Shown here piece after piece: positions 1 to 64,000 of a stretch of 64,000 nucleotides of DNA. The position numbers and the translations under genes are program-made. How positions within the stretch are numbered: the first letter of the stretch is position 1; each line of letters begins with the position of its first letter. This DNA comes from Rhodothermales bacterium (lineage in GTDB: Bacteria; Bacteroidota; Rhodothermia; Rhodothermales; Bin80). The stretch is taken from contig OY760427.1 of NCBI GenBank assembly GCA_963663495.1, forward strand, positions 5,586,170-5,650,169, written 5' to 3'. Under the pieces are notes generated by a model that made no database searches, was not told the DNA's origin, and saw only the letters and a program-made list of their open reading frames with translations.

Positions 1-713
1 TACTTCCTCGCCGATGTACTTCATACCCGCGGTGCTGCCCTCCGGCTCAACGCGGATCACCTCTCTGGGCAGATGGTCCGGAATCGGCCCGCGCACCGGC
101 TTGTTCTTCCCACGCCGCTTGCGCTTTACCAGGACATACTCCTCCTCCTCGGGCTCAACAGCTACTGGTTCCTCTCCAAACAACCGGCCTTGCTGCGCAT
201 TGTCCGCCGGCGTGTAAGGCTCACTCTTTTTGCCTCAGAGTAGGCGATACGCTTGTTCCAACCTGTCTTCCAGATGGCTAATCTTCGCAGCCAGATCGGC
301 AATTGTCGCAGCCAGATCCGCGTTGTTCTTGGATAGACGATCGGCTTTTTTCTCCAAGCGACGGACCTGTTTTCGCAGATCCTTGTTCTCAGCCTCTTGG
401 TTTCTTAGCCTCTGAAAAAGGGCTTCACCGGCAGGAGAAGAGGGGGAGAAAGATGCCTTGGACCGCATAGTTCATGTACATCTGCGTCCTCCACAATGTT
501 CCGGTTCTTCTCCCCAAAACCCATGTTTTTTGTCCCAAAAGACGCTGATTGCTGCCTGCACTCAGGCGCCTGGACGATAAGCTGCACACCACTCCGAAAT
601 TCCCATATCGGCACACCAAACCCGGCGTATAATCACCTTGCACTAAGCTCTACAAGCGGACTACGCAGACCAATGCTAAGCCCGCTTTACCATGTACTTT
701 ACCGTACGGATAC
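1..713 (-). mobile_element. IS66-family element, left end and 5' part of tnpC (pseudogene; runs off the window start)
   Basis: TIR ATGTACTTTACCGTACGGATAC at 692-713 is the reverse complement of the end at 6339 (1 mismatch). Sequence is near-identical to 6339-7050. Premature TGA after ...EQAYRLL. Confidence 0.9.
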
Positions 714-1373
714 TTCGGCGTCAACGTCAGCGCCGACTTCAAGCGTCTGTGTGGCGACGACAATCAGGTGGCGTTCTCGCGGAGACGCTTGATCACGGGA
801 CGCCGGGATGCCGCTGACCGGATCCAGGATGCGGCTGCGGATTCTCTCAGCCTCGCGCTCTCGTGTTCGTCCGGTCAGAAGCACGACTTCAGGCGGGTGG
901 TCCGTGGCTTTGCCGGATCTGGATGTCAGTTTGTTGTAGACAGCCCTGGCCGTAGCTGGTGTGTTTGCAAACACCAAGCATGCCGCCGGCGCAGATGCCT
1001 GCTCCAGAATAGAGAGGGTTTCCTGCACGAGTCCACTGACGACATCACGATCGCGCGCCATTCTTCTGACTCGGATCGTCTTCGGCGCGTCAAGACGCTG
1101 CCGCACAATGGAATTTGCTTCGTCCTCGGTATCGAGATTGAAGCGGTCTTGAACCAAAGAGTCACCGGTAGCGGTCAGCGACACAACCCGGAGTCTGGTT
1201 CTTGCTCCGGCCAAGAGGGGCCGAACATTGCGCGTGCACTCGCCAAGGTCCGGGACTAGGCGAACCAAATGCTTGGCCAAATGAGCCTCGTCAACAAGAA
1301 GCCGGCCGGACGGGCGGGCGGGAAGCCCATAAAGGACGTTATGCACTCCTCGCGGCCAGAACGGGAGCCGCAC
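714..1373 (-). pseudogene. cas3: Fragment of a type I-G (I-U)-like Cas3 helicase, truncated at both ends
   Basis: SF2 motifs LLVDEAHL, SLTAT, LVFANTPATARAV, LLTGRTRERE and VVATQTLEVGADVDA. No HD domain. Cut by the IS66 end at 713. Confidence 0.75.
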
Positions 1374-1416
1374 AGACAGACCGTGCCCGGAATGGCGGGG
1401 GGCGGACCGCGCGCCG

Positions 1417-2034
1417 CTAGGATGTGACCGCGATGGCCTGCCTGCTGTAGGCCCCGGCCAGCGCTTCCTGAAGGAGGAAGTCCGAGAGGTCAGCGCGACC
1501 GATGCGCCCCATCTTCCCCGTGTTGGTGGCGGTGACGTTGCCCGAGGCCGGGGCGTCGGTGAGAATGGCGGCGCGGACGATGGTCCAGTCCATCGAACTG
1601 GTCCTCACGAGCGCTTCCTGCGCCGTGTGGTCCGCATGGATGTTGCGCAGAAGCGTCCTGAACAGCACCCGGGCCAGCAACGGGACCTGCCTCCAGCTCT
1701 CCCCCACTCCTGCGGCCGACAGGATGACGAGGCGCTCGACAGCGTGCCTCGTCATGCCGTCCACGATCATCCTCGTCCCCTTGGTCAGGGTCGTCCGGTC
1801 GCGCAGGCCGTTGCTGCCCAGCGCGACGATCACCGCGTCGTGACCAGCGACCGCGTCCGCGACCGAAGCAGCGTCCGTGACATCGCCCTGAGCGATACGA
1901 AGGCCGGCGGACCGCTCGAGCTTGTGCGGCGAGCGCGTGAAGGCAGTGACGCCGTGACCCCGACCCAGCGCATTCTGCCAGACATGCTGTCCGGTCTTGC
2001 CGGTTGCCCCGAAGACGATCAGTTTCACGGCCAC
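1417..2034 (-). CDS. NAD(P)H-binding protein (flavin reductase/atypical SDR family)
   Basis: N-terminal VFGATGKTG Rossmann motif; DWTIVRAAILTD; 205 aa. Confidence 0.9.
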   Translation of the reverse strand: MAVKLIVFGATGKTGQHVWQNALGRGHGVTAFTRSPHKLERSAGLRIAQGDVTDAASVADAVAGHDAVIVALGSNGLRDRTTLTKGTRMIVDGMTRHAVERLVILSAAGVGESWRQVPLLARVLFRTLLRNIHADHTAQEALVRTSSMDWTIVRAAILTDAPASGNVTATNTGKMGRIGRADLSDFLLQEALAGAYSRQAIAVTS

Positions 2035-2417
2035 TCCCCGTCGTTGTCGTACTCCGCCGGTCGCCGCTGAACCGCCGCCAGGATCCGGGCCTCCATGTCC
2101 CTGCGGTCTTGCCGCGCCCGGTCGAACCGTTCCCCCATCCGGGCTTCTACCCGGTCTATCCGCTCGCCCATGTCCTGCAAGCCTCGGTTGACACGGGCCT
2201 CCACGTGGGGGAAGTCGTTGGTCGCCAGCTTCTCGGCCAGTGCCCTCACCTCTGCACTCACCCCGTCCGCCGCCTCTCGGGCCGCTTTCTCCGAAAGCCG
2301 GTTCGCCTGCGAAGGAACGTTATCAATGATAATGACATCGGCCGGTTCGTCATCTGAGGTGGATTCCCACCGCCGGTCGGTCTGGTAGACTCCGCCTTGG
2401 TAAACCGCCGGCTTCAC
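2025..2417 (-). CDS. Hypothetical coiled-coil protein
   Basis: 130-aa ORF overlapping the next gene start, with an imperfect MGERIDRVEAR/MGERFDRARQD repeat. Confidence 0.55.
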   Translation of the reverse strand: MKPAVYQGGVYQTDRRWESTSDDEPADVIIIDNVPSQANRLSEKAAREAADGVSAEVRALAEKLATNDFPHVEARVNRGLQDMGERIDRVEARMGERFDRARQDRRDMEARILAAVQRRPAEYDNDGEWP

Positions 2418-2904
2418 CGGACTGCCGTGTCCCCCGCAGGGCTCAAGTTTTGTATCAATCCTGATGCCATCCTCGAAAGAATCATCCGAGCATGCCTCCA
2501 GAGCATTTCCATGTCAACCAGTTTAGCCATTGAAGAGCCTCCTTGCATGAGCAGCTTGGTATGCTACCTCTAACCGTGAGTTCCCGCATCTATACGCGGT
2601 TGTAGCCGGTTACAGGCCTCGGCTCACACAGGCGGTCATTTACCCGAACGAACCAAGCAAGACGGACCGCAAACCAATGTAAGCCCGCCGCATTTAGGAA
2701 TACAATTGCGGGTTGGGTTGACCAGTCCGCTCTGCGGATGTGATAGTGGACTTCGCGCAAGCGCTTGACGTGAGAGCATAGCAAACGATCTGCCTTCAAT
2801 GGAGGAAAGCGCGACGGACTTCCACATGTAGTAGCATCAAAGGCCGGACAGGGGATGTGGACATGGTTTCGGTGGGTTCTGCACTATTCTGCGGCATCAC
2901 TCCC

Positions 2905-3534
2905 ATATCCGGTGAAGTACATATTAGCGATGGCATTTACTCTCTCAATTAGAGTAGGTTAGACCGCGGTCCGAAGGTCAATAGGCTGGCGTCGGTTGGA
3001 TGTGTAGGAGTCATAGTACCTAGCAGCGTGTTCGCAGACCCGTACACGGATCTATCTGATGCCCCGGGGCGCCTGTTTAGGGATTTCTATGCCGCTTTCT
3101 TAGCGATAGCTTGCTGCGACTCCTGCTAGGCTTTCCAATGATGAGGCAAGAGTTTAGCCATGTGGCCGGCAGGACATGTCGGAAGACTGCGTAGTACATC
3201 GCTAAGCCATTCAATTGGGTTTACCTCCTGCAGCTTGCATGGCGAGAAGTGCGTACGGCACGGCGGGCGCTGCCGCATGCGACCCCACAAACAGATGATT
3301 CTTCCGGCCCAGTGCTGTCGTACTTCCACGACGATGCACTTCAAACCCGCAGAGCCGCCTTCCGGCTCAAGGCGGATCACCTCTCTGGGCAGATTATCTG
3401 GAATCGGCTCGCGCACCGGCTTCTTCTTCCCAGGCCGCTCGCACTTTACCAAAATAAACTCGTCCTGGTCCTCCTCTGGCTCAACAGCTACCGGTTCCTC
3501 TTCAAACAAGCCAGCCTTGCAGCGCATTGTCCGC
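2905..3534 (-). mobile_element. Internally deleted IS66 remnant (right end plus pieces of tnpC)
   Basis: Degenerate right end ATATCCGGTGAAGTACAT. The C-terminal ...LLPHHWKA region is joined directly to the N-terminal PIPDNLPREVIRLEP region. Confidence 0.85.
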
Positions 3535-4384
3535 CGGCCGTACTCTCAGCGGGAGGATCCTCAGAAGCGGAAAGCCCCTCAAGGATTTTGTCAATGGTGC
3601 GCTTCGCATCGCTGATTTGAACGTGGAGCAACTCAAGTTGCTGGACAGTAACATTAATGCGGTCTGTGGAGGCCTCTACGACCCCCGGGGCAACGGTTAC
3701 GGGCTTGGATCGCAGTATATCCAGAACATCCTCAGCTTTGAAACGCCGTATGCGGTGTTTCTTCAACAACTTGGCTATCGTAGCGTGGCGAACCCGTCGG
3801 GCACGCTCTGGTGTGGAGGCAAGCTTCCAGAGTTCTAGCACCCATGGGGCTGCAAGGTTAACCTTGAGCTTGAGGAACTGCGGGTAGTAGCGCCATAGTT
3901 GCTCCCGCAAACGGTTGGTGCGACTCGTACGTTGGGCCGTAAGCTCGTCGGACATACGTGACCACTCACGCAACCGTACAATCTCGGCATCAAGCGCATC
4001 AAGCGCACGCAGACTATTCGGATCGGTTCGGATGGCGTCCGCCAGTACACGCGCATCTCGGCGGTCATCTTTTGCACCGGCCGGTGAAAACCGATCCCGG
4101 AAGCGATCCAGTTGCTTGGGGTTGATAGAATAGACCTGAAGCCCCCGATCAAACAGACTGTCTACCACGGGGCCGTGAGGAACCTCAATGGCTGCTGCGA
4201 TACACCCCGCATCGCAGCCTGCTATGGCAATGATCCAGTCGAGCAGCTGGCCAAGCCCCTCCCCCGAGTGAGGAAAGGCTCTCTCGCCAAGGACGGTACC
4301 GTCCTTGGCAAGCACGCAGGCTTGGTGGGACTCGGAGCCCCAGTCAATGCCTGCGAAGATGAAAGGTGAAGGGATTGTGGGCAT
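3535..4384 (-). pseudogene. IS110-family recombinase, C-terminally truncated
   Basis: ATG at 4384. DEDD RuvC-like motifs FAGIDWG, AIEVPHG and KDDRRDARVLA. The C-terminal Tnp domain is replaced by IS66 sequence at about 3535. Confidence 0.9.
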
Positions 4385-4388
4385 AGTT

Positions 4389-6311
4389 AGTGTTTGCCAG
4401 AAAAAGGTAGGAGGGCTGAAAAACGGCGAAACAAGGCCGTTTGATACTCGTTCTATCCACCTGTAAGCGTTACGGTTACAGATGGATATGAGCCATACCG
4501 TATTTGCACATTGCAGATTATTCAGCCAGCGTGTCTCTAACGAATGTTTGGCCAAATCCTTCTGTTTCGGGCGTTTTCATCGATATAAGGCCCCTTGGGG
4601 CCGATTATTCATACGATTAATACCATGCGGATTGTAGAGGATACACAGTTTAAGCTCGGGCAGGTCCCCATTGAAGAGATGACCTTCCACCCCAAAGACC
4701 GGGACGATATACCGGCAGTGCTAAAAGGTCTGCAGCACCTGTATTGCGACCCAACGGCTCGGCAGAAGATCTTTGAGATCCTGGAGACGCAGTTGCTTCC
4801 GAATATTGATTTGCAGCGTGGTCGTCCGGGGATGGCACTTTGGCGCGTCTTTGTCTTGGGGGTATTGAAGCAGGCCCTCAACTGCGACTTTGATCGTTTG
4901 AGGAGCCTGGCCGCCAATCATTTGGAGGTGCGCCAGATGCTGGGGCATACGAATTTCTGGGACGAGCCTGTCTATCAGCTGCAGACCGTTATTGATAACG
5001 TGAGCCTGCTAACAGCGGACATCCTGAAGCAGATCAACGATGCGGTGGTGGCTTGCGGTCACCGATTGGTAGAACAGGAGCCAGAGGAGCCGCTTCTTGG
5101 CCGGGTTGATTCGGCGGTGGCCAAAGCGAATGTGGAGTGGCCTACGGATGTTCGTTTGTTGTGGGAATCGATGCGGTGCCTGATTCGGGAGTTGCATTGC
5201 GCATGTGAGGCGCACAGCCTTGCGGGCTGGCGCAAGGCTGTGTACTGGAGTCGTACCTTGAAGAAGGCCTTCAACCGGGTGCGTACGCACCGTCAGTGGC
5301 GTGATGAGTCGAAGGTGAGAAAGTATGTGAAGATGTGTCGTGTTCTGATTGAGCGTGCGGAGAGCAGTGTCAGCGTGTTGAAGGAGAAAGACGCGGATCT
5401 TGAGGAGGTGTTGCGGTACTTGGCAGATGCACAAAGGCAGATAGATCAAGTAGATAGGCGTCTATTGAAGGGGGAGGTGATTCCGCATGATGAGAAGGTA
5501 TTTTCGATACATGAGCCGCATACTCGTTGGATCACCAAGGGGAAGGCGGGGGTGATTGCGGAGTTGGGTCTGCCGGTATGCGTGCTGGAGGATCAGCATC
5601 AGTTGATATTGTGGCATCAGATACTGCACGAAGGGGTGGATTCGGATATGATTGTGGGGTTTATGAAGGAAGCGAAGGATCGGTATCCGGCGATCACATC
5701 GTGCAGCATGGATAAGGGGTACTCATCGGTAAAGAACCGTAAGGCGCTGGAGCCGGTGTTGGACACGGTGATCATGCCGAAGAGGGGTAAGTTGAGCAAA
5801 GCGGACAAGGAGAGGGAATCCGATCCGAAGTTTGTGGAGGGTCGTCGTCAGCATCCGGCAGTGGAGTCGGCGATCAACAATTTGAATCATCGGGGCCTGG
5901 GTTTGATACGGACCCGTGGCAAGGAAGGCTTTGTTCGAACGGTGGCGCTGGTAGTGGTAGCGGCGAATGTGCACCGTATCGGGCAGATAGTGAAGCGGAG
6001 CGAGGAGCGACGAAGGCGGTGCGAGCAGGCCCGCAAGCGCGCGGCGTAGGTACTCGCGCGAGCGTCTTCAGCACAGAATCAAGGTAGCCTGCAAGGGCGA
6101 GAGGTCAACGTATGTTCATGCCTCGCTGATGGACGACAAAAACACGTCTGATCAACGTCAAAACCCTAGGATTGCCGGCGTGAGCGGACAAAGTCGGCAC
6201 CGTTACCGTCGAAAAATCCTTGCTGACTTGTCATTCCGATCCCCAATTCGAATTCCAGCCCCCCACTCAGCCAAGAGTCGCTCGCAAGACCATACTTTTC
6301 TGGCAAACACT
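4389..6311 (+). mobile_element. ISNCY-type insertion sequence, complete
   Basis: Perfect 16-bp TIR AGTGTTTGCCAGAAAA at 4389-4404 and 6296-6311. 4-bp duplication AGTT at 4385-4388 and 6312-6315. Confidence 0.9.
4625..6049 (+). CDS. DDE transposase (ISNCY/IS5-like)
   Basis: Intact ORF with GRPGMALWRVFVLG N-terminal block and acidic motifs RVDSAV, SMDKGY and VESAINNL. Family assignment by recall. Confidence 0.85.
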   Translation: MRIVEDTQFKLGQVPIEEMTFHPKDRDDIPAVLKGLQHLYCDPTARQKIFEILETQLLPNIDLQRGRPGMALWRVFVLGVLKQALNCDFDRLRSLAANHLEVRQMLGHTNFWDEPVYQLQTVIDNVSLLTADILKQINDAVVACGHRLVEQEPEEPLLGRVDSAVAKANVEWPTDVRLLWESMRCLIRELHCACEAHSLAGWRKAVYWSRTLKKAFNRVRTHRQWRDESKVRKYVKMCRVLIERAESSVSVLKEKDADLEEVLRYLADAQRQIDQVDRRLLKGEVIPHDEKVFSIHEPHTRWITKGKAGVIAELGLPVCVLEDQHQLILWHQILHEGVDSDMIVGFMKEAKDRYPAITSCSMDKGYSSVKNRKALEPVLDTVIMPKRGKLSKADKERESDPKFVEGRRQHPAVESAINNLNHRGLGLIRTRGKEGFVRTVALVVVAANVHRIGQIVKRSEERRRRCEQARKRAA

Positions 6312-6583
6312 AGTTATGCTATTTTGTGAAGAACGACAGTATCCGTACGGTGAAGTACATGGTAAAGCGGGCTTAGCATTGGTCTGCGTAGTCCGCTTGT
6401 AGAGCTTAGTGCAAGGTGATTATACGCCGGGTTTGGTGTGCCGACTTGGGAATTTCGGAGTGGTGTGCAGCTTATCGTCTTGGCGCCTGAATGCAGGCAG
6501 CAATCAGCGTCTTTGGGGACAAAAAACATGGGTTTTGGGGAGAAGAACCGGAACATTGTGGCGGACGCACATGTACACGAACT

Positions 6584-8221
6584 ATGCGGCCCAAGGTATC
6601 TTTCTCCCCCTCTTCTCCTGCCGGTGAAGCCCTTTTTCAGAGGCTAAGAAACCAAGAGGCTGAGAACAAGGATCTGCGAAAGCAGGTCCGTCGCTTGGAG
6701 AAAAAAGCCGATCGTCTATCCAAGAACATCGCGGATATGGCTGCGAAGATTAGCCATCTGGAAGACAGGTTGGAACAAGCGCATCGCCTACTCTCTGGCA
6801 AAAAGAGTGAGCGTTACACGCCGGCGGACAATGCGCAGCAAGGCCAGTTGTCTGGAGAGGAACCAGAAGCTGTTGAGCCCGAGGAGGAGGAGGAGGAGTA
6901 TGTCCCGGTAAAGCGCAAGCGGCGTGGGAAGAACAAGCCGGTGCGTGGGCCGATTCCGGACCATCTGCCCAGAGAGGTGATCCGCCTTGAGCCGGAGGGC
7001 AGCACCGCGGGTATGAAGTACATCGGCGAGGAAGTAACGGAGTACCTGGAATATGTGCCGGGCTTCACGAGGGTAGTACGGATTGTGCGGCCGAAGTACG
7101 TTGTCTGCAAGGAGCCTCGCAAGGGGGTGGTCATAGCGCCGTTGCCGAAGCGTGTCATACCGAAGGGGAAGGCGGGTCCGGGGTTGTTGGCGTATTTGGC
7201 GGTAGCCAAATACGTGGATCATATGCCGCTATACCGGCTGCGGAAGAAGTTTCAGCGCCATGGCGTGAAGCTATCGGCTGCTACAATGGGGGATTGGATT
7301 GCGAAGGTAGCGACGTATCTGGGTCCGTTAGGAGATGCGTTGCGTAAGGAGGTGCTTCGTAGCGGGTATCTGCAGGTGGATGAGACAACGTTCCCGGTGC
7401 AAAAGCCGAAGAAGGAAGGGAAGGAGAAGAAAGGGAAGAAAAACGAAGGAAAGACGCATCGCGGCTATCTTTGGGTATACCTGGCACCGCGGGCGAAGGT
7501 GGTGATGATGGATTACAGCCCGAGCCGTGCGCGCGCTGGACCGTGGGAATTCTTGCGCGGATATAGAGGGGCGATGCAAACCGACGGGTATGTGGTGTAC
7601 GATGCGTTTGGTACGCGGGGCGGGATAACGCTGTTTGGATGTATGGCGCATGCGCGTCGCAAGTTTTATGACTGCAGGAAAAAGGAGCCCAAGAAGGTGC
7701 GCCATGTAATGGAGGAAATCCGGCAGTTGTATGCGATAGAGCGTGGGTTGCGTAAGGAGGGAGCTGGTCCGGCTCGGCGTGTGGAGGTACGACAGGAGGA
7801 GGCACGGCCGGTACTGGAGAAGTTGAAGCCATGGCTTGAGGAGAGTCGTGAGCACCGGCCGAGTGCGGGATGGGATGAAGCCGTGGGGTACATGCTCAAC
7901 AGGTGGGAGAAGCTGGTTTGTTACCTGGAAGACGGCAAGGTTGAGATTGATAACAATCTGGTCGAGAACCAGATGCGAGCGATTGCGCTTGGTCGAAAAA
8001 ACCATCTGTTTGCGGGATCGCATGCGGCAGCGCAGCGGTCCGCAGTACTGTACTCTCTTTTTGCCACATGCAAGTTGCAATCGACAAACCCGATTGAATG
8101 GCTTACCGACGTACTACGCCGTCTTCCGACACATCCTGCCGACCGCATGGCTGAACTCTTGCCCCATCATTGGAAAGCTAGTCGGGACTTGCAGCAAGCT
8201 ACCGTCAAGAAAGCGGCATAG
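6584..8221 (+). CDS. tnpC: IS66 transposase TnpC
   Basis: Leucine zipper followed by GKKSER; LQVDETT, QTDGY, GCMAHARRKF, IDNNLVENQMR and ATCKL motifs. ORF is open from 6491; ATG 6584 is the likely start. Confidence 0.93.
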   Translation: MRPKVSFSPSSPAGEALFQRLRNQEAENKDLRKQVRRLEKKADRLSKNIADMAAKISHLEDRLEQAHRLLSGKKSERYTPADNAQQGQLSGEEPEAVEPEEEEEEYVPVKRKRRGKNKPVRGPIPDHLPREVIRLEPEGSTAGMKYIGEEVTEYLEYVPGFTRVVRIVRPKYVVCKEPRKGVVIAPLPKRVIPKGKAGPGLLAYLAVAKYVDHMPLYRLRKKFQRHGVKLSAATMGDWIAKVATYLGPLGDALRKEVLRSGYLQVDETTFPVQKPKKEGKEKKGKKNEGKTHRGYLWVYLAPRAKVVMMDYSPSRARAGPWEFLRGYRGAMQTDGYVVYDAFGTRGGITLFGCMAHARRKFYDCRKKEPKKVRHVMEEIRQLYAIERGLRKEGAGPARRVEVRQEEARPVLEKLKPWLEESREHRPSAGWDEAVGYMLNRWEKLVCYLEDGKVEIDNNLVENQMRAIALGRKNHLFAGSHAAAQRSAVLYSLFATCKLQSTNPIEWLTDVLRRLPTHPADRMAELLPHHWKASRDLQQATVKKAA

Positions 8222-8360
8222 GAGCCCCTAAACAGGCGCGCCCGGGTCATCCGACTAGATCCGTGTACGGGTCTGCGAGTACGCTGTTAGGTACTTAACT
8301 CCTGCACACCCAACCGACGCTAGCCTATAAACCTTCGAACCGCGCCCTAACTTACTCTAA

Positions 8361-8389
8361 TTGAGAGAGTAAATACCCTCGGTTATAAT
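8361..8389 (+). promoter_or_regulatory. Outward-facing sigma70-consensus promoter in the IS66 right end
   Basis: TTGAGA-N17-TATAAT. The -35 lies inside the inverted repeat TTACTCT-N7-AGAGTAA. Identical copies at 17684-17712 (minus) and 63408-63436. Confidence 0.55.
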
Positions 8390-8417
8390 GTACTTCACCG
8401 GACGGATACGAACGACA

Positions 8418-8587
8418 TGTGATTACGAGTCATTGCGACACTCCACCTGTCCCTGTATCGGTGCTCTACGGCACAAACTCCCTACGGGGGGTATAATCGC
8501 AGTATTCACCCGGGGCACTGATCCCCCCCAGGCATTCAAGATGCAGGGGGCAGTTGGTTGCTCCCGGGCAAAAGACTCGCGGTAGCC
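8418..8587 (-). ncRNA. Candidate IS110 non-coding (bridge-like) RNA segment
   Basis: Lies directly upstream of the IS110 ATG once the inserted ISs are removed. Contains two adjacent imperfect hairpins with internal loops (about 8435-8501 and 8509-8568). Confidence 0.35.
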
Positions 8588-8630
8588 CTGCCCTGTACCC
8601 ATAAATCATCCATTACGGTTCGATTGTTCG

Positions 8631-8956
8631 TCAGGTATGGTCAACTCTCGCTGGCATGGCTGTCGGAATATCTCGGGTATTTCGGCCTAACAGGTATGGT
8701 GTGTGACTTGAGGTGAATAATGCCATCCTCTCGTGCGGATACGCGATCTCTTCCTGCGCCGCTTCCCTTGGCGCTGCATTGCCTACATCCACGAACCCTC
8801 GGCTGCAGTCTCCTGGCGATACTTCTGCCTCCAGTAATTCAACGGTCCGTACGAGATGCCCTGCTCTGCGCAAGACGCCGCTGCGGACCGGGTCCTTTCG
8901 TTATACTGCTCTACCAGCGGAAACATCTCTTCCGCCGTACGTCTGGGCTGTACCAG
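8631..8956 (-). pseudogene. Frameshifted IS66 TnpA-like accessory gene carried inside the IS4 element
   Basis: EEMFPLVEQY...QGISYGPLNYWRQKYRQ, then after a frameshift GFVDV...EIAYP, resembling IS66 TnpA. Start is CTG here and ATG in the copy near 62997. Confidence 0.6.
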
Positions 8957-9099
8957 GCGGACGGTCCGGGGTCTGGGTTCTCACGTCTACGGGTAAGCTC
9001 TACAGAACCCGTCACCTAATCAAGATGCAAGTTCACCGCACGCTCACGCAGGTGTAGCCACTGGGACATAGGCCCACATCAGGCAGGTTGATATGCCAT

Positions 9100-11421
9100 T
9101 TATATGAACCCAGATGAATTCCCGTGCGAACATGCACTCAATTGTTCGTCTCTTACCTCGTATCCCAATTCGTATCCCAATGTCATTAGGTGTAACCTCT
9201 CTAGGCCACGCCACATGATCTGGTAACCCACCGGTCCATCACGAGTGCGGTTCTGATAACCGCCGAGCACCGCTACGATCAGGATAGCAGCTCCCAAAGT
9301 ACTGGGCTTCGGCAGCTTTACCCGTGCTGCATATCCATCCAAGAATCGCAGCTCCATCTCCGTGAAAAAGACATCCGCGTCCAGCTCCGGCACCTCCCGA
9401 CCCAATTGCACCAAGGTCATGACGCGCCAGGATATCACACAATACATCGTTATTGCTCGCTGCAGACGCAACGAGGTACGCAGACCCAAACGCTCTACCT
9501 TGCACCCGCTCTTGAGCACGCGGAAGAAGTCTTCCACCCGCCACCGCTTGAGATACATTGCCAACACCCGCCGTGCATCCGCTACGCTCCCTACCTCCAT
9601 GCTGGTCAATAGCATCCACTCCACCGGCGGCGCATCCCCCGGAGGCTCCACCTCCAACACATGCACCCCGTACATCACCACCGGCTCCTCCTCGTTCTTC
9701 GGATCCGGCAACAAGAACCTCCCGTAGCGTACCTCCGCATTGACCATCCGGTAACTGCGACCCTTCCGTGCCTGCTTGCGCGCCTGCTTCTTGCGCGCCG
9801 TCACCCGCTGTATCTCTATCTCCACATTCCCCGGAGCCTTACCACTGCGCATTACCGCAAACAGCTTGCGATCATCCAACAGCTTGCGATCATGCTTCGC
9901 TCGTATCAATACCTCCGCCTTACCCTGTCTGCGCTGCTCGGCAAACATAGCAAAGCTGTCCGCCTCCCGGTCCGCAACACAGATCACCTGCGTCTCGCCG
10001 GACAGCTCCTCCGCCGCCTCGCATATATCCTTGAACCCGTCTATCCACTGCTGCGTCCGCGGAGCATGCGGACCCTCCTCCGGATCCTTGAAGCTGCCAC
10101 GCAACACCCCCAACGTCAATCCATCCTCCGTCACCACCAGCGTCGCATGCAACGGCAACCCCAGCGTCTTCGCCGTCGTCTGATTACTCCCTATTACCTC
10201 CAAATCCGTACACGCCGGCCGCGTACTGTACCGCAACTTCGTCGTGTCCTGGATGCATAACACGGTCTCCTGACTACGCATGCGCTCTATCGTACGCCCA
10301 CGATGCGGCGCCAATATGTTCTCCGGCGTTACCGTTTTGTCCTTCTTGCTCTCCAATAACCGGTAATGCCCCTTCACCGCCGCGCGGTCCGCATCCGTAT
10401 GCGCGGTAATGCTGTGGCCTATCACATCGGCCAACATGGACGTACTCTTTACCAGTCGCACAGACAACCGCCTGTCTCCCAATGGCGCTCCGCCAAACTC
10501 CGTTTCGGCCCACTGCGCACTGTCAATCCCCTCGTGCGGATCCCTCACCGGACGCAACTCCTCCTCCGGTTCCCCCAAGGTCCCGCGCCATTCTTTGTCC
10601 AACTCGTATACATACAGCCCCTTGGGATCCTCTTCCTTTGCCTCCTTGTGCCGCTTTCCGCCTGCGGTATGGCCGATCAATACAAAATTGTTCACCTCAA
10701 AACACGCTCCTTCCCCTTGGGGATCCACATACGTTTCGACAACCCAGGGACGGTAACAGTACCGTGCCTGAAAATCATCCGCCAACCGTCTCAATACCTT
10801 ACCCAGTACATGGCTGGCCAAATCCTGACACTGCCCCCGTATCAGAAAACGACTCAAACACACCACACGGTGCAAATGCGCCTTGCGCTGCTCATCACTC
10901 CACGCCATCCAGTGCTCTCTGGGCGCCAGGCACAACGCCGCCGCCGAAAATCCCACCGCTCCCAGGTAACCATGGGCACTGCCTATCAGATAGCGTACCT
11001 GCGCTCCCACAAATGTGGTCGTACGCCTCGGATGCTCAAAGTGCAGCAACGTGTTCCACACCATACGCTGCTCGTCCGTCTCAACCAACTCAATCGTCAA
11101 CCCCCGGACACCGTGTACCGTGCCCGGTAACGCTATCGGATCCGGTACCCGCTCCTCGCGCCTACGCGGTTCCGCCTTAGCCGCATTACAATTCTCGGGC
11201 TTGGGCAACACAATCCTCCCCCGGGCCTCCAACTTCGATAAAGCCTGCGCACAGTTGCTCACCTGCGGTTCGCCCCGTGCATCAACAAACCCGAACTCTT
11301 CACAGACAGCGCGCGCTATCTGCGTGCGAAACCGCCAACGATCGTCGGCAAGAACCCTGTCCAAACGCTCTCCATTGCAGGGAGCGGTGAGCGTTCGTAA
11401 GACCTGACTTCGCTGAAGCAT
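9100..11421 (-). CDS. DUF4338 (DruA-like) domain fused to an IS4/Tn5-type transposase
   Basis: N-terminal VGAQVRYLI/HRVVCLSRFLI/PWVVETYVD block. C-terminal WAETEFGGAPLGDRRL, LCIQDTT, VADREAD and YLKRWRVEDFFRVLKSG (Y-R-E-K). Confidence 0.88.
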   Translation of the reverse strand: MLQRSQVLRTLTAPCNGERLDRVLADDRWRFRTQIARAVCEEFGFVDARGEPQVSNCAQALSKLEARGRIVLPKPENCNAAKAEPRRREERVPDPIALPGTVHGVRGLTIELVETDEQRMVWNTLLHFEHPRRTTTFVGAQVRYLIGSAHGYLGAVGFSAAALCLAPREHWMAWSDEQRKAHLHRVVCLSRFLIRGQCQDLASHVLGKVLRRLADDFQARYCYRPWVVETYVDPQGEGACFEVNNFVLIGHTAGGKRHKEAKEEDPKGLYVYELDKEWRGTLGEPEEELRPVRDPHEGIDSAQWAETEFGGAPLGDRRLSVRLVKSTSMLADVIGHSITAHTDADRAAVKGHYRLLESKKDKTVTPENILAPHRGRTIERMRSQETVLCIQDTTKLRYSTRPACTDLEVIGSNQTTAKTLGLPLHATLVVTEDGLTLGVLRGSFKDPEEGPHAPRTQQWIDGFKDICEAAEELSGETQVICVADREADSFAMFAEQRRQGKAEVLIRAKHDRKLLDDRKLFAVMRSGKAPGNVEIEIQRVTARKKQARKQARKGRSYRMVNAEVRYGRFLLPDPKNEEEPVVMYGVHVLEVEPPGDAPPVEWMLLTSMEVGSVADARRVLAMYLKRWRVEDFFRVLKSGCKVERLGLRTSLRLQRAITMYCVISWRVMTLVQLGREVPELDADVFFTEMELRFLDGYAARVKLPKPSTLGAAILIVAVLGGYQNRTRDGPVGYQIMWRGLERLHLMTLGYELGYEVRDEQLSACSHGNSSGFI

Positions 11422-11699
11422 GCCACAACATAAAAAACAAGTAGCAAAATGTCAAATACATGAAGTGGTAGGATGGCAGTGGAAGCGGCGCAGGAAGAGA
11501 TCGCGTATCCGCACGAGAGGACGGCATTATTCACCTCAAGTCACACACCATACCTGTCAGGTCGAAATACCCGAGATATTCCGACAGCCATGCCAGCGAG
11601 AGTTGACCAGAACTGACGAACAATCGAACCGTGTTGGATGATTTATGGGGGAAGGGCAGCGGTAGCCACACAAAATAGAGACACTCGGCGACCTTAAAC

Positions 11700-11729
11700 A
11701 TGATGTGGGGCTGGCCAGCCCCACATCAT
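11700..11729. repeat. Perfect 30-bp palindrome
   Basis: ATGATGTGGGGCTGG|CCAGCCCCACATCAT. Confidence 0.9.
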
Positions 11730-11788
11730 TAATCCCCCTGACATCTCACCCTATATCGCTACTCCTGAAAGATACAGGGGGGAGTTAA

Positions 11789-12050
11789 ATGCCTTGGGCT
11801 GCATGATTCATGTGCCTGTCCGCCCTCCACACTGCTCCGATTCTCCTACCCCAACATCCATGGATTTTGTCCCCAAAGGCGCAGGTTACTGACTGCATTC
11901 GGCCGCCCGGAAGATAGGCTGCACATCACTCCGCCATTCCCAGATCGGCACCCCAAACGCGGAGTATGATCACCTTGCACTAAACTCCACAAGCAGACTA
12001 CGCAGACCAACCCCAAGCCTGCCCTACCATGTACTTCACCGGACGCATAC
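11789..12050 (-). mobile_element. IS66 left-end fragment (diverged variant)
   Basis: TIR ATGTACTTCACCGGACGCATAC ends at 12050. Body is similar to the reverse complement of 6339-6600. Confidence 0.85.
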
Positions 12051-13303
12051 CCCGAAACGGTTAGTGCACACCGCAATATCACATACAGGCTGTTGCCCGA
12101 AAGTCGGAGTAACGCCAAGCAACTTGCTGGATTAGCGGGTGCGTGTAGGTTTGTGTGGAATGCCATCCTCGCAGAGCAGAGCGAGGCGTACAAGAAAGCG
12201 AAAGAGGCTGGAGAGAAGCCGCCCTCGGTAAGCTTCTTCTCGCTGGGGAAGCGGTTCACGGCGCTGCGCCGCACGGTCGAGTGGCTACCTGAATACTCCT
12301 TTGGTGTCGTTAGATACACATTGAAATATCAGGCGGATGCATGGAAGGCATTCTTCAAGGAGGGTAAGAGAAGACCGAGATTCCATTCCAGACGTGGTAG
12401 TACGCCTTCGTTCACGATCCCGGATTACGTAAGGGTTCGGGATGGCAAGCTGTATATCCCGAAAGTGGGATATATGGCGCTCCGCAGGCGGGGAGGCAAC
12501 CCGTACCCTGATGGTATACCCGTCAAAGCCACGGTAAAGAAGAACGCCGGCAAAGGGTATGCTGTCATCTGCTACAAGATGGAGGCACCTGTAATAGAGG
12601 ATACCGGCGGTGCTGTAGGCATTGACCGTAATTGCGGGCAGGTCGCTATGGTCTCCACAGAGGGCGATACAAGCATTATCAGACAACCGGATACCAAGCG
12701 TCTTGATGCCAAGTTGAAGCGGCATCAGCGAAGACTGGCGAGACAGAAGAAAGGCTCCAACCGTCGTAACAGGCGGAAGCATAGAATCGCCCGCATACAG
12801 CGCAAGCGTGCTAACGTCCTCAAGAATGCGAACCACCAGGTAAGTCGCAGTATTGCCAATTGCTCCTCAACGGTGATACTGGAGGACCTGAAGATCAAAG
12901 CGATGACATGTTCAGCTAAGGGGACGATGGAGAGCTTTGGCACAAACGTCAAACAGAAGTCTGGCCTCAACCGTGGGATACTGCGAACAGGTTGGGGCCA
13001 GCTGGAACAGATGCTGGGCTATAAGTGCCGCAAGGTGATAAAGGTTACCGCTGCCTATACGAGTCAGCGGTGTTCTGTGTGTGGGCACACAGAAGCGAGT
13101 AACCGTAAGACACGGAGCAAATTCACGTGTATGTCCTGTGGACATGCGGATCATGCAGACCTGAATGAGGCTGCAAACATACTGGCCTCCGGGATTGGGG
13201 CTTCTGCACGGCGAGGGGCGTTCGGGTTACCGACCCCTATGACCCGTGAAATTGATACTAGTGCCTCACTGTGTACAGTTGGTCACTCACGTATACATTT
13301 CCC
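12051..13303 (+). mobile_element. tnpB: TnpB cassette copy 1 (start codon and left TIR removed by IS66; right TIR degenerate)
   Basis: LAGACRFVWN, RuvC motifs GIDRN, ILEDL and HADLN, and a CSVC/CMSC zinc finger. Begins at codon 2 (CCC GAA ACG). The end GTATACATTTCCC (13291-13303) has lost the TAA, so the ORF reads through to 13499. Confidence 0.9.
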
Positions 13304-13425
13304 CAATGTAACATCTCGCGAACGTAATCATTTCCTGTCCGCAGGGAACGGGAAACTATGCCGTCGGTTACCACGCGTGTGCTGCTGGCTGGCTAAGTTA
13401 AAATCAATCCGAGGAGGTAGAAAGT

Positions 13426-15804
13426 ATGCGTATAATGCTAAGCGTACTGCTCATGTATATGTGCGCCATTGCAGCGCAGGCGCAAGGTATCGCCGTTAAG
13501 TCACTGCAGGTACCAAGTGAGCATGCTGTTTCAGGATCCACGGAAGCCGTCCATCCTACGGAATGGCTGATAGAGCAAGCGCGCTTGCAAGGAACCCTCC
13601 GGGTGGAGAAGAATTTGGCAGACCGGACGGGTTCCGATGTGCCTGCCGATATCGGGGATCGCAAGGAGTTCAAAGTGCTCAGCTTCATAACGAGGGATGT
13701 GGAGCTGATTGAGTTTGAGCTCACGGTTATAGATGAATCCGTCCCCCCGCGGTTCCAGGTATGGGTGGAGGTGGCTGAGCTGGAAAGCGATCGCTTTCCC
13801 GAGGACTCCGTAAACGAATTTGTTGACTACCTGGGAACACAAACACCAGCGGGGTCCTGGAACGCGGACGAGGGAATCGTCAGCAACATGAAGAAGGTTT
13901 TTGGCGACCCGCCAGATGTAGACGGCGATGGAATCACCGAATTTCTGATACTGGACATTCGAGATAATTGGAACGGCACGACGGTAACAAGCTATGTTCC
14001 TACCTTCGTATTTCCGCAAGACCTGCAGAGTACAGGCAACGGTAATGGTGCGGACATCGTTTATGTTGACGCGTACCCGGGACTGTCGCGCGTAGGCTCC
14101 GATAGGATTTCTGGCTTTGTCACCCGAGAGCTCGCAGCGCTCGTTATGATCAACCATAATCCCGGGGAGATTCCGTTTGTCCGCAGCGGCGTGGTATATT
14201 GGGCGCCCGTAGCGCTGGGGTTTGCCGCGAGCGACATGGAGTATTTGAGTCATGCGGATCGGTATAATCGGGGCATGTACGACTATGACCGCATGTTTGG
14301 CGAATTCACGGATCTAAGGCGCGGCGAGCTGTTTCTGAACTATATCGCCGACCAGTTTGGCATACTGAATGCCGGAAGCATTGCCCGCGTCGATGGCACC
14401 GGTTCCAGCGGGTTGCGCACTGCCTTGGAGGAGATGGAGGCCGGCATTGAGCTTGAGGAGCTGGTGGAGAATTTTCATGCCGCGAATGGGCTGAATTTCC
14501 CTGTGCCCCCCCAATACGGGTACACCACCACGGCGCGGTCCGGCGTTCGCGCTGGTGCTGATCCCGTAATTGATGGTGCGGTGGGATCGGCAACTCCTGC
14601 GACGAGCGTAGCTGTGGAGGCGGGTGGGGTTGCCTATGTTGAATGGAACAACGTTGAGGATTTTTCTCTTTCCGTTACTCTTGGTGCAACAAACGACGCC
14701 GATAGCTACGACATTCGGGCGGTCATTTTCGCGGTTTCGCAAGGGCAGGACCTGACAGCGTTTGTCAGGTCGGAAGTGCCTTCGGAAGATATCAGTTTTG
14801 ATGGTAAGTACGAGCGGGTATTGCTCGTTCTGGCACATACTATACCAGATGGGGGGCAGGGCACTGTAAGCTACTCAGCCGAGTGGGAGCCGGTACCGCA
14901 GGGTTCAACGGTTGACATTGTGTATGACTCCGGTAGTACCGTGGAAGGGACCCTTTTTTCAATATCTGAAAATAACGGCCCCGCGTCACAGCAATCAGCC
15001 ACGCAGTTCAATACGCCGAAGCTGGACGGTCAGGTAGCGAAGCTGGATCGTGTTTGGTTGTCTCACTTGTACCTCAGCCAATTTAGTACTAATACCGGAG
15101 TGCCGAGAACTGCCCCGCGAGACTTTGAGCTCATTGTTTGGGGCCCTGGAAGCGACGACCGCCCCGGCGGTGTTCTCTTCCGGCAAGAAATGGAAGATAC
15201 CCGGCCGTTTATGCCCGGGACACTTAACCTGCAGCTTCTGGAAATAGATATGACGCCTTATGTTGACCCTATCGGCCCGCTACCAGACACAATTTATATC
15301 GGTACGGCGGAGGTGGGGTCGGATGTAAATTATCATGTATTCGCACCCTCCCCCCATGACGGTGCGATGAAGAATCATTCATTCATTTACCAGTCGGTTA
15401 ATGGCGAGTGGCGACCCTTGTGGGATGTGCAGTTAAGCGACAGTGCCCCCGACCTCCTGGAAGGCTTTGTATTGGGCACGAGAGCCCGGTTTCGGTTTCA
15501 TAGTACGACGGACGTAGGCGTAGCGACGAGCGAAGTGCCGGAGGGAGCGCGATTAGATAATAATTACCCGAACCCATTCAATGAGGTAACACGAATCACC
15601 TACACACTGGATCAGCACGGCCCGGTGCACTTGTCCGTGATGGACCTGTTGGGCAGAAGGATTGAAGTTCTGGTGAATGCGGAGCAGGGTCCAGGGGAAC
15701 ATCAAGTAGATTTTGATGGCGCGCACCTGTCAAATGGCGTATACATTTATCGGCTGGAGCATGCAGGCCGGGTGGAGGCGCACAGGATGGTGCTCGTTCG
15801 ATAA
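13426..15804 (+). CDS. Secreted T9SS type A sorting domain protein with a degenerate metallopeptidase-like domain
   Basis: Signal peptide (..AIAAQA/QG). C-terminal NYPNPFN...LSNGVYIYRLE. Central DVDGDG and ILDIRD motifs resemble M6/M30-like peptidases. Confidence 0.85.
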   Translation: MRIMLSVLLMYMCAIAAQAQGIAVKSLQVPSEHAVSGSTEAVHPTEWLIEQARLQGTLRVEKNLADRTGSDVPADIGDRKEFKVLSFITRDVELIEFELTVIDESVPPRFQVWVEVAELESDRFPEDSVNEFVDYLGTQTPAGSWNADEGIVSNMKKVFGDPPDVDGDGITEFLILDIRDNWNGTTVTSYVPTFVFPQDLQSTGNGNGADIVYVDAYPGLSRVGSDRISGFVTRELAALVMINHNPGEIPFVRSGVVYWAPVALGFAASDMEYLSHADRYNRGMYDYDRMFGEFTDLRRGELFLNYIADQFGILNAGSIARVDGTGSSGLRTALEEMEAGIELEELVENFHAANGLNFPVPPQYGYTTTARSGVRAGADPVIDGAVGSATPATSVAVEAGGVAYVEWNNVEDFSLSVTLGATNDADSYDIRAVIFAVSQGQDLTAFVRSEVPSEDISFDGKYERVLLVLAHTIPDGGQGTVSYSAEWEPVPQGSTVDIVYDSGSTVEGTLFSISENNGPASQQSATQFNTPKLDGQVAKLDRVWLSHLYLSQFSTNTGVPRTAPRDFELIVWGPGSDDRPGGVLFRQEMEDTRPFMPGTLNLQLLEIDMTPYVDPIGPLPDTIYIGTAEVGSDVNYHVFAPSPHDGAMKNHSFIYQSVNGEWRPLWDVQLSDSAPDLLEGFVLGTRARFRFHSTTDVGVATSEVPEGARLDNNYPNPFNEVTRITYTLDQHGPVHLSVMDLLGRRIEVLVNAEQGPGEHQVDFDGAHLSNGVYIYRLEHAGRVEAHRMVLVR

Positions 15805-15870
15805 GTGGCTGCTCGGGAATTCTTGACCAGCGTCGCGCGACAGTACCTGCACTAATGCTCGGACGTTGAT

Positions 15871-16317
15871 GTGGCTCGCATCATTAGGACGGAGAACACC
15901 CCTGCCAAGACTCGCAATGCGTGCATGAGGTCGTGCGCCGAGGTGCTACGACTGCTGGCTCTGAGGATGGGATTTGATGATGAGGCAAGAGATATGACCG
16001 CTTTCGTCATTGTGAACCTGCGCCGTATATACTGTACGATAGACGATAGTGCACAAGTGTGGGAGGAGCGTAGGTATTGGAAAAAGGCAGAGGCGCTCCG
16101 GGAGCGATGGCGTTGGAGCCGCATCACGGCAGACAAACTTGATGCGCTGGTACGGAAAGAGCATTGGGACCAGGTGCCTGAGGAACTTGTTGGACTGATC
16201 CCTCACTTCCAAGGCATCACGGTCACGACCATAACGAGGAATTCCGACTGGTGGTGCGGTGCGCTGCAGGCGTTACTTTCAGATAATCCATCCAGGTCAG
16301 GTGATGCCTTGGCGTAA
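15871..16317 (+). CDS. Hypothetical protein
   Basis: 148-aa ORF with protein-like composition, in line with the upstream gene. Confidence 0.7.
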   Translation: MARIIRTENTPAKTRNACMRSCAEVLRLLALRMGFDDEARDMTAFVIVNLRRIYCTIDDSAQVWEERRYWKKAEALRERWRWSRITADKLDALVRKEHWDQVPEELVGLIPHFQGITVTTITRNSDWWCGALQALLSDNPSRSGDALA

Positions 16318-16754
16318 CGCCGTATCACAGTCACCACCATCGTCCTCATTGCAGGAAAAAGAAGTGCCAGTCACGCATAGTCCACCGGGTTGGAGGGGCT
16401 TTCCAGTGGTGAAAAATGCCAAGTACGCATGGTGTTCGGGAAACCAGATGCCCTGGGTACTGCGAAAGCCTTGCGCAAAGCTGGCCGCGCCCAGCGCACA
16501 AAAAAGCTCCGTTATATCAGCGGACAGTTTACGCTTTTGGACCCGCATTCTGCCCGTTGCTGTATTCTTATGCCATGGCAGCTACGGATGCCTTCAATCC
16601 AGCCCCGCGTTGCATCGCCTCAGGATATTCGTGCATCAAGGGCCGAACTGGTTCACCCTCAGTGCTTGGAGCGGAATGTGCCGTCATGCAGGATGTCCCT
16701 TTAGTACCGTAATACACAAGGCGCATGGCCACCACGCACAGTTGAATCCGAATA

Positions 16755-16922
16755 ATGGAAGCAGGACCAGGTACTATCCTTGTAGCCCCTCCCATGGCGC
16801 ACGATCCGAACTTCTTCCAGATCGTGGTACTCGTCTGTGAGCACGGGCAAGATGGCAGGTTTGGCTTGATCCTCAGTCGCCCTTTATCAATTGATCTTTC
16901 GGACATCGTAGAAGGTAATAAA
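16755..16922 (+). pseudogene. YqgE/AlgH family protein, 5' part, interrupted by TnpB cassette copy 2
   Basis: GTILVAPPMAHDPNFFQIVVLVCEHGQDGRFGLILSRP. Truncated at the TIR at 16923. Confidence 0.85.
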
Positions 16923-17663
16923 GGGAATTATATACGTGAGTGACCAACTGTACACAGTGAGGCACTAGTATCAATTTCACGGGTCATAGGGGTCGGTAAC
17001 CCGAACGCCCCTCGCCGTGCAGAAGCCCCAATCCCGGAGGCCAGTACGTTTGCAGCCACATTCAGGTCTGCATGATCCGCATGTCCACAGGACATACACA
17101 TGAATTTGCTCCGTATCGTACGGTTACTTGCTTCTGTGTGCCCACACACAGAACACCGCTGACTGGTATAGGCAGCGGTAACCTTCATCACCTTGCGGCA
17201 CTTATGCTCAGCATCCTGATCCAGCTGGCCCCAACCTGTTCGCAGTATTCCACGGTTGAGGCCAGACTTCTGTTTGACGTTTGTGCCAAAGCTCTCCATC
17301 GTTCCTTAGCTGAACGTGTCATCGCTTTGATCTTTAGGTCCTCGAGTATCACCGTTGAGGAGCAATTGGCAATACTGCGACTTGCCTGATGGTTCGCATT
17401 CTTGAGGACATTAGCACGCTTGCGCTGTATGCGGGCGATTCTATGCTTCCGTCTGTTACGACGGTTGGAGCCTTTCTACTGTCTCGCCAGTCTTCGCTGA
17501 TGCCGCTTCAACTTGGCATCAAGACGCTTGGTATCCGGTTGTCTGATAATGCTTGTATCGCCCTCTGTGGAGACCATAGCGACCTGCCCGCAATCACGGT
17601 CAATGCCTACAGCACCGCCGGTATCCTCTATTACAGGTGCCTCCATCTTGTAGCAGATGACAG
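16923..17663 (-). mobile_element. tnpB: TnpB cassette copy 2 (3' half, pseudogene)
   Basis: TIR GGGAATTATATAC at 16923-16935. RuvC and zinc-finger region has an internal stop. 5' half is replaced by the IS66 right end at 17664. Confidence 0.9.
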
Positions 17664-19245
17664 GTATCCGGCCGGTGAAGTACATTATAACCGAGGGTAT
17701 TTACTCTCTCAATTAGAGTAAGTTAGAGCGCGGTTCGAAGGTTTATAGGCTAGCGTCGGTTGGGCGTGCAGGAGTCAAGTACCTGACAGCGTATTCGCAG
17801 ACCCGTACACGGATCTATCGGATGACCCGGGCGCGCCTGTTTAGGGGCTCCTATGCCGCTTTCTTGACGGTAGCTTGCTGCAAGTCCCGACTAGCTTTCC
17901 AATGATGGGGCAAGAGTTCAGCCATGCGGTCGGCAGGATGTGTCGGAAGACGGCGTAGTACGTCGGTAAGCCATTCAATCGGGTTTATCGATTGCAACTT
18001 GCATGTGGCAAAAAGAGCGTACAGTACTGCGGACCGCTGCGCTGCCGCATGCGATCCCGCAAACAGATGGTTTTTTCGACCAAGCGCGATCGCCCGCATC
18101 TGGTTCTCGACCAGATTATTATCGATCTCAACCTTGCCGTCTTCCAGGTAACAAGCCAGCTTCTCCCACCTGTTGAGCATGTACCCCACGGCTTCATCCC
18201 ATCCCGCACTCGGCCGGTGCTCACGACTCTCCTCAAGCCATGGCTTCAACTTCTCCAGTACCGGTCGTGCCTCCTCCTGTCGTACCTCCACACGCCGAGC
18301 CGGACCAGCTCCCAGCTCCCTCCTTACGCAACCCACGCTCTATCGCATACAACTGCCGGATTTCCTCCATTACATGGCGCACCTTCTTGGGCTCCTTTTT
18401 CCTGCAGTCATAAAACTTGCGACGCGCACGCGCCATACATCCAAACAGCGTTATCCCGCCCCGCGTACCAAACGCATCGTACACCACATACCCGTCGGTT
18501 TGCATCGCCCCTCTATATCCGTGCAAGAATTCCCACGGTCCAGCGCGCGCACGGCTCGGGCTGTAATCCATCATCACCACCTTCGCCCGCGGTGCCAGGT
18601 ATACCCAAAGATAGCCGCGATGCGTCTTTCCGTTCTTCTTCGGCTTTTGCACCGGGAATGTTGTCTCATCCACCTGCAGATACCCGCTACGAAGCACCTC
18701 CTTACGCAATGCATCTCCTAACGGACCCAGATACGTCGCTACCTTTGCAATCCAATCCCCCATTGTAGCAGCCGATAGCTTCACGCCATGGGTATAGCGG
18801 CATATGATCGACATATTTGGCTACCGCCAAATACGCCAACAACCCCGGACCCGCCTTCCCCTTCGGTATGACACGCTTCGGCAACGGCGCTATGACCACC
18901 CCCTTGCGAGGCTCTTTGCAGACTACGTACTTCGGCCGCACAATCTGTACTACCCTCGTGAAGCCCGGCACATATTCCAGGTACTCCGTTACTTCCTCGC
19001 CGATGTACTTCATACCCTCGGTGCTGCCCTCCGGCTCAAGGCGGATCACCTCTCTGGGCAGATGGTCCGGAATCGGCCCGCGCACCGGCTTGTTCTTCCC
19101 ACGCCGCTTGCACTTTACCAGGACATACTCCTCCTCCTCCGGCTCAACAGCTACTGGTTCCTCTCCAAACAACCGGCCTTGCTGCGCATTGTCCGCCGGC
19201 GTGTAACGCTCACTCTTCTTGCCAGAGAGTAGGCGATGCGCTTGT
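17664..19245 (-). mobile_element. IS66 copy, right end plus frameshifted tnpC; left end lost
   Basis: TIR GTATCCGGCCGGTGAAGTACAT at 17664. Indels relative to 6584-8221 near 18310 and 18790. Truncated at 19245. Confidence 0.9.
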
Positions 19246-19297
19246 CCTAACTTCGCCATTCCGTAGGTTAGTAACACTACGAAATGGCGAAGTTAGG
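19246..19297. mobile_element. 52-bp miniature element made of IS1634-type ends
   Basis: 15-bp TIR CCTAACTTCGCCATT and AATGGCGAAGTTAGG. The right 31 bp match the IS1634 end at 58449-58479 with 2 mismatches. Confidence 0.7.
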
Positions 19298-19433
19298 TTA
19301 GGAAAATTCCGATGCGATGACAGCAGGAACCGCGAAAAACGGTCGCGTACCAAAAAGATGCCATATGAGTCGAAATCTACGCGAAAAGCCCCAGACCGGG
19401 CACCAACTACCCGGCGCTTCGCAATAATGCGGG

Positions 19434-20063
19434 CTAGTCGCCGCGCATTAGACGCAGGCATTCCCCTCTGGTAGACGAATTGCTGAGAAAAATGCCACTC
19501 ATAGCACTAGTGGTAGTGATTGAGTGCTGCTTTTGCACGCCGCGCATCACCATGCAAAGATGTGTTGCTTCCATCACTACCGCCACTCCCCGAGGATTCA
19601 GAGTTTCCTGTATCGCGTCACGAATTTGGACGGTTAGTCGTTCCTGAACCTGCAGGCGGCGGGCAAACGCGTCTACAACCCGTGGAATCTTGCTAAGGCC
19701 AACAATCTTTCCATTAGGGATGTAGGCCACATGGGTCTTGCCGAAGAACGGGAGCAGGTGGTGTTCGCAGAGACTGAACGTTTCGATTCCCCTGACCAGC
19801 ACCATCTCGCTGAAGGCGCCCTCGTAGATGGCACTCTTAATAATGGCTGCCGGCAGGCTGGCGTATCCCTGCAACAGGAACTGGTACGACTTAGCTACGC
19901 GGGCGGGAGTCTTTCGAAGGCCGGGGCGCGCAGGATCCTCACCCAATGCTTCAAGCATCTGCCGTACGTATTCCGATACCTTTTGCGCAACCAAATCCGG
20001 CTGATGTCCTGGTGCAGGAGGCAACGGAGCCGCCTCCTGTCCATCTGAAGGCTTAAGGGCCAT
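19434..20063 (-). CDS. folE: GTP cyclohydrolase I
   Basis: [30 protein letters not shown] and HLCMVMRG motifs. ATG 20063 overlaps the upstream gene end. Confidence 0.95.
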
Positions 20064-20466
20064 AGTATTCCACCCAGTTCTTCTCGGTCTCCTGCAGCCT
20101 GATGCGATGGAGTCTGCCATCCGTGAGAGCCGGCTCCAGCTCCTTCCAAAATGCGACAACGAGATTCTCCGTGGAGGGGAGTATGCCGCGCATAAAACCC
20201 ACATCAAGATTCAGGTTCTGGTGGTCGACTTGGTCAACAATGCGTTCCTGAATGACGCGCCCCAGCTCCGCAAGGTCAAGCACATAGCCCGTGTCTGCCG
20301 ACACTTCGCCCGCAACCGTCACTTCCAGCACATAATTGTGGCCGTGCCAATTGGCGTTATTGCACTTGCCGAACGTGGACGCGTTCCAAGATTCGGAACG
20401 CCCCGGATTGTGCAGCCTGTGGGCGGCGTTAAAAGTAGCCCGACGGGTTACGTACACAGTGGGCAT
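20053..20466 (-). CDS. 6-pyruvoyl-tetrahydropterin synthase / QueD family (COG0720)
   Basis: [20 protein letters not shown] (C-X5-HGH), STENL and LQETEKN motifs. Confidence 0.92.
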
Positions 20467-20540
20467 AGTAGTGGAAAAGAGAACGCGTGGAACGACCCCC
20501 CAATGCGAATGTTCAGGTTAATTGTTCCTGCTCCGATGTG

Positions 20541-20885
20541 ATGGCCAGTAAGACACTGTTTGAGCGCATCGCGGACCGGGAGATTCCCGCCCGGATCGTG
20601 TACGAGGACGCGCAATGCGTCGCATTCCGGGATATTGCTCCGCAAGCCCCGGTGCATGTTCTCGTCGTTCCACGCCGTCCGCTGCCATCGGTTGCGGCTG
20701 CCACAGAAACGGACAAGAATCTGCTCGGTCATTTAATACTTGTTGCCAGGAACATTGCGGACCAGGAAGATCTGGGAGGTGGCTACCGGCTTGTGGTAAA
20801 CAATGGAGAGGATGGTGGTCAGACGGTAGATCATCTGCATGTGCATCTACTGGGTGGACGCCGTCTGGGATGGCCTCCGGGCTAA
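20541..20885 (+). CDS. Histidine triad (HIT) nucleotide-binding protein
   Basis: FRDIAPQAPVHVLVVP and GQTVDHLHVHLLGGR motifs. Confidence 0.95.
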   Translation: MASKTLFERIADREIPARIVYEDAQCVAFRDIAPQAPVHVLVVPRRPLPSVAAATETDKNLLGHLILVARNIADQEDLGGGYRLVVNNGEDGGQTVDHLHVHLLGGRRLGWPPG

Positions 20886-22855
20886 CGGCGGTTTGGAAGG
20901 GAAGCGCAGCACAAGGGTGGACCTGCGCGGTGCTGACAGTGGCATTCTGGATTGTTCCGGCGGCGGCGCAGACGTATGTGCAGTACGGAAATACCTTTCA
21001 AAGGGAGGTGAACCGATTTAGGTGGACCTCCAGCGTGGACGCAATGGTGCGCAAGGCCCAGTGGCACGCGACGCTCAGAAACCGCTTCGTTTCCGACGCC
21101 TTTTACCGTTTTAACGATAGGCTCCAGTTTCGGGACGAGAATGTGCTTGCTTTGGACGCAGAGCATCGCTTAGGCCCGTATCTCGGCATGGGAATAAGTG
21201 GAGAAACCTCCTGGTTCGGCCTCAGCGAAGTATATTCGCAAGAATTGTACGGAGGGCTGCGTATTCGCCCCACCCCCGCGTTCCTGATAGAGCCGCTCGT
21301 AGGAATGGCGGTGGATAGTAGGCCGGGAGTATCGGCGTCAAGGACGGATGCCGGGCCTGCCTATGGAGGGCGATGGAGGATGGAGGAGCGATCCTTCGGC
21401 GGGTATCGTGTACAGTTGGACGGAACGGGAACATGGCAGAGCATTAATCCACGGCGCGCACACCGCGTCGCGATGGGAGGCCGCATTACGCGCCAGGTTG
21501 CAAGCACCTCCATTAGAACTGCAGTGAGAATGTCCAGCATTCGCCGCGACACGTATCGTGCCGCGTCCTACCTGAACAGGAGCGGCAGTGCCATGCGCGC
21601 GCCTGAGTCTGTTGAGGCTACCACGAGCGACACAGTGGAGGTGCGCTTGCACATTGATGCACCGGTGGCGCGTGGTATCCGGCTACGGGGGACTGCAGAA
21701 GGCATAGTTAACGGAAGGCGAATTCGGACGCACCATGCGACCGGGCAGAGCCTGTTTTTCGAGACGGACTTCAATCGGCGTGCCGTTTTCGCTGACCTTG
21801 GCCTGATCTACGAACGCCGCTACCTGACAGCGAGGCTGGCGATGGAGGCTGGAGCGGCGGCAGAATCACGCAGCTTGGCAAACAGGGATTCACTGCCCGT
21901 AGGGGAAGCTGCTCAGAAGACGGCACTGTTGGCACAGGCGGACTACGATGAAGGGGTTTTTGGTATCAGCACTGCGGTACGCGCACATCTGAGCAAGTTG
22001 ACAACCAGCCTGTTTGTCACGTCAAGAATAGTGCGCCACGACACGCCCGTGGTGAATCAGGACGATCGCGACGAACTGTACCATAATGGTGAGCTGATAT
22101 TCGAGCTATCCATCAACCAGTACCTTCAGGCCAGCCTGACTGTGCTGGGCTCATATTACCACGCGGTCTATCTTCAGGCGGAACGCTCCGCAGACAACTA
22201 TGTGCAGCGCACTCTGCGCATGCGACCATCGGTAGCCTGGACCCCGTCCGCATCTACAACGGTGCGTGCTGTGACCGAGGTACGGGCCACGTATACGGTA
22301 GATGACTTTGTGCTCGCGGGGCGACGGCCCAGTGACCAGTCCGCTCGGGAAATCCGGTTCGAGACACAGGTAGAGCAACGAATGGCCAAAGACCTGCATG
22401 TGCTAGCCGAAGGCAGCTTTGCAGACTTGCACTTGGGACGTCTGCAGTGGGAATCCTTTTCCGAAATACCTTTTGATACGCTACGCACGTATCGGGCATG
22501 GCTGCACATCCGGTCCGGTAGGAAAGTAATTGCTGATATAGGGTGGCGCATTTTCATCCGGTCGGACTATGACCGATCAGCAACCGTCACGTATGCCGGC
22601 GACAACGGCACCCGGCGAACTATTTCGCGACCTGGGCGCCGCCGTATAGATCAGTCCGGCCCGACCGCAGCGATATTGTGGGCGATGGACCGGTCACAGT
22701 TGCGTATAGAGGGATGGCTGAATGTGCAGCATATCCGGTATCGGCTCTTTGGAGAGCTTCCCGGAGACCACAGGATGGCCATCACACAGGCGGCGGATCG
22801 TGGCAGCAGACTTGTGATTCCCAACATCCTGGTAAGCCTGACATGGAACCCGTAG
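20870..22855 (+). CDS. Hypothetical exported protein, probably an outer-membrane beta-barrel
   Basis: Signal-like VLTVAFWIVPAAA/Q followed by amphipathic beta-strand patterns. Start uncertain. Confidence 0.7.
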   Translation: MASGLTAVWKGSAAQGWTCAVLTVAFWIVPAAAQTYVQYGNTFQREVNRFRWTSSVDAMVRKAQWHATLRNRFVSDAFYRFNDRLQFRDENVLALDAEHRLGPYLGMGISGETSWFGLSEVYSQELYGGLRIRPTPAFLIEPLVGMAVDSRPGVSASRTDAGPAYGGRWRMEERSFGGYRVQLDGTGTWQSINPRRAHRVAMGGRITRQVASTSIRTAVRMSSIRRDTYRAASYLNRSGSAMRAPESVEATTSDTVEVRLHIDAPVARGIRLRGTAEGIVNGRRIRTHHATGQSLFFETDFNRRAVFADLGLIYERRYLTARLAMEAGAAAESRSLANRDSLPVGEAAQKTALLAQADYDEGVFGISTAVRAHLSKLTTSLFVTSRIVRHDTPVVNQDDRDELYHNGELIFELSINQYLQASLTVLGSYYHAVYLQAERSADNYVQRTLRMRPSVAWTPSASTTVRAVTEVRATYTVDDFVLAGRRPSDQSAREIRFETQVEQRMAKDLHVLAEGSFADLHLGRLQWESFSEIPFDTLRTYRAWLHIRSGRKVIADIGWRIFIRSDYDRSATVTYAGDNGTRRTISRPGRRRIDQSGPTAAILWAMDRSQLRIEGWLNVQHIRYRLFGELPGDHRMAITQAADRGSRLVIPNILVSLTWNP

Positions 22856-23466
22856 CCTTTCCCCCCAGGACCCTGGGTGTCACCGGTGGCATCGGGTCGG
22901 GCAAGAGCACCGTGTGTCGGATGCTCGCGGACCTCGGGGCAGTCGTATTCCACGCAGATGAAGTAGCGCGCGCGTTAATGGAGGTTGACACCGATGTGCG
23001 GAGTGAGGTGGTGGATGCGTTCGGGCCGGCATGCTACAGGCGCAATGGACACCTGAATAGAGCCTACCTGGGGGGCGTAGTATTCGGTTCCAGAGCCCTC
23101 ATACGTCAACTGAATGCGATCGTCCACCCGCGCGTAGGTCAGGAATTTCGTCGAATGCACAGGCACCTGAGGGCGCCGCTCCTGGTTCATGAGGCGGCGT
23201 TGATTTACGAGTCGGGCGCGGACGCACACCTGGACATGGTCGCCGTAGTAGATGCACCATTGGAGGAGCGCTACAACCGTGTACACCGCCGCGACGGGTT
23301 GTCACGTGAAGCGATTTGCGCGCGAATGCAGCATCAAATGCCGCGTTGTGACCTTCTGCGACGTGCAGATCTGGTGGTCAACAACAGCGGCACTCTCAGT
23401 GACCTGCGGCACGAGGCAGCGGTGCTGTTCAAAGCCGCTACGTGCCCGCTACCACCGGTAGCGTAA
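22843..23466 (+). CDS. coaE: Dephospho-CoA kinase
   Basis: LGVTGGIGSGKSTV, LNRAYLG, IVHPRV and ARMQHQ motifs. Confidence 0.95.
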   Translation: MEPVAFPPRTLGVTGGIGSGKSTVCRMLADLGAVVFHADEVARALMEVDTDVRSEVVDAFGPACYRRNGHLNRAYLGGVVFGSRALIRQLNAIVHPRVGQEFRRMHRHLRAPLLVHEAALIYESGADAHLDMVAVVDAPLEERYNRVHRRDGLSREAICARMQHQMPRCDLLRRADLVVNNSGTLSDLRHEAAVLFKAATCPLPPVA

Positions 23467-24484
23467 AGCCGAACGTGGAGCCGCTCCCGGGATGACTCTT
23501 AACCCTCAATTGTCTGTCGTGAGCCCCTAGAATATGCTTCACAATGGTGAGTCCCAGCCCCGTGCCCCCCAAACTCCTGGACCGGCTATTATCTATCCGG
23601 AAGAAGCGATCCGTGAGCCTATCCATGTGCTCTGGAGCAATGCCGATCCCGCTGTCTACCACATGGACGGAAATCAGGCCATTGGGCACCAGGCGGGCAA
23701 TAATCTCCACACGCCCGCCGGGCCGGTTGTACTTGATCGCATTGTCCAGGAGGTTGCTCAATACCTGACCGATCCGGTCGCTGTCTCCCATGACCGGAGG
23801 AAGCCCGTCGGGGATATTCTGGTGCACCGTAATCCGCATAGAGGCTGCCTGCCCCTCAAGCCCCTCAATCACACGCCCGGCAACCTGACGCAAGCTGAAC
23901 GGCCTGGGGATCATGGCTAGCTCGCCGGATTCAATTCGAGCAACCTCTCCGAGATCTTCCGCCAGGTTTTCCAGCCGCTGAGCGTTCCTCTGGATCTTCT
24001 CCACAAACGGGCGCCGCACATTTGCGTCCTGGAGCGCACCGGATAGCAACGTATCCGCAAAGCCCTTAATCGAAAAGATGGGTGTGCGCAGCTCATGCGA
24101 TACATTGCCCAGAAACTCACGCCGATAGTTTGCCATGCGTTCCAGATCGTGAATCTGCCGCTCAACCCCGCGGCCGGTAACATAAAGTTGTGCCAGTAGC
24201 GCGGACAATTCGTCATGGTTGTCGGCGGGGATCGCATCCAGCATCCGGAAGTCTGAAGCCCGGATGCGGAGCAGCGTCCGGTGCGCGAGGCTAATGCGAC
24301 GAGCGAGAAGCTTCCACGTGAAGGCATAAGCGGCAGCTCCGATGAAAACATCCGCCCCAATTATTCCCCACAGCGGCAGTCCGCCACCAAGAAGTGCTAG
24401 TACCGCCATCACCGCAGCAGCGCATACCGCTACCCGCCAGGCGATGCGTAGCGAAAGCAGGTGAGCTCGCTTGGTGGCCGGCAT
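23438..24484 (-). CDS. Sensor histidine kinase (PhoR-like)
   Basis: Two TM segments; FLGNVSHELRTP, NLLDNAIKY, DSGIGI, FFRID and GGTGLGL motifs. Confidence 0.92.
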   Translation of the reverse strand: MPATKRAHLLSLRIAWRVAVCAAAVMAVLALLGGGLPLWGIIGADVFIGAAAYAFTWKLLARRISLAHRTLLRIRASDFRMLDAIPADNHDELSALLAQLYVTGRGVERQIHDLERMANYRREFLGNVSHELRTPIFSIKGFADTLLSGALQDANVRRPFVEKIQRNAQRLENLAEDLGEVARIESGELAMIPRPFSLRQVAGRVIEGLEGQAASMRITVHQNIPDGLPPVMGDSDRIGQVLSNLLDNAIKYNRPGGRVEIIARLVPNGLISVHVVDSGIGIAPEHMDRLTDRFFRIDNSRSRSLGGTGLGLTIVKHILGAHDRQLRVKSHPGSGSTFGFTLPVVAGT

Positions 24485-24493
24485 CGGGTGCTA

Positions 24494-25216
24494 CTAACGG
24501 TGTTCGGCAAACTTGTAGCCTACACCCTTGACGGTGACAATGAAGCTTGCAGCGAGCTTCTCACGGATCTTGCGGACATGAACATCCACGGTGCGATCCG
24601 AAGGATATGCCTGCGTGCCCCAGACATGGTCCAGCAATTCAGCCCGACCAAAGACCCTTCCAGGATGGCTGGCCAGGAAGAAAAGAAGCTCAAACTCCAT
24701 GCGAGGGAATCGAATCTCTTTTTTGTGACCGTCCTGGAACCGGTACACCATATACTTATCACGGTCAATCTCCAAGTCGTGGATCGCAAGGATGGAGCGA
24801 GGCTTCTCGTGCCGTTCTATCCCCCGTATCAGTGCTCGAGCCTGTGAAACGATCACGCGCGTTGGCGTAGATTTCGAAAGGTAGCTGTCCGCACCCACAT
24901 CAAGGCCACGAATCTGGTCCTCCTCCCCCGATAGGGCTGTGAGGATCAGAATTGGAATGTGACGGAGTCGTGCATCGCGTCGAAAGTGATGGCATGCGTC
25001 CAAGCCGTTCAGCCGGGGCATCAGAACATCAAGCATCACTAGGTCCGGGGGGGATCGCCGCGCGTGATCCAAAGCCTCCTGACCATCACGCGCTGTGTCC
25101 ACGGTAAAACCATCGCGCTCAAAGTTGTACGTCAGCAGATCAAGAATATCCTGCTCGTCGTCAACGATTAGTATCCGCGATGCTTTTCTGGTCTTAATCT
25201 TGGAGTGCACAACCAA
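24494..25216 (-). CDS. OmpR/PhoB-family response regulator
   Basis: [28 protein letters not shown] and TVKGVGY motifs. Confidence 0.95.
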
Positions 25217-25255
25217 CAGTACTGAATGCGGGAGCTACTGAACGTAAGGGTTGCA

Positions 25256-26614
25256 CTACTGCGCTTTAACCAAGACACGGGATTCCCTTCGTCCACCGAG
25301 CTCAAGATGTACCACATAGGTGCTAAGGGCGATATTTGGTGCATTCCAAGGTATAATGTGGCTTCCGGCGCCAAGGAGGCGGTCGGCCAACACGACAACC
25401 TCGCGGCCTAGCATGTCGTGGATCGACAGCCGTACATGTCCGGCGAAAGAAAGGGATAGGGGTATAGTAATGTTACTCCTGAACGGATTTGGATATCCGG
25501 ATCCGAGAGCAACGTGATGCCTGGCAATGTCGGAAGTAGCACTTACCACATCTTCGCTTATCTGCAAGACGAGATGCGTAGGGGCTATCCCTGCCTCAAT
25601 GGTATGTTGCACACCCCCGAATTCATCGTGCTGGGTGATGAATCCGGCGCCGCTGAAGCTCGGAATGCGTGCCGCATACAAACGGTTACTATCGCCATCA
25701 TAGGCGATAGCTCCGACAGGTGTGTCGCCTTCAAGCTGCACGGATACAGTGGCGGTATGCGTAGCGGTATCGAATATAATCACTTGTGTCTCCTTCACAT
25801 CGGTACCAAGTGCAGGGCCTTGTAGCAACACGGCGCGACCGGCCGCACGTGACATATAGCTGTCCTGGCCCAACGAGGCGGCCCCAACCTGCCCTTCAAG
25901 CGGAATGCTGTCCACTAGCATGCCCGTAGCTCCATCAAGGATCGTTACCCCACCATTTGTTGTCTCCAAGACCTCTGTAAAGGTGTCGTTCCACACCGTA
26001 TTGCCGGTGCAAAACACCCATACTTCCTCTTCTGCGTCTACTTCCAAGTGCCGCGGCCCGTCACACCCTACGTCAATAGTCTCAATAACCGTGTCCGTTT
26101 CCGTGTTAATGACCGTAACTGTTGAGTCAGACCCGAAGCCGGAGTTGGCCACGTAAGCCCTTGTACCTACGATTGCAATGTCCTCGGGATTTGACCCTAC
26201 GGGAATCGTACCCGTTCTGGTAAGGCCGCTAAGGTCAAGAACGGTCACAGACTCGGAGTAAAGGTTGGACACGTAAGCTTTACCCCCAGGGGCAATAGCA
26301 ATGTAGCGAGGAGAAGCTATATTCGGAATCTGTCCTGCCCGCATCCGGGAAGTCGCGTCTACGATGTCAATAGCACCGGATGTGTTGGAAGCGATGTACA
26401 GGTAGCCCTCGTGCAGCGTCATACTTTGTACCAGTGTGCCAAAATTCTCCAGCACCGTCGTCGTCTGCATTGTGGCCGCATCGTAAACCATTAATGATCC
26501 GTTACCATCGGAAAAATTGCCCTGATTGCCTATCCAGACATGGGTTACGTCTTGTGCCACTGCGATGGTGGCCGTTAAGATGGCCGCCAGAAAACCTGTG
26601 TGAATTCTATTCAT
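25256..26614 (-). CDS. YncE/BtuG-like beta-propeller protein with a T9SS sorting domain
   Basis: Signal peptide, IGNQGNFSDGNGSL, propeller repeats (AYVSNL, AYVANS) and C-terminal GYPNPF...YVVHLE. Confidence 0.8.
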   Translation of the reverse strand: MNRIHTGFLAAILTATIAVAQDVTHVWIGNQGNFSDGNGSLMVYDAATMQTTTVLENFGTLVQSMTLHEGYLYIASNTSGAIDIVDATSRMRAGQIPNIASPRYIAIAPGGKAYVSNLYSESVTVLDLSGLTRTGTIPVGSNPEDIAIVGTRAYVANSGFGSDSTVTVINTETDTVIETIDVGCDGPRHLEVDAEEEVWVFCTGNTVWNDTFTEVLETTNGGVTILDGATGMLVDSIPLEGQVGAASLGQDSYMSRAAGRAVLLQGPALGTDVKETQVIIFDTATHTATVSVQLEGDTPVGAIAYDGDSNRLYAARIPSFSGAGFITQHDEFGGVQHTIEAGIAPTHLVLQISEDVVSATSDIARHHVALGSGYPNPFRSNITIPLSLSFAGHVRLSIHDMLGREVVVLADRLLGAGSHIIPWNAPNIALSTYVVHLELGGRRESRVLVKAQ

Positions 26615-26617
26615 GGA

Positions 26618-28489
26618 TTAGTAAAGTTTGAGAATGCACTCCAGTTGCCACATCCTGGGCGGCATGGGGCTATTAGGAGTATATTCATACGCAACGTTGA
26701 GGGCATTATTGGTGCGCAGTGTAAGAGTAGTGGATGTCAGCGTGCCACCGAGGTGGAGGCTCAACGTGGCGTTCATGATAGCAAATTGCGGGAGAAGGAT
26801 GGCATCGTCAATGGTGACAGCACGTTCGCCGATGATGAGAGTGGATATGCCGACGGTCCATGGGCCTGCTATGCCTTCCACATGCGTCTTGAGCTGGTTC
26901 CTGGGCACAAGGCGAACCCGTCGCGCACCATTTGCCCCGGGTATGCGGCTATCGGTGAAGGAGACTATGGACCGAACCCTCACATCCAGCCACTGGACTA
27001 ATGGCGCCTGCCAAGTGCCGGAAGCCTCCATCCCTGTGCCCAAGAGACGTTCAACGTTGGCGGGCGACCAGTAGCCTTCGGAAGTCGGTTGCCATACGAT
27101 CTGGTTGGTAAACAGAGAGGCAAATGCGGACACCTCGACTGCGTTCCGATCTTTTTGCCAGCGGGCACCCATGTCGTAGGACCATCCCCGCTCGGGCAAC
27201 AGGTCTGGATTGCCACCGGGGCGCCAGTACAAATCGTTGAACGTGGGCATTCGGAAGGCTCGCCCGGCAGACACCTTTACGTGGAGCCGTTGGGCTACAC
27301 GTAGATTGGCCCCAAGGCGCGGGTTGACGGCCTGCCGTTCGGCGTAGTAATCCAGCCGCAGGGCGGGGTACAAACGCAAGGGTCCATAGGTGCCTGTCGC
27401 GCTCATAAATGCCGCGCCGCGCCACTGGTGTGCCTCAAGGCGCGGGTGCCTGGCACGCGCATATCCTGCAGAAATCCCTGCACCAATCTGCCAAACCGCG
27501 CCTTCTGCCGTGCGTATTTCAGCATCAAACGAAGAGACAACAGTCCGTCCGGTATCGTCAATCAAGAGCATGGGGTTAACATAGCGTAGCATGCCGCGCT
27601 GCAGCAGACCGCTGACTTGCAGCGTAGCGCGCCCCAAGGGCCTCTCGCCCGCGACCCACAGGCGGGCGTGACGGTCCCATTGCCGTTCACGACGATGCTG
27701 AAATGTATGAACCGATGGAAGTCCGCGCTCAGCATTGCTGAGCCAGCCGGCCAAGCGGAGGCTGCGGTCGGCTTCCCCCCAGCGCAGGGTACCATAAATT
27801 GAGTTGCGCCGCTGATCTCCTCCGCGCCGACTTACCGCGCGGGGAGGGAAGTGGGCTAGGCTAACGTATTCGTAGTCGCCCTCATCGCCATATAACTCTG
27901 CAGCAAGAGAGGCATGTATCCTTCCTTGTTGTGTAGAGGCTATGAATGCACCGGTCCGCCTTCCGAAAGACCCGGCGGCCGTACGTACTTCAATCCCGGT
28001 AGGTGAAGCACCTGTACGCAGGTTCACGACCCCGGCCATGGCGCCTGTGCCAAACATGGATGCCCCGGTACCGGAAACGATTTCCACCGACGACAGCACA
28101 ATGGTCGGCAAAAGAGACAGGTCCACCTGTCCAAGCTGCGGGCTTGCAATTGAATGCCCGTCCAGCAGAACGGCAGTCTGCGAAGCGCCCGCCCCACGCT
28201 GCGATATGGAAGCTAAGCCGGATCCATACCTCCGTATGTACAACGTAGTGTAGTCGGAAAGCAGGTCCGCAACCGCTGTCGACTGCTTTGCATCCAGGAC
28301 TGTCAGGCGCATCGGAACCTGTAGCAGCGCCGAAGGGAGGCGCGTGGCTGTTACGGTGATCTGCGGGAGCACATACGTGGAGTCCTGCGCTGTGACAGGG
28401 CGCGGAAGAAATAATGCCAGGAATCCGAAAACACAAAGAAGGAGCCAAGCTCCGGGCTTCCCGCGTGTTTCTATGATGAGTATGCGCAT
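26618..28489 (-). CDS. TonB-dependent receptor (BtuB-like)
   Basis: ITVTATR plug start, RGAGASQTAVLLDG, FRMPTFNDLYW, GNPDLLPE and a C-terminal aromatic residue. Confidence 0.88.
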   Translation of the reverse strand: MRILIIETRGKPGAWLLLCVFGFLALFLPRPVTAQDSTYVLPQITVTATRLPSALLQVPMRLTVLDAKQSTAVADLLSDYTTLYIRRYGSGLASISQRGAGASQTAVLLDGHSIASPQLGQVDLSLLPTIVLSSVEIVSGTGASMFGTGAMAGVVNLRTGASPTGIEVRTAAGSFGRRTGAFIASTQQGRIHASLAAELYGDEGDYEYVSLAHFPPRAVSRRGGDQRRNSIYGTLRWGEADRSLRLAGWLSNAERGLPSVHTFQHRRERQWDRHARLWVAGERPLGRATLQVSGLLQRGMLRYVNPMLLIDDTGRTVVSSFDAEIRTAEGAVWQIGAGISAGYARARHPRLEAHQWRGAAFMSATGTYGPLRLYPALRLDYYAERQAVNPRLGANLRVAQRLHVKVSAGRAFRMPTFNDLYWRPGGNPDLLPERGWSYDMGARWQKDRNAVEVSAFASLFTNQIVWQPTSEGYWSPANVERLLGTGMEASGTWQAPLVQWLDVRVRSIVSFTDSRIPGANGARRVRLVPRNQLKTHVEGIAGPWTVGISTLIIGERAVTIDDAILLPQFAIMNATLSLHLGGTLTSTTLTLRTNNALNVAYEYTPNSPMPPRMWQLECILKLY

Positions 28490-28632
28490 GCCGCTGCCAC
28501 AGAATAACTTCCCAGCCACCAGGAACAACGACACACCACATGCGGCTGACCGGGTATACATTGGTGCAACCTTGCAAGTTAGCGAATCGGGCGCGTATCT
28601 TGGACTATTTTGTGACCGAACATCCACCCGTC

Positions 28633-28986
28633 ATGCGTACACAGCCATTTTCCCGTCGAGACTTTCTGCAAAAGCTTGCGGCGCTGGGTACCGCCGGCGG
28701 TATCGTGGCCTGTGCGGACACCCCCCAGGAAACTCTGGAGCCTGAATCGAAAGGTGCAGTCGACACTTTTGCGTGTACCCATACCACAGGACTCACGGAG
28801 GTTGAGGTGCAGGCTCGCACCGCGTTGGAGTATGTCGACTCTACGCCAATACAGGGCAAGACGTGCGACAATTGCGCCTTGTACGTTGAGCCGGTTGCAG
28901 GCACCCAGTGCGGGACCTGCCTGACAGTGAAGGGCCCTGTGCATCCCAAGGGCTACTGCAACATCTGGGCAGCGTTGCCGGCCTAG
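28633..28986 (+). CDS. High-potential iron-sulfur protein (HiPIP) with a Tat/lipoprotein signal
   Basis: SRRDFL twin-arginine motif, IVAC lipobox and the Cys pattern CDNC...C...GYCNIW. Confidence 0.9.
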   Translation: MRTQPFSRRDFLQKLAALGTAGGIVACADTPQETLEPESKGAVDTFACTHTTGLTEVEVQARTALEYVDSTPIQGKTCDNCALYVEPVAGTQCGTCLTVKGPVHPKGYCNIWAALPA

Positions 28987-29030
28987 GAGGCATCAGCACG
29001 GTCACGGCTCTGGCTCGAAGCAAACCTACC

Positions 29031-31256
29031 TTGGGCGCCCTCGGGCGTGGCCACGGGTTTGGCACGCTCCCAGTATTCCTGGCGGGGATCAGCACCATAT
29101 TGGGTGCCATAATGTTTCTGCGCTTCGGCTACGCCGTCGGGAGCGTTGGCCTTCTGGGTGCACTGGGCATCATTGTACTGGGGCATGCAGTAACCTTTCC
29201 GACAGCCTTGGCTATCGCGGAAATAGCAACGAACAGGAAGGTAGAGGGAGGGGGCGAGTACTTCATCATTTCTCGTTCCTTCGGCACGACGATCGGCGGC
29301 GTAATCGGGATTTTCCTTTATCTGTCCCAGGCAATTTCGGTAGCGTTCTACCTTATTGCGTTTGCCGAGGCCTTCAGCCCGGTGGCATCGTGGTTTGCCG
29401 TGGTAACGGGCGTGGCCTTTGATCCGCGCTACGTGTCAATACCTGCTCTCCTTGGACTTCTTACCATAGTCACATACCGTGGCGCTGCGATGGGGGTGAA
29501 GATGCTCTATGTGGTAGCAGCGGTCCTGCTTACCTCCTTGGTGCTGTTCTTTCTCGGTGCTCCGCTGGAAGGCTTCGACCCTGCAACTGTGCGGTTCACC
29601 GGCGGGATTGTGGAAGGGGATGCCTTTATCGTGGTGTTTGCCATTGTCTTCCCTGCCTTTACCGGCATGACAGCCGGCGTAGGATTGTCTGGCGATCTGA
29701 AGGATCCGCGCGTGTCTCTGCCAAACGGAACGCTGCTTGCAACGTGTGTTGGCGTGGCAGTTTATGTGTTGATCGTCTTCAAGCTGGCGTATTCTGCGCC
29801 GATGGACGCGCTGGTTGAGGAACAGCTGATCATGGCGAAGATTGCCTTGTGGGGACCAGTCATTTTCATCGGGCTCGGATGTGCCACGCTGAGCTCGGCG
29901 ATTGGCTCAATCCTGGTGGCACCACGCACGCTGCAGGCCCTCGGAGCCGACTCAACCACACCCACTTCAGCGGCGAACGAGTGGTTGGCGCGCGGCTACG
30001 GTAAAGAAAACGAGCCGCGCCATGCCACAGTTGTTACGGGCATGATCGCCTTAGCTATCGTAATGGTCGGTAACGTTGATATGGTGGCCCGTATCATCTC
30101 CATGTTCTTCATGGTGACCTACGGAGCATTGTGCGCCATCGGCGTTCTTGAGCACTTCGCTGCGCGCCCCAGTTATCGCCCCAGCTTCCGATCACGCTGG
30201 TATGTGAGCCTCATCGGCGCGTTGACGTGCTTGTTTCTGATGTTTCAGATGGACCCGGTGTATGCCTTCGCCGCGCTAGTTCTGATGGCAGGGATGTACA
30301 AATTGTTAGAACGTACGCAGTCCGGGGAGTCTGACCTGGCGGCGATGTTCGAAGGAGTGATGACGCAAGCGACCCGGACGATGCATGTCCGACTGCAGCG
30401 CCGGCGCCGGGTGGAAACGGCGGACGAATGGCGCCCCAGTATCATTATGGTCAATGACCGAACCTTCGACCGGCGCAGTCCGCTGGCGATGCTACGGTGG
30501 CTTTGCCATAGGCACGGATTCGGGACGTATCTGCATTTTATCCAGGATCGGCTCAACGCGCGTTCCTTCCGTGCGAGCGAAGCAATGCATGCCCGCCTTA
30601 TTGAGCTTGCACGAATGCAGAAAAGCACCGTGTATATGGACACCATCGTGAGCCCGTCCATGATGAGTGCGCTGGCGCAGAGCTTGCAAGTACCGGGTGT
30701 CTCAGGCATCAGCAATAATGCCGTAATGTTTGAGTTTTCAAAACGCGATGATATCAGTATCGTAGAAGAAGTGGTGCAGCTGTGCACGTTCTCCGCCGCA
30801 ACAGACAAAACGCTCCTGGTGCTGCGCCACGGAGATTATCACTTCGGTGAGCGTCAGCGCATACATATCTGGTTGACATGGAATGATGCTGCCAATGCCA
30901 ACATGATGATCTTGCTGGGCTACATTCTGGTGGGCCACCCGGACTGGGAAGGGGCCTCCATTGAGGTGTTCGCGGCGTTACCCCAAGCGCAGCTGGAGGA
31001 GCGGCGCCGAGAGTTCAAGAAGCTGATCGCAGAAGGCCGCCTTCCTATAAGCGAAAAGAACCTAAGGTATATTCCGACCAACGATGAGACCTCATTCAGG
31101 AAGCTCGTCGCTACAAGGTCGGAATTCGCCGACTTGATGGTGGTAGGTTTTGACCTACACGGTATTAACGAACGCGGCGTGGATGTCTTTACCAACCATT
31201 CTTCCCCAAAGGATGTGCTTTTCGTGCACGCCCCCGAACGTATCGCGATGGAATGA
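29031..31256 (+). CDS. Amino acid permease / SLC12-like cation-chloride cotransporter
   Basis: GFGTLPVFLAGISTILGAIMFLRF, GGGEYFIISRSFG and FPAFTGMTAG motifs, plus a soluble C-terminal domain. Start uncertain (frame open from 28908). Confidence 0.88.
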   Translation: MGALGRGHGFGTLPVFLAGISTILGAIMFLRFGYAVGSVGLLGALGIIVLGHAVTFPTALAIAEIATNRKVEGGGEYFIISRSFGTTIGGVIGIFLYLSQAISVAFYLIAFAEAFSPVASWFAVVTGVAFDPRYVSIPALLGLLTIVTYRGAAMGVKMLYVVAAVLLTSLVLFFLGAPLEGFDPATVRFTGGIVEGDAFIVVFAIVFPAFTGMTAGVGLSGDLKDPRVSLPNGTLLATCVGVAVYVLIVFKLAYSAPMDALVEEQLIMAKIALWGPVIFIGLGCATLSSAIGSILVAPRTLQALGADSTTPTSAANEWLARGYGKENEPRHATVVTGMIALAIVMVGNVDMVARIISMFFMVTYGALCAIGVLEHFAARPSYRPSFRSRWYVSLIGALTCLFLMFQMDPVYAFAALVLMAGMYKLLERTQSGESDLAAMFEGVMTQATRTMHVRLQRRRRVETADEWRPSIIMVNDRTFDRRSPLAMLRWLCHRHGFGTYLHFIQDRLNARSFRASEAMHARLIELARMQKSTVYMDTIVSPSMMSALAQSLQVPGVSGISNNAVMFEFSKRDDISIVEEVVQLCTFSAATDKTLLVLRHGDYHFGERQRIHIWLTWNDAANANMMILLGYILVGHPDWEGASIEVFAALPQAQLEERRREFKKLIAEGRLPISEKNLRYIPTNDETSFRKLVATRSEFADLMVVGFDLHGINERGVDVFTNHSSPKDVLFVHAPERIAME

Positions 31257-31280
31257 CCGTCTGGGCCATGGAGCGTGCTG

Positions 31281-33482
31281 CTACGCGAGCACGCTCTCCC
31301 GGCCGGAATCCCGGACAAAAAGGCAGGTTGATCCAGTTCGTTCTACCATAGCTCCGACAAAGCTGAGGTCAGGGTCCGGCCCCAACCCGAAAACAGAAAG
31401 GTCGGCCTGCGGCGCTGTGCTTACGTAGGATATAAAATCGTTTACTGCTACAACGACCTCGGTGTCCGGAATGCGTGCGAGGTCGACCAGCCGGCTCATG
31501 AAGCGGTGGGCGTCCGGCCGATCCTGCTCGTTCCGTATCACCGTAATGATGCGCATTTGCGCCTTCCAGTTGCGTGCCAGCTTGTATGCGATTAGTATGG
31601 CAAGGTCAAGGTTTCCGACATCCCAGCGGAGCTGCCAATCCGGACTTCGGTCTCGGATCCACACATTGATGGATCGGCGCTGGCCATGCCCCGCTACGAG
31701 ATGCGGGGCATGGATGAGTACTCCCAAGCCCAGTTCGCTGGCACGCCCCAATACGCTGCCATAGGCCTTTGTGCGCTGAGCATCGGCCGGCTTGTTCAGC
31801 AGCACGATGTTGGGACGAAAGAAGGTGCCGTGCAGCACCTGCATACCGGTGATCACTCCCGTGGTGTACGGGGTGTTCTCTACTACCATGGTTAAGGAAA
31901 AAACACCACGCTCCCGAAACGCCTGGCCGAGGCGCTTGAGCTTATTCACAAACCCGGGCGTCCCCGGGTTTATGCCCAAAAGCTTGACGGCACCCTTCGG
32001 AAAGGCGATATCCTCAATGATGGTGAACGATCCGCGGAGTTCCTCCAGATCCACTACCGGAATCAGAAGGTTGGGCTTCCATGCCCGCTGCTGCAGCGAA
32101 GGCATATTGGCCGCTTTCTTTGCCGCCCATTCGGAAAATGCTACGAACAAGCCGCTGCGTACATCTTCGAACGGTGCATCCAGACGGCGGCGGGCTAGGA
32201 CACCGTAGAAAATCACGACCAAGGTTACCGCTACTAGGCTTATGACCGGGTTGATGATAAACATGGCGAATACAGATCCGATCAGTCCCAGCACGGGCAC
32301 TATGCGGTGCACGCGGAATAGTGGTCGGAAGCTGACCAACCCAAGGCTCTGCTCAATCACTACCACAAGGTTAAGCATGGCGTACGTGACCAGAAAGAAC
32401 ATTGTGATGAGCGGTGCGATGGCATTGAGATCGCGCATCAGCAGCGTCAACATCACAATGGCGCCCGTGATCAGCATGGAATTGCGAGGTTCTCCTTTTC
32501 GGGTAAGCGTGCCAATCCAGTCGCTCTTCGGCATCACGCGGTGCTGGCCCATGGCCTGCAGAATTCGTGCAGAGCCAACCATTGAGGCAAGCGCGGAGGA
32601 GAATGTGGCACCAAAAACGCCCGCCAGCACAGCAGGTCCCCAGGCAGCTTTATCAATGATAACATAGTAGTTGCCGACCAGCTCATCCGGCGTAGCAGAA
32701 CGAGCAATCCAGTACCCGAGGAACAGGTAAACCACGAGGCTGACGCCGATGGCCGCCATGGTGCCCACCGGGATGCTGCGCCGTGGGTCTCGCAGCTCGC
32801 CGGACATGTTGGCGCCCGCCATGATGCCGGTGGCGGCAGGGAAAAACACGGCAAAAACAATCCAGAAAGAGGTGCCACTGAATCCCGTCTCTGGAGCCCC
32901 GCGGAAGCTGCCCCAGAGGCCCGACCCGTGGACAGGGTTCACCATGGATCCCGAGAACGCAGCGACCGCAATGGATACCAGGGAAATGCCGATGACAACC
33001 ATTATGAGGTATTGCACGCGGATAGCAAGATGTGCACTCTTGTAGGCGATACCCCACAAGCACGCGAACACGATCAGATCAACCATGAAGGCGGGCTGCG
33101 CCGGGAATACCCATAGCCATGCTTCACGGAAGCCGAAGATATATAGCGTTATGGCGAGGGCCTGGGATAAATATCGAGGGATGCCCAAGCTGCCTCCCAC
33201 TTCAAGTCCGAGCGACTGCGAAATGATGGCGTACGCCCCACCAGCTCCCAGCCTGATGTTGGACGTGATGGATGACATGGCCAGACCAGTACAGATGGTG
33301 ATACCGTAGGCCAATAGAATGACCAGGAGCCCCCCCAGAATGCCCGCGTTGCCGATCACCCAGCCCAGCCGGAGATACATGATGACCCCCAGAATGGTCA
33401 GTAGTGTGGGCGTGAACACGCCGCCGAATGTGCCAAACCGGCGAACAGGCTTGGCTTGTAGCTGGTCTTCAAGAAGGGTCAT
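31281..33482 (-). CDS. Amino acid permease / SLC12-like cation-chloride cotransporter
   Basis: FGTFGGVFTPTLLTILGVIMYLR, GGAYAIISQSLG and FFPAATGIMAGANMSGEL motifs. Confidence 0.92.
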   Translation of the reverse strand: MTLLEDQLQAKPVRRFGTFGGVFTPTLLTILGVIMYLRLGWVIGNAGILGGLLVILLAYGITICTGLAMSSITSNIRLGAGGAYAIISQSLGLEVGGSLGIPRYLSQALAITLYIFGFREAWLWVFPAQPAFMVDLIVFACLWGIAYKSAHLAIRVQYLIMVVIGISLVSIAVAAFSGSMVNPVHGSGLWGSFRGAPETGFSGTSFWIVFAVFFPAATGIMAGANMSGELRDPRRSIPVGTMAAIGVSLVVYLFLGYWIARSATPDELVGNYYVIIDKAAWGPAVLAGVFGATFSSALASMVGSARILQAMGQHRVMPKSDWIGTLTRKGEPRNSMLITGAIVMLTLLMRDLNAIAPLITMFFLVTYAMLNLVVVIEQSLGLVSFRPLFRVHRIVPVLGLIGSVFAMFIINPVISLVAVTLVVIFYGVLARRRLDAPFEDVRSGLFVAFSEWAAKKAANMPSLQQRAWKPNLLIPVVDLEELRGSFTIIEDIAFPKGAVKLLGINPGTPGFVNKLKRLGQAFRERGVFSLTMVVENTPYTTGVITGMQVLHGTFFRPNIVLLNKPADAQRTKAYGSVLGRASELGLGVLIHAPHLVAGHGQRRSINVWIRDRSPDWQLRWDVGNLDLAILIAYKLARNWKAQMRIITVIRNEQDRPDAHRFMSRLVDLARIPDTEVVVAVNDFISYVSTAPQADLSVFGLGPDPDLSFVGAMVERTGSTCLFVRDSGRESVLA

Positions 33483-33625
33483 GGCAGGGGCTGCGGCGCA
33501 ATTGTACAAGATTGAAAAAATGATGGGTCATGTGGGTTCTGCAAGGCAAAGGATTCGCGCACCGCGGCAGCAAGACATAACGCACAGGTTAGTACATTGA
33601 CCGCTCTGAACCGACAAGTACAATC

Positions 33626-34810
33626 ATGCGCATCGTTCTATTGACCAACGAATATCCCCCCCACATCTACGGAGGCGCGGGCGTTCATGTGGAGTACCTG
33701 ACAAAGGAGTTGATAAAGCTTGAGTCGGGCGGCCACAACGTGCAGGTGGTTTGCTTCGGGGATCAGGATACCCGTCAGGAAAACCTTACCGTTCGGGGCA
33801 TCGCGGCGCCGGCGCCGATTGCTGTACACGACCCGCAGCACAGCAAGTTCTTTGACACCATGGCGCGCAACCTTGAAATGGCTGCCATTGGTAATGCCGA
33901 TATCGTGCATTGCCATACATGGTATTCGCATTTTGCGGGATGCTTGCTGAAGCAGCTTGCCGGGGCCAAGCTCGTGCTGACCACCCATTCACTGGAGCCA
34001 CACCGTCCATGGAAAGCAGAGCAGCTGGGTACGGCGTACCATGCCAGCTCCTGGATCGAGCGTACAGCCTATCAGAATGCGGATGCGGTCGTAGCGGTAT
34101 CACCGCAAATGCGTACCGATGTCATGGCTCTGTACGGGGTTGAAGAAACATGTGTTCATGTCATTCCAAACGGTATCGATCCTAACGAGTATCGGCCAAC
34201 ATTCAATGAGGATGTCTTGCGATCGTACGGCATTGACCCGGCGATGCCCTATGTCCTGTTCGTCGGGCGGGTTACCAGGCAGAAGGGCATTATCCATCTG
34301 GTACACGCCCTCCAGTACCTGCTCCCTGGTATCCAGGTGGTGCTGGCAGCAGGCGCCCCGGACACTCCGGAAATCGAAGCTGAAATGGCACAGAAGGTGG
34401 CCGAGGCCCGGCGGCTGACGCATGGTCCCGTGGTGTGGATAAGCCGGATGATGCCGCGCGAGCACTTGGTGATTGCCTACTCGCACGCGGCAGTCTTCGT
34501 GTGCCCCTCGGTGTACGAGCCCTTCGGGATTATCAACCTTGAAGCAATGGCCTGCGAAACCGCGGTGGTGGCCACGGATGTCGGCGGTATTCCCACCGTC
34601 GTGGAGCATGGGAAGACCGGATTACTGGTACCCTTGGCAGATGAGGGGGACACATTTGCTCGTGCTCTGGCCGATGGCATCAACGAGCTCATGCGTGATG
34701 CCGCGCGCAGGACAACCTTTGCCCGCGCCGGCAGACAGCGCGTAGTGGACTGCTTCAGTTGGGGCGCGATCGCATCCCGGACGCTTGACCTGTACCGCGC
34801 TCTGCTCTAG
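33626..34810 (+). CDS. glgA: GT4 glycosyltransferase, GlgA/GlgM type
   Basis: TNEYPPHIYGGAGVHV, HCHTWY, HSLEPHRPWKAEQLG and YEPFGIINLEAMAC motifs. Confidence 0.9.
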   Translation: MRIVLLTNEYPPHIYGGAGVHVEYLTKELIKLESGGHNVQVVCFGDQDTRQENLTVRGIAAPAPIAVHDPQHSKFFDTMARNLEMAAIGNADIVHCHTWYSHFAGCLLKQLAGAKLVLTTHSLEPHRPWKAEQLGTAYHASSWIERTAYQNADAVVAVSPQMRTDVMALYGVEETCVHVIPNGIDPNEYRPTFNEDVLRSYGIDPAMPYVLFVGRVTRQKGIIHLVHALQYLLPGIQVVLAAGAPDTPEIEAEMAQKVAEARRLTHGPVVWISRMMPREHLVIAYSHAAVFVCPSVYEPFGIINLEAMACETAVVATDVGGIPTVVEHGKTGLLVPLADEGDTFARALADGINELMRDAARRTTFARAGRQRVVDCFSWGAIASRTLDLYRALL

Positions 34811-36090
34811 CTGTCCGCGAACCACTGAATGTTGCGCGTCAGGTACATCGTGGCAGCAAGAATAACGAAAAGGCCGATCATGCCTACGAGCAGGGCCATC
34901 TCCTCCAACTGGAGCAGCACAAACATGAACGCGTAGGCCGTCAGCAGCACACCGCCAACTCCATAGCTCTTGGCCTGAAAGACCGTCCGCAGATAGGCTG
35001 CGATGGTGGTAGTGGTTGCTACGGCCGCCATTGCATACGACAGGTTGAACGACAGGTGCTCGGAGAGCGCAAGCAACAGGCCGTAGAACATGCACAGCCC
35101 GAGCCCGACAAGAATGTATTGGAAGGGGTGGGCGCGCCTCTGAAGGAGCACCTCCAGCAGGAAAATGGAGAGAAGCGTAAGTCCGATAACCAAAATTGCA
35201 TACGTTGAGGCCCGCAGCGTCTTCCTGTAATGGTCCACCGGCATCAGCAATCGCACGCCAAAAGCTGACCCGCGCAAGTCGGCAGACCGGCCGCGCCAGG
35301 CTTGTGGGAAGGGTCTGTTGAGATCCAGCACCATCCAGTCAGCCTCGAATCCGTCATCGGTAACCTCCCGGCTGACCGGTAGGAAGGCGCCATCGAAGCT
35401 TGGATCTGACCACGGCGACATGAGGGATACGTGTGTCTCTTTTCCTACGGGCACGAAAAAGAGACTGCGGCTGCCCTTGAGGTCCAGCGAGAACCGGAAG
35501 GCGCGAGCCGAGTCAATCGGTACCTGCGCACTCATGCCCGCGCCCATGACAGCATCCTCCTGTATCCCCGGGCCGAAGATAGTGGATATGTCACCCCACT
35601 CCAGCGTAACCTGGTTTTGAATGCCGCGCATATCGGTAATGCCAACCGCGACTGCGGCCTCCTCCCACAGAATGTCTGCATCGTCCATGCTCCAGTCCGA
35701 AAAATCGGGCGCAGCAAACCGGCCGGATATTTCCAGCCTGGACGTATACACGGCAGCCTCGTAGATGCCGCGGTACAGCGTTTCTGTTTCCAGGGACCCT
35801 ATCACGTCAAGCGATTCGGGCAGAAAGTAGGCATAGCTAATACTATCCTCGTTCCGGAACGGGACTACGATGGCAGGGCCCGACACGATCTGTGCGCGCC
35901 CCCAGCTGTCGCTGATCTCGGCGATGGCTTCACCGTGTGTGCCACTGCGATCCTGGACGAGCTGCCTGACCATTGATGCAGGAATCAGCAGCAGTAGCGC
36001 GATAAAACCGGCAGATAACAGTTTGACGGTGACGGAGTCGCGGATCCAATTGTTGAATCGGTGGTAGGGTGATGGCGGTACGGATGTCAT
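34807..36090 (-). CDS. creD: Inner membrane protein CreD
   Basis: WGRAQIVSGP, WSDPSFDGAFLP and HPFQYILVGL motifs; ends YLTRNIQW. Confidence 0.92.
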   Translation of the reverse strand: MTSVPPSPYHRFNNWIRDSVTVKLLSAGFIALLLLIPASMVRQLVQDRSGTHGEAIAEISDSWGRAQIVSGPAIVVPFRNEDSISYAYFLPESLDVIGSLETETLYRGIYEAAVYTSRLEISGRFAAPDFSDWSMDDADILWEEAAVAVGITDMRGIQNQVTLEWGDISTIFGPGIQEDAVMGAGMSAQVPIDSARAFRFSLDLKGSRSLFFVPVGKETHVSLMSPWSDPSFDGAFLPVSREVTDDGFEADWMVLDLNRPFPQAWRGRSADLRGSAFGVRLLMPVDHYRKTLRASTYAILVIGLTLLSIFLLEVLLQRRAHPFQYILVGLGLCMFYGLLLALSEHLSFNLSYAMAAVATTTTIAAYLRTVFQAKSYGVGGVLLTAYAFMFVLLQLEEMALLVGMIGLFVILAATMYLTRNIQWFADS

Positions 36091-36103
36091 GAGGCTTGAC
36101 GGG

Positions 36104-38953
36104 TCAGTAGGAATCTAAAGGCGGGCAGGAGCAGACAAGCTTCCTGTCGCCGTAGGCATCGTTGAGTCGGCGTACCGCAGGCCAGAACTTGTGGCGATAG
36201 CACCAGTCGGCAGGAAAAGCGGCCTTTAGCCGCGGATACGGCAGATTGTAGTCCTGGTCAAGGACGAGGCGTGCTGTATGCGGAGCCTGCTTGAGCACGT
36301 TCATCCTAGGATCTGCCTCCCCATCCTCAATGTCCTGGATCTCCTGGCGAATGGCGATCAGGGCGGCGCAGAATCGGTCAAGCTCCTCTTTGGACTCACT
36401 TTCGGTTGGCTCAACCATGATTGTACCGACTACAGGCCACGACATGGTCGGGGCGTGGAACCCGTAGTCCATCAACCGTTTTGCCACATCCACTTCCTGG
36501 ATGCCTGGACTCTGTCGAAATGCTCTCAGGTCCAAGATAAATTCATGCGCTACAAAGCCATCGCGGCCACGGTACAGTACAGGTAGATACCCTTCCAGTC
36601 TCTTCGCTACGTAATTGGCATTCAGAATCGCGACCTGAGAGGCTCGTCGCAGCCCCTGCGGACCGAGGAGTGCGATGTAGGCCCACGAAATCAACAGGAT
36701 TAAGGCGCTACCGCATGGTGCTGCCGAAACCGGTCCGACAGCGTTTGCGTCTGTCTCCAGCGGGTGGCCCGGCAGGAAGGGTGCCAGGTGCGCCCGTACG
36801 CAGATGGGCCCCATGCCGGGGCCTCCTCCACCATGCGGTATGGCGAAGGTCTTGTGGAGATTGAGGTGGCACACGTCTGCTCCATAGTCACCGGGGCGGC
36901 ATAGGCCGACCTGGGCGTTCATATTGGCACCATCCAGGTATACTTGGCCGCCATACCGGTGGACTACTTCACATACCTCGGTAATACCCTCTTCAAAAAC
37001 GCCAAAGGTTGAGGGATAGGTTAGCATGATAGCGGCGAGCCTGTCGGCGTGCATTTTCGCTTCGCTCCGCAGGTGGTCCGGGTCAACATTGCCCTGCGCG
37101 TCCGTGCGGATGACGATCACACGCATGCCCGCCATAACAGCGCTGGCAGGATTGGTGCCATGCGCGGAATCGGGCACAAGGCAGACATCTCTCCATATCT
37201 CTCCCCGGCTATGATGGTAGGCCCGGATGGCACAGAGTCCGGCATACTCACCCGATGCTCCGGCGTTGGGTTGCAATGAGACGGCATCAAAGCCTGTGAT
37301 TGCGGCGAGCCAAGTCTTCAGATCATCAAAGATTTGCCGGTATCCTGTCGCCTGATTGAGCGGAGCGTATGGATGAACATCGCTGAATCCGGCCCACGCA
37401 AGCGGTGTTAGTTGTACGGCCGCATTTAGCTTCATGGTGCACGAGCCCAGGGGGATCATGCTGGTGGTCAGCGACAGATCGCGAGAGGCAAGGCGATGCA
37501 TGTACCGCATTAGCTGCGTCTCGCTGTGGCACCGGTTGAAAACCGGGTGTTGCAGGAAGGGCGTGGAGCGGCGCAGTGGTCCGGCATAGCCCGGCTCCAA
37601 GCCGAGGGCCATATCGCGCGCGCAGAATGTCAGCGCCTCACCCTCTGCGAATACAGCCAGCAGCTGGTCCAGCTCGGCCTCGCTGGTAGCCTCGTCCAGC
37701 GCTATTCCGACATGGGGGCCGGTGTACCGCAGGTTGATGCGTGCGCGTTCGGCGGCTGTACGTACCGCACGAGCGGCATCGTCTACCGTCAGCGTGTCAA
37801 AAAACGCATCGTGCCGAAGCCGGTAGCCAAGCCGCTCGAGCCCGGCTGCGAGGACGCGTGCCAACCCGTGCACACGCTCCGCAATCCTGCGGAGCCCTTC
37901 CGGTCCGTGGTACACGGCATAGGCAGAGGCCAGTATCGCCGGTAGCACCTGGGCGGTACATATGTTGCTTGTCGCCCGGGCGCGTTTGATATGCTGCTCA
38001 CGCATCTGCAAGGCCATCCGCAGAGCTGGCATGCCGTCCTGATCAACGGCGACACCTATGATTCGTCCGGGAACCTGCCGCCGGAATCGAGACCGTGTAG
38101 CGAAGTAGCCTGCGTGCGGTCCGCCGTTACCCAGTGGCAGGCCAAACCGTTGCGTGGTACCGACGACAGCGTCTGCACCAAAGGCGGCCGGTGCCTCCAG
38201 CACGGCAAGCGACAAAAGGTCGGCTGCCATGGCCACGCGTGCAAGCACGGCATGCGCGCGGCGACAGAATGCCGTGTAGTCAAGGACGGCGCCATCGGTG
38301 CAAGGGTACTGGACGAGCGCACCAAAGATGTCATCCGTAAACGTAAACGTCGCATGGTCACCGATGACAATGCGGATCCCGATCGGATGCGCGCGCGCCT
38401 GTACAACGGCGATCGTTTGGGGATGACAGGTCTCGGCGACAAAAAAGGCTGTCTTATCCTTGCGGGGTGTCAGCCGGAAGAACATCATCATGGCTTCAGC
38501 TGCTGCAGTACTCTCGTCCAGGAGGGATGCATTGGCGATCTCCATTCCCGTGAGATCAATCACCATGGTTTGAAAGTTGAGAAGCGCCTCAAGCCTCCCC
38601 TGGGAGATTTCAGGCTGGTAGGGGGTGTACTGCGTGTACCAGTTGGGATTTTCGAGGATGGCACGCTCAATAGCCCGTGGTGTGTTGGTGCTGTGGTACC
38701 CCATTCCGATAAAAGACCGGTAGCGCTGGTTTGTCGCTTCAAGCGCACGGAGGCGGGCAAGGAGTGCGGGTTCACTCATGGCATCCGGCAGGTCGAGGTT
38801 GCCCCGATGCCGGATGCCTGCAGGCACCGTGCGCTCTATAAGCTGCTCGAGAGATGTGACACCCAACGTGTCCAGCATCGCCCGAATTTCCGGCGGCGAC
38901 GGTCCGACATGCCGGTCCACAAACGGGTCGGTGGTACCAAGGTCAATGGCCAT
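36104..38953 (-). CDS. gcvP: Glycine dehydrogenase (P protein)
   Basis: [39 protein letters not shown] and HLNLHKTF motifs. Confidence 0.97.
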
Positions 38954-38999
38954 GGAAGCATCGGTTTTGTGCGGTCACCGATAAGGCTGGCGACGCGTG

Positions 39000-39728
39000 T
39001 CAGTGCCATATTGATTGTACACCTAGAGATATCAGGGCGTTGTGGGCTGCGTGCTGGCTCGCGGTCTTCTTGGTTGCGCCCCGGGCGCGTCCAAGGATCT
39101 TGCCATCAACAGAAACTGCCACAGTAAAATTAGGCTGGTGACGTGGCCCTCGTGTACGAACTACGCGGTACTTTGGCTGCGCCCAGCCGCGTGCCTGGGC
39201 ATGTTCAAGAAGGTGTCCTTTGTGGTTCTGCGTAGTGGAGGCCAGCTGGTCCAAGTTGGCATTCTCCAGCATGGAGCGGAAGATGAAGCGCTCGGCGGTC
39301 GCCAAACCGCGATCAAGGTATAGCGCACCAATCAGGGCTTCCAGCCCGTCAGCAAGAATAGTCGGGTTCTTCTCCCCACCACCTTTACGCGCGCTGTAGC
39401 TCATGACAATCAGCGGCCCGAGGTCCAGCTTCCTGGCTACCTCGGCCAGCGCGGCACCGCTGACGAGTTTTGAGCGAAGCGACGACATAAACCCCTCCTC
39501 CTCGTTAGGATATTCCGAATACAGGTGGCGAGCAACCACGAGTCCTAACACGGCATCGCCCAAGTATTCAAGCCGTTCATTGGAGGCGGTTCTGGCTTCA
39601 TTATCTAAGTCCGATCTATGGCGCAATGCCAAGTCGTAGAGGTGTACATCGCGAATGCGTACACCGACGACGGCCTCAACGGGGTGCCGGCGAGAGTGCT
39701 TCAGCCATTTACCAAGGAGCCTGCGCAT
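39000..39728 (-). CDS. rnc: Ribonuclease III
   Basis: NERLEYLGDAVL signature, ADGLEALIGA and a C-terminal dsRBD. Confidence 0.96.
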   Translation of the reverse strand: MRRLLGKWLKHSRRHPVEAVVGVRIRDVHLYDLALRHRSDLDNEARTASNERLEYLGDAVLGLVVARHLYSEYPNEEEGFMSSLRSKLVSGAALAEVARKLDLGPLIVMSYSARKGGGEKNPTILADGLEALIGALYLDRGLATAERFIFRSMLENANLDQLASTTQNHKGHLLEHAQARGWAQPKYRVVRTRGPRHQPNFTVAVSVDGKILGRARGATKKTASQHAAHNALISLGVQSIWH

Positions 39729-39865
39729 AAATGAGAATTTGAACGATACAGCTAGAGTCCATCAACAGAACCGTATGATAGTCCCGTTACTGGTCGGTAC
39801 CATGACTGTGGCAGTGCAGACCTTCCTCATCAGGTGTTTGGTGCCAACGTGACATGCGCATCCGA

Positions 39866-40855
39866 TCATTGGGCGAAGATAAGAGTCATGAGGCCCCTTT
39901 TGACGAGTTCGCTCTTTACAACAGGCGATACGTAGCCGGATAGAGGAGTTGGAAGCCATCGCTGCCGACGATCGCGAGAACTAATGGTTTCGCTCACCGC
40001 CGCGTGGATCACGCGCGCGATAGCTGCTCCCAGCGCAGCCGAGGATTTTTCGTCGGCAATACCCTGCGTGAGAATTACGAGCACGTAGGGACGCTGACTG
40101 GCCGGGTATATGATGGCGGCGTCGTGCTGCACATTTGTGATCAGGCCCGTCTTATTTACCACCCGTGCGTCAGGTGGAAGGCCCGATGGGATCATGGTGC
40201 TGAAAATATTCCCGGACATGACATCAATCATGGTACTGTCGGCTTCTTTGGATACGGCCGTTCCCTCCATGAGCCGTAGAAGGAGCGCCGCGAGGTCCGT
40301 AGATGTGGTTGTATTGCTGAGCCCTTGCTCGAAAGCTTTGATGTCCTCTACCCCGCGCAACACATGCAGGGTTGGCGCTCCCAGTGACGCTGCGGTCTGG
40401 CGAACGGAATCCGCCGTCAGGACATCAATGAGCAGGTTGGTAGCCAGGTTTGAGGACATGGTCATCATGCGCTGCATCAGCGCAAACAGCGACAGCCTCG
40501 AATCAAGCATGCTGTAAATGTCTGTGTCGGAGTCATCCGATATGCTGTATGCCTCCCCGTCTACAATGGAACGAAAGCTGTTGCGGACCTCCACGGTGCT
40601 GTCCAATGCAAGGGTTCCGTTCCGGTCACGACGGAACAGTTCGATCATGACCGGAATCTTCATGGTACTCGCTGCATGCATCGCATGATCGGCGTTGATG
40701 TCAAGTGAAACGCTGCTGCTGCGAACTGAGACGGCTACGGTTGCCTCCGGATGCGTATCAAGGAGTGCTCGAATGTCCGCTTCTAGCGAACCCTTCCGGC
40801 ACGAGGCAAGGGCAACTGCAGCGACCATCAGCCAGCAAACGCTCAAATGCGGCAT
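39866..40855 (-). CDS. Class A beta-lactamase-like serine hydrolase, putative lipoprotein
   Basis: ASTMK (SxxK), SSN and KTG motifs; LASC lipobox. Confidence 0.88.
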   Translation of the reverse strand: MPHLSVCWLMVAAVALASCRKGSLEADIRALLDTHPEATVAVSVRSSSVSLDINADHAMHAASTMKIPVMIELFRRDRNGTLALDSTVEVRNSFRSIVDGEAYSISDDSDTDIYSMLDSRLSLFALMQRMMTMSSNLATNLLIDVLTADSVRQTAASLGAPTLHVLRGVEDIKAFEQGLSNTTTSTDLAALLLRLMEGTAVSKEADSTMIDVMSGNIFSTMIPSGLPPDARVVNKTGLITNVQHDAAIIYPASQRPYVLVILTQGIADEKSSAALGAAIARVIHAAVSETISSRDRRQRWLPTPLSGYVSPVVKSELVKRGLMTLIFAQ

Positions 40856-41685
40856 GTCCGTATTCCGGTTACCAGGATTCCCTTTGCGCCGAGGTCTTCC
40901 AGGGAATCCATAATATGATTTGCTTCATGTCCGTTGACCATGGCCTTGACGGCAACCCATCCGGGCTTGCTTAGGGGGGCGATCGTCGGTGATTCAATTC
41001 CCGGGGTGATTTGGCAGGCTGCATCAATGATATCGTGAGGACAATCGTATTCGATCATTACGAATTCGCGGGCAAGAATAATTCCCTCCAGGCGCTGTAC
41101 GAGTCGCCCGGCGGTACTGTTCAACGTGCCCTCTTTGCGGCGCGAGACCAAGACTGCCTCCGTTTCCAGAACAGGGTCTCCAAGCGGCACCAGCCCAGCA
41201 TCGGCCATCGTCTGTCCGGTCTGCACAACGTCCGCAACGGCGTCGGCGACGCCGAGCAGCACCGACACCTCCACAGCGCCGTCCAAGGGTACCAAGCGGG
41301 CCTCTATGCCCTTCGTGTCCAAGTCTCGGCGCACCAGCGTAGGATACGATGTGGCAATCCGCAATCCTGCCAGGGTATTGATGTTCGCGTTCTTGGGCAC
41401 GGCGTACCGGAATAGGGCCTTACCGAACCCGAGACCAAGAAGTTCGGTAAGCTCTTTGCCGCTGTCAATCAGCATATCGCGTCCGGTGATGCCAAGATCC
41501 AGGACGCCGTTGCTGACGTAGATGGCAATGTCGCGCGGGCGCAAGAAGAGGAAGGCTACGTTGTTGCGCCTGTCCCGCACCGCTAGGCTGCGTCCTGATC
41601 GGGAACAGTGGTACCCTGCAGTTAGCAGCAGATCAATGGCGCCTTGTGCTAGTTTTCCCTTATTTGGCAGAGCAACTTGCAGCAT
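40843..41685 (-). CDS. hisG: ATP phosphoribosyltransferase (long form)
   Basis: VALPNKG, LRPRDIAIYV, GAVE and ADVVQTG motifs, plus the C-terminal regulatory domain. Confidence 0.95.
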   Translation of the reverse strand: MLQVALPNKGKLAQGAIDLLLTAGYHCSRSGRSLAVRDRRNNVAFLFLRPRDIAIYVSNGVLDLGITGRDMLIDSGKELTELLGLGFGKALFRYAVPKNANINTLAGLRIATSYPTLVRRDLDTKGIEARLVPLDGAVEVSVLLGVADAVADVVQTGQTMADAGLVPLGDPVLETEAVLVSRRKEGTLNSTAGRLVQRLEGIILAREFVMIEYDCPHDIIDAACQITPGIESPTIAPLSKPGWVAVKAMVNGHEANHIMDSLEDLGAKGILVTGIRTCRI

Positions 41686-41948
41686 TACAGGTGCTCGTAG
41701 ATATCTTCAAGGTTCAAGTCGCATGCCAGCATCATTACTTGGACATGGTAAAGAAGTTGTGCAATCTCCTCGGCAGCACGGTCCCGGCCCTCGTACTCCG
41801 CTGCCATCCAGACCTCGCCGGCCTCTTCAAGGAGTTTCTTCCCGATGGAATGCGTGCCAGCCGTCAACGCTTTCACTGTCCCTGATGCCGGGTCCTGCCG
41901 CTCCGCCTTTTCGTTCAACTCGGCGAACAGTTCTTCAAACCTTTTCAT
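41685..41948 (-). CDS. hisE: Phosphoribosyl-ATP diphosphatase
   Basis: [19 protein letters not shown] and EEIAQLLYH motifs. Confidence 0.95.
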
Positions 41949-41992
41949 TCGTGGCGATCTTTTCTGACAGGAGTTCAACGCTTGTATGTGCA

Positions 41993-43888
41993 GGTGTTCT
42001 CCGATGGAGTCCGGTAGTTTTTGTGTTTGCGGCTCTTTCGATACCTGCCATTGCGCAGAGCCCGGGAGCAGGCGATGTGCCACGGAGTGAGCGCCGGGTG
42101 CACTACGACATCAAAGCGGTTTTACTTGACACGCTCCCTGAAGTGCGCGGCACGGCGCGCATCGTGTGGCGTAACCCTGATGCGGTACCTATCACATCGC
42201 TACAGCTGCACTTGTACCTGAATGCATTCAGGAACAGCCAGACGACCTTCATGCGCGAGAGCGGAGGCAGGCATAGAGGATTTGAGGCGAGTGGCAGTCG
42301 AGGCTCCTTGGACATCGTGCATATTACCGCCAGCATTGAAGGCGCTTTGGCGGATGTTTTTGACGGATTACAGTTCATTCGGCCCGACGACGATAACATT
42401 TACGACAGCACGTTGGTGGAGCTGCGGCTTCCGATGCCTGTGCCGCCCGGCCAGTCTGTCACGTTGTTGGTGGGGTTTCGTGCCCGTCTACCAGAAATCG
42501 TTGCTCGGACCGGGTATCTGCTACGTCCTGATGGCGAGCCATTCTTCATGGTCGCGCAGTGGTTTCCCAAGCTTGCCGTGTACGAAATTCCGGGTCAGCG
42601 CTATGTGCCCCGGGATGCGGAACGCGGGCAGTGGAACGCCTACCAGTTTCATGCCAACAGCGAATTTTACGCTGACTTCGGAACCTACGATGTGACGCTT
42701 GATGTTCCCGCCAATTTCGTGACGGGAGCGACAGGCAACAAAGTATCGGAGGACACGATCGGTGGTCGGAAGAAGGTTCGGTACACGGCGGCAGATGTGC
42801 ACGACTTTGCCTGGACGGCGAGTCCAGCGTTTATTTCCGTGACCGACAGGTGGGAGCATGTGGAACTGCGCCTGTTGCTGTTACCTGAGCACCGAAGACA
42901 GGCTTCCCGGTACTTGAGGGCTGCCAAGGAGGCTCTTGCTGCGTACGACCGTATGCTGGGGACGTATCCTTATCATGGGCTCACGCTGGTTGATGGGATG
43001 GGTGGTGCCAACGGCATGGAATATCCGATGCTCGTCACCGGTGGCACTGTATACGGTATGCCTCGATGGCTGCGCGCGCCGGAAGTGGTGCTCATCCATG
43101 AAATCGGCCACCAGTATTTCTATGGCTTGGTGGCCACCAATGAAGTGGAGGAAGCGTGGCTGGATGAAGGGATGACCTCTTATGTGGAGGCCAAGGTGAT
43201 GGACGAGGTATTTGGCCGTGGTAGTGTTATCAACCTACCTGGCCTGCTTCAGCTTGGTGATGCGGTGATGCATCGCCTGAACTATTCCAAGCCGTCCCCC
43301 CGGCGGGCCGCCTTGCAGACGGAATCCTGGAAGTACCGGAACAGCGCCGACTACGCAGCGGCATCATATTCAAAGGCAGCAACAGTTCTGCGGACCTTGG
43401 AGGGCGTGCTCGGATGGGACGTCATGCACGATGTGCTTCGGACCTATTTTGCGCGATGGAGCTTTCGGCATCCGTCGGCCGAGGATTTTGAGGTGTTGGT
43501 GGAAGATGTGTCGGGAGATGACCTTGCTTGGTTTTTTCGTCAGTATGTTCGCGGCGACGAAGTGGTGGACTACGCTGTCGGCGCCATTGATAGTACAGAG
43601 GTCCAATTGCATCGAAAGGGTACCGGTGTCTTTCCCCAGACATTGCGGGTAACGCTTGTTGATGGATCTGAGCTGCACCGGGTATGGGATGGAGTGGAAC
43701 GCACACACACCATGCGGTTTGAAAAGGCGGTGGTAGAGGCCTTTCTGGATCCCGAGAACCGGGTGTGGCTTGATAGTAACCGAATGAATAATCGGCTCAG
43801 GGTGTCTCCCTCGGGTGATTTTGCATGGAGGGTCGGTGCGGTGCTGACTGTTTGGATGCAGAGGTTTTTGCTGCTGGCCGGGCTATGA
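41993..43888 (+). CDS. M1-family metallopeptidase, exported
   Basis: GMEYP and HEIGH...AWLDEG zinc motifs. Start approximate. Confidence 0.88.
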
Positions 43889-44715
43889 AACTGTCGGCTC
43901 CAGACATTCTGCACGCCGGGCTGCGCACATCGCTTGCACGCCCCGACCTTGTGCTGTTGATGTATGGCATGCGGACAGCTGTTAGCCTTGCCGTGGCTGC
44001 CAACGTGGCACGTCACTTGGGCGCAATCGTGGATCATACGGGTTTCGGAGCGGAGCTTATGGCGGCAGATCTGGTCTTGTGGGCGGACATCATTGCTGAT
44101 CACCGTTCGTCGTTATTCAGGCTACCGGTGCATCTGTTGTGGCTTCTCCCACTATCTTTTGTCTGGAATGCCGTAGTGGAGGTTGGACTGCCGTACGCTT
44201 TACGGCCCGAACGCCGCTCTTTCTGGCGTGGGGCATGGTGGTATGGAGGTCGGAGCCTGCTCGTTGGTGTGGTGTATTTAATCGTTGCGGTTATAGGGAT
44301 TGCGCTGCTGCTGGTGGTGTCAGGAACGCTGGCTGGCGAGGTCGGCGGCGAAACAGCAAACTTCTGGCTTCTGGCAGTGGTCACGCCCGCGGCCGTGGTG
44401 GTGGTACTGATCGCGGCAGATTATTTGTGCAGTATTGCGCGCGGGAGCGTTGTGTGCCACGATGCGGGCGCGGTGGCATCGTTATTGCGGAGGCATCAGC
44501 CCGGGCTTATGGCGGCATATGCCGTATGGAAGGTCGCGTTGGGCGTTGTCCTTACGGCCTCCATTATCGTGCAAGTGTATCTGGGCGCCGGTGTAGCCTC
44601 CCTAGTGGTGCAGCAGATCCTGTTTCTCGGCGCAGTGGTGTGCGGCTGCGGATGGTACGGAGGCTTGGCGGCGGCGCTGGAGCGTCAATCAGCCGCCCGT
44701 AGTCAGGAACGTTAA
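43885..44715 (+). CDS. Hypothetical membrane protein
   Basis: ATGA overlap with the peptidase gene; several hydrophobic segments. Confidence 0.75.
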   Translation: MKLSAPDILHAGLRTSLARPDLVLLMYGMRTAVSLAVAANVARHLGAIVDHTGFGAELMAADLVLWADIIADHRSSLFRLPVHLLWLLPLSFVWNAVVEVGLPYALRPERRSFWRGAWWYGGRSLLVGVVYLIVAVIGIALLLVVSGTLAGEVGGETANFWLLAVVTPAAVVVVLIAADYLCSIARGSVVCHDAGAVASLLRRHQPGLMAAYAVWKVALGVVLTASIIVQVYLGAGVASLVVQQILFLGAVVCGCGWYGGLAAALERQSAARSQER

Positions 44716-44857
44716 AGAGAGCGGGCGCCCTGGCTTCGGTCAGCGCGATAGCCAGATGACACTTTGCAGGGAGGGGGCTGGTCCCGTTGGCCAAGTATTT
44801 GGAATACGCGCCGAAAAAGACACGGCGCTCCTGGTAGCCGAGCTTTTCAGGGGGGAA

Positions 44858-46125
44858 TTATATACGTGAGTGACCAACTGTACACAGTGAGGCACTTGTA
44901 TCAATTTCACGGGTCATAGGGGTCGGTAACCCGAACGCCCCTCGCCGTGCAGAAGCCTCAATCCCGGAGGCCAGTATGTTTGCAGCCGCATTCAGGTCTG
45001 CATGATCCGCATGGCCGCAGGACATACACGTGAATTTGCTCCGTGTCTTACGGTTATTCGCTTCTGTGTGCCCACACACAGAACACCGCTGACTGGTATA
45101 GGCAGCGGTAACCTTTATCACCTTGCGGCACTTATAGCCCAGCATCTGATCCAGCTGGCCCCAACCTGTTCGCAGTATCCCACGGTTGAGGCCAGACTTC
45201 TGTTTGACGTTTGTGCCAAAGCTCTCCATCGTCCCCTTAGCTGAACGTATCATCGCTTTGATCTTCAGGTCCTCCAGTATCACCGTTGAGGAGCATTTGG
45301 CAATACTGCGACTTACCTGGTGGTTCGCATTCTTGAGGATGTTAGCACGCTTGCGCTGTATGCGGGCGATTCTATGCTTCCGCCTGTTACGACGGTTGGA
45401 GCCTTTCTTCTGTCTCGCCAGTCTTCGCTGATGCCGCTTCAACGTGGTATCAAGACGCTTGGTATCCGGTTGTCTGATAATGCTTGTATCGCCCTCTTTG
45501 GAGACCATAGCGACCTGCCCGCAATTACGGTCAATGCCTACAGCACCGCCGGTATCCTCTATTACAGGTGCCTCCATCTTGTAGCAGATGGCAGCATACC
45601 CTTTGCCGGCGTTCTTCTTTACCGTGGCTTTGACGGGTATACCATCAGGGTACGGGTTGCCTCCCCGCCTGCGGAGCGCCATATATCCCACTTTCGGGAT
45701 ATACAGCTTGCCATCCCGAACCCTTACGTTATCCGGGATCGTGAACGAAGGCGTACTACCACGTCTTGAATGGAATCTCGGTCTTCTCTTACCCTCCTTG
45801 AAGAATGCCTTCCATGCATCCGCCTGATATTTCAATGTTTATCTAACGACAATGTTTATCTAACGACACCAAAGGAGTATTCAGGTAGCCACTCGACCGT
45901 ACGGCGCAGCTCCGTGAACCGCTTCCCCAGCGAGAAGAAGCTTACCGAGGGCGGCTTCTCTCCAGCCTCTTTCGCTTTCTTGTACGCCTCGCTCTGCTCT
46001 ACGAGGATGGCATTCCACACAAACCTACACGCACCCGCTAATCCAGCAAGGTGCTTGGCGTTACTCCGACTTCCGGGCAACAGCCTGTATGTGATATTGC
46101 GGTATGCACTAACCGTTTCGGGCAT
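44858..46125 (-). pseudogene. tnpB: TnpB copy 3, full length but disrupted
   Basis: ATG at 46125. A 17-bp tandem duplication CAATGTTTATCTAACGA (45833-45866) with an in-frame TAA breaks the gene. RuvC D/E/D and zinc finger are retained. The stop TAA lies inside the TIR. Confidence 0.9.
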
Positions 46126-46155
46126 GGCACTGTGGTATATAACTCCCTAATAGAT

Positions 46156-46334
46156 GGCAATTATATAGTATATAGCATGAATACCCACGTGTTGAGTTAT
46201 TTGAAATAATTGCAGTTTGTTCGTGAAAAGCGGGAACCGATTATGAACAACTGGCGAAAGCCATCCTGTCCGCACCACCAAAGCACAAAAAGTAACTCCT
46301 GCGAAAACGCGCGGCATTCAGCCATATAACTCCC
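46156..46334. mobile_element. MITE-like remnant with ISNwi-type ends
   Basis: Ends GGCAATTATATAG and CATATAACTCCC. Second, truncated, inverted copy at 58306-58449. Confidence 0.75.
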
Positions 46335-46643
46335 TTTCAGGGCCAAGCAACCTAGCAGCGTCAGGAGAATCTTCAACCCGAAACGAGTCGTATCCTGATT
46401 GTCGGCTTCGGTCCTGTCCAGAGAGTGCTACGAGCAGGCAAATGGCCAGAACACGGATCAGTCGCGGCGCAGTAGTCGTAAGCCAGTTAATGTGTGGCTG
46501 ACTGCCGCTGTGTTTTGTGACTCAGCGAATGAAGCTGGCACAGGATGAAGATGCAATTGCCAAGCTTTTCAGGCAATTGCCAACGGGTACTATCAAGATT
46601 CCACGAAGATGTATGCACCGGTGGTGCAGCTGGTAGGTGATCA

Positions 46644-48389
46644 ATGATGTACAGCGATAAAGACATTAAGCGCCAACTTCTGCTTGGAGAGGACAGCACC
46701 CGGGAATTCAAGCAGATTTCGCTTACGGGCAAACGCTTGGAGAAGCCGCATCGGGATAGTCTTGCCAACACGATCGCGGCGTTTGCAAACGCTAGGGGTG
46801 GCACATTGCTATGCGGTGTCACCGACACGGGCGATGTGCAAGGCCTGTCTCAAGAGGACATGAGCACGCTGGATGATATCGTGGCGGGGATCGCTACTGA
46901 TGTTATCAGGCCAGCCGTTCGCATCCACACATACCATGTAGCGTTGGATGGTAAGCTTCTGCTTTTAGTGGACATACCACAGGGCGAAGAGCAGCATGAT
47001 AGCCTTGGGGGGGCCTTTGTTCGGGTAGGTGCTTCCATCCGTCAACTTACGAACGATGAGCGGCTCCGATTGGCGCAGCGGCGGGGGCAGGCGCGCTTCC
47101 GTTCGTATGACGAGCAGCCGGTGCCGTGTACCGGGTACGGGACTCTTGACGCATCGCTTTGGAGACCACTACTGAGCGCCGAAGGCGCAAGGAATCCCAA
47201 ATCGGCCCTTCGTAAGCTGGCACTCTTGACGGATGACGAGGCGGGAATTCAGCGAGCCACTGTGGCAGGCATTCTCCTTTGTACTCAAAGGCCAGAGCAA
47301 TGGCTGCGCGCTGCCCGGATAACGGCAACCCGCTATCGCGGAAGTAATCGCGCATCCGGCCAGGTTGACGGGCAGGAAATTACGGGTCCGCTGAACAGGC
47401 AGATCGCTGATGCGCTAGCCTTTGCAGCAAGAAACATGCAGGTTGCGGCCCGCAAGGATCCTGGCCGCGTAGATCAGCCACAATACAGCAACCGAGCGCT
47501 GTTCGAATCCGTGGTTAATGCTGTCGTGCATCGTGATTATTCGATGCGTAGCAAGATTCGTTTATCCATGTTTGAAGATCGGCTTGAGCTTCAGTCGCCG
47601 GGCGCACTACCCAACAATCTGACCATCGAAAGCATGGCAGATCGGGAGTCCACGCGTAACGAAGCGTTGGCATCCGTGCTGGGGCGTATGCAGGTAGAGG
47701 GAGTGCATGGTTCACGGGATCGCATCTACTTCATGGAGTCTCGTGGGGATGGTGTGGCCATCATCCACCGCGAAACTACGGAACTTGCAGGCAAATCGCC
47801 GATGTACCGCCTGATTGACGAGTCCGAGCTATGCCTAACCCTCCCGTCTGCGATTCGGGAACCCAGCGCTGCCCGCACTGTGGTTTGCGTTCGGAGCGCC
47901 GGTCAACCGTTGCAGCGTGCGGATGTCTTGGTACTATTTCCCAATAAGACCTGGAAGCGCGCAGCCACGGACCAATACGGTGAGGCGCCCTTTGAGCTTC
48001 ATACGACCTTGCTACCGACCACCGTGTATGTGGCCGCACCCGGGTTTGGCGCACATGTAGAGCATGGCTGGGTGCCAAGCCGACGGGCGCTAGCCGTGGA
48101 GCTTGACGTATTGCCGGAAGGAGGCTCCAAAATATTTCCAGAGGGGACCGGCCATTTGCCGGGCTTGATGGGCCGTCTAAGCCCGATCCTTGACAGCCTT
48201 GAGCGAACCTATTTGTACGCATCAAACATAGCGGTCAACGAGGGGCGCGCGCAGCCGGTCTACTTCGTTCCAGGAGAAGACATGCGGCTGACCGATGCCG
48301 AAGGAAAGGAAATGTCCATTCGCGTGGTCGCAATAACCGGACGGTCGGCTCTTGTTGAGTATCGCCCGTTTCAGCTGGAGCAGGAGTAG
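46644..48389 (+). CDS. Schlafen/AlbA_2 domain + ATP-binding (RecG-C/HATPase_c_4-like) protein with an extra C-terminal region
   Basis: GEDSTREFK, IAAFANARGGTLLCGVTD, ESVVNAVVHRDY, DRLELQSPG and RNEALA motifs. Confidence 0.85.
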   Translation: MMYSDKDIKRQLLLGEDSTREFKQISLTGKRLEKPHRDSLANTIAAFANARGGTLLCGVTDTGDVQGLSQEDMSTLDDIVAGIATDVIRPAVRIHTYHVALDGKLLLLVDIPQGEEQHDSLGGAFVRVGASIRQLTNDERLRLAQRRGQARFRSYDEQPVPCTGYGTLDASLWRPLLSAEGARNPKSALRKLALLTDDEAGIQRATVAGILLCTQRPEQWLRAARITATRYRGSNRASGQVDGQEITGPLNRQIADALAFAARNMQVAARKDPGRVDQPQYSNRALFESVVNAVVHRDYSMRSKIRLSMFEDRLELQSPGALPNNLTIESMADRESTRNEALASVLGRMQVEGVHGSRDRIYFMESRGDGVAIIHRETTELAGKSPMYRLIDESELCLTLPSAIREPSAARTVVCVRSAGQPLQRADVLVLFPNKTWKRAATDQYGEAPFELHTTLLPTTVYVAAPGFGAHVEHGWVPSRRALAVELDVLPEGGSKIFPEGTGHLPGLMGRLSPILDSLERTYLYASNIAVNEGRAQPVYFVPGEDMRLTDAEGKEMSIRVVAITGRSALVEYRPFQLEQE

Positions 48390-48495
48390 TTTGCCTTTCC
48401 TGGCGGAATGCTCGTCCGCCGCACTGCATTCGTGAAGGCTACTACCACACGTACGAATGCCCTGAATGTGCGAGAATACCCCTGACCGGGTACGA

Positions 48496-48747
48496 TCAGG
48501 GTGTTGCTAGGCGGCCGTAAGCCGGGGGCTCCGCGCGTATGTGCACGACATTGCGAACCGGCGGAGTGCCAGAACGCTGCGTCACCGCAGTGTGAACGAA
48601 GTTTACCAAGGCCTCGCGCTCGGCAGGGCCGGCTTCACGGGCATCAAGGGCGACCATTACGGACCTCCACAGGGGTTCGTCAATCTGACCGGCCAAATAC
48701 TGCTCCAACAGGCCTGTTAGCGGGGAATGCGATGTGGGGATGTGCAT
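48496..48747 (-). CDS. Small hypothetical protein
   Basis: 83-aa helical-looking ORF (LLEQYLAGQIDEPLW) downstream of rpoN. Confidence 0.5.
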   Translation of the reverse strand: MHIPTSHSPLTGLLEQYLAGQIDEPLWRSVMVALDAREAGPAEREALVNFVHTAVTQRSGTPPVRNVVHIRAEPPAYGRLATP

Positions 48748-48912
48748 GGGTGCAACCGTTTGTTAAGAAAAAGATTTTCGTATCTCTACGGCAATAACGG
48801 CACCGGTGTGACAAAAGGGACGCGTTCTCCTGTTGTACACACGAAAGGCCCCACAGTGTGTATACGACGGTCGAATAATTGCAAATTTATTGATACTTGA
48901 GCGCGGCGGGCC

Positions 48913-50364
48913 TTAATCAAGTACAAATTGTCGGCGCATCCGGGCTGCAGGGAGGTTCAGCTGCTTGCGGTACTTGGTCACCGTCCTCCGCGAAACTTTG
49001 TACCCTTTCGCATGAAGGTGCTCGGTAAGTTTCTGATCAGACAAGGGTGTGGCCTTGTCCTCCGTTCCAATAAGGCCGAGAATGACCGCCTTAACTTCAC
49101 GGTTGGAGACGTAGTCGCCACTCGTCGTGTGGAGACCCTCGGAAAAGAAGTACTTAAGGGGGTATACGCCGAAGTCTGTTTGGACATACTTTCCGCTCGC
49201 CACACGGCTTACGGTTGAGATGTCAAGACCGGTGTGTTCTGCCACATCTTTTAGTATAAGCGGTCGCAGGTGCCCTTCACCACTGCGGAAGAAGGTGGAC
49301 TGTCGCTCCACGATGGTCTCCATCACGGAAAGCATTGTGCGTCGCCGCTGATCTATGGATTCTATGAACCACTGCGCAGCCGTGACCTTGGATTTCAGGA
49401 ATTGTCGCGTGTGTTCGTCCACTTTGCTTCGTTCTGCTCTGTCAGTGGCCGCCAGCTCCTCCATCATCTTGCGGTACACAGACGATACCCGCAAAGGGGG
49501 GCTGTTCCTGCTGCTCAGTGCGACATGAAATGTGCCAGCCTCGTAGCGGACCATGAAGTCTGGAGTGATATAGTTCTCGTGTGTAGAAATTGATCCTTCT
49601 CCGGGCTTCGGGTTTAGTCCGTGGATAATCTCAATGGCTTGTTTCAGCTCTTTCGGTTTGGCATCCAGGTTTTCGATGAGGCGGTTGAAGCGGCGCATCG
49701 CAAAGTCCTCAAACGCCTGTTCAAGGATCAGCGCTGCGGTGTCGCGGCCGCAAACGCTGTCGGACATGACATCTACTTGGATGGCCAAACATTCCTGCAG
49801 GTTGCGAGCAGCGATTCCAGGGGGATCCAGGCGCTGGATACGCTGCAAGACAAGCTCCACATCGTCAACGGCAACATCCCGACCCTGGTTAAAGGCAATA
49901 TCGTCCGCAATGGAGGCTAGGGGCCGTCGCAGGTACCCGTCCTCTTCAATGGAGCCAATGATTTGCTCTGCGACCAGGGCCTCCGCATCGTCTAACTGGA
50001 GCAGCATACATTGGCTGCGAAGGTGCTCTGCAAGGCTGACGGGTGCCGCCAGCGGTGGGTACTCCGGAGCAGGTTCGGACTTGTCTACCCGCGCCTTGTA
50101 CCCATAAAGATCATCCCCCCCGCCCAGCAGCTCCTCCCAGTTGTATTCGTCATCTTGCGTCAGGGGTTCATCTGCATCCGCCATGCGCTCAGAAGCGGCC
50201 TCAAGCTCCAGGACGGGATTAGCTTCCAGCTCCTCTTCTATGCGCTGCTCCAAGGCAATGGCCGGTAGCTGCAACAGCTTGACAAGCTGAATCTGCTGCG
50301 GCGATAACCGGTGTTGCAGCCGCAGCTGTTGTGACAGGTTAAGAGTAGCGCCGGGCCGCGTCAT
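48913..50364 (-). CDS. rpoN: RNA polymerase sigma-54 factor
   Basis: Q/L-rich N-terminus, DPPGIAARNLQECL, STVSRV and the RpoN box SRRTVTKYR. Confidence 0.97.
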   Translation of the reverse strand: MTRPGATLNLSQQLRLQHRLSPQQIQLVKLLQLPAIALEQRIEEELEANPVLELEAASERMADADEPLTQDDEYNWEELLGGGDDLYGYKARVDKSEPAPEYPPLAAPVSLAEHLRSQCMLLQLDDAEALVAEQIIGSIEEDGYLRRPLASIADDIAFNQGRDVAVDDVELVLQRIQRLDPPGIAARNLQECLAIQVDVMSDSVCGRDTAALILEQAFEDFAMRRFNRLIENLDAKPKELKQAIEIIHGLNPKPGEGSISTHENYITPDFMVRYEAGTFHVALSSRNSPPLRVSSVYRKMMEELAATDRAERSKVDEHTRQFLKSKVTAAQWFIESIDQRRRTMLSVMETIVERQSTFFRSGEGHLRPLILKDVAEHTGLDISTVSRVASGKYVQTDFGVYPLKYFFSEGLHTTSGDYVSNREVKAVILGLIGTEDKATPLSDQKLTEHLHAKGYKVSRRTVTKYRKQLNLPAARMRRQFVLD

Positions 50365-50443
50365 GGTTTCAAAATCCGCTCCAGTGGAAACGTAGCGTTT
50401 AGGTCATTGTTTACAATTCGTAAGCCTGCGGTGTGCCGCACCT

Positions 50444-52009
50444 ATGAGTCTGAAACCGAGTGCTAGTTCCCCCGAGGTGCGCAGCCGCGATATGGACCTC
50501 GAAAAGAGGCTCCGTCCTCGCACGCTGTCCGAGTTCATCGGGCAGCAGAAGATTAAGGACAATTTAGGTGTCTTTGTTACCGCTGCCGTGCGTCGCAAGG
50601 AGACGCTTGACCATGTGCTCCTCTCCGGTCCTCCCGGTCTGGGTAAGTGTGTCGCCGCCGCAAGTCGAGTCCTGACCGATGGTGGATACGCGCGGCTGGG
50701 CGATTTGGTGCCGCGCGGTATGGTGGCAGGAGAGGTGCGCTCGTGCAACCTTACCGTGTTTGGTCAGCATGGTCCGGAAAGGGCATCGCACATTTACTGC
50801 AGCGGGCGCGGACGGACTTGCCGCCTCAAAACGCAGTCCGGCAAGACCTTGGAGGGCACACCTCATCACCCGATAATGGCCGCATCACCGCGCGGACCGG
50901 TATGGCGGCGACTGGTACACCTTACGCGTGGCGATCGCGTAGCAATAGCGGAGCGTACGAATACGGCCAGGTCTTCGCTACAGGCAGATGTTCTGGAGAT
51001 GTTTTCTGATACTGATAGACGAGTGCCGAGGGCCAATTGCAGCAAGCAGCATCCGGTACGAGCGAACTGTGAGCGTCCCAGCGAGCCGCTACGCTGGGAC
51101 ACGGTGTCAGAGGTGAGAGATTCTGAAGCGTTGACATTCGACTTCGTGGTGCCGGGCACGCACTCCTTCACGGCAAACGGATTTATTAATCATAATACGA
51201 CATTGGGATATATAATCGCCGAAGAGATGTCGGCGAACATCACGACCTCAAGTGGACCGGTATTGGACAAGCCCGCTTCCATCGCAGGCATCCTAACGAA
51301 CCTGAGCGAGGGTGATGTTCTGTTTGTGGATGAGATACATCGCTTGACCCCCGTGGTAGAAGAGTACTTGTACTCGGCGATGGAGGACTACTTTATTGAC
51401 ATTGTGATTGACTCAGGACCGAACGCGCGAAGTGTAAAGATTTCATTGCCTCCGTTCACTCTGGTCGGTGCCACCACGCGTAAGGGTCTCCTCACAGCGC
51501 CGCTTCGTGCGCGGTTTGGCATTGATTTCAGGTACGACTACTACTCCGCCGAGCTATTGCAACAGATAGTTAAGCGCAGCGCGCTGATATTGGGAATCAG
51601 AGTAGAAGATGATGGTGCCCATGAAATCGCTCGACGGAGCCGCGGTACTCCGCGCATCGCAAACAGGCTGTTGCGCCGTGCGAGAGATTTTGCAGAGGTA
51701 ACGGGCGATGGATGTGTCACGCAAGGATTGGCGGATTACGCTCTTACCGCACTGGAGGTGGACCAGGAAGGCCTTGATGACATGGACGCCCGTATTCTGA
51801 CGACATTGATTGAGAAGTTTCAGGGCGGCCCCGCAGGGCTTACAAATCTGGCAGTCTCTGTAGGCGAGGATGCGGGCACGATTGAAGAGGTGTACGAGCC
51901 GTATCTGATCCAGGAGGGGTACTTGAAGCGCACACCGCGCGGTCGTGTGGCTACCCCGCGGTCGTTTAAGCATTTTGGACATCCGCGCACACAGGAACTG
52001 TTCGAGTGA
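50444..52009 (+). CDS. ruvB: Holliday junction helicase RuvB, interrupted by an intein
   Basis: [19 protein letters not shown]|[30 protein letters not shown] and YEPYLIQEG motifs. Confidence 0.96.
50648..51196 (+). other. Mini-intein (183 aa) in the RuvB Walker A motif
   Basis: Starts with Cys (CVAAASRV), has block B TPHHPI, ends [20 protein letters not shown] with +1 Thr. No LAGLIDADG motifs. Confidence 0.93.
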
Positions 52010-52160
52010 TGGTGTACGCGCATGCTGTGGAGGCTCGGACATCGTTGGGCTCACGATTGCCGGATGGTACCCGCGCATCCATCGGAGCGGGTGCTTCCAG
52101 CACATGGAGGTGCCGGAGCACGGATGATTCGGGGCAGACGGAGGGGGGAAGCAAGGGTTT

Positions 52161-55079
52161 ATGAGCCAGAACAACGGAGCCCTTCCCGACTTCTTGGCCG
52201 AGCTGCGCAGGCGCAGCCACGGTGATGTCCGTACGGACGATTACAGCCGCATCCTGTACAGTACAGATGCGAGCATTTATCAGGTGATGCCCCACGGGGT
52301 CATGATACCGGCAAGCATGCAGGATGTGCATGCTGCCGTTACGCTCGGTGCGGAATACGGCATCCAACTGCTTCCTCGCACGGGTGGGAGCAGCCTCGCC
52401 GGTCAGGCGGTGGGGGAGGCCCTGGTGATGGATTTTACGCGCCACCTAGATGGAGTAATGGAGCTGAACGTGGAGGATCGGTGGGTTCGCGTGCAGCCAG
52501 GCATCGTCCTGGACAGGCTGAACCAGTACCTGCAGCCGCACGGTTTGCAGTTCGGACCGGACCCCGCAAGCAGCAACAGGGCGGCAATGGGAGGGATCGT
52601 CTCGAACAACTCCACGGGCAGCCATTCGGTCTGCTATGGCATGACGGTTGACCATCTCCTCGCGGCAAGCGTCATACTGAGTGATGGATCCAGAACGTGT
52701 CTTGGACCGGTGGAGGCGACCGAGCTCAAGCATTGGCGCACCCGGACGGGGTTGGAGGGGGCGATCTACGATGGCATTGCGGCGTTGGTAGCAGACAACT
52801 GCAATGCGAACACTATCCGCAATGGTACCCCGCGACATTGGCGCCGATGCGGTGGCTACAACCTTGACCGGTTTGTGGACAGGGGTATCAACTACAAGGG
52901 GAAGAACGATTCGCGCTTTAACCTGGCTAACTTGGTTTGCGGGGCAGAAGGCACGCTCGCTGTAATTGAGGATGTGACGCTTCGGCTGGTACCGGTACCG
53001 CAATGCAAGGCACTAGCCATCGTCCACTTTGACAATCTTACGGAGGCGCTAAGTGCGGTTCCAGTGGTTCTTGAAACCCGTCCGTCAGCCATTGAACTGC
53101 TGGATAACCTTGGAATGCGGTTGTGCCGCGATGTGCCGAAGTACGCTCGTCTGCTTCGGACATTTGTAGACGGGGAGCCCGACTGTGTACTGATCACAGA
53201 GTTTTACGGTGAAAGCGCGGACGAGCTGCAGTCCACGGTTGCTCGTCTCGGCGAGCATCTTCGCCGGCATCACACAGGTCGTGTACTGCCGGTGCTTGAT
53301 CCACTGCGCCAGAGGGATGTATGGACGGTTCGGAAGGTGGGGCTGGGGTTGCTGATGAGTATCAAGGGGGATCACAAGCCCATTCCGTTTATAGAGGATG
53401 CAGCCGTTCCCACGGAGCATTTAGCGGACTATGTCGCCAAGATTGACGCTTTCTGCAAGAGCTTGGACACTCGAGTGGCGTACTATGGGCATGCCAGCGC
53501 AGGGTGCGTCCATATCCGTCCGCTGATCAATACGAAGGTTGCCAGGGAGCTTGAGAAGATCCCTGAAATAATGCACTTCACGGTAGAGCTTCTGCATGGC
53601 TTTGATGGCGCTCTCTCCAGTGAACACGGTGATGGCCGCGTGCGCAGCTGGCTCAATGAGAGGTTCTTCGGCCCCGAATTGTACCGGCTATACCAAGAGG
53701 TGAAGCGCACCTTTGATCCGCAGAACATTCTGAATCCCGGCAATGTGGTGAATGCTCCGCCGGTGGACAAAAACCTGCGCTACGGGACGGAATACGCGGT
53801 CATGGACCTGCCGGTCCATTTGGACTTTAGCGGAGACCTCGGGTTTGACCGTGCGGTGGAGATGTGCAATGGGGCTGGCATATGCCGGAAGACGACCGCG
53901 GGGACCATGTGTCCGAGTTTCATGGCCACGCGGGAGGAGGAGCATTCTACCCGCGGCAGGGCGAACGCGCTACGGGCGGCCCTTTCCGGCAAGCTGCCGC
54001 ACGACGAGTTGACCAGCCGGCGCATGTACGATGTGATGGACTTGTGCATTGAATGCAAAGCCTGTAAGGCGGAGTGTCCGTCGTCGGTAGACATGGCTAA
54101 GATCAAGTTTGAGTTTTTGGCTCGGTATCATGCCCGCCACGGTGTGCCATTGCGGTCCAGGTTGTTTGGCAACATTGCCTCCATAAGCAGGATAGGTAGT
54201 GGTCCTTGGGCCGGTATGTTGAATAGACTTGCGTCCAGCCGACCGGCGCGCATGGGTATGGAGGCGGCGTTTGGTGTCAGCCGCTACCGCACGATGCCCG
54301 CTTTCGCCGCGGAGCCGTTTACGTCATGGTTCAAGAAACACCGTTCGGCCGGAGGCGAGAAGGTGGTGCTGTTCCATGACACGTTCAACACCTATAGCGA
54401 ACCGGATGTGGCGCGTAGCGCGGTGGAGGTGCTGGAGGCTGCCGGAATGGCGGTTGTGCTGCCCGGCCATCGCTGTTGCGGCCGGCCTATGATATCCAAG
54501 GGTATGGTGCGCCAAGCGAGGGCTGCTGCGCGCCATACTGTTGACTGCCTCAGTCCCTTTGTTGAGGCTGGAACACCTATTGTCGGCCTTGAGCCAAGCT
54601 GCCTTCTAACGATGAACGACGAATATTTGTACTTGCTGCCGGGGGACCGGAAGGCGCAACGATTGGCGGAGCATGTGGAACTTTTTGAGGACTTTATTAC
54701 GCGGCTGGGCCGTGACAGGAGACTGAGCTATTTGTTCACGGATGCTCAAGCGAATGTGCTATTACACGCCCACTGCCACCAGAAGGCCCTAGTCGGTTCA
54801 GAGCCCAGTTTGGAGGCACTTTCGCTGCCGCCCGGCTATCGCGTGCAGGAGGTGGATTCGGGTTGCTGTGGTATGGCGGGCTCATTCGGTTACGAGAAGG
54901 AGCACTATGCTATATCGGTGCGGATGGCAGAACACCGCCTGCTGCCGGCCATAAGGCAGCAGGCGGCAGGTACCATCATCGCTGCCGTCGGTACCAGTTG
55001 CCGGCATCAGATCAAGGATGGGACGGGCGTACAGGCCCTCCACCCTGCCCAGATTCTGCGCCGGGCTCTGCGCGCCTAG
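52161..55079 (+). CDS. FAD-linked oxidase fused to a 4Fe-4S/CCG domain (YdiJ/GlcD-GlpC-like)
   Basis: GGSSLAGQ, GAEGTLA, SEHGDG, CNGAGIC..MCPS, CIECKAC, HCHQK and CCGMAGSFG motifs. Confidence 0.92.
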   Translation: MSQNNGALPDFLAELRRRSHGDVRTDDYSRILYSTDASIYQVMPHGVMIPASMQDVHAAVTLGAEYGIQLLPRTGGSSLAGQAVGEALVMDFTRHLDGVMELNVEDRWVRVQPGIVLDRLNQYLQPHGLQFGPDPASSNRAAMGGIVSNNSTGSHSVCYGMTVDHLLAASVILSDGSRTCLGPVEATELKHWRTRTGLEGAIYDGIAALVADNCNANTIRNGTPRHWRRCGGYNLDRFVDRGINYKGKNDSRFNLANLVCGAEGTLAVIEDVTLRLVPVPQCKALAIVHFDNLTEALSAVPVVLETRPSAIELLDNLGMRLCRDVPKYARLLRTFVDGEPDCVLITEFYGESADELQSTVARLGEHLRRHHTGRVLPVLDPLRQRDVWTVRKVGLGLLMSIKGDHKPIPFIEDAAVPTEHLADYVAKIDAFCKSLDTRVAYYGHASAGCVHIRPLINTKVARELEKIPEIMHFTVELLHGFDGALSSEHGDGRVRSWLNERFFGPELYRLYQEVKRTFDPQNILNPGNVVNAPPVDKNLRYGTEYAVMDLPVHLDFSGDLGFDRAVEMCNGAGICRKTTAGTMCPSFMATREEEHSTRGRANALRAALSGKLPHDELTSRRMYDVMDLCIECKACKAECPSSVDMAKIKFEFLARYHARHGVPLRSRLFGNIASISRIGSGPWAGMLNRLASSRPARMGMEAAFGVSRYRTMPAFAAEPFTSWFKKHRSAGGEKVVLFHDTFNTYSEPDVARSAVEVLEAAGMAVVLPGHRCCGRPMISKGMVRQARAAARHTVDCLSPFVEAGTPIVGLEPSCLLTMNDEYLYLLPGDRKAQRLAEHVELFEDFITRLGRDRRLSYLFTDAQANVLLHAHCHQKALVGSEPSLEALSLPPGYRVQEVDSGCCGMAGSFGYEKEHYAISVRMAEHRLLPAIRQQAAGTIIAAVGTSCRHQIKDGTGVQALHPAQILRRALRA

Positions 55080-56527
55080 ATCTGTTTTGGCTTGTAGCCT
55101 CCTGTCATCCGGTCACGGACGAACAGAAACCCAAAGACAAGGATCAGGATCAGTCCAATGGGAGCAAGCGTCCGGAAAGATCTTCTTCCTCCGTAATTAT
55201 CAGCCGGGTTCAGGAGTTCTTGTGCACGTTCTGCCGCCGGGGAGTCACCACCTGTCTGGACTATGGTCCGTAGCGCCTTCGCCGTTTTTCCTGTTGGAAG
55301 TTCACCGGTCTCATCATAAACGACGAGCGCGGCGTCAATCACCGCCCGTGCAGCCACATAGTCGCCGGCCCGTGGGCCTCCCTCAGCAGCCATGCTTCGG
55401 AATTCCTGATCACCCCTATCAAGTGCGAATACCGTTTCATCTTCCGGCAGTTGGCTATGACCTTCCCGATCAGCAATGCCTCCGAGCCACGGTGTAACAA
55501 AGAAGGAGGCTAACATTCCGATGGCCCCCATCACACCTAGGCCAAGCGCGCCGCTCTTGGGGTTCCTTTCCGAGACAAAGCCAAGCATGGTTGGCCAGAA
55601 GTAGGCGATACCCGCTGCCCAGATGGCAGCGGTAGCAAAGGCCATAGCCGTGGTCTCGGCCATGCTGAACAGATACAAGCCTACGGTTCCCAGCACAGCG
55701 CTGGCCAACAGTATGCCCGTGGGAGTCAGTATGCGCACAACAGGCCCTGCCAGAAGGCGGAGTGTACCCATGATGCCAAACACGAAACCGAAGACCAGAA
55801 GACCGTTGATGCCTCCTGCCGTGAGCACGGAGGGGACCCAGCTACTCGGCGGCAGCTCCATGGATGCGGTAAGCAGCATCATCGGCATCATGATCAGCAT
55901 GATGGGAGCAAACAAGGCCTTGAAAGACTGGCCGACGGTGACGCCAGCACGTACCCCCTCCGTGAGGGGGTACGCCTCTCTCAGCATGATTACGCCGTAA
56001 CCTAGCGCCGGTACGAGAATCAAAGTAAGCTGCCCCCTCCAGCCAACACCAAGGTTTGCAAACACAAGGGTCAGGATAATGGCGGCAAGCAGGTTACCAT
56101 AGGGGAACCACATGTGAAAGTGGTTCAGCTTGGGGGTCTTGTTGTCCGGATACAGCGCCGCAACGAGCGGGTTACATCCTGCCTCAACGAGTCCCGCACC
56201 AAGGCCGGCAAAGAGCGACCCGGCTACAGCCATCACGTATCCTTGTGATGTCATGATGAGGATCGCGCCCAACACATGGCCCACAAACGCACCACGAACA
56301 ATGGCGCGCATACCAATGGTGTCGCAGAGTGGCGAAAAAATGACCTGGCTAATAGTGAAGCCAATAAAAAAGACGCCAGTAAACACCCCCAGCTGGGCAT
56401 TTGTCAGCGCAAATTCCTGCTTGACGGAAAAGGCGATGCCGGAGATCACGGTGAAGGCGAATGCCGTCGTCAGCAAGGCGAGGCAGCTGCCGTAAAAGAG
56501 TTTATCACGCTTAACGGAACCAGTCAT
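55076..56527 (-). CDS. MFS transporter
   Basis: About 12 hydrophobic segments; GLGAGLVEAGCNPLVA and LNHFHMWFP motifs. Confidence 0.88.
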   Translation of the reverse strand: MTGSVKRDKLFYGSCLALLTTAFAFTVISGIAFSVKQEFALTNAQLGVFTGVFFIGFTISQVIFSPLCDTIGMRAIVRGAFVGHVLGAILIMTSQGYVMAVAGSLFAGLGAGLVEAGCNPLVAALYPDNKTPKLNHFHMWFPYGNLLAAIILTLVFANLGVGWRGQLTLILVPALGYGVIMLREAYPLTEGVRAGVTVGQSFKALFAPIMLIMMPMMLLTASMELPPSSWVPSVLTAGGINGLLVFGFVFGIMGTLRLLAGPVVRILTPTGILLASAVLGTVGLYLFSMAETTAMAFATAAIWAAGIAYFWPTMLGFVSERNPKSGALGLGVMGAIGMLASFFVTPWLGGIADREGHSQLPEDETVFALDRGDQEFRSMAAEGGPRAGDYVAARAVIDAALVVYDETGELPTGKTAKALRTIVQTGGDSPAAERAQELLNPADNYGGRRSFRTLAPIGLILILVFGFLFVRDRMTGGYKPKQI

Positions 56528-56828
56528 CGTTATTATTGGGGATTGGGCATTGCCAGTGGCAAGAAGGTTGGTTGCGGATGTGTTGTACACTATGGATAGC
56601 GGGAACGAAAAACTCCACCCTTACGATAACACGTACGCCTGTACATTTTCAAGGTCCCTACCCGTTCCGTTGCATAAATGACCGGAAAGGATTCAAATAT
56701 AATTGTGTATCACCGGATGGCTAGCGCCTCTTTATTCATCGGAGACGGCGATTTTGTTTACGGTGTACGAATCGGCACCGCCAATTGCGCCGTAGTGCGT
56801 CCCATCAAACCCCATGCATTAAGACATC

Positions 56829-57674
56829 ATGCCGTCAGATTTGTCTCAGTTTCACGGTCCGATAACAGATCTTTTTGAAGGCTCAGGCGTCCGGCTTTCC
56901 GAGGAACAGGTTGCCTCTTATCGGGAGCATGGCTACCTGTCCGGTGTGCCCATGCTGACATCCGCCCAGGTGGAGGTTCTAAAGGGCCAGTTGGCAGAGC
57001 TAATGAAGCCGGGCCACGAAGGGCAGGAGTTTTGGCACGAGTACCATGTGAATGAGTCGGGCGACCCTGACAACCGACTCTTTCATGCCTTGGGTGCTTG
57101 GCGCATTCGCCCGGGTTTTCATGATGCGTTGTGGAATCCGGCCTTCACTGTACCGGCGTGCCAGCTGCTGGGCGGACCGGTCCGGTTCTGGCATGACCAG
57201 CTGTTTTGCAAGCCTGCCCGGCATGGCGGCGTAGTGGCTTGGCACCAAGATTATTCTTATTGGACGCGAACGACGCCGATGCGCCATTTAACGTGCTGGA
57301 TAGGACTTGACGACGCGACTGCCGACAACGGGTGTCTCTACTACATTCCGGGTAGTCACCACTGGAAATTGCTTCCCGTTACCGGTCTCGCCACCGACAT
57401 GGAAGCCATCCATGAAGTACTGACACCGGAGCAGAAGGCGGCGTTCAATCCTGTGGCGATACCTCTTGAGAGGGGGTATGCGACATTCCACCATCCTCAT
57501 CTGGTGCACGGATCGTATGCGAATCGGACGGACCGCCCCCGACGAGCGATGGTGATTAACGTTTTCCGAGACGGCGTCCGGTCGAACGCCAATGAGCCCT
57601 TATTAAACGGTGCAACGGTAATCCTGCGAGGACAAGAGATGGGAGGCCGGTTTTTCCCGCTCTTGGGGGCCTGA
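56829..57674 (+). CDS. Phytanoyl-CoA dioxygenase (PhyH) family protein
   Basis: [25 protein letters not shown] and HHPHLVHGS motifs. Confidence 0.93.
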
Positions 57675-57704
57675 TACCAGGTCACAACCGCATATTCCCC
57701 CGGG

Positions 57705-58301
57705 ATGGCTGATAGCGCTCAAAATACCAAGTTTCGTCGTGTTGCGGGGGTTCCTAAGGGCATGTTGAGTGACCCCATTGTGCAGAGCGTAATTTGGCTT
57801 AACTCTTTTGACAAACGCCGCCGGGAATACAAGAAGCTGGGATGGGTCTACGTCGCGCGGAACGCATGCTTTGCCGATCCTGTCTTCAAGATTGGTCAAA
57901 CGAGGGTCTCGCCAATCGTGCGGGTAGAGGGGCTGAGCAGTTCCACATCAGTCTATCAACCGTTCGAGCTGGTGTATTTTGTCCATGTTTCACATCGCTA
58001 CGAAGCCGAGAACCATGTCCATAAAGCTTTGGCAAGCTCGCGGGTCAACCCGGCGAAGGAGTTTTTTGATGCTCCGATCATGACGGTGGTTCGGGCCCTT
58101 GATGAAGCGGCGAACAGTTGGCCCATTCAGCTTGGAAAAACGCCGCGTTATGGTTATTTGGGTCCCGCGTTAATACCGCGAGTGGTAGTGTGTCGGAACT
58201 GCGGCGGGAAGTGCAAGATGCCTCGTTTGCTTATCAGTATTCATGTGACCTGCAAGCACTGCTCCTCGGGGTTCAATGTGATTTCTGACGTAGCCGGATA
58301 G
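57705..58301 (+). CDS. GIY-YIG nuclease (T5orf172/MUG113-like) with a C-terminal zinc ribbon
   Basis: GWVYV...FKIGQT...R...EAENHVHKAL...KEFF, followed by CRNC and CKHC. Confidence 0.82.
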   Translation: MADSAQNTKFRRVAGVPKGMLSDPIVQSVIWLNSFDKRRREYKKLGWVYVARNACFADPVFKIGQTRVSPIVRVEGLSSSTSVYQPFELVYFVHVSHRYEAENHVHKALASSRVNPAKEFFDAPIMTVVRALDEAANSWPIQLGKTPRYGYLGPALIPRVVVCRNCGGKCKMPRLLISIHVTCKHCSSGFNVISDVAG

Positions 58302-58305
58302 ATTG

Positions 58306-58449
58306 GGGAGTTATATGGCTGAGTGCCACGCGTTTTCGCAGGAGTTACTTTTTGTGCTTTGGTGGTGCAGACAGGATGGCTTTCGCCAGTTCTTCATAAT
58401 CGGTTCCCGCTTTTCACGAACAAACTGCAATTATTTCAAATAACTCAAC
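58306..58449. mobile_element. Truncated inverted copy of the ISNwi-type MITE
   Basis: Starts GGGAGTTATATGG and is near-identical to the reverse complement of 46191-46334. Cut by the IS1634 end. Confidence 0.8.
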
Positions 58450-60513
58450 CTAACTTAGCCATTTCGTAGTGCTACTAACCCACGGAATTCTCCCGTGGCC
58501 ATATTTGGACCGTTTTTTTCAGGAGCAATGGATGGTGAGATTTACCGGATCGGTTGAAGTTGGTTTAGGGTGGTTTGAATCCCTGATTACCTGGTGTTTT
58601 GCCGCCTTTTTCGCTGCGATCTATCTCGGATCGTTTCCATCGGACGTAGCTCTGGTGGCTCCATCTGGAGTACGCTATCTCAACCGTTGTGAAGGGACCA
58701 TGCGTCATGAGTCTGGAGGCTTCTGGCTCACCGGTGCACTCGCTTCCTCCACATGCTCGGTCACGGTGCGGGTCGCATCCGGATCATACACGTATCCCAG
58801 TACCGCAAAGAACTGTACCATACACGGAGGCAGATCCTGATCCACCTCCGTGATCAGGTACCGATATTGGTTCTTAACCATCTTGGTCGTAATCCGACGA
58901 ATCCCGTTCAACCTGTCTCGGATCGTCGCCCAACTATCATGAATCCCGCATTCCTTGAGTCTGGTGCGAACCAGATGGGCAGCATGATAAGCCAGTACCG
59001 TGATGAACAGATGCCCTTCAATGCGGTCATCTCTGCTGTGGTAGATGGGCCGTAGACCGAGGTCCGATTTCATGACTCTGAATGTGCGCTCAATCTCTGT
59101 AAGTCGCCAGTAGGTTCGTGCAACCTTTTCCACCGACCATCCGGTATGACTGGTCCGAAGCACATACCCTCCGCTGGCCTGGGTGCGACGCGCATGCGAA
59201 GCATGCCGGGTCACCGTAACGGATGCTGCATGCTTGGTGCACTCCTTTTTGCTGACCTCTACCTCATACAGGTGTGAGACCTTCTTGTACTTTTCCTTCA
59301 GACGACCAACCTTTATCGTGACCTTTTCATAGTTCTTCAAGTACCCGGGTTTCGAGAGTCCCTCATGTAGTGTAGTGAGCGCCTTCACAAACTTCTTGCA
59401 TTGGGTTTCAAGGATCTGATCCTCCTTCGCCTGCTTGGCCTCACTGTGCACAAACACGCGCAGTTCCGCATTGTCTTCAACATCTTCAACATCTTTTTCC
59501 TCTTTGGTGATCTTCCAGGCTTTGATCTTGACTCCCCCGGCGGTCGTAAACTGTTGATCCGGCTTGTTTTCGGGGACTGGAGGGGCTTTGGAACGCTCCA
59601 TGGTGATCCAGTCCAGTCCCTGTCCTTTCAGGTACTGTAGATTCTTCTCCGTCGCAATGCCGGAGTCCATAATCACTGTGGGCGTAGCGCCGTTTAGTTT
59701 CTCAATCGCCTCTTTGAGCGTTGCCGGTTCCCCTGCATCGCTCGGCAGGATCTGCACATTGCGGGGGAACCCCGAACCATCCAGGGTGAGCGCCAGCGTA
59801 ACCAACGGACAGTCACTGCGCTTCTCCTTGCTGCGCCCATGCGACAACAACTTCCCTTTCTTCTTGCCGTGGTAATAGGTATTGGTTAAATCATAAAAGA
59901 CGATCGTTTCTTCAAACTGCAATACCGCTTTGGTAATGCCAAAGAGTTTCTCCAGGATCTGATCCATATGCTTATGGATCAGATCAGTGCAACGATAGAG
60001 GGTGTTGAGACTCGGGGGTTCCAAATCCAGAAGCTGCAGAACACTGGAGGTTTTACACAGCCATTTATGCGTTTCTCGTTCACTGCCCGGGTGGAGCATA
60101 CGTCCGACGATCAGCGCACAGCAGAGCTTGACGTGTTTCTCGCAGAAGTTGAGCGAACGTAGCAGTACAGCCAGTCCGAGCTGTTCCAATGTCTGAAGGA
60201 TCAGTCGTTCTCCGCCGACGGTCCGGGAATCGGGATGGGTTGTTTTCTCTGGATCAATGAGGAGTTGCTGATGGGATGTGCGATGGATGTCGTAGCCCTT
60301 GCTTTCGAGATGTGCAACGATGTCGTCGACCGCATTGAGAAAGGCTTCATCATTCTGGAAAGGGAGGATAGCTTTCCCTTTGAGTCGGGCAGTAACGCAA
60401 TGGGTCAGTTCCCCCCACAGACTGCGGGGGATGTTGAAGTTCGGGCCGAGATTAAGGAGGGTGCGGTGTTTGGAGGTACCGTCTTTGCGATAGGATTCGA
60501 TGAGGGCAAAGCT
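58449..60513 (-). mobile_element. IS1634-family element; transposase 58705-60513 lacks its native 5' end
   Basis: LIESYR..RTLLNLG, VFYDLTNTY, GRSKEKRSD, VIMDSGI, IERTFRVMKSDLGLRPIYH and RIEGH motifs. End CCTAACTTAGCCATT. The IS4 arm starts at 60514. Confidence 0.88.
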
Positions 60514-63364
60514 CTGCCCTTCCCCCATAAATCATCCAACACGGTTCGATTGTTCGTCAGTTTTGGTCAACTCTCGCTGGCATGGCTGTCGGAATATCTC
60601 GGGTATTTCGACCTGACAGGTATGGTGTGTGACTTGAGGTGAATAATGCCGTCCTCTCGTGCGGATACGCGATCTCTTCCTGCGCCGCTTCCACTGCCAT
60701 CCTACCACTTCAGGTATTTGACATTTTGCTACTTGTTTTTTATGTTGTGGCATGCTTCAGCGAAGTCAGGTCTTACGAACGCTCACCGCTCCCTGCAATG
60801 GAGAGCGTTTGGACAGGGTTCTTGCCGACGATCGTTGGCGGTTTCGCACGCAGATAGCGCGCGCTGTCTGTGAAGAGTTCGGGTTTGTTGATGCACGGGG
60901 CGAACCGCAGGTGAGCAACTGTGCGCAGGCTTTATCGAAGTTGGAGGCCCGGGGGAGGATTGTGTTGCCCAAGCCCGAGAATTGTAATGCGGCTAAGGCG
61001 GAACCGCGTAGGCGCGAGGAGCGGGTACCGGATCCGATAGCGTTACCGGACACGGTACACGGTGTCCGGGGGTTGACGATTGAGTTGGTTGAGACGGACG
61101 AGCAGCGTATGGTGTGGAACACGTTGCTGCACTTTGAGCATCCGAGGCGTACGACCACATTTGTGGGAGCGCAGGTACGCTATCTGATAGGCAGTGCCCA
61201 TGGTTACCTGGGAGCGGTGGGATTTTCGGCGGCGGCGTTGTGCCTGGCGCCCAGAGAGCACTGGATGGCGTGGAGTGATGAGCAGCGCAAGGCGCATTTG
61301 CACCGTGTGGTGTGTTTGAGTCGTTTTCTGATACGGGGGCAGTGTCAGGATTTGGCCAGCCATGTACTGGGTAAGGTATTGAGACGGTTGGCGGATGATT
61401 TTCAGGCACGGTACTGTTACCGTCCCTGGGTTGTCGAAACGTATGTGGATCCCCAAGGGGAAGGAGCGTGTTTTGAGGTGAACAATTTTGTATTGATCGG
61501 CCATACCGCAGGCGGAAAGCGGCACAAGGAGGCAAAGGAAGAGGATCCCAAGGGGCTGTATGTATACGAGTTGGACAAAGAATGGCGCGGGACCTTGGGG
61601 GAACCGGAGGAGGAGTTGCGTCCGGTGAGGGATCCGCACGAGGGGATTGACAGTGCGCAGTGGGCCGAAACGGAGTTTGGCGGAGCGCCATTGGGAGACA
61701 GGCGGTTGTCTGTGCGACTGGTAAAGAGTACGTCCATGTTGGCCGATGTGATAGGCCACAGCATTACCGCGCATACGGATGCGGACCGCGCGGCGGTGAA
61801 GGGGCATTACCGGTTATTGGAGAGCAAGAAGGACAAAACGGTAACGCCGGAGAACATATTGGCGCCGCATCGTGGGCGTACGATAGAGCGCATGCGTAGT
61901 CAGGAGACCGTGTTATGCATCCAGGACACGACGAAGTTGCGGTACAGTACGCGGCCGGCGTGTACGGATTTGGAGGTAATAGGGAGTAATCAGACGACGG
62001 CGAAGACGCTGGGGTTGCCGTTGCATGCGACGCTGGTGGTGACGGAGGATGGATTGCCGTTGGGGGTGTTGCGTGGCAGCTTCAAGGATCCGGAGGAGGG
62101 TCCGCATGCTCCGCGGACGCAGCAGTGGATAGACGGGTTCAAGGATATATGCGAGGCGGCGGAGGAGCTGTCCGGCGAGACGCAGGTGATCTGTGTTGCG
62201 GACCGGGAGGCGGACAGCTTTGCTATGTTTGCCGAGCAGCGCAGACAGGGTAAGGCGGAGGTATTGATACGAGCGAAGCATGATCGCAAGCTGTTGGATG
62301 ATCGCAAGCTGTTTGCGGTAATGCGCAGTGGTAAGGCTCCGGGGAATGTGGAGATAGAGATACAGCGGGTGACGGCGCGCAAGAAGCAGGCGCGCAAGCA
62401 GGCACGGAAGGGTCGCAGTTACCGGATGGTCAATACGGAGGTACGCTACGGGAGGTTCTTGTTGCCGGATCCGAAGAACGAGGAGGAGCCGGTGGTGATG
62501 TACGGGGTGCATGTGATGGAGGTGGAGCCTCCGGGGGATGCGCTGCCGGTGGAGTGGATGCTATTGACCAGCATGGAGGTAGGGAGCGTAGCGGATGCAC
62601 GGCGGGTGTTGGCAATGTATCTCAAGCGGTGGCGGGTGGAAGACTTCTTCCGCGTGCTCAAGAGTGGGTGCAAGGTAGAGCGTTTGGGTCTGCGTACCTC
62701 GTTGCGTCTGCAGCGAGCAATAACGATGTATTGTGTGATATCCTGGCGCGTCATGACCTTGGTGCAATTGGGTCGGGAGGTGCCGGAGCTGGACGCGGAT
62801 GTCTTTTTCACGGAGATGGAGCTGCGATTCTTGGATGGATAGGCAGCACGGGTAAAGCTGCCGAAGCCCAGTACTTTGGGAGCTGCTATCCTGATCGTAG
62901 CGGTGCTCGGGTGAGCGTGCGGTGAACTGCATCTTGATTAGGTGACGGGTTCTGTATAGCTTACCCGTAGACGTGAGAACCCAGACCCCGGACCGCATGG
63001 TACAGCCCAGACGTACGGCGGAAGAGATGTTTCCGCTGGTAGAGCAGTATAACGAAAGGACCCGGTCCGCAGCGGCGTCTTGCACAGAGCAGGGCATCTC
63101 GTACGGACCGTTGAATTACTGGAGGCAGAAGTATCGCCAGGAGACTGCAGCCGAGGGTTCGTGGATGTAGGCAATGCAGCGCCAAGGGAAGCGGCGCAGG
63201 AAGAGATCGCGTATCCGCACGAGAGGATGGCATTATTCACCTCAGGTCACACACCATACCTGTTAGGCCGAAATACCCGAGATATTCCGACAGCCATGCC
63301 AGCGATACTTGACCATACCTGCGAACAATCGAACCGTAATGGATGATTTATGGGTACAGGGCAG
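60514..63364 (+). mobile_element. Second copy of the DUF4338-IS4 element (non-matching flanks)
   Basis: Arms 60514-60692 and 63187-63364. Flanks GCAAAGCT and CGCTAGCC differ. Confidence 0.9.
60752..62842 (+). pseudogene. DUF4338-IS4 transposase with a premature stop and 3' deletion
   Basis: Near-identical to 9100-11421. TAT to TAG at 62840; the last part of the gene is deleted near 62910. Confidence 0.88.
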
Positions 63365-63456
63365 CGCTAGCCCATAAACCTTCGAACCGCACTCTAACTT
63401 ACTCTAATTGAGAGAGTAAATACCCTCGGTTATAATGTACTTCACCGGACGGACAC
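63365..63456 (+). mobile_element. IS66 right-end fragment
   Basis: Matches 8318-8409; ends ATGTACTTCACCGGACGGACAC. Confidence 0.9.
63408..63436 (+). promoter_or_regulatory. IS66 outward sigma70-consensus promoter facing into the CRISPR array
   Basis: TTGAGA (63408-63413), 17-nt spacer, TATAAT (63431-63436). Confidence 0.55.
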
Positions 63457-63925
63457 GGGCGGTCCGTGCGAGACTGGTATTGCAGCGGCAGATGGGGTTA
63501 AGCCACAACCTGCTTTCAATCCCCTAGTAGGCGGGGCGGTCCGTGCGAGCTACTTCAGTAGAAGAAGCGACTAAACTATTGGCGTAGCTTTCAATCCCCT
63601 AGTAGGCGGGGCGGTCCGTGCGAGGTATGCGACGGATGTTATGACGGATCATACGTGTGCGATCTTTCAATCCCCTAGTAGGCGGGGCGGTCCGTGCGAG
63701 TAAGAGGGAGCTCTTACAACTACGCATCTGACGTACAAGACTTTCAATCCCCTAGTAGGCGGGGCGGTCCGTGCGAGATCTTGATTTTATTCATTAAATG
63801 GCAAGAGCCATGACTTTCAATCCCCTAGTAGGCGGGGCGGTCCGTGCGAGCGTTTGCGGTTACGCGGAGCGGGGGAGGTGCGTTAGGTCTTTCAATCCCC
63901 TAGTAGGCGGGGCGGTCCGTGCGAG
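63457..63925 (-). CRISPR. CRISPR array: 6 full 37-bp repeats, 1 partial repeat and 6 spacers (36-40 bp); possibly type III
   Basis: Identical repeat CTTTCAATCCCCTAGTAGGCGGGGCGGTCCGTGCGAG at 63513, 63588, 63664, 63741, 63814 and 63889. The last 16 nt occur at 63457-63472. The reverse complement ends in ATTGAAAG. Confidence 0.97.
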
Positions 63926-64000
63926 AGTACCCTATGGTTCTCGTCCAGACGATAGAATAGCGGCTCACAAGCGTCACAGCATCGCACGCAGTATGTTGCT
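63926..64000 (-). promoter_or_regulatory. Probable start of the CRISPR leader
   Basis: 75 bp without a further repeat, on the predicted 5' side of the array. Confidence 0.55.

Follow-up and report, generated by a model that had tools for sequence, protein, structure and literature searches.

The minus strand of positions 3537–11782 of the window (the whole 64,000-nucleotide stretch of DNA that was analysed) very probably carries a single dead copy of a 1.87-kb IS110-group element, with a left end that encodes a bridge RNA and that was later hit by IS4, IS66 and ISNCY insertions. This reading is carried by the anatomy of the element, by the covariation of the RNA within related elements and by the matches between the RNA guides and their DNA partners, which covary as well.

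The three nested elements were characterized by their transposases, ends and target duplications. The ISNCY-family element (1923 bp; 4389–6311, plus strand) contains a transposase gene at positions 4595–6049 (NF033593 of NCBIfam, 419 bits) and is bordered by the duplication AGTT at 4385–4388 and 6312–6315. The IS66-family element (2071 bp; 6339–8409, plus strand) contains an ORF at 6491–8221 (PF03050, 300 bits), and its duplication, GAACGACA, is found at 6331–6338 and 8410–8417. The IS4-family element (3072 bp; 8588–11659, minus strand), whose transposase gene spans positions 9100–11421 (NF033590, 284 bits) and encodes a DruA-like N-terminal region (PF14236), lies between copies of CGGTAGCC at 8580–8587 and 11660–11667. 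Terminal inverted repeats are present in all three elements and recur in other copies, and each of the three combines the transposase of its family and these repeats with a duplication of the length typical of the family. Elsewhere in the genome, 47, 39 and 29 full-length copies with the same end bases were found for ISNCY, IS66 and IS4, respectively, and each of the three elements of the window is up to 100% identical to other genomic copies. Perfect 4-bp ANNT duplications were observed in 18 of the 27 exact-ended ISNCY copies, and perfect 8-bp duplications in 23 of the 39 exact-ended IS66 copies and in 18 of the 28 exact-ended IS4 copies, those of IS4 matching GGCWWGCC.

After excision of the three ISs in silico (4388, 6316–6338, 8418–8587 and 11668 onward were joined), a sequence of 1160 bp was obtained, which comprises a 312-bp left end plus the start of the ORF. 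The reassembled sequence aligned to five other genomic IS110 copies with 96.3–98.6% identity and was gap-free at every joint. The first copy of the ISNCY duplication (4385–4388) provides left-end positions 309–312, directly before the ATG at 4384. The remaining pieces, all on the minus strand, are 6316–6338 (positions 286–308, including the IS66 duplication at 6331–6338), 8418–8587 (positions 116–285, including the IS4 duplication at 8580–8587 and the whole guide module described below) and 11668–11782 (positions 1–115). Homology to other copies begins at 11782, and this distal piece holds the element terminus, formed by a C-run plus CTGTATC (11771–11782), together with most of a long 5' hairpin (left-end positions 21–121), which folds at -57.1 kcal/mol (z -4.5). 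The tip of this hairpin is a perfect 30-bp palindrome at 11700–11729 (left-end positions 54–83), 230 bp upstream of the ATG. A previous sequence-only reading of this DNA had reported three ISs with clean duplications, the restoration of one region upstream of the IS110 ATG by their removal, and a 30-bp palindrome about 230 bp upstream; the three ISs proved to be real and correctly positioned, the restored region is unbroken in the five other copies, and the palindrome is perfect and located at that distance.

Six other copies or fragments of this IS110 element are present in the genome, three of them intact. The full element has 1874 bp and an ORF of 436–440 aa, which matches PF01548 (122.5 bits) and PF02371 (48.9 bits) and passes the NF033542 model "IS110 family RNA-guided transposase" with 160.5 bits (cut-off, 140). 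In the alignment of the full ORF with IS621 (8wt6), the GID, IE and D..DAR motifs and the SG serine are kept, the D, E, D and D positions are aligned, and the Ser domain is present in the full copies. In the window, the recombinase gene (3537–4384, minus strand) retains PF01548 (125 bits) without PF02371. It keeps 282 native codons, corresponding to the RuvC-like DEDD domain only, after which the frame continues into foreign DNA as far as a stop at 3488. Beyond element position 1160 of 1874 (about window position 3537) this copy no longer aligns with the full copies: the 3' 714 bp, with the catalytic Ser domain, are deleted, and the copy is dead. It is embedded in an older, diverged IS66-like copy with more than 100 related copies; alignment to intact IS66-like copies placed the right end of this host element at 11783–12050 and showed that its other side picks up at about 2908–3536, with 208 bp missing. 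Both the 3' truncation and the position inside the older IS66-like copy had been overlooked in the sequence-only reading. The 235-bp right end of the full IS110 element showed almost no conservation in nhmmer comparisons. The clade of related elements includes members from Rhodothermales, Bryobacterales, Alphaproteobacteria, Vicinamibacterales and Gemmatimonadota.

No match was found when Rfam 15 was searched with three full copies at E values up to 1, and the RNA model was therefore built from scratch. The resulting covariance model, R1, identified a 154-nt guide module at 8426–8579 on the minus strand (157.1 bits, E 9.5e-32), with a match that covers model positions 1–162 and is not truncated. 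The score is the same as in intact copies, and the module is identical to those of copies L003 and L004. In the covariance-model search the module was located directly 5' of the recombinase ORF in 85 of 86 loci, and it is the only part of the left end that is conserved down to 55% protein identity (nhmmer). Folded as a single minus-strand sequence it reaches -67.3 kcal/mol (z -2.7). A common helix, CGAGUC (8574–8579) paired with GACUCG (8426–8431), closes the module and encloses two stem-loops, one predicted to bind the target on the basis of guide matches to flanking DNA (8508–8569, minus strand, closed by CCCGGG/CCCGGG) and one predicted to bind the donor on the basis of guide matches to the element ends (8434–8502, minus strand, closed by TGCGA/TCGCA). 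RNAalifold returned 38 pairs, 20 of them compensatory; the five helices of the module are paired in 95.6% of the cells, against at most 52.9% in slid controls, and both sides have changed in 19 of the 31 pairs. One further pairing proposed by RNAalifold, between the two donor guides (columns 94–100 with 126–132), was dropped as a helix, as it showed no compensatory change and its bases match the element ends. These results support the prediction that the 312-bp left end encodes a bridge RNA consisting of a long 5' hairpin and, after it, a two-stem-loop module of 154 nt with a common closing helix.

The donor stem-loop contains two guides (all positions on the minus strand). The left donor guide, GUAGGGAGU(UU) at 8475–8485, reads in the same sense as the terminal bases of the right end, and the right donor guide, GAUACAGGG at 8451–8459, corresponds in reverse complement to the bases with which the left end begins; an apical hairpin (8461–8474) lies between them. 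In 66 of 73 loci the left guide is identical to the final 9 nt of the right end, and it occurs in three covarying classes (GTAGGGAGT, GTGGGGAGT and GTAGAGAGT), each class having its matching terminus. The right guide equals the reverse complement of the first left-end bases in 78 of 82 loci, with covarying classes AUACAGGG/CCCTGTAT and GUACAGGG/CCCTGTAC. The donor loop thus matches both element ends around a shared core.

In the target stem-loop (minus strand), the left target guide AACUGCCCCC (8546–8555) occupies the 5' side and the right target guide GGGGGGG (8523–8529) the 3' side, with an apical hairpin at 8532–8545 and a candidate handshake sequence, AU, at 8521–8522. This loop matches the DNA flanking the insertion sites and covaries with it. 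Classes of the right target guide other than poly-G matched their own right flanks at 5.87 of 7 positions and those of other classes at 4.38 of 7, and none of 10000 shuffles was as good. GGUGAGG pairs with the flank CCTCACC in 14 of 14 loci and GGAAGGG with CCCTTCC in 5 of 5, and the guides GGAGAGG, GGGUGGG, GGGGCGG, GGGGAGG and AGGCGGG likewise agree each with its own flank. For the left target guide, 7–9 nt of the left flank are matched in four families (L083, L084, L068 and L070). In the copies of the element studied here its distal part is mismatched to the left flanks, and only the core-proximal G plus C-run matches; the same is true of a 14-copy alphaproteobacterial family, and at loci L044 and L059 the target guides do not fit their flanks. 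We also considered the CCUG that follows the left target guide as a mimic of the donor flank, and this candidate was dropped because its variants CCCG and CCAG do not covary with the unchanged left-end CTG. C-runs flank the IS110 copies of this genome on both sides. The core reads as CC, its exact position and register being approximate because long-read assemblies may misstate the length of C-runs. For this element, a G with a long C-run behind it is the predicted target. Reports of IS110 elements that insert into poly-C were looked for in the literature and nothing relevant turned up, which is not evidence of novelty.

Taken together, these data uphold the earlier proposal that the reassembled region, with its two consecutive imperfect hairpins, which do lie at the places given in that proposal, is the bridge RNA locus of the IS110 element, since the same sequence precedes the ORF of intact homologues. 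They also agree with the check proposed with it, in which loop sequences would covary with donor and target sites: from family to family, the variants of a guide change together with the DNA that they match. The description of the bridge RNA as "split" is correct in that the left end is cut into four pieces, but the guide stem-loops and the closing helix are unbroken on the 170-bp piece 8418–8587. The IS4 element adjoins the 5' edge of the guide module, separating it from the long 5' hairpin and any upstream promoter, and the IS66 element lies 9 nt beyond its 3' edge.

One question is whether the two hairpins act as RNA guides at all. They could instead be DNA-level binding sites of the recombinase, or a regulatory structure in the 5'-UTR of its mRNA, and their similarity to the element ends would then reflect repeated protein-binding motifs. 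In agreement with this, the motifs of the donor guides are repeats of the termini of the element itself, which would also be expected of subterminal binding sites, and the hairpin region has no match in Rfam. We consider this explanation extremely improbable, however: changes in the helices are compensatory or give G-U pairs and so preserve the pairing, which points to selection on RNA; the first loop covaries on its 3' side with host DNA outside the element, which binding-site repeats cannot explain; and the architecture and strand rules equal those of IS621, with left guides in top-strand sense and right guides as reverse complements (PMC11208160). A different question is why three ISs came to lie within 190 bp. 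The sequence-only reading had seen the left end as an insertion hot spot, and a structure or sequence of the bridge RNA DNA that attracts ISs would account for the three insertions between left-end positions 123 and 312, two of which closely flank the structured module; moreover, 3 of the 5 IS insertions in all IS110 DNA of the genome are in left ends, which make up about 19% of that DNA (binomial p ~0.05). Nevertheless, the three hits are not independent, as they all affect a single dead copy that is itself nested in a dead IS; the six other left-end copies with the same sequence have no insertion; and of the two remaining insertions one is in an ORF and the other in a right end. The site used by IS4, CGGTAGCC, agrees with the GGCWWGCC preference of that element, and the ISNCY site with its ANNT preference. 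Since 37% of the genomic 25-mers are repeated, IS stacking needs no special explanation, and about 20 other triple stacks were counted in a crude scan (three high-copy blocks of at least 1 kb with gaps totalling at most 320 bp), which did not capture the locus of the window because its IS66 block is split. Young ISs accumulate in dead ISs, where insertion costs nothing. A true hot spot is therefore unlikely, and the triple-hit dead IS110 copy is an ordinary product of an IS-packed genome.

It was also considered whether the orphan module (8426–8579) might still be used, as a bridge RNA that is produced by read-through from the upstream IS4 and acts in trans with recombinase made by the three intact copies. 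If this were true, a dead IS copy would keep contributing to transposition by directing that recombinase to targets of G plus poly-C. The module has no break and is identical to its counterparts in L003 and L004, the upstream IS4 transposase gene is co-oriented with it, and no terminator-like site was found between them. Even so, no promoter-like site was detected on the minus strand near the IS4 end, and the only strong promoter-like site near the module (8361–8389 in IS66, an 11/12 match) faces outward and reads the module antisense. Furthermore, the integrity of the module is expected by chance because the three flanking insertions are recent, as judged from their identity of up to 100% to other copies, and continued use of the module is very doubtful. 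A sigma-70 scan of the full copy revealed nothing convincing in the left end and one 9-of-12 site in the right end (L001:2000–2028); the organism may not use that consensus. A modelled right-end/left-end junction gave no convincing sigma-70 promoter either; there, TTGCAT (right end) and TATCTT (left end) would stand 19 nt apart.

The preferred reading remains that of a dead IS110 copy with a bridge-RNA-encoding left end. The IS110 element would have inserted into a C-run of the old IS66-like copy; a deletion would have removed its 3' 714 bp, with the Ser domain and the right end, plus 208 bp of the host element; and young IS4, IS66 and ISNCY elements would have inserted into a left end that had become neutral, each following its own site preference. 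The order of the deletion and the three insertions is not readable from the sequence. By analogy with IS621, the bridge RNA, if transcribed and bound by the recombinase, would base-pair both with the junction of the circular element, which has a CC core, and with a target formed by G plus a long C-run, after which strand exchange at CC would be carried out by the DEDD/Ser recombinase.

The first IS110 bridge RNAs became known in 2024, and another one is therefore not a discovery. As a nested IS pile-up, the locus resembles those of other IS-rich genomes in its clean duplications, near-identical copies and young ISs inside dead ISs, and differs in nothing particular except the chance sparing of the guide module; it illustrates that in silico excision of nested ISs can recover features of the host element. 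The IS1111 group, which carries its RNA in the right end and has 7–17-bp subterminal inverted repeats (PMC11208160), shares the recombinase family and the use of a bridge RNA, whereas here 85 of the 86 loci searched have the module in the left end, the right end is weakly conserved and no long subterminal repeat was seen at the element ends. A close likeness is to IS621 of Escherichia coli, an IS110-group element with a 177-nt bridge RNA (Durrant et al. 2024, PMC11208160; Hiraizumi et al. 2024, PMC11208158). The two systems share an RNA locus in the left end that precedes the gene of a DEDD plus Ser recombinase; target guides on the first stem-loop and donor guides on the second; left guides that read like the top DNA strand and right guides that read like its reverse complement; and a 2-nt core that takes part in all four pairings. 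A handshake guide similar to that of IS621 is suggested by the dinucleotide (AU or AC) that follows the right target guide on its 3' side and complements the last two donor bases (GT). The proteins, in contrast, are only distantly related (phmmer E 1.8e-08) and measure 436–440 aa here versus 326 in IS621; the core is CC instead of CT, the natural target is a homopolymeric C-run, an extra common helix closes both guide stem-loops, the left end is longer (312 bp) with a 100-nt 5' hairpin, and the RNA matches no Rfam or published model. This clade, far from IS621, offers a clean natural data set of four guides, a CC core and more than 10 target-guide variants matching their own flanks, and its poly-C target and compact, self-closed guide module of 154 nt could be of interest to those who mine genomes for bridge recombinases.

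Inspection of the ORFs and of the sequence around the four joints revealed three complete insertion sequences (ISs) within positions 4389-11659 of the window: an ISNCY-family element at 4389-6311, flanked by AGTT, an IS66 element at 6339-8409, flanked by GAACGACA, and an IS4-family element at 8588-11659, flanked by CGGTAGCC. Families were assigned by scores far over the cut-offs (NCBIfam for ISNCY and IS4, Pfam for IS66). Terminal inverted repeats were present in all three elements, full-length copies with termini at identical bases occur elsewhere in the genome (47 of ISNCY, 39 of IS66 and 29 of IS4), and the majority of the exact-ended copies are flanked by perfect duplications of the same length. 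This indicates that the nested structure is real, and the three stacked ISs with clean duplications described in the sequence-only reading are borne out. The IS4-family element, whose transposase has a DruA-like N-terminal region (PF14236), clearly prefers palindromic targets: across the window copy and 28 others, its 8-bp duplications fit GGCWWGCC (e.g. GGCAAGCC, GCCTAGCG and GGCTTGGC). The 4-bp ISNCY duplications (window copy and 27 other copies) fit ANNT, ATAT being the commonest, followed by ATCT, AGAT, AGGT and AGTT. In the window, both sites match the preference of the element that occupies them.

The interrupted IS110 element was reassembled by joining 4388, 6316-6338, 8418-8587 and 11668 onward, and its own genome was searched with the product. 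Over 1160 bp the reassembled sequence aligned without gaps, at 96.3-98.6% identity, with five other genomic places, and all three joints were seamless. Excision in silico, the check that had been proposed for the stack, thus recovered a left end that is found upstream in other copies, unbroken at every joint, and the original observation is confirmed. Extension of the other copies gave a full element, 1874 bp long, whose ORF of 436-440 aa contains both the DEDD and the Tnp domains and passes the NCBIfam model 'IS110 family RNA-guided transposase'. The window copy ends at element position 1160 (window 3537), so that the serine domain and the entire right end are absent. An old IS66-like copy, roughly 82-85% diverged, lies on both sides of it and lacks 208 bp at the same place as the IS110 truncation; one deletion probably took both the 3' part of the IS110 and these 208 bp.

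Seven copies or fragments of the IS110 were found in the genome: three intact copies, the window copy, one left-end fragment, one copy with a ~3.9 kb insertion in the right end and one with a ~5.7 kb insertion in the ORF. Two independent ORF breaks lie only a few bases apart, the deletion of the window copy (~3537, element position 1160) and an insertion in copy L005 at C1:4611233 (C1 being the contig on which the window spans 5586170-5650169), with its duplication at element positions 1148-1156; their closeness may be due to chance or to some other IS preferring this spot. The right end of L005 is followed at C1:4617658 by a run of 25 C, and TAGGGAGT plus C9 at C1:4555314 resembles an isolated right-end remnant. 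The solo left-end fragment (C1:2227069-2227435, 92% identity) still scored 122 bits with the RNA model described below and has diverged guides (AACUGCCCUC as left target guide and GGCGGGG as right target guide; terminus CTCTGTATC).

No match for the left-end RNA was obtained in Rfam. A protein-based search yielded 80 loci encoding relatives with 55-71% identity, from Rhodothermales, Bryobacterales, Alphaproteobacteria, Vicinamibacterales, Gemmatimonadota and others. When nhmmer was run with the left end, positions ~136-258, which correspond exactly to the two hairpins, were the sole non-coding part kept in distant relatives, and the right end was barely conserved. RNAalifold on an alignment of 37 distinct modules gave 38 pairs, with compensatory changes in 20. 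Five helices were scored, namely the shared closing helix and a pair each of basal and apical stems; 95.6% of their cells were paired, against 52.9% at most in slid controls, and both-side changes occurred in 19 of 31 pairs. A covariance model built from the same alignment placed the module directly 5' of the ORF in 85 of the 86 loci searched and found seven modules in the own genome. The window module (8416-8579, minus strand) was detected at full length with 157.1 bits, a score equal to that of the intact copies.

The guides were assigned by applying to the module loops the rules of IS621, in which left guides read as the top strand of the DNA and right guides as its reverse complement, and the core is common to all four guide pairings (PMC11208160). 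Two donor guides lie in the second loop: GUAGGGAGU, the left one, is identical to the final nine bases of the right end, and GAUACAGGG, the right one, is the reverse complement of CCCTGTATC, with which the left end begins. Identity between left donor guide and right-end terminus held in 66 of 73 loci, in which guide and terminus fall into three classes that vary in concert; for the right donor guide, agreement with the terminus of the left end was seen in 78 of 82 loci and fell into two classes. The right target guide consists of seven variable bases on the 3' side of the first loop, which match the seven host bases after the right end: GGUGAGG goes with CCTCACC in 14/14 loci, GGAAGGG with CCCTTCC in 5/5, and five more variants match their own flanks. 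Mean matches were 5.87/7 with the own flank versus 4.38/7 with the flanks of other classes, and none of 10000 shuffles was as good. The left target guide, on the 5' side of the first loop, matched 7-9 bases of the left flank in L083, L084, L068 and L070, which represent the families in which this guide is not merely a C-run; in the remaining families the match is limited to the core-proximal G and the C-run. Guide classes therefore track their own termini and flanks, the covariation with target and donor sites for which a test had been proposed from the sequence alone. Structure and the covariation of all four guides support the proposal that the left end of this IS110-group element would encode a bridge RNA. 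In two Rhodothermales MAGs (L044 in OZ244626 and L059 in OZ253559) the target guides misfit their own flanks, which are of the type usual in a sister subfamily, a mismatch suggestive of recombination among copies or of a guide change following insertion.

The core is most likely CC, and a circular junction of right and left ends is predicted to read ..GGTAGGGAGT-CC-CTGTATC... The target guides of the own element, GGGGGGG and ACGCCCCC or CUGCCCCC, predict a target in which about ten C follow a G. C-runs of 4-25, lengths that may be unreliable in long-read assemblies, flank every own copy on both sides, and unoccupied sites of the form G plus C-run are also present in the genome. A repeated motif, TGACATTG-C(n)-GAACACAT, with hypervariable homopolymers of 9 to 24 C, occurs at C1 positions 561378, 1095234, 2800796, 4041146, 4149978 and 4587888, and its copies look like good unoccupied guide targets (TG plus C-run). 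Other G/C runs, up to 28, are found in the same genome.

The position of the three insertions bears on the proposal that the bridge RNA locus had been split. The IS4 duplication occupies left-end positions 116-123; the element lies between the closing helix, whose first base (position 124) follows at once, and a long 5' hairpin (positions 21-121; -57.1 kcal/mol, z -4.5) that immediately precedes it and has the 30-bp palindrome at its tip. The IS66 duplication (286-293) lies nine bases beyond the closing helix, and that of ISNCY (309-312) immediately before the ATG. Hence the left end is indeed in four pieces, but the insertions fall outside the closing helix and the guide module itself is unbroken. 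Among families, 45 to 193 nt separate the module from the left-end terminus, indicating that the palindrome itself is not a conserved part. The IS621 bridge RNA starts with a 5' stem-loop, and a hairpin before the module is also present in most relatives here; if the long hairpin belongs to the mature RNA, the IS4 element split the transcript between hairpin and guides. An outward promoter-like site in the right end of the IS66 element (8361-8389, plus strand; TTGAGA-17-TATAAT, 11/12, near-consensus) reads antisense into the module, and no other strong promoter-like site was found around the orphan module.

It had also been proposed that the left end acted as an insertion hot spot. Of the five insertions in IS110 DNA, three lie within left ends, which make up 19% of such DNA (p ~0.05); however, these events are not independent, the three hits are confined to one dead copy that is itself inside another dead IS, and the six other left-end copies carry no insertion. 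The IS4 and ISNCY sites fit the elements' own preferences, and a crude scan revealed ~20 further sites at which a trio of high-copy blocks, each 1 kb or longer, is separated by gaps totalling at most 320 bp. The repeat load is extreme genome-wide: of all 25-mers, 37% are repeated, 28% are present 5 times or more and 20% are present 20 times or more, and high-copy blocks no shorter than 1 kb, 578 in number, account for 1.29 Mb of the 5.92 Mb. A hot spot is thus not supported, and we read the stack of three ISs as a neutral pile-up rather than as a trait of the bridge RNA locus.

The window locus would be a further bridge RNA locus of the known IS110 kind, carried by a dead copy. The full ORF can be aligned with that of IS621 and retains the catalytic positions, and the AU or AC after the right target guide, at a position that does not vary, is complementary to the GT with which the donor ends, making it a candidate handshake comparable to that of IS621.

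Follow-up and report, generated by a model that had tools for sequence, protein, structure and literature searches.

The tnpB locus described here is very probably a dead copy of a non-autonomous IS1595-family element whose sole cargo is a tnpB gene together with its putative omega RNA. It lies in a 64,000-nucleotide stretch of a Rhodothermales genome, which we refer to as the window. IS1595-type terminal inverted repeats (TIRs) and 8-bp AT-rich target site duplications (TSDs) are present at the locus and a transposase gene is absent, while the same ends enclose IS1595 transposase genes within this lineage and on the contig from which the window most likely derives. A previous sequence-only reading of the window had proposed that this RNA-guided nuclease is mobilized in trans by a DDE transposase of the IS1595 family, and our results support that proposal: the shared ends, the TSDs and the co-residence of both kinds of element were seen, and from these we infer the movement itself.

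The sequence-only reading had described positions 44853-46147 as a minimal 1295-bp cassette consisting of a TIR, an open reading frame and a second TIR, and we recovered this layout. The left TIR, GGGAGTTATATACCACAGTGCC, occurs once in the window (46126-46147, minus strand) and directly abuts the ATG at 46125-46123. The right TIR, GGGAATTATATACGTGAGTGAC when read inward (44853-44874, minus strand), contains the TAA stop codon of tnpB (44858-44860, minus strand) and forms the 3' end of an omega-RNA-like region; the two TIRs are identical at 17/22 positions, as had been stated. An exact second copy of GGGAATTATATACGTGAGTGAC is located at 16923-16944 and a copy with two mismatches at 13282-13303, where shuffled sequence is expected to yield none. 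These belong to two further tnpB copies of the window, A and B, the locus itself being copy C. In a three-way alignment homology stops right after ...TATATAATTCCC, beyond which the three flanks are unrelated, in agreement with the right boundary reported earlier for three copies (13303, 16923 and 44853).

The cassette is TIR-bounded but it is only the inner part of the unit that last moved. The 8-bp TSD noted earlier is real, with TTTCAGGG beside the right end (44845-44852) and again beside the left end (46335-46342, or 46335-46343 with the adjoining C, which reads as a G before the TSD on the tnpB strand). However, this direct repeat encloses the 1482-bp unit at 44853-46334 and not the 1295-bp unit, whose own flanks differ (TTTCAGGG versus TAATAGAT). 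The longer unit includes an 8-bp spacer, TAATAGAT (46148-46155), which is probably an old target copy, and a 179-bp left-end module (46156-46334, minus strand) with an outer TIR, GGGAGTTATATGGCTGAATGCC (46313-46334), and a promoter-like site at 46195>46167. Comparison of this module by blastn with loci L001-L128 and the window matched only its second copy in the window; alignment with L129, an independent metagenome contig of the same lineage, afterwards gave its identity. Since L129 has the 179-bp module, then an 8-mer, then the inner TIR and ATG of tnpB in the identical order, the unit last transposed is 44853-46334 and the inner left TIR is a relic. Over its outermost ~105 nt the module is homologous to the end of the IS1595 element on L129, and on this alignment the module is one taken from an IS1595 element. 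The inner TIR serves as the true left end directly before the ATG in L134, L003 and L004. The two TIRs of the window copy are only 16-17/22 alike, which counts against our preferred reading.

All three tnpB copies in the window are pseudogenes and now inactive. Copy C (44858-46125, minus strand) is split into open reading frames of 89 aa (45856-46125) and 325 aa (44858-45835); a 17-bp tandem duplication (45835-45868, minus strand) shifts the frame, and codon 90 reads TAA where copy A has TAC. Deleting one 17-bp unit fails to repair the open reading frame, because this TAC>TAA nonsense change is present in both units. Copy A (12051-13303, plus strand) is without a stop codon, and at 12050 the end of another insertion sequence (IS) takes the place of its first 26 nt on the left. 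Copy B (16923-17663, minus strand) contains an in-frame stop and a frameshift, and its 5' half is replaced at 17664 by the end of the same kind of IS (...GTACTTCACCGGNCGNATAC in both copies). A fourth, truncated copy consists of the left-end module only (58306-58449, plus strand), and its flank reads ...ccgG, then ATAGATTG, then GGGAG. Other IS in the window include IS110, IS66 and IS4/Tn5-like elements, and the window copies appear as wreckage within an IS-rich region.

Despite this decay copy C is recognizable as TnpB. Its Pfam matches are OrfB_IS605 (the RuvC domain), Cas12f1-like_TNB (a zinc ribbon) and the N-terminal HTH_OrfB_IS605 (PF01385, PF07282 and PF12323, respectively), each over the cut-off, and its protein aligns end to end with ISDra2 TnpB. 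The GID, ILEDL and HADLN motifs stand opposite the GVD, TEH and RDEN motifs of ISDra2 TnpB, which we take to contain the catalytic residues D191, E278 and D361. The RuvC D/E/D codons in these motifs are retained in copies A, B and C (3/3), as the sequence-only reading had claimed, and also in intact relatives.

A genome scan returned 71 related loci at 43-78% identity in metagenome-assembled genomes (MAGs) of Rhodothermales, Paracoccaceae, Arenicellales and other Gammaproteobacteria. Every relative keeping both ends has inverted repeats starting GGGnnTTATAT, from 22 nt to ~70 nt long. Perfect 8/8 TSDs flank 22/35 of the two-ended tnpB elements when a 1-nt end shift is allowed (21/35 without the shift), and 25/35 match at 7/8 positions or better; the chance of an 8/8 match is 1.5e-5 per element. 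The sequence-only reading had named IS605-type hairpin boundaries without TIRs or TSDs in other copies as evidence against itself, and these counts show the opposite. Additional perfect TSDs were found in L003, L004 and L134. The 13/35 elements lacking a perfect TSD count against our reading, although they presumably reflect recombination between copies. In L130 and L131 a pattern search did not find the left TIR, probably because of truncation. Apart from being rich in A and T, the duplicated 8-mers vary in sequence. A shared target in group II intron maturase genes was considered for L001, L003 and L004, and tblastn supports it for L003 only; since the maturase-gene location holds for that one locus, the similar targets of the three (G followed by ATTCATTA, ATTGATTA and ATTCGTAA) are read as a preference.

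The tnpB units are 1.27-1.48 kb long and filled by tnpB, without a transposase gene. Their left ends vary: some relatives have a 22-nt TIR that abuts the ATG, Paracoccaceae have the right end repeated in inverted orientation over ~70 nt, and the window has the 179-bp module. The inverted right-end copy that forms the left end in the L013 group is long enough to extend into the tnpB 3' coding region. The gap between TIR and ATG is 0-3 nt in the lineage of the window.

An IS1595 transposase sharing these TIRs had been suggested as the thing to look for, and its absence as evidence against the idea; we found it repeatedly. Transposase genes with Pfam DDE_Tnp_IS1595 and Zn_ribbon_IS1595 domains lie between the same TIRs, close to tnpB elements. 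Elements sharing these ends are present on L118, L025, L063, L108, L111, L126 and L129. The element L025:691-2022 has the TIR GGGAATTATATACGAGAATCCC and the TSD CTTCCAAT, and L063:2894-5621 has a DNA methyltransferase as a passenger; both carry the Pfam IS1595 domains. A metagenome scan with the exact TIR 19-mer GGGAATTAYATRCGTGAGT gave 57 loci, with an IS1595 transposase gene adjoining the match in ~25/57 and tnpB in 5/57. At L118:1914-3414 we detected a complete IS1595 element whose left TIR is identical at 22/22 positions to the right TIR of the window copy and whose TSD is TATCCAAA. L111, L108 and L126 hold further complete elements with the same ends and 8-bp TSDs, and the same ends and 8-bp TSDs also delimit a 975-bp element (L096) and a 483-bp miniature element (MITE; L089). 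By eye the transposases show DE...D...E(x7)K, and the ISNwi1 subgroup of IS1595 is described in ISfinder by a DDEK-type catalytic motif. The GGGnnTTATAT ends fit what we take to be the ISfinder end consensus of this subgroup, ggnnatTAT. Among annotated plasmids, tblastn found relatives named only 'IS1595 family'.

The same pairing is found in the lineage of the window itself. On L129 the IS1595 element (1564-3329) lies 670 bp upstream of a tnpB element whose TnpB falls in the same 90% cluster as the window lineage. The L129 transposase is 97% identical to P0149, whose cluster has 20 members; 13/15 of the members listed have an intact GPVEVDEAYFGG (DE) motif. This cluster shares a 5,919,514-bp contig with the TnpB cluster P0001. 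Among the 212 distinct sequences of P0001, many are full-length (416 aa) and have the D/E/D motifs, and a second cluster on that contig comprises 28 fragments. The 123-aa open reading frame of copy B is identical to P0144, also recorded on the 5,919,514-bp contig, so the window very likely comes from the genome with that contig. No IS1595 transposase gene was found in the window among open reading frames of at least 200 aa, and none of the ~80 loci examined has tnpB and a transposase within one TIR pair. For this reason the tnpB elements are considered non-autonomous, and the partnership rests on shared ends and co-residence.

Several observations suggest that the nuclease gene is more than ballast. 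For deeply diverged pairs of TIR-bounded tnpB copies dN/dS is 0.12-0.15, and for close pairs it is 0.26-0.57, which indicates that TnpB is under purifying selection. A structured region overlaps the tnpB 3' end (44853-45010, minus strand) and represents a putative omega-RNA scaffold. RNAalifold on 18 family members gave 20 pairs in the last ~160 nt, 12 of them with compensatory changes, and one hairpin covaries through CGG/CCG, TGC/GCA, GGC/GCC, ATC/GAT and ACC/GGT. The order at the 3' end is a conserved fold, then a variable hairpin, then the TIR. No Rfam match was obtained in the whole window at the gathering threshold or in 44700-46400 in a permissive scan. The conserved fold has the place and form expected of an omega RNA. 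Across the whole clade, down to 44% identity, the right TIR merges with the putative RNA and with the end of the open reading frame.

An additional regularity concerns the base beside the TSD. In all independent insertions with a perfect TSD (22/22), the base next to the left TSD copy on its 5' side is G on the tnpB sense strand. No bias is seen at the mirror position that follows the right copy (A4, C8, G5, T5; n=22). The G is also present at this position in 12/13 elements without a perfect TSD, and we found the same G at the window composite (plus-strand C at 46343), at the fragment at 58306, and at L129 and L134. When elements with these ends hold a transposase gene or are empty of genes, G is found at only 7/19 ends, a small control sample from 9 elements. 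Since the G is one-sided and its side fits TnpB geometry, we propose that it is at least part of the TnpB target-adjacent motif (TAM) and serves self-avoidance.

Other origins of the element can be weighed against these data. It could be an ordinary tnpB-only element of the IS200/IS605 family (IS1341 type) moved by a Y1 TnpA, with the likeness of its ends resulting from hairpin-forming or TATATA-palindromic ends. The protein is indeed a typical ISDra2-like TnpB, and the locus shares with the IS1341 group the TnpB domains, the RuvC triad, the omega-RNA-like 3' overlap and a guide expected from the right flank. Paracoccaceae relatives even have a perfect hairpin, GTGACGGGAA...TTCCCGTCAC, ~35 nt upstream of the ATG, which at first sight resembles an IS605 left end. 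However, this hairpin sits ~150 nt inside a TIR-bounded, TSD-flanked element and was rejected as an end; TTGACA-type promoter-like sequence seen by eye just upstream suggests a 5'-UTR structure instead. The 8/8 duplications in more than 22 independent insertions and the identical ends flanking IS1595 transposase genes also argue against this origin, as does a left end without an abutting conserved 4-5-nt motif that could be a TAM; subterminal hairpin ends and a Y1 TnpA are likewise absent here, and no serine recombinase was found within any TIR-bounded unit examined. Membership in IS200/IS605 or IS607 fails because those elements lack the TIRs and TSDs present here (PMC13565253), and we regard an origin as an IS200/IS605 element as extremely improbable. 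A different possibility is that TnpB is a passive hitch-hiker, a tnpB fragment trapped in an IS1595-derived MITE and amplified without a nuclease role. This would agree with the pseudogene state of all window copies and with the presence of the same ends on MITEs and other cargo (483 bp in L089, 975 bp in L096, methyltransferase passengers in L063). It is quite unlikely in view of the low dN/dS at deep divergence, the many full-length 416-aa copies with D/E/D motifs, the compensatory changes that preserve the RNA fold and the clade-wide joining of the right TIR to the RNA and the gene end; the orientation-specific G would also be hard to explain without a nuclease.

That G is the point at which an alternative deserves most weight, because it could stem from the way the transposase selects its targets, or from a staggered cut of 9 bp, rather than from a TnpB TAM. 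The transposase-bearing elements are mildly enriched in G at the equivalent position (the 7/19 ends above), and together with C in 8/22 at the mirror position of tnpB elements this suggests a weak symmetric G-N8-C preference. A two-fold symmetric DDE complex should nevertheless prefer its target symmetrically, whereas we see G in 22/22 upstream of tnpB and its counterpart in 8/22 on the other side. A 9-bp duplication including the G is ruled out, as the right TSD copy is preceded not by G but by a C that belongs to the element. An origin of the G in the transposase is therefore rather doubtful in our judgment, and the invariant G may be at least part of the TnpB TAM. That a TAM of one base would be unusual for a TnpB counts against this proposal.

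Under our preferred reading of an IS1595-mobilized tnpB element, the following sequence of events can be envisaged. The IS1595 transposase would bind the TIRs and move the tnpB element in trans. The right TIR would be in double use, as the transposase site and as the last ~22 nt of the omega-RNA scaffold, tnpB stop codon included; such a double role would explain why the right end is conserved and the left end is repeatedly replaced. Transcripts would exit the right end, and the guide would consist of the 8-bp TSD copy and the flank beyond it. TnpB would then cut the empty site, 5'-...G followed by the 8-mer and the right flank, and this invariant G would make up all or part of its TAM. The occupied site, in which C (...CCC) stands in front of the 8-mer, would be spared. 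Cutting of the empty site could favor recopying and retention of the element, and for IS605 TnpB the cut has been shown to promote both. It is possible, and we advance this only tentatively, that a large cross-phylum TnpB lineage has adapted to a TSD-making DDE transposon in this way, with the TIR closing the omega-RNA scaffold at its 3' end, the TSD supplying the first 8 guide nucleotides, and G versus the terminal C of the element telling empty from occupied sites. If true, this would be a near-TAM-less (N-G) TnpB and would parallel, in prokaryotes, the arrangements of the Fanzor1 type. It would also account for RNA-guided homing and a DDE transposase being compatible in one element.

Compared with known ISNwi1-like IS1595 elements and MITEs, the tnpB element is familiar in having 8-bp TSDs, a partner DDE transposase with an N-terminal zinc ribbon, and passengers in its family such as the methyltransferase in L063. 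It is unlike them in lacking a transposase and in that its passenger is an RNA-guided nuclease with a putative guide RNA that shares sequence with the transposon end. With the shared ends and 8-bp TSDs of the IS1595 family and no transposase of its own, it is a non-autonomous element and not an IS in the strict sense.

The sequence-only reading had called the association of TnpB with this transposon poorly described or new. The general idea was in fact published in 2023 by Altae-Tran et al. in PNAS, who described six DDE-associated TnpB branches (DDE-1 to DDE-6) with inverted terminal repeats, found the ends of certain solo TnpBs to be those of transposase-bearing elements, and proposed movement in trans (PMC10691335). 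The elements studied here show the same features: inverted ends, a tnpB 3' end near one element end (their criterion being within 250 bp) and solo TnpB ends equal to those of transposase elements. The DDE families named with TnpB are IS630 (PMC10691335) and ISL2 and IS1031 (2026 review, PMC13565253), whereas the partner here is an IS1595-family transposase, a family named neither in the main text of the former nor in the latter. Our elements also differ in that none of those examined contains both genes, in the placement of the stop codon and putative RNA end within the TIR, in their very high copy number, and in the one-sided G beside an 8-bp variable TSD. Literature searches for TnpB with IS1595, ISXO2 or ISNwi1 returned nothing relevant. 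The IS1595 partner thus appears undescribed, and the fusion of the TIR with the RNA and open reading frame ends, the scale of amplification and the one-sided G also appear new.

The nearest functional analogue is Fanzor1. Fanzor1 and Fanzor2* reside in eukaryotic cut-and-paste transposons (Yoon et al. 2023, PMC10711439), and for Fanzor1 both the TIR and the TSD become part of the guide-RNA scaffold. Common to both systems would be a TnpB-family nuclease as cargo of a non-autonomous transposon with TIRs and TSDs, and a TIR within the guide-RNA scaffold. The elements here are prokaryotic, belong to a different transposase family and have a TSD of variable sequence, which for that reason would have to belong to the guide and not to the scaffold.

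TnpB, from which Cas12 evolved, is also a compact genome editor. To our knowledge, what is understood of its biology comes almost entirely from IS605 and IS607 elements, whose excision is scarless. DDE partners have been considered rare since TSDs and excision by double-strand breaks suit TnpB homing poorly (PMC13565253). The partnership described here is nevertheless abundant, with more than 200 TnpB variants in one genome and dozens of copies in other MAGs, and it is old (several phyla, down to ~44% identity) and, as the substitution ratios indicate, under selection. For annotation, this means that tnpB-only genes of this clade should be filed as IS1595-mobilized elements and not as IS605 relics. 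The data also give a testable layout of guide and TAM around a variable TSD, and if the one-base G requirement is true, the TnpBs of this clade would have an unusually relaxed targeting range.

Both of the further decayed tnpB copies in the window, copy A (12051-13303, plus strand) and copy B (16923-17663, minus strand), are cut off by an IS end of one and the same type (...GTACTTCACCGGNCGNATAC), with truncation junctions at 12050/12051 and 17663/17664, respectively. The truncation points fall at different positions in tnpB, and the missing parts of the two copies were not found elsewhere within the 64,000-nt window. IS66-family genes lie near the truncating IS ends, at window 17851-19277 and 6491-8221.

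Several other features were detected in the window. A 2.4-kb IS is present in two inverted copies, 100% identical (9263-11659 and 60514-62910), and encodes a 773-aa protein in which a DruA-like domain (PF14236) is fused with a Tn5-type DDE transposase that has DNA-binding, DDE_Tnp_1 and Tn5 dimerisation domains. A CRISPR-like array at 63508-63925, in which a repeat of about 37 nt (CTTTCAATCCCCTAGTAGGCGGGGCGGTCCGTGCGAG) occurs at least six times with a period of about 75 nt, reaches the window end, and a Cas3 C-terminal-like ORF was identified at 699-1373. The 581-aa protein adjoining the main tnpB element (46644-48389) carries Schlafen/AlbA_2 and HATPase_c_4 domains and is defence-like.

Within the right TIR of the main tnpB element, a good sigma-70-like match (44857-44884, minus strand; TGTACA-16-TATAAT, 10/12) points outward, into the flank. 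In a Paracoccaceae subfamily of these elements (L013, L009, L018 and related loci), the left end is a ~70-nt inverted copy of the right end (about 5800-5870 versus about 7190-7260), which takes in the last tnpB codons and part of the omega-RNA-like region.

Three related tnpB elements, at loci L002, L003 and L004, have a group II intron within a TIR, with a 5' end of GTGTGCC... and a 441-aa reverse transcriptase/maturase. The left TIR is interrupted in L002 (~2030-5982) and the right TIR in L003 and L004 (7223-~9120), always at an identical insertion point between TATATA and ATTCCC; the intron in the left TIR is oriented opposite to that in the right TIR. This placement resembles retrohoming with the TIR sequence as its target. 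In L003 and L004, the TSDs on either side of the intron-bearing element remain intact. The L003 element in turn interrupts a maturase gene, that of a decayed group II intron (L003:5891-5976 and 9127-9360), after the ...RGWI codons, and in an intact paralogue the corresponding 8-mer is present only once.

The IS1595 transposase on L129 (1743-2636), a metagenome contig of the window's own lineage, and the representative of its transposase cluster, P0149, have the motif VEVAEAYFGG, while VEVDEAYFGG was found in 13 other members listed of this cluster. Since the aspartate of VEVDEAYFGG is probably the first catalytic residue of IS1595 transposase, the VEVAEAYFGG form would represent a dead transposase variant alongside intact ones.

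Follow-up and report, generated by a model that had tools for sequence, protein, structure and literature searches.

A non-autonomous IS1595-type element carrying tnpB, with an omegaRNA scaffold predicted to extend to the last base of the terminal inverted repeat

The tnpB copy at 44853-46147 (copy C, minus strand) of the window, that is, of the whole stretch of 64,000 nucleotides analyzed here, is best read as a 1.3-kb non-autonomous IS1595 element with tnpB and its omegaRNA as sole cargo, an RNA scaffold reaching to the last base of the terminal inverted repeat (TIR), and a guide taken from the flanking DNA. A probability of roughly 0.7 is assigned to this reading. The initial annotation had suggested that the guide is fixed on the transposon's own end. 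We found no evidence for such a self-directed guide; judged from sequence comparison, a flank guide starting with the target site duplication (TSD) is most likely.

On the minus strand, positions 44853-44896 read AGTGCCTCACTGTGTACAGTTGGTCACTCAC GTATATAATTCCC, and the hairpin, the TCAC, and the outer 13-mer are all present as originally described. Three occurrences of the 13-mer were counted in the window (at 16923 and 44853 on the minus strand and at 46135 on the plus strand, the last with one mismatch), compared to 0.05 expected by chance. Because the copy at 46135-46147 is inverted relative to that at 44853, the two form a TIR, in agreement with the match to the opposite end reported before. 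The right-end TIR of copy C (GGTCACTCAC GTATATAATTCCC) covers 44853..44875 on the minus strand with the outer 13-mer at 44853-44865, and the left-end TIR (GGGAGTTATATAC on the minus strand, 46135..46147) is its inverted match. The 23-bp extent was taken from intact relatives, in which the TIR is about 23 bp long (GGGAATTATATACGTGAGTGACC) and includes the TCAC. The stop codon TAA of tnpB is located within GTATATAA. The elements of the relatives are 1.27-1.45 kb long and carry 23-bp TIRs, with perfect 8-bp TSDs in 9 of 12 cases; further TIR/TSD cases were found in relatives at 50-62% identity (L146, L229, L232, and L235). In L148 (52% identity), the scaffold is present and the TIR is not recognizable, and the ends of L147 and L236 are degenerate.

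The 3' part of tnpB is conserved to 95-98% among the three copies in the window, as had been noted. Copy A (12051-13303, plus strand, scaffold at 13176-13303) has lost its left end and start codon to the end of an IS66-family element; its stop codon is also lost, and its right end reads GTATACATTTCCC. Copy B (16923-17659, minus strand, scaffold at 16923-17050) consists of the 3' half only, truncated by an IS66-family element. The TSD of copy C (TTTCAGGG on the plus strand) lies at 44845-44852 and corresponds to the first 8 nt of the predicted guide. At the other end, an 8-bp spacer (TAATAGAT, 46148-46155) separates the left TIR from a MITE (46156-46334) whose TIRs are related; beyond the MITE, at 46335-46342, TTTCAGGG recurs as the second TSD copy. 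The MITE and the tnpB element of copy C moved as one composite. MITE-like elements with related ends (GGGAGTTATATGG) are located at 46156-46334 and at about 58306-58450, which bears out the relation between MITE ends and TIR seen initially. The similarity between the element copies ends exactly after ...TTCCC, and the flanks diverge at once in every copy.

A scan of metagenomes with the TIR uncovered elements with the same TIR and a perfect 8-bp TSD that encode a protein of ~310 amino acids with matches to DDE_Tnp_IS1595 (E 2e-40 to 3e-45), Zn_ribbon_IS1595, and the NCBIfam model transpos_IS1595 (E 1e-52). Ten complete elements have an IS1595 transposase gene between copies of this TIR and 8-bp TSDs, and the assignment to the IS1595 type is based on them. 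The scan also returned MITEs and versions with passenger genes. As the element, the window, and the regions flanking related loci yielded no IS1595 transposase, the tnpB element is a non-autonomous IS1595-type derivative, whose only cargo is tnpB and the omegaRNA. The ISNwi1 group of the IS1595 family is said, in ISfinder and by Siguier et al. in 2009, to have ends of the form ggnnatTAT and 8-bp TSDs, some members carrying passenger genes. The element shares with the family a TIR beginning with GGGAATTAT, an AT-rich TSD of 8 bp, and a TIR that elsewhere flanks DDE_Tnp_IS1595 genes, MITEs, and passenger genes. It differs in the absence of a transposase and in its cargo, an RNA-guided nuclease with an RNA that makes use of the TIR.

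Elements of the IS200/IS605 type (IS1341-type) are characterized by the absence of TIR and TSD and by subterminal hairpins at both ends together with a TCAA-like right end. In the tnpB element, TIRs of 23 bp and perfect TSDs of 8 bp are present; the combination of subterminal hairpins and TCAA-like right end was not found here, but is present in four relatives at 33-35% identity (L149, L150, L154, and L157). An IS605-type reading, with TCAC as the cleavage site and the 13-mer as a conserved target, was ruled out by the 8-bp TSDs flanking the 13-mers. A palindromic target with the element inserted in its middle (between GGGARTTATATAC and GTATATAAYTCCC) was ruled out by the same TSDs and by the finding of TTATATAC only at the three ends.

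In copy C, a 17-bp tandem duplication (caatgtttatctaacga twice, 45833..45866, minus strand) frameshifts tnpB into a 5' part of 89 codons with the HTH_OrfB_IS605 domain (45856..46125, minus strand) and a 3' part of 325 codons with the OrfB_IS605 and Cas12f1-like TNB domains (44858..45835, minus strand). As all three tnpB copies of the window are broken, they are relics in this stretch. The protein displays the TnpB architecture of HTH/REC, RuvC D-E-D, and zinc finger (Pfam; NCBIfam guided_TnpB, E 2e-68), the family matches the ISDra2 TnpB structures at E 2e-23, and 40 family members all retain D193, E279, D371, and the four cysteines of the zinc finger. The 90% protein cluster comprises 212 member sequences; nearly all of those examined are located on one 5.92-Mb contig, and many are fragments. 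For P0001, an intact protein of 416 amino acids from the source genome, an exact look-up returned no record, and the other look-ups returned one to three loci each. In viral contigs, a single-protein scan gave no match and an alignment scan yielded mostly distant IS605-type TnpBs without the TIR.

The broken copies and the large, fragment-rich cluster on a single contig would fit an RNA that stops at the transposon end without a useful guide. TnpB and its RNA would then be decaying passengers or, for example, a cofactor of IS1595 transposition, and the element a MITE-like parasite of IS1595, all the more as DDE transposition requires no nuclease (PMC13565253). We regard this as unlikely, because intact genes encoding 404-476 amino acids with invariant catalytic residues exist among relatives down to 49% identity and the scaffold appears to be selected as RNA.

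The omegaRNA scaffold of copy C was assigned to 44853..44980 (minus strand) by covariance model R1 (134 bits, E 4e-35). It covers the final ~40 codons of tnpB and stops at the last TIR base, and in the window the model matches the three tnpB copies only. The fold energy of the single sequence is no better than that of shuffles (z = -0.6), so that comparative evidence alone was used, drawn from 29 right ends of relatives with 44-96% protein identity. A search against Rfam gave no match at E <= 1 within 44500-46500. Over the whole scaffold, 95.4% of the cells are paired and 13 pairs show changes on both sides, which was matched by none of 500 shuffles, and slid controls were paired to at most 55%. 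The three-tier stem (CACGG.. GGGG.. UCGG-GUUA-CCGA ..CCCC ..CCGUG; 44908..44949, minus strand) is 96-100% paired with compensatory changes in seven pairs. The terminal hairpin (AGUGCC-UC-ACUGU-GU-ACAGU-U-GGUCACU; 44869..44896, minus strand) is hypervariable in sequence between lineages, but the hairpin itself is kept. In the small hairpin at 44955..44971 (minus strand), the stem (helix 1) shows a C-G to G-C change in three sequences, and the loop GGGAUU (44960-44965) might provide the 5' strand of a pseudoknot. In L230 and L235, two of the relatives, a different reading frame is used over about 16 codons of the scaffold region, with the nucleotides still conserved. This frame-shifted tail and the covariation indicate, at the level of sequence comparison, that the scaffold is under RNA-level selection. 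The initial proposal of an omegaRNA that extends from the 3' part of tnpB into the TIR is thus sustained by covariation and by the covariance model.

The same helices might be features of the DNA, such as subterminal hairpins or transposase-binding repeats, rather than of an RNA scaffold. IS200/IS605 ends do use DNA hairpins, and the loop GGGAUU, identical to the bases with which the TIR begins, could be an additional transposase-binding site. This explanation is highly improbable, since autonomous IS1595 elements and same-TIR MITEs, both devoid of tnpB, gave only weak matches at the TIRs and no match to the scaffold model, and since the helices occur nowhere but at the tnpB 3' end and have homologs in the scaffold of the IS605-type relatives. 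To our knowledge, DDE elements with TIRs need no such hairpins.

Helix E is formed by the 5' strand AUACA (-49 to -45; 44897..44901, minus strand) and the 3' strand CGUAU (-14 to -10, within the TIR; 44862..44866, minus strand). It is 90% paired over the 29 right ends and kept through about eight sequence variants. Its covariation amounts to 0.458 versus 0.186 in shuffles (reached by 0 of 500) and does not exceed 0.09 when the partner is slid; RNAalifold predicts the helix independently. The fifth pair is an A-C mismatch in copy C of the window, but pairs in most relatives. The initial annotation had let the scaffold end at TCAC and the guide seed begin with GTATATAATTCCC. Neither assignment is supported: TCAC varies in relatives (TCAT, TGAT, TAAT, TTAC, TTTC, and ATCC) and is situated within the TIR, and GUAU, the first four bases of the guide proposed at that time, is contained in the 3' strand of helix E.

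A guide composed of GUAUAUAAUUCCC and a few TSD bases, with the constant part of the RNA stopping before GUAUAUAA, would guide TnpB to its own family's TIRs, which it would then bind or cut, for instance in excision or occlusion. The invariance of the 13-mer and its place after the hairpin are compatible with this, as is the scaffold of the IS605-type relatives, which does end in GUCAA; cleavage 15-21 nt from the TAM would presumably land at the TIR/TSD junction. Such a guide is nevertheless very unlikely. Apart from helix E, the terminal bases are complementary to the loop of the candidate pseudoknot, and the presumed TAM varies even within one genome (CTCAC, CTCAT, CTGAT, CTAAT, CTTAC, and CTTTC). 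Furthermore, the symmetry of the ~23-bp TIR gives both ends the same 5' neighbor, so that a TIR guide strikes both own ends or neither and the element would always target itself. The conserved nuclease residues argue against a dead repressor. TldRs, reportedly described by Wiegand et al. in 2024 as nuclease-dead TnpB-like repressors with fixed guides, provide the model for a fixed-guide TnpB as originally envisaged. Loss of RuvC residues and an immobile single-copy locus, which mark TldRs, were not found: the catalytic residues are invariant, the element is mobile and multicopy with TSDs, and its fixed sequence is structured.

Flank divergence, helix E, and a candidate pseudoknot favor the alternative already mentioned in the initial annotation, namely that the TIR lies within the scaffold and the guide in the flank. 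The terminal bases AAUUCCC (-7 to -1; 44853..44859, minus strand) are complementary to the loop GGGAUU, which is located ~110 nt upstream of the terminus (-113 to -108). They most likely form a guide-adjacent pseudoknot, as suggested by the loop:terminus variants GGGAUU:AAUUCCC or AAAUCCC, GGGACU:AAGUCCC, and GGGGUU:AAUCCCC. In ISDra2, the guide-adjacent pseudoknot pairs -105 to -103 with -5 to -3 (PMC10097598), a similar position. The loop homologous to GGGAUU in the IS605-type relatives, GGGCAU, likewise complements the terminal AUGUC(AA). The pairing of loop and terminus is 87% paired with modest covariation (just two pairs and five cells change on both sides); the score was reached by 8 of 500 shuffles, and a register slipped by 1 nt pairs equally well. 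The commonest type has a U-U mismatch at one position, and one pair is weakened in each of L228 and L233.

The protein and RNA resemble ISDra2 TnpB of the IS200/IS605 family (PDB 8H1J, 8EXA; PMC10097598) in the HTH/REC, RuvC D-E-D, and zinc finger, in an omegaRNA that has several stems and overlaps the gene at its 3' end, and in a candidate pseudoknot ~105-113 nt upstream involving the last bases before the guide. Unlike the element described here, with IS1595 TIRs and 8-bp TSDs, ISDra2 has no TIR or TSD, moves as single-stranded DNA via Y1 TnpA, and has a right end made of a hairpin and TCAA; here, the TIR replaces the terminal hairpin and GUCAA. Bacterial TnpB is understood almost entirely via IS200/IS605 and IS607, where scarless excision explains the benefit of a homing nuclease. 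TnpB genes in DDE-type inverted-repeat elements have so far been listed rather than dissected. The main text of Altae-Tran et al. (2023, PMC10691335) describes the DDE-transposase-associated branches DDE-1 to DDE-6, in which tnpB likewise lies within inverted-repeat elements with the 3' end of the gene near the transposon end and solo copies, mobilized in trans, share their ends with elements that bear a transposase. That text contains no analysis of the fit of scaffold to TIR and no TnpB clusters above ~30 copies, compared to the 212 sequences of the 90% cluster found here. A 2026 review gives ISL2, IS630, and IS1031 as DDE partners of TnpB (PMC13565253), and the main texts of both publications do not name IS1595. 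As far as these texts go, the presence of TnpB in TIR elements of the DDE type is known in outline, whereas an IS1595 carrier and a refitted scaffold are not described.

A parallel is provided by Fanzors, in which the TIR or TSD is found inside the guide RNA scaffold (PMC10711439). Fanzor1 and Fanzor2* of eukaryotic TIR transposons (PMC10711439, PMC13565253) share with the present family a TIR in the scaffold, a guide past the transposon end, and an RNA boundary redefined to suit a different transposase. They differ in being eukaryotic or viral and in their short fixed TSDs (such as TA), which join the scaffold or TAM; the present family has a bacterial host, Glu in the canonical position, and a TnpB of ~410 amino acids. 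Since the TSD here is 8 bp long and variable, it cannot be a fixed part of the scaffold. The tnpB/IS1595 family offers a clear, testable case of a scaffold adapting to swapped transposon ends: part of the TIR was recruited as a strand of a helix, and the terminus likely as a strand of the pseudoknot. It also offers compact nucleases (~410 amino acids) with a scaffold boundary defined by computation.

According to the proposed mechanism, an IS1595 DDE transposase encoded elsewhere would move the element in trans, using the ~23-bp TIRs and generating AT-rich TSDs of 8 bp. The scaffold of about 125-130 nt would overlap the end of the tnpB ORF and extend to the very last TIR base, with bases -14 to -10 held in the helix with -49 to -45 and the terminal AAUUCCC bound to the GGGAUU loop. 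As the scaffold runs to this base, the guide would consist of ~16-20 nt of flanking DNA after ...TTCCC with the TSD first and would be different at each insertion, as in ordinary TnpB. For copy C, the scaffold boundary and the flank divergence after CCC predict the guide CCCUGAAAAGCUCGGCUACC (44833..44852, minus strand); the boundary after ...TTCCC, which the initial annotation had named as incompatible with its guide, is thus reached by computation. By analogy, TnpB would then probably cut the unoccupied target (TAM, TSD, and right flank), which would favor re-copying of the element. Homing offers a less obvious advantage here, since cut-and-paste transposition produces a double-strand break in any case (PMC13565253). 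Which TAM is used and what benefit arises with a long, variable TSD are the questions raised by this arrangement.

At position -1 of the left flank, 17 of 18 tnpB elements have a G, compared to 7 of 18 at the mirror position (p = 0.0009). With the transposase gene setting the orientation, tnpB-less autonomous IS1595 elements likewise have the G in 7 of 10 versus 1 of 10 cases (p = 0.02), so that it is not taken as a TnpB footprint. Since the G before the left TSD also occurs beside tnpB-less IS1595 elements, it cannot be credited to TnpB and is only a candidate TAM. It is conceivable, at somewhat less than even odds, that an IS605-type TnpB/omegaRNA was refitted to the IS1595 TIR end as a whole, with a pseudoknot involving the TIR terminus, a guide of TSD and flank, and the IS1595 target G (often GG, before a TSD starting with A) serving as TAM. 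If true, this would amount to RNA-guided homing for a cut-and-paste TIR element and could help explain the cluster of >200 sequence variants in one genome.

The right end of copy C (44853–46147, minus strand), one of three tnpB element copies in the window, reads AGTGCCTCACTGTGTACAGTTGGTCACTCAC followed by GTATATAATTCCC on the minus strand (44853–44896), as described in the initial annotation. The window contains three occurrences of the 13-mer formed by the outermost bases of the terminal inverted repeat (TIR), compared with an expectation of 0.05, and one of the three is inverted (46135–46147, 1 mismatch). All three copies are defective. In copy C, tnpB is split into two pieces by a frame-shifting 17-bp tandem duplication (45833–45866), consisting of caatgtttatctaacga twice without mismatch, of which copy A has one unit. 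The larger piece is a 325-codon ORF (44858–45835, minus strand) with OrfB_IS605 and Cas12f1-like TNB domains, whereas the N-terminal piece of 89 codons (45856–46125, minus strand) contains an HTH_OrfB_IS605 domain. The stop codon TAA falls within GTATATAA. In copy A (12051–13303, plus strand), the end of an IS66-family element has removed the left end and the start codon, and the stop codon is missing as well; of copy B (16923–17659, minus strand), which an IS66-family element has truncated, only the 3' half is left. The truncating IS66-family ends (12000–12050 and 17660–19290) carry …GTACTTCACCGG…, and the IS66 transposase at 17660–19290 (domains LZ_Tnp_IS66, zf-IS66, and DDE_Tnp_IS66) is frameshifted.

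When genomes were scanned with the TnpB protein, 22 loci were recovered; 19 belong to Rhodothermales MAGs, most of which hold several copies. The similarity in every copy extends to ...GTATATAA(T/A)TCCC and ends there. Since the left ends of related elements (1.27–1.45 kb) read GGGAATTATATACGTGAGTGACC, the inverted repeat is approximately 23 bp long and includes the TCAC at which the initial annotation had ended the scaffold. Perfect 8-bp AT-rich direct repeats (e.g., TATAATTG, AAACTAAT, and ATTGGAAA) flank 9 of 12 elements. A TIR combined with an 8-bp target-site duplication (TSD) is the signature of a DDE transposase and not of the single-strand IS200/IS605 mechanism, which produces neither TIRs nor TSDs (PMC13565253). 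Copy C seemed to be without a TSD. It forms a composite with an adjoining 179-bp MITE (46156–46334, ends GGGAGTTATATGG and CTATATAATTGCC) across an 8-bp spacer (TAATAGAT), and the pair is flanked by the 8-bp duplication TTTCAGGG at 44845–44852 and 46335–46342. The single duplication around the pair indicates that the composite moved via the outer end of the MITE and the right end of the tnpB element; because both share one TSD pair, one transposase recognises both kinds of ends. A common module of approximately 270 bp (GTGTGCCACGAAAATACAT…GGTCGTATATTAATCCT; ~3466–3747 in loci L001 and L002, ~3445–3745 in L010) interrupts the right TIR after GTATATA in three copies belonging to two genomes. No simple TSD was seen in these copies, and the module represents either nesting of another element or use of an alternative right end.

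A metagenome scan queried with the TIR detected many elements that share this TIR and have perfect 8-bp TSDs. Approximately 25 of them encode a protein of about 310 aa with DDE_Tnp_IS1595 (E 2e-40 to 3e-45) and Zn_ribbon_IS1595 domains, which also matches NCBIfam transpos_IS1595 (E 1e-52); others are MITEs of 230–500 bp or carriers of passenger genes. Neither the window nor the regions flanking the related loci contained an IS1595 transposase. The tnpB element, sharing its TIR with elements encoding this transposase and having none of its own, is therefore a non-autonomous IS1595-family element. Other cargo includes a DHH/DHHA1 protein (DHH phosphoesterase-like) alone (L125, 836–1811), an unknown 364-aa protein beside the transposase (L086, 914–3239), and, also with the transposase, an ORF that by eye resembles a DNA methyltransferase (L132, 2759–4846). 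L084 (1865–3074), a 1.2-kb element sharing the IS1595 TIR, carries a second TnpB lineage (391 aa, 32% identity), which may represent an independent capture. TnpB has been reported inside DDE-type inverted-repeat elements and as solo copies moved in trans (PMC10691335), and the partners given in a 2026 review are ISL2, IS630, and IS1031 (PMC13565253). Our literature search, which covered PMC10691335 in its main text, revealed no description of IS1595 carrying TnpB. New here are the partner family IS1595 and the manner in which the scaffold is refitted to the TIR.

The protein itself is an ordinary TnpB, with ISDra2 TnpB as the best natural solved relative (E 2e-23). Relatives at 44–62% identity (L018 from a Paracoccaceae MAG, L146, L147, and L228–L235) share the TIR type and have 8-bp TSDs wherever both ends are intact. 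At 33–35% identity (L149, L150, L154, and L157), the relatives are ordinary IS605-type elements: each end has a hairpin, and the right end terminates in GATGTCAA. L148 (2632–2773), from a viral contig, encodes a TnpB with 52% identity and retains the scaffold (79 bits, loop GGAAACU); no recognisable IS1595 TIR lies downstream of it, and the copy may have become immobilised. The 90%-identity cluster of the intact TnpB (P0001) holds 212 member sequences, an expansion of unusual size among TnpBs and in contrast to the survey cited above, which noted an absence of highly proliferated TnpB clusters of >30 copies (PMC10691335). Nearly all of the 40 members read, many of them fragments (241–426 aa), are located on one 5.92-Mb contig (5,919,514 bp). 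Two further TnpB subfamilies (P0009 and P0011) are found on a contig of matching size.

Right ends were aligned (25, later 29), and their nucleotide conservation is far above what the protein would need. In L230 (2357–2496) and L235 (2171–2310), a 1-nt deletion and a 1-nt insertion about 50 nt apart shift the reading frame of the TnpB tail for approximately 16 codons (RRRGLALLHGEGRS vs. LASGTGASARRGAF), and both nucleotides and helices are kept. Judged from this alignment, it is the RNA rather than the peptide that is under selection in this part of the tail. Pairing in the proposed omegaRNA structure extends to 95.4% of cells, and both sides have changed in 13 of 27 pairs; 0 of 500 shuffles reached these values, and slid partners pair only 26–55%. 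The structure comprises a small hairpin with the loop GGGAUU, a three-tier stem whose innermost tier varies by lineage (UCGG/CCGA, UCUC/GAGA, UGGC/GCCA, UAGC/GCUA, UUGC/GCAA, UCGC/GCGA), the terminal hairpin already noted in the initial annotation, whose sequence is variable, and helix E, which closes the last domain. Searched against the window, a covariance model of this scaffold matched exactly the three tnpB copies (E ~1e-35) and nothing further. In helix E, the TIR bases (C/U)GUAU at −14 to −10, counted back from the last right-end base, pair with AUAC(A/G) at −49 to −45. About eight complementary variants occur (AUACA:UGUAU, AUACG:CGUAU, AUAGC:GCUAU, AUGGG:CCCGU, AUCGA:UCGAU, ACCGA:UCGGU, AUUUG:CGAAU, GUGCA:UGUAU). 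The helix is 90% paired, with a covariation of 0.458 vs. 0.186 in shuffles (0/500) and ≤0.09 when slid, and was predicted independently by RNAalifold.

Three unpaired bases follow helix E, and the element then ends in the heptamer AAUUCCC, a sequence complementary to that of the hairpin loop GGGAUU (−113 to −108). Loop and terminus change together in some lineages: GGGACU occurs with AAGUCCC in L018, L147, L230, L231, and L235, GGGGUU with AAUCCCC in L229, and GGGAUU with AAAUCCC in four copies; in L228 (GGGCUU) and L233 (GCGACU), one pair each is weakened. The pairing reaches 87%, with 2 pairs and 5 cells changed on both sides, and its covariation score was reached by 8 of 500 shuffles, while a register slip of one base pairs equally well. 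The statistical support for this putative pseudoknot is thus only modest. The case is strengthened by the solved ISDra2 complex, in which a pseudoknot of the same geometry joins −5 to −3 with −105 to −103 directly before the guide (PMC10097598), and by the IS605-type relatives. The covariance model aligns their scaffolds to the IS1595-type scaffold, and the homologous loop GGGCAU is complementary to AUGUC of the terminal GAUGUCAA, so that in both groups the loop is matched to the terminal sequence of the transposon. In L084, GGGAC at −114 is complementary to its own terminus GUCCC.

The flanks diverge directly after CCC. Together with helix E and the terminus pairing, this divergence computationally places the predicted scaffold/guide boundary at the TIR end. 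The guide would be the next 16–20 nt beyond the TIR, the first eight being the TSD; for copy C, it is predicted to be CCCUGAAAAGCUCGGC... The initial annotation had preferred a scaffold ending at TCAC and a TIR-directed guide, GUAUAUAAUUCCC. Such a guide needs free bases right after the scaffold end, but its first four (GUAU) lie in the covarying helix E and the last seven in the likely pseudoknot, and TCAC is not conserved among the relatives. Because of the 23-bp TIR symmetry, both ends would offer the same bases at the TAM position, and self-attack would occur either always or not at all. Invariance of the catalytic residues across 40 family members argues against a dead, occluding TldR-type protein. 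A self-directed guide therefore has no support and is very improbable, and the alternative raised in the same annotation, absorption of the TIR into the scaffold, is favoured. This absorption mirrors Fanzor RNAs in eukaryotic TIR transposons (PMC10711439, PMC13565253).

If the guide begins at the TSD, the TAM 3' end must lie exactly at the base before the left-hand TSD. This base is G, often GG, in 17 of 18 tnpB elements with a confident TSD, most TSDs having A as their first base; on the right, only 7 of 18 have the G equivalent at the mirror position (p = 0.0009). The bias was rejected as a TnpB footprint, since it is also present in autonomous IS1595 elements that share the TIR and were oriented by their transposase gene (7/10 vs. 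1/10, p = 0.02; L040, L041, L058, L060, L086, L095, L105, L117, L118, and L127). It therefore belongs to the target choice of the IS1595 subgroup. TnpB may have adopted it as its TAM, by analogy with IS605 TnpBs, which adopt the TnpA target. In the autonomous elements, the TSD preceded by G is predominantly the one upstream of the transposase gene, an asymmetry unusual for a DDE element.

Elsewhere in the window, a large ORF is present in two inverted copies. The first (9100–11421, minus strand, 773 aa) has a DruA-like N-terminal region and Tn5/IS4-type transposase domains; the second (60752–62842, plus strand, 696 aa) is tied to it only by 94%-identical repeats at both ends. Near the window start, an ORF with a Cas3-like C-terminal domain (699–1373, minus strand) and an IS110-family (DEDD) transposase gene (3488–4555, minus strand) are located.
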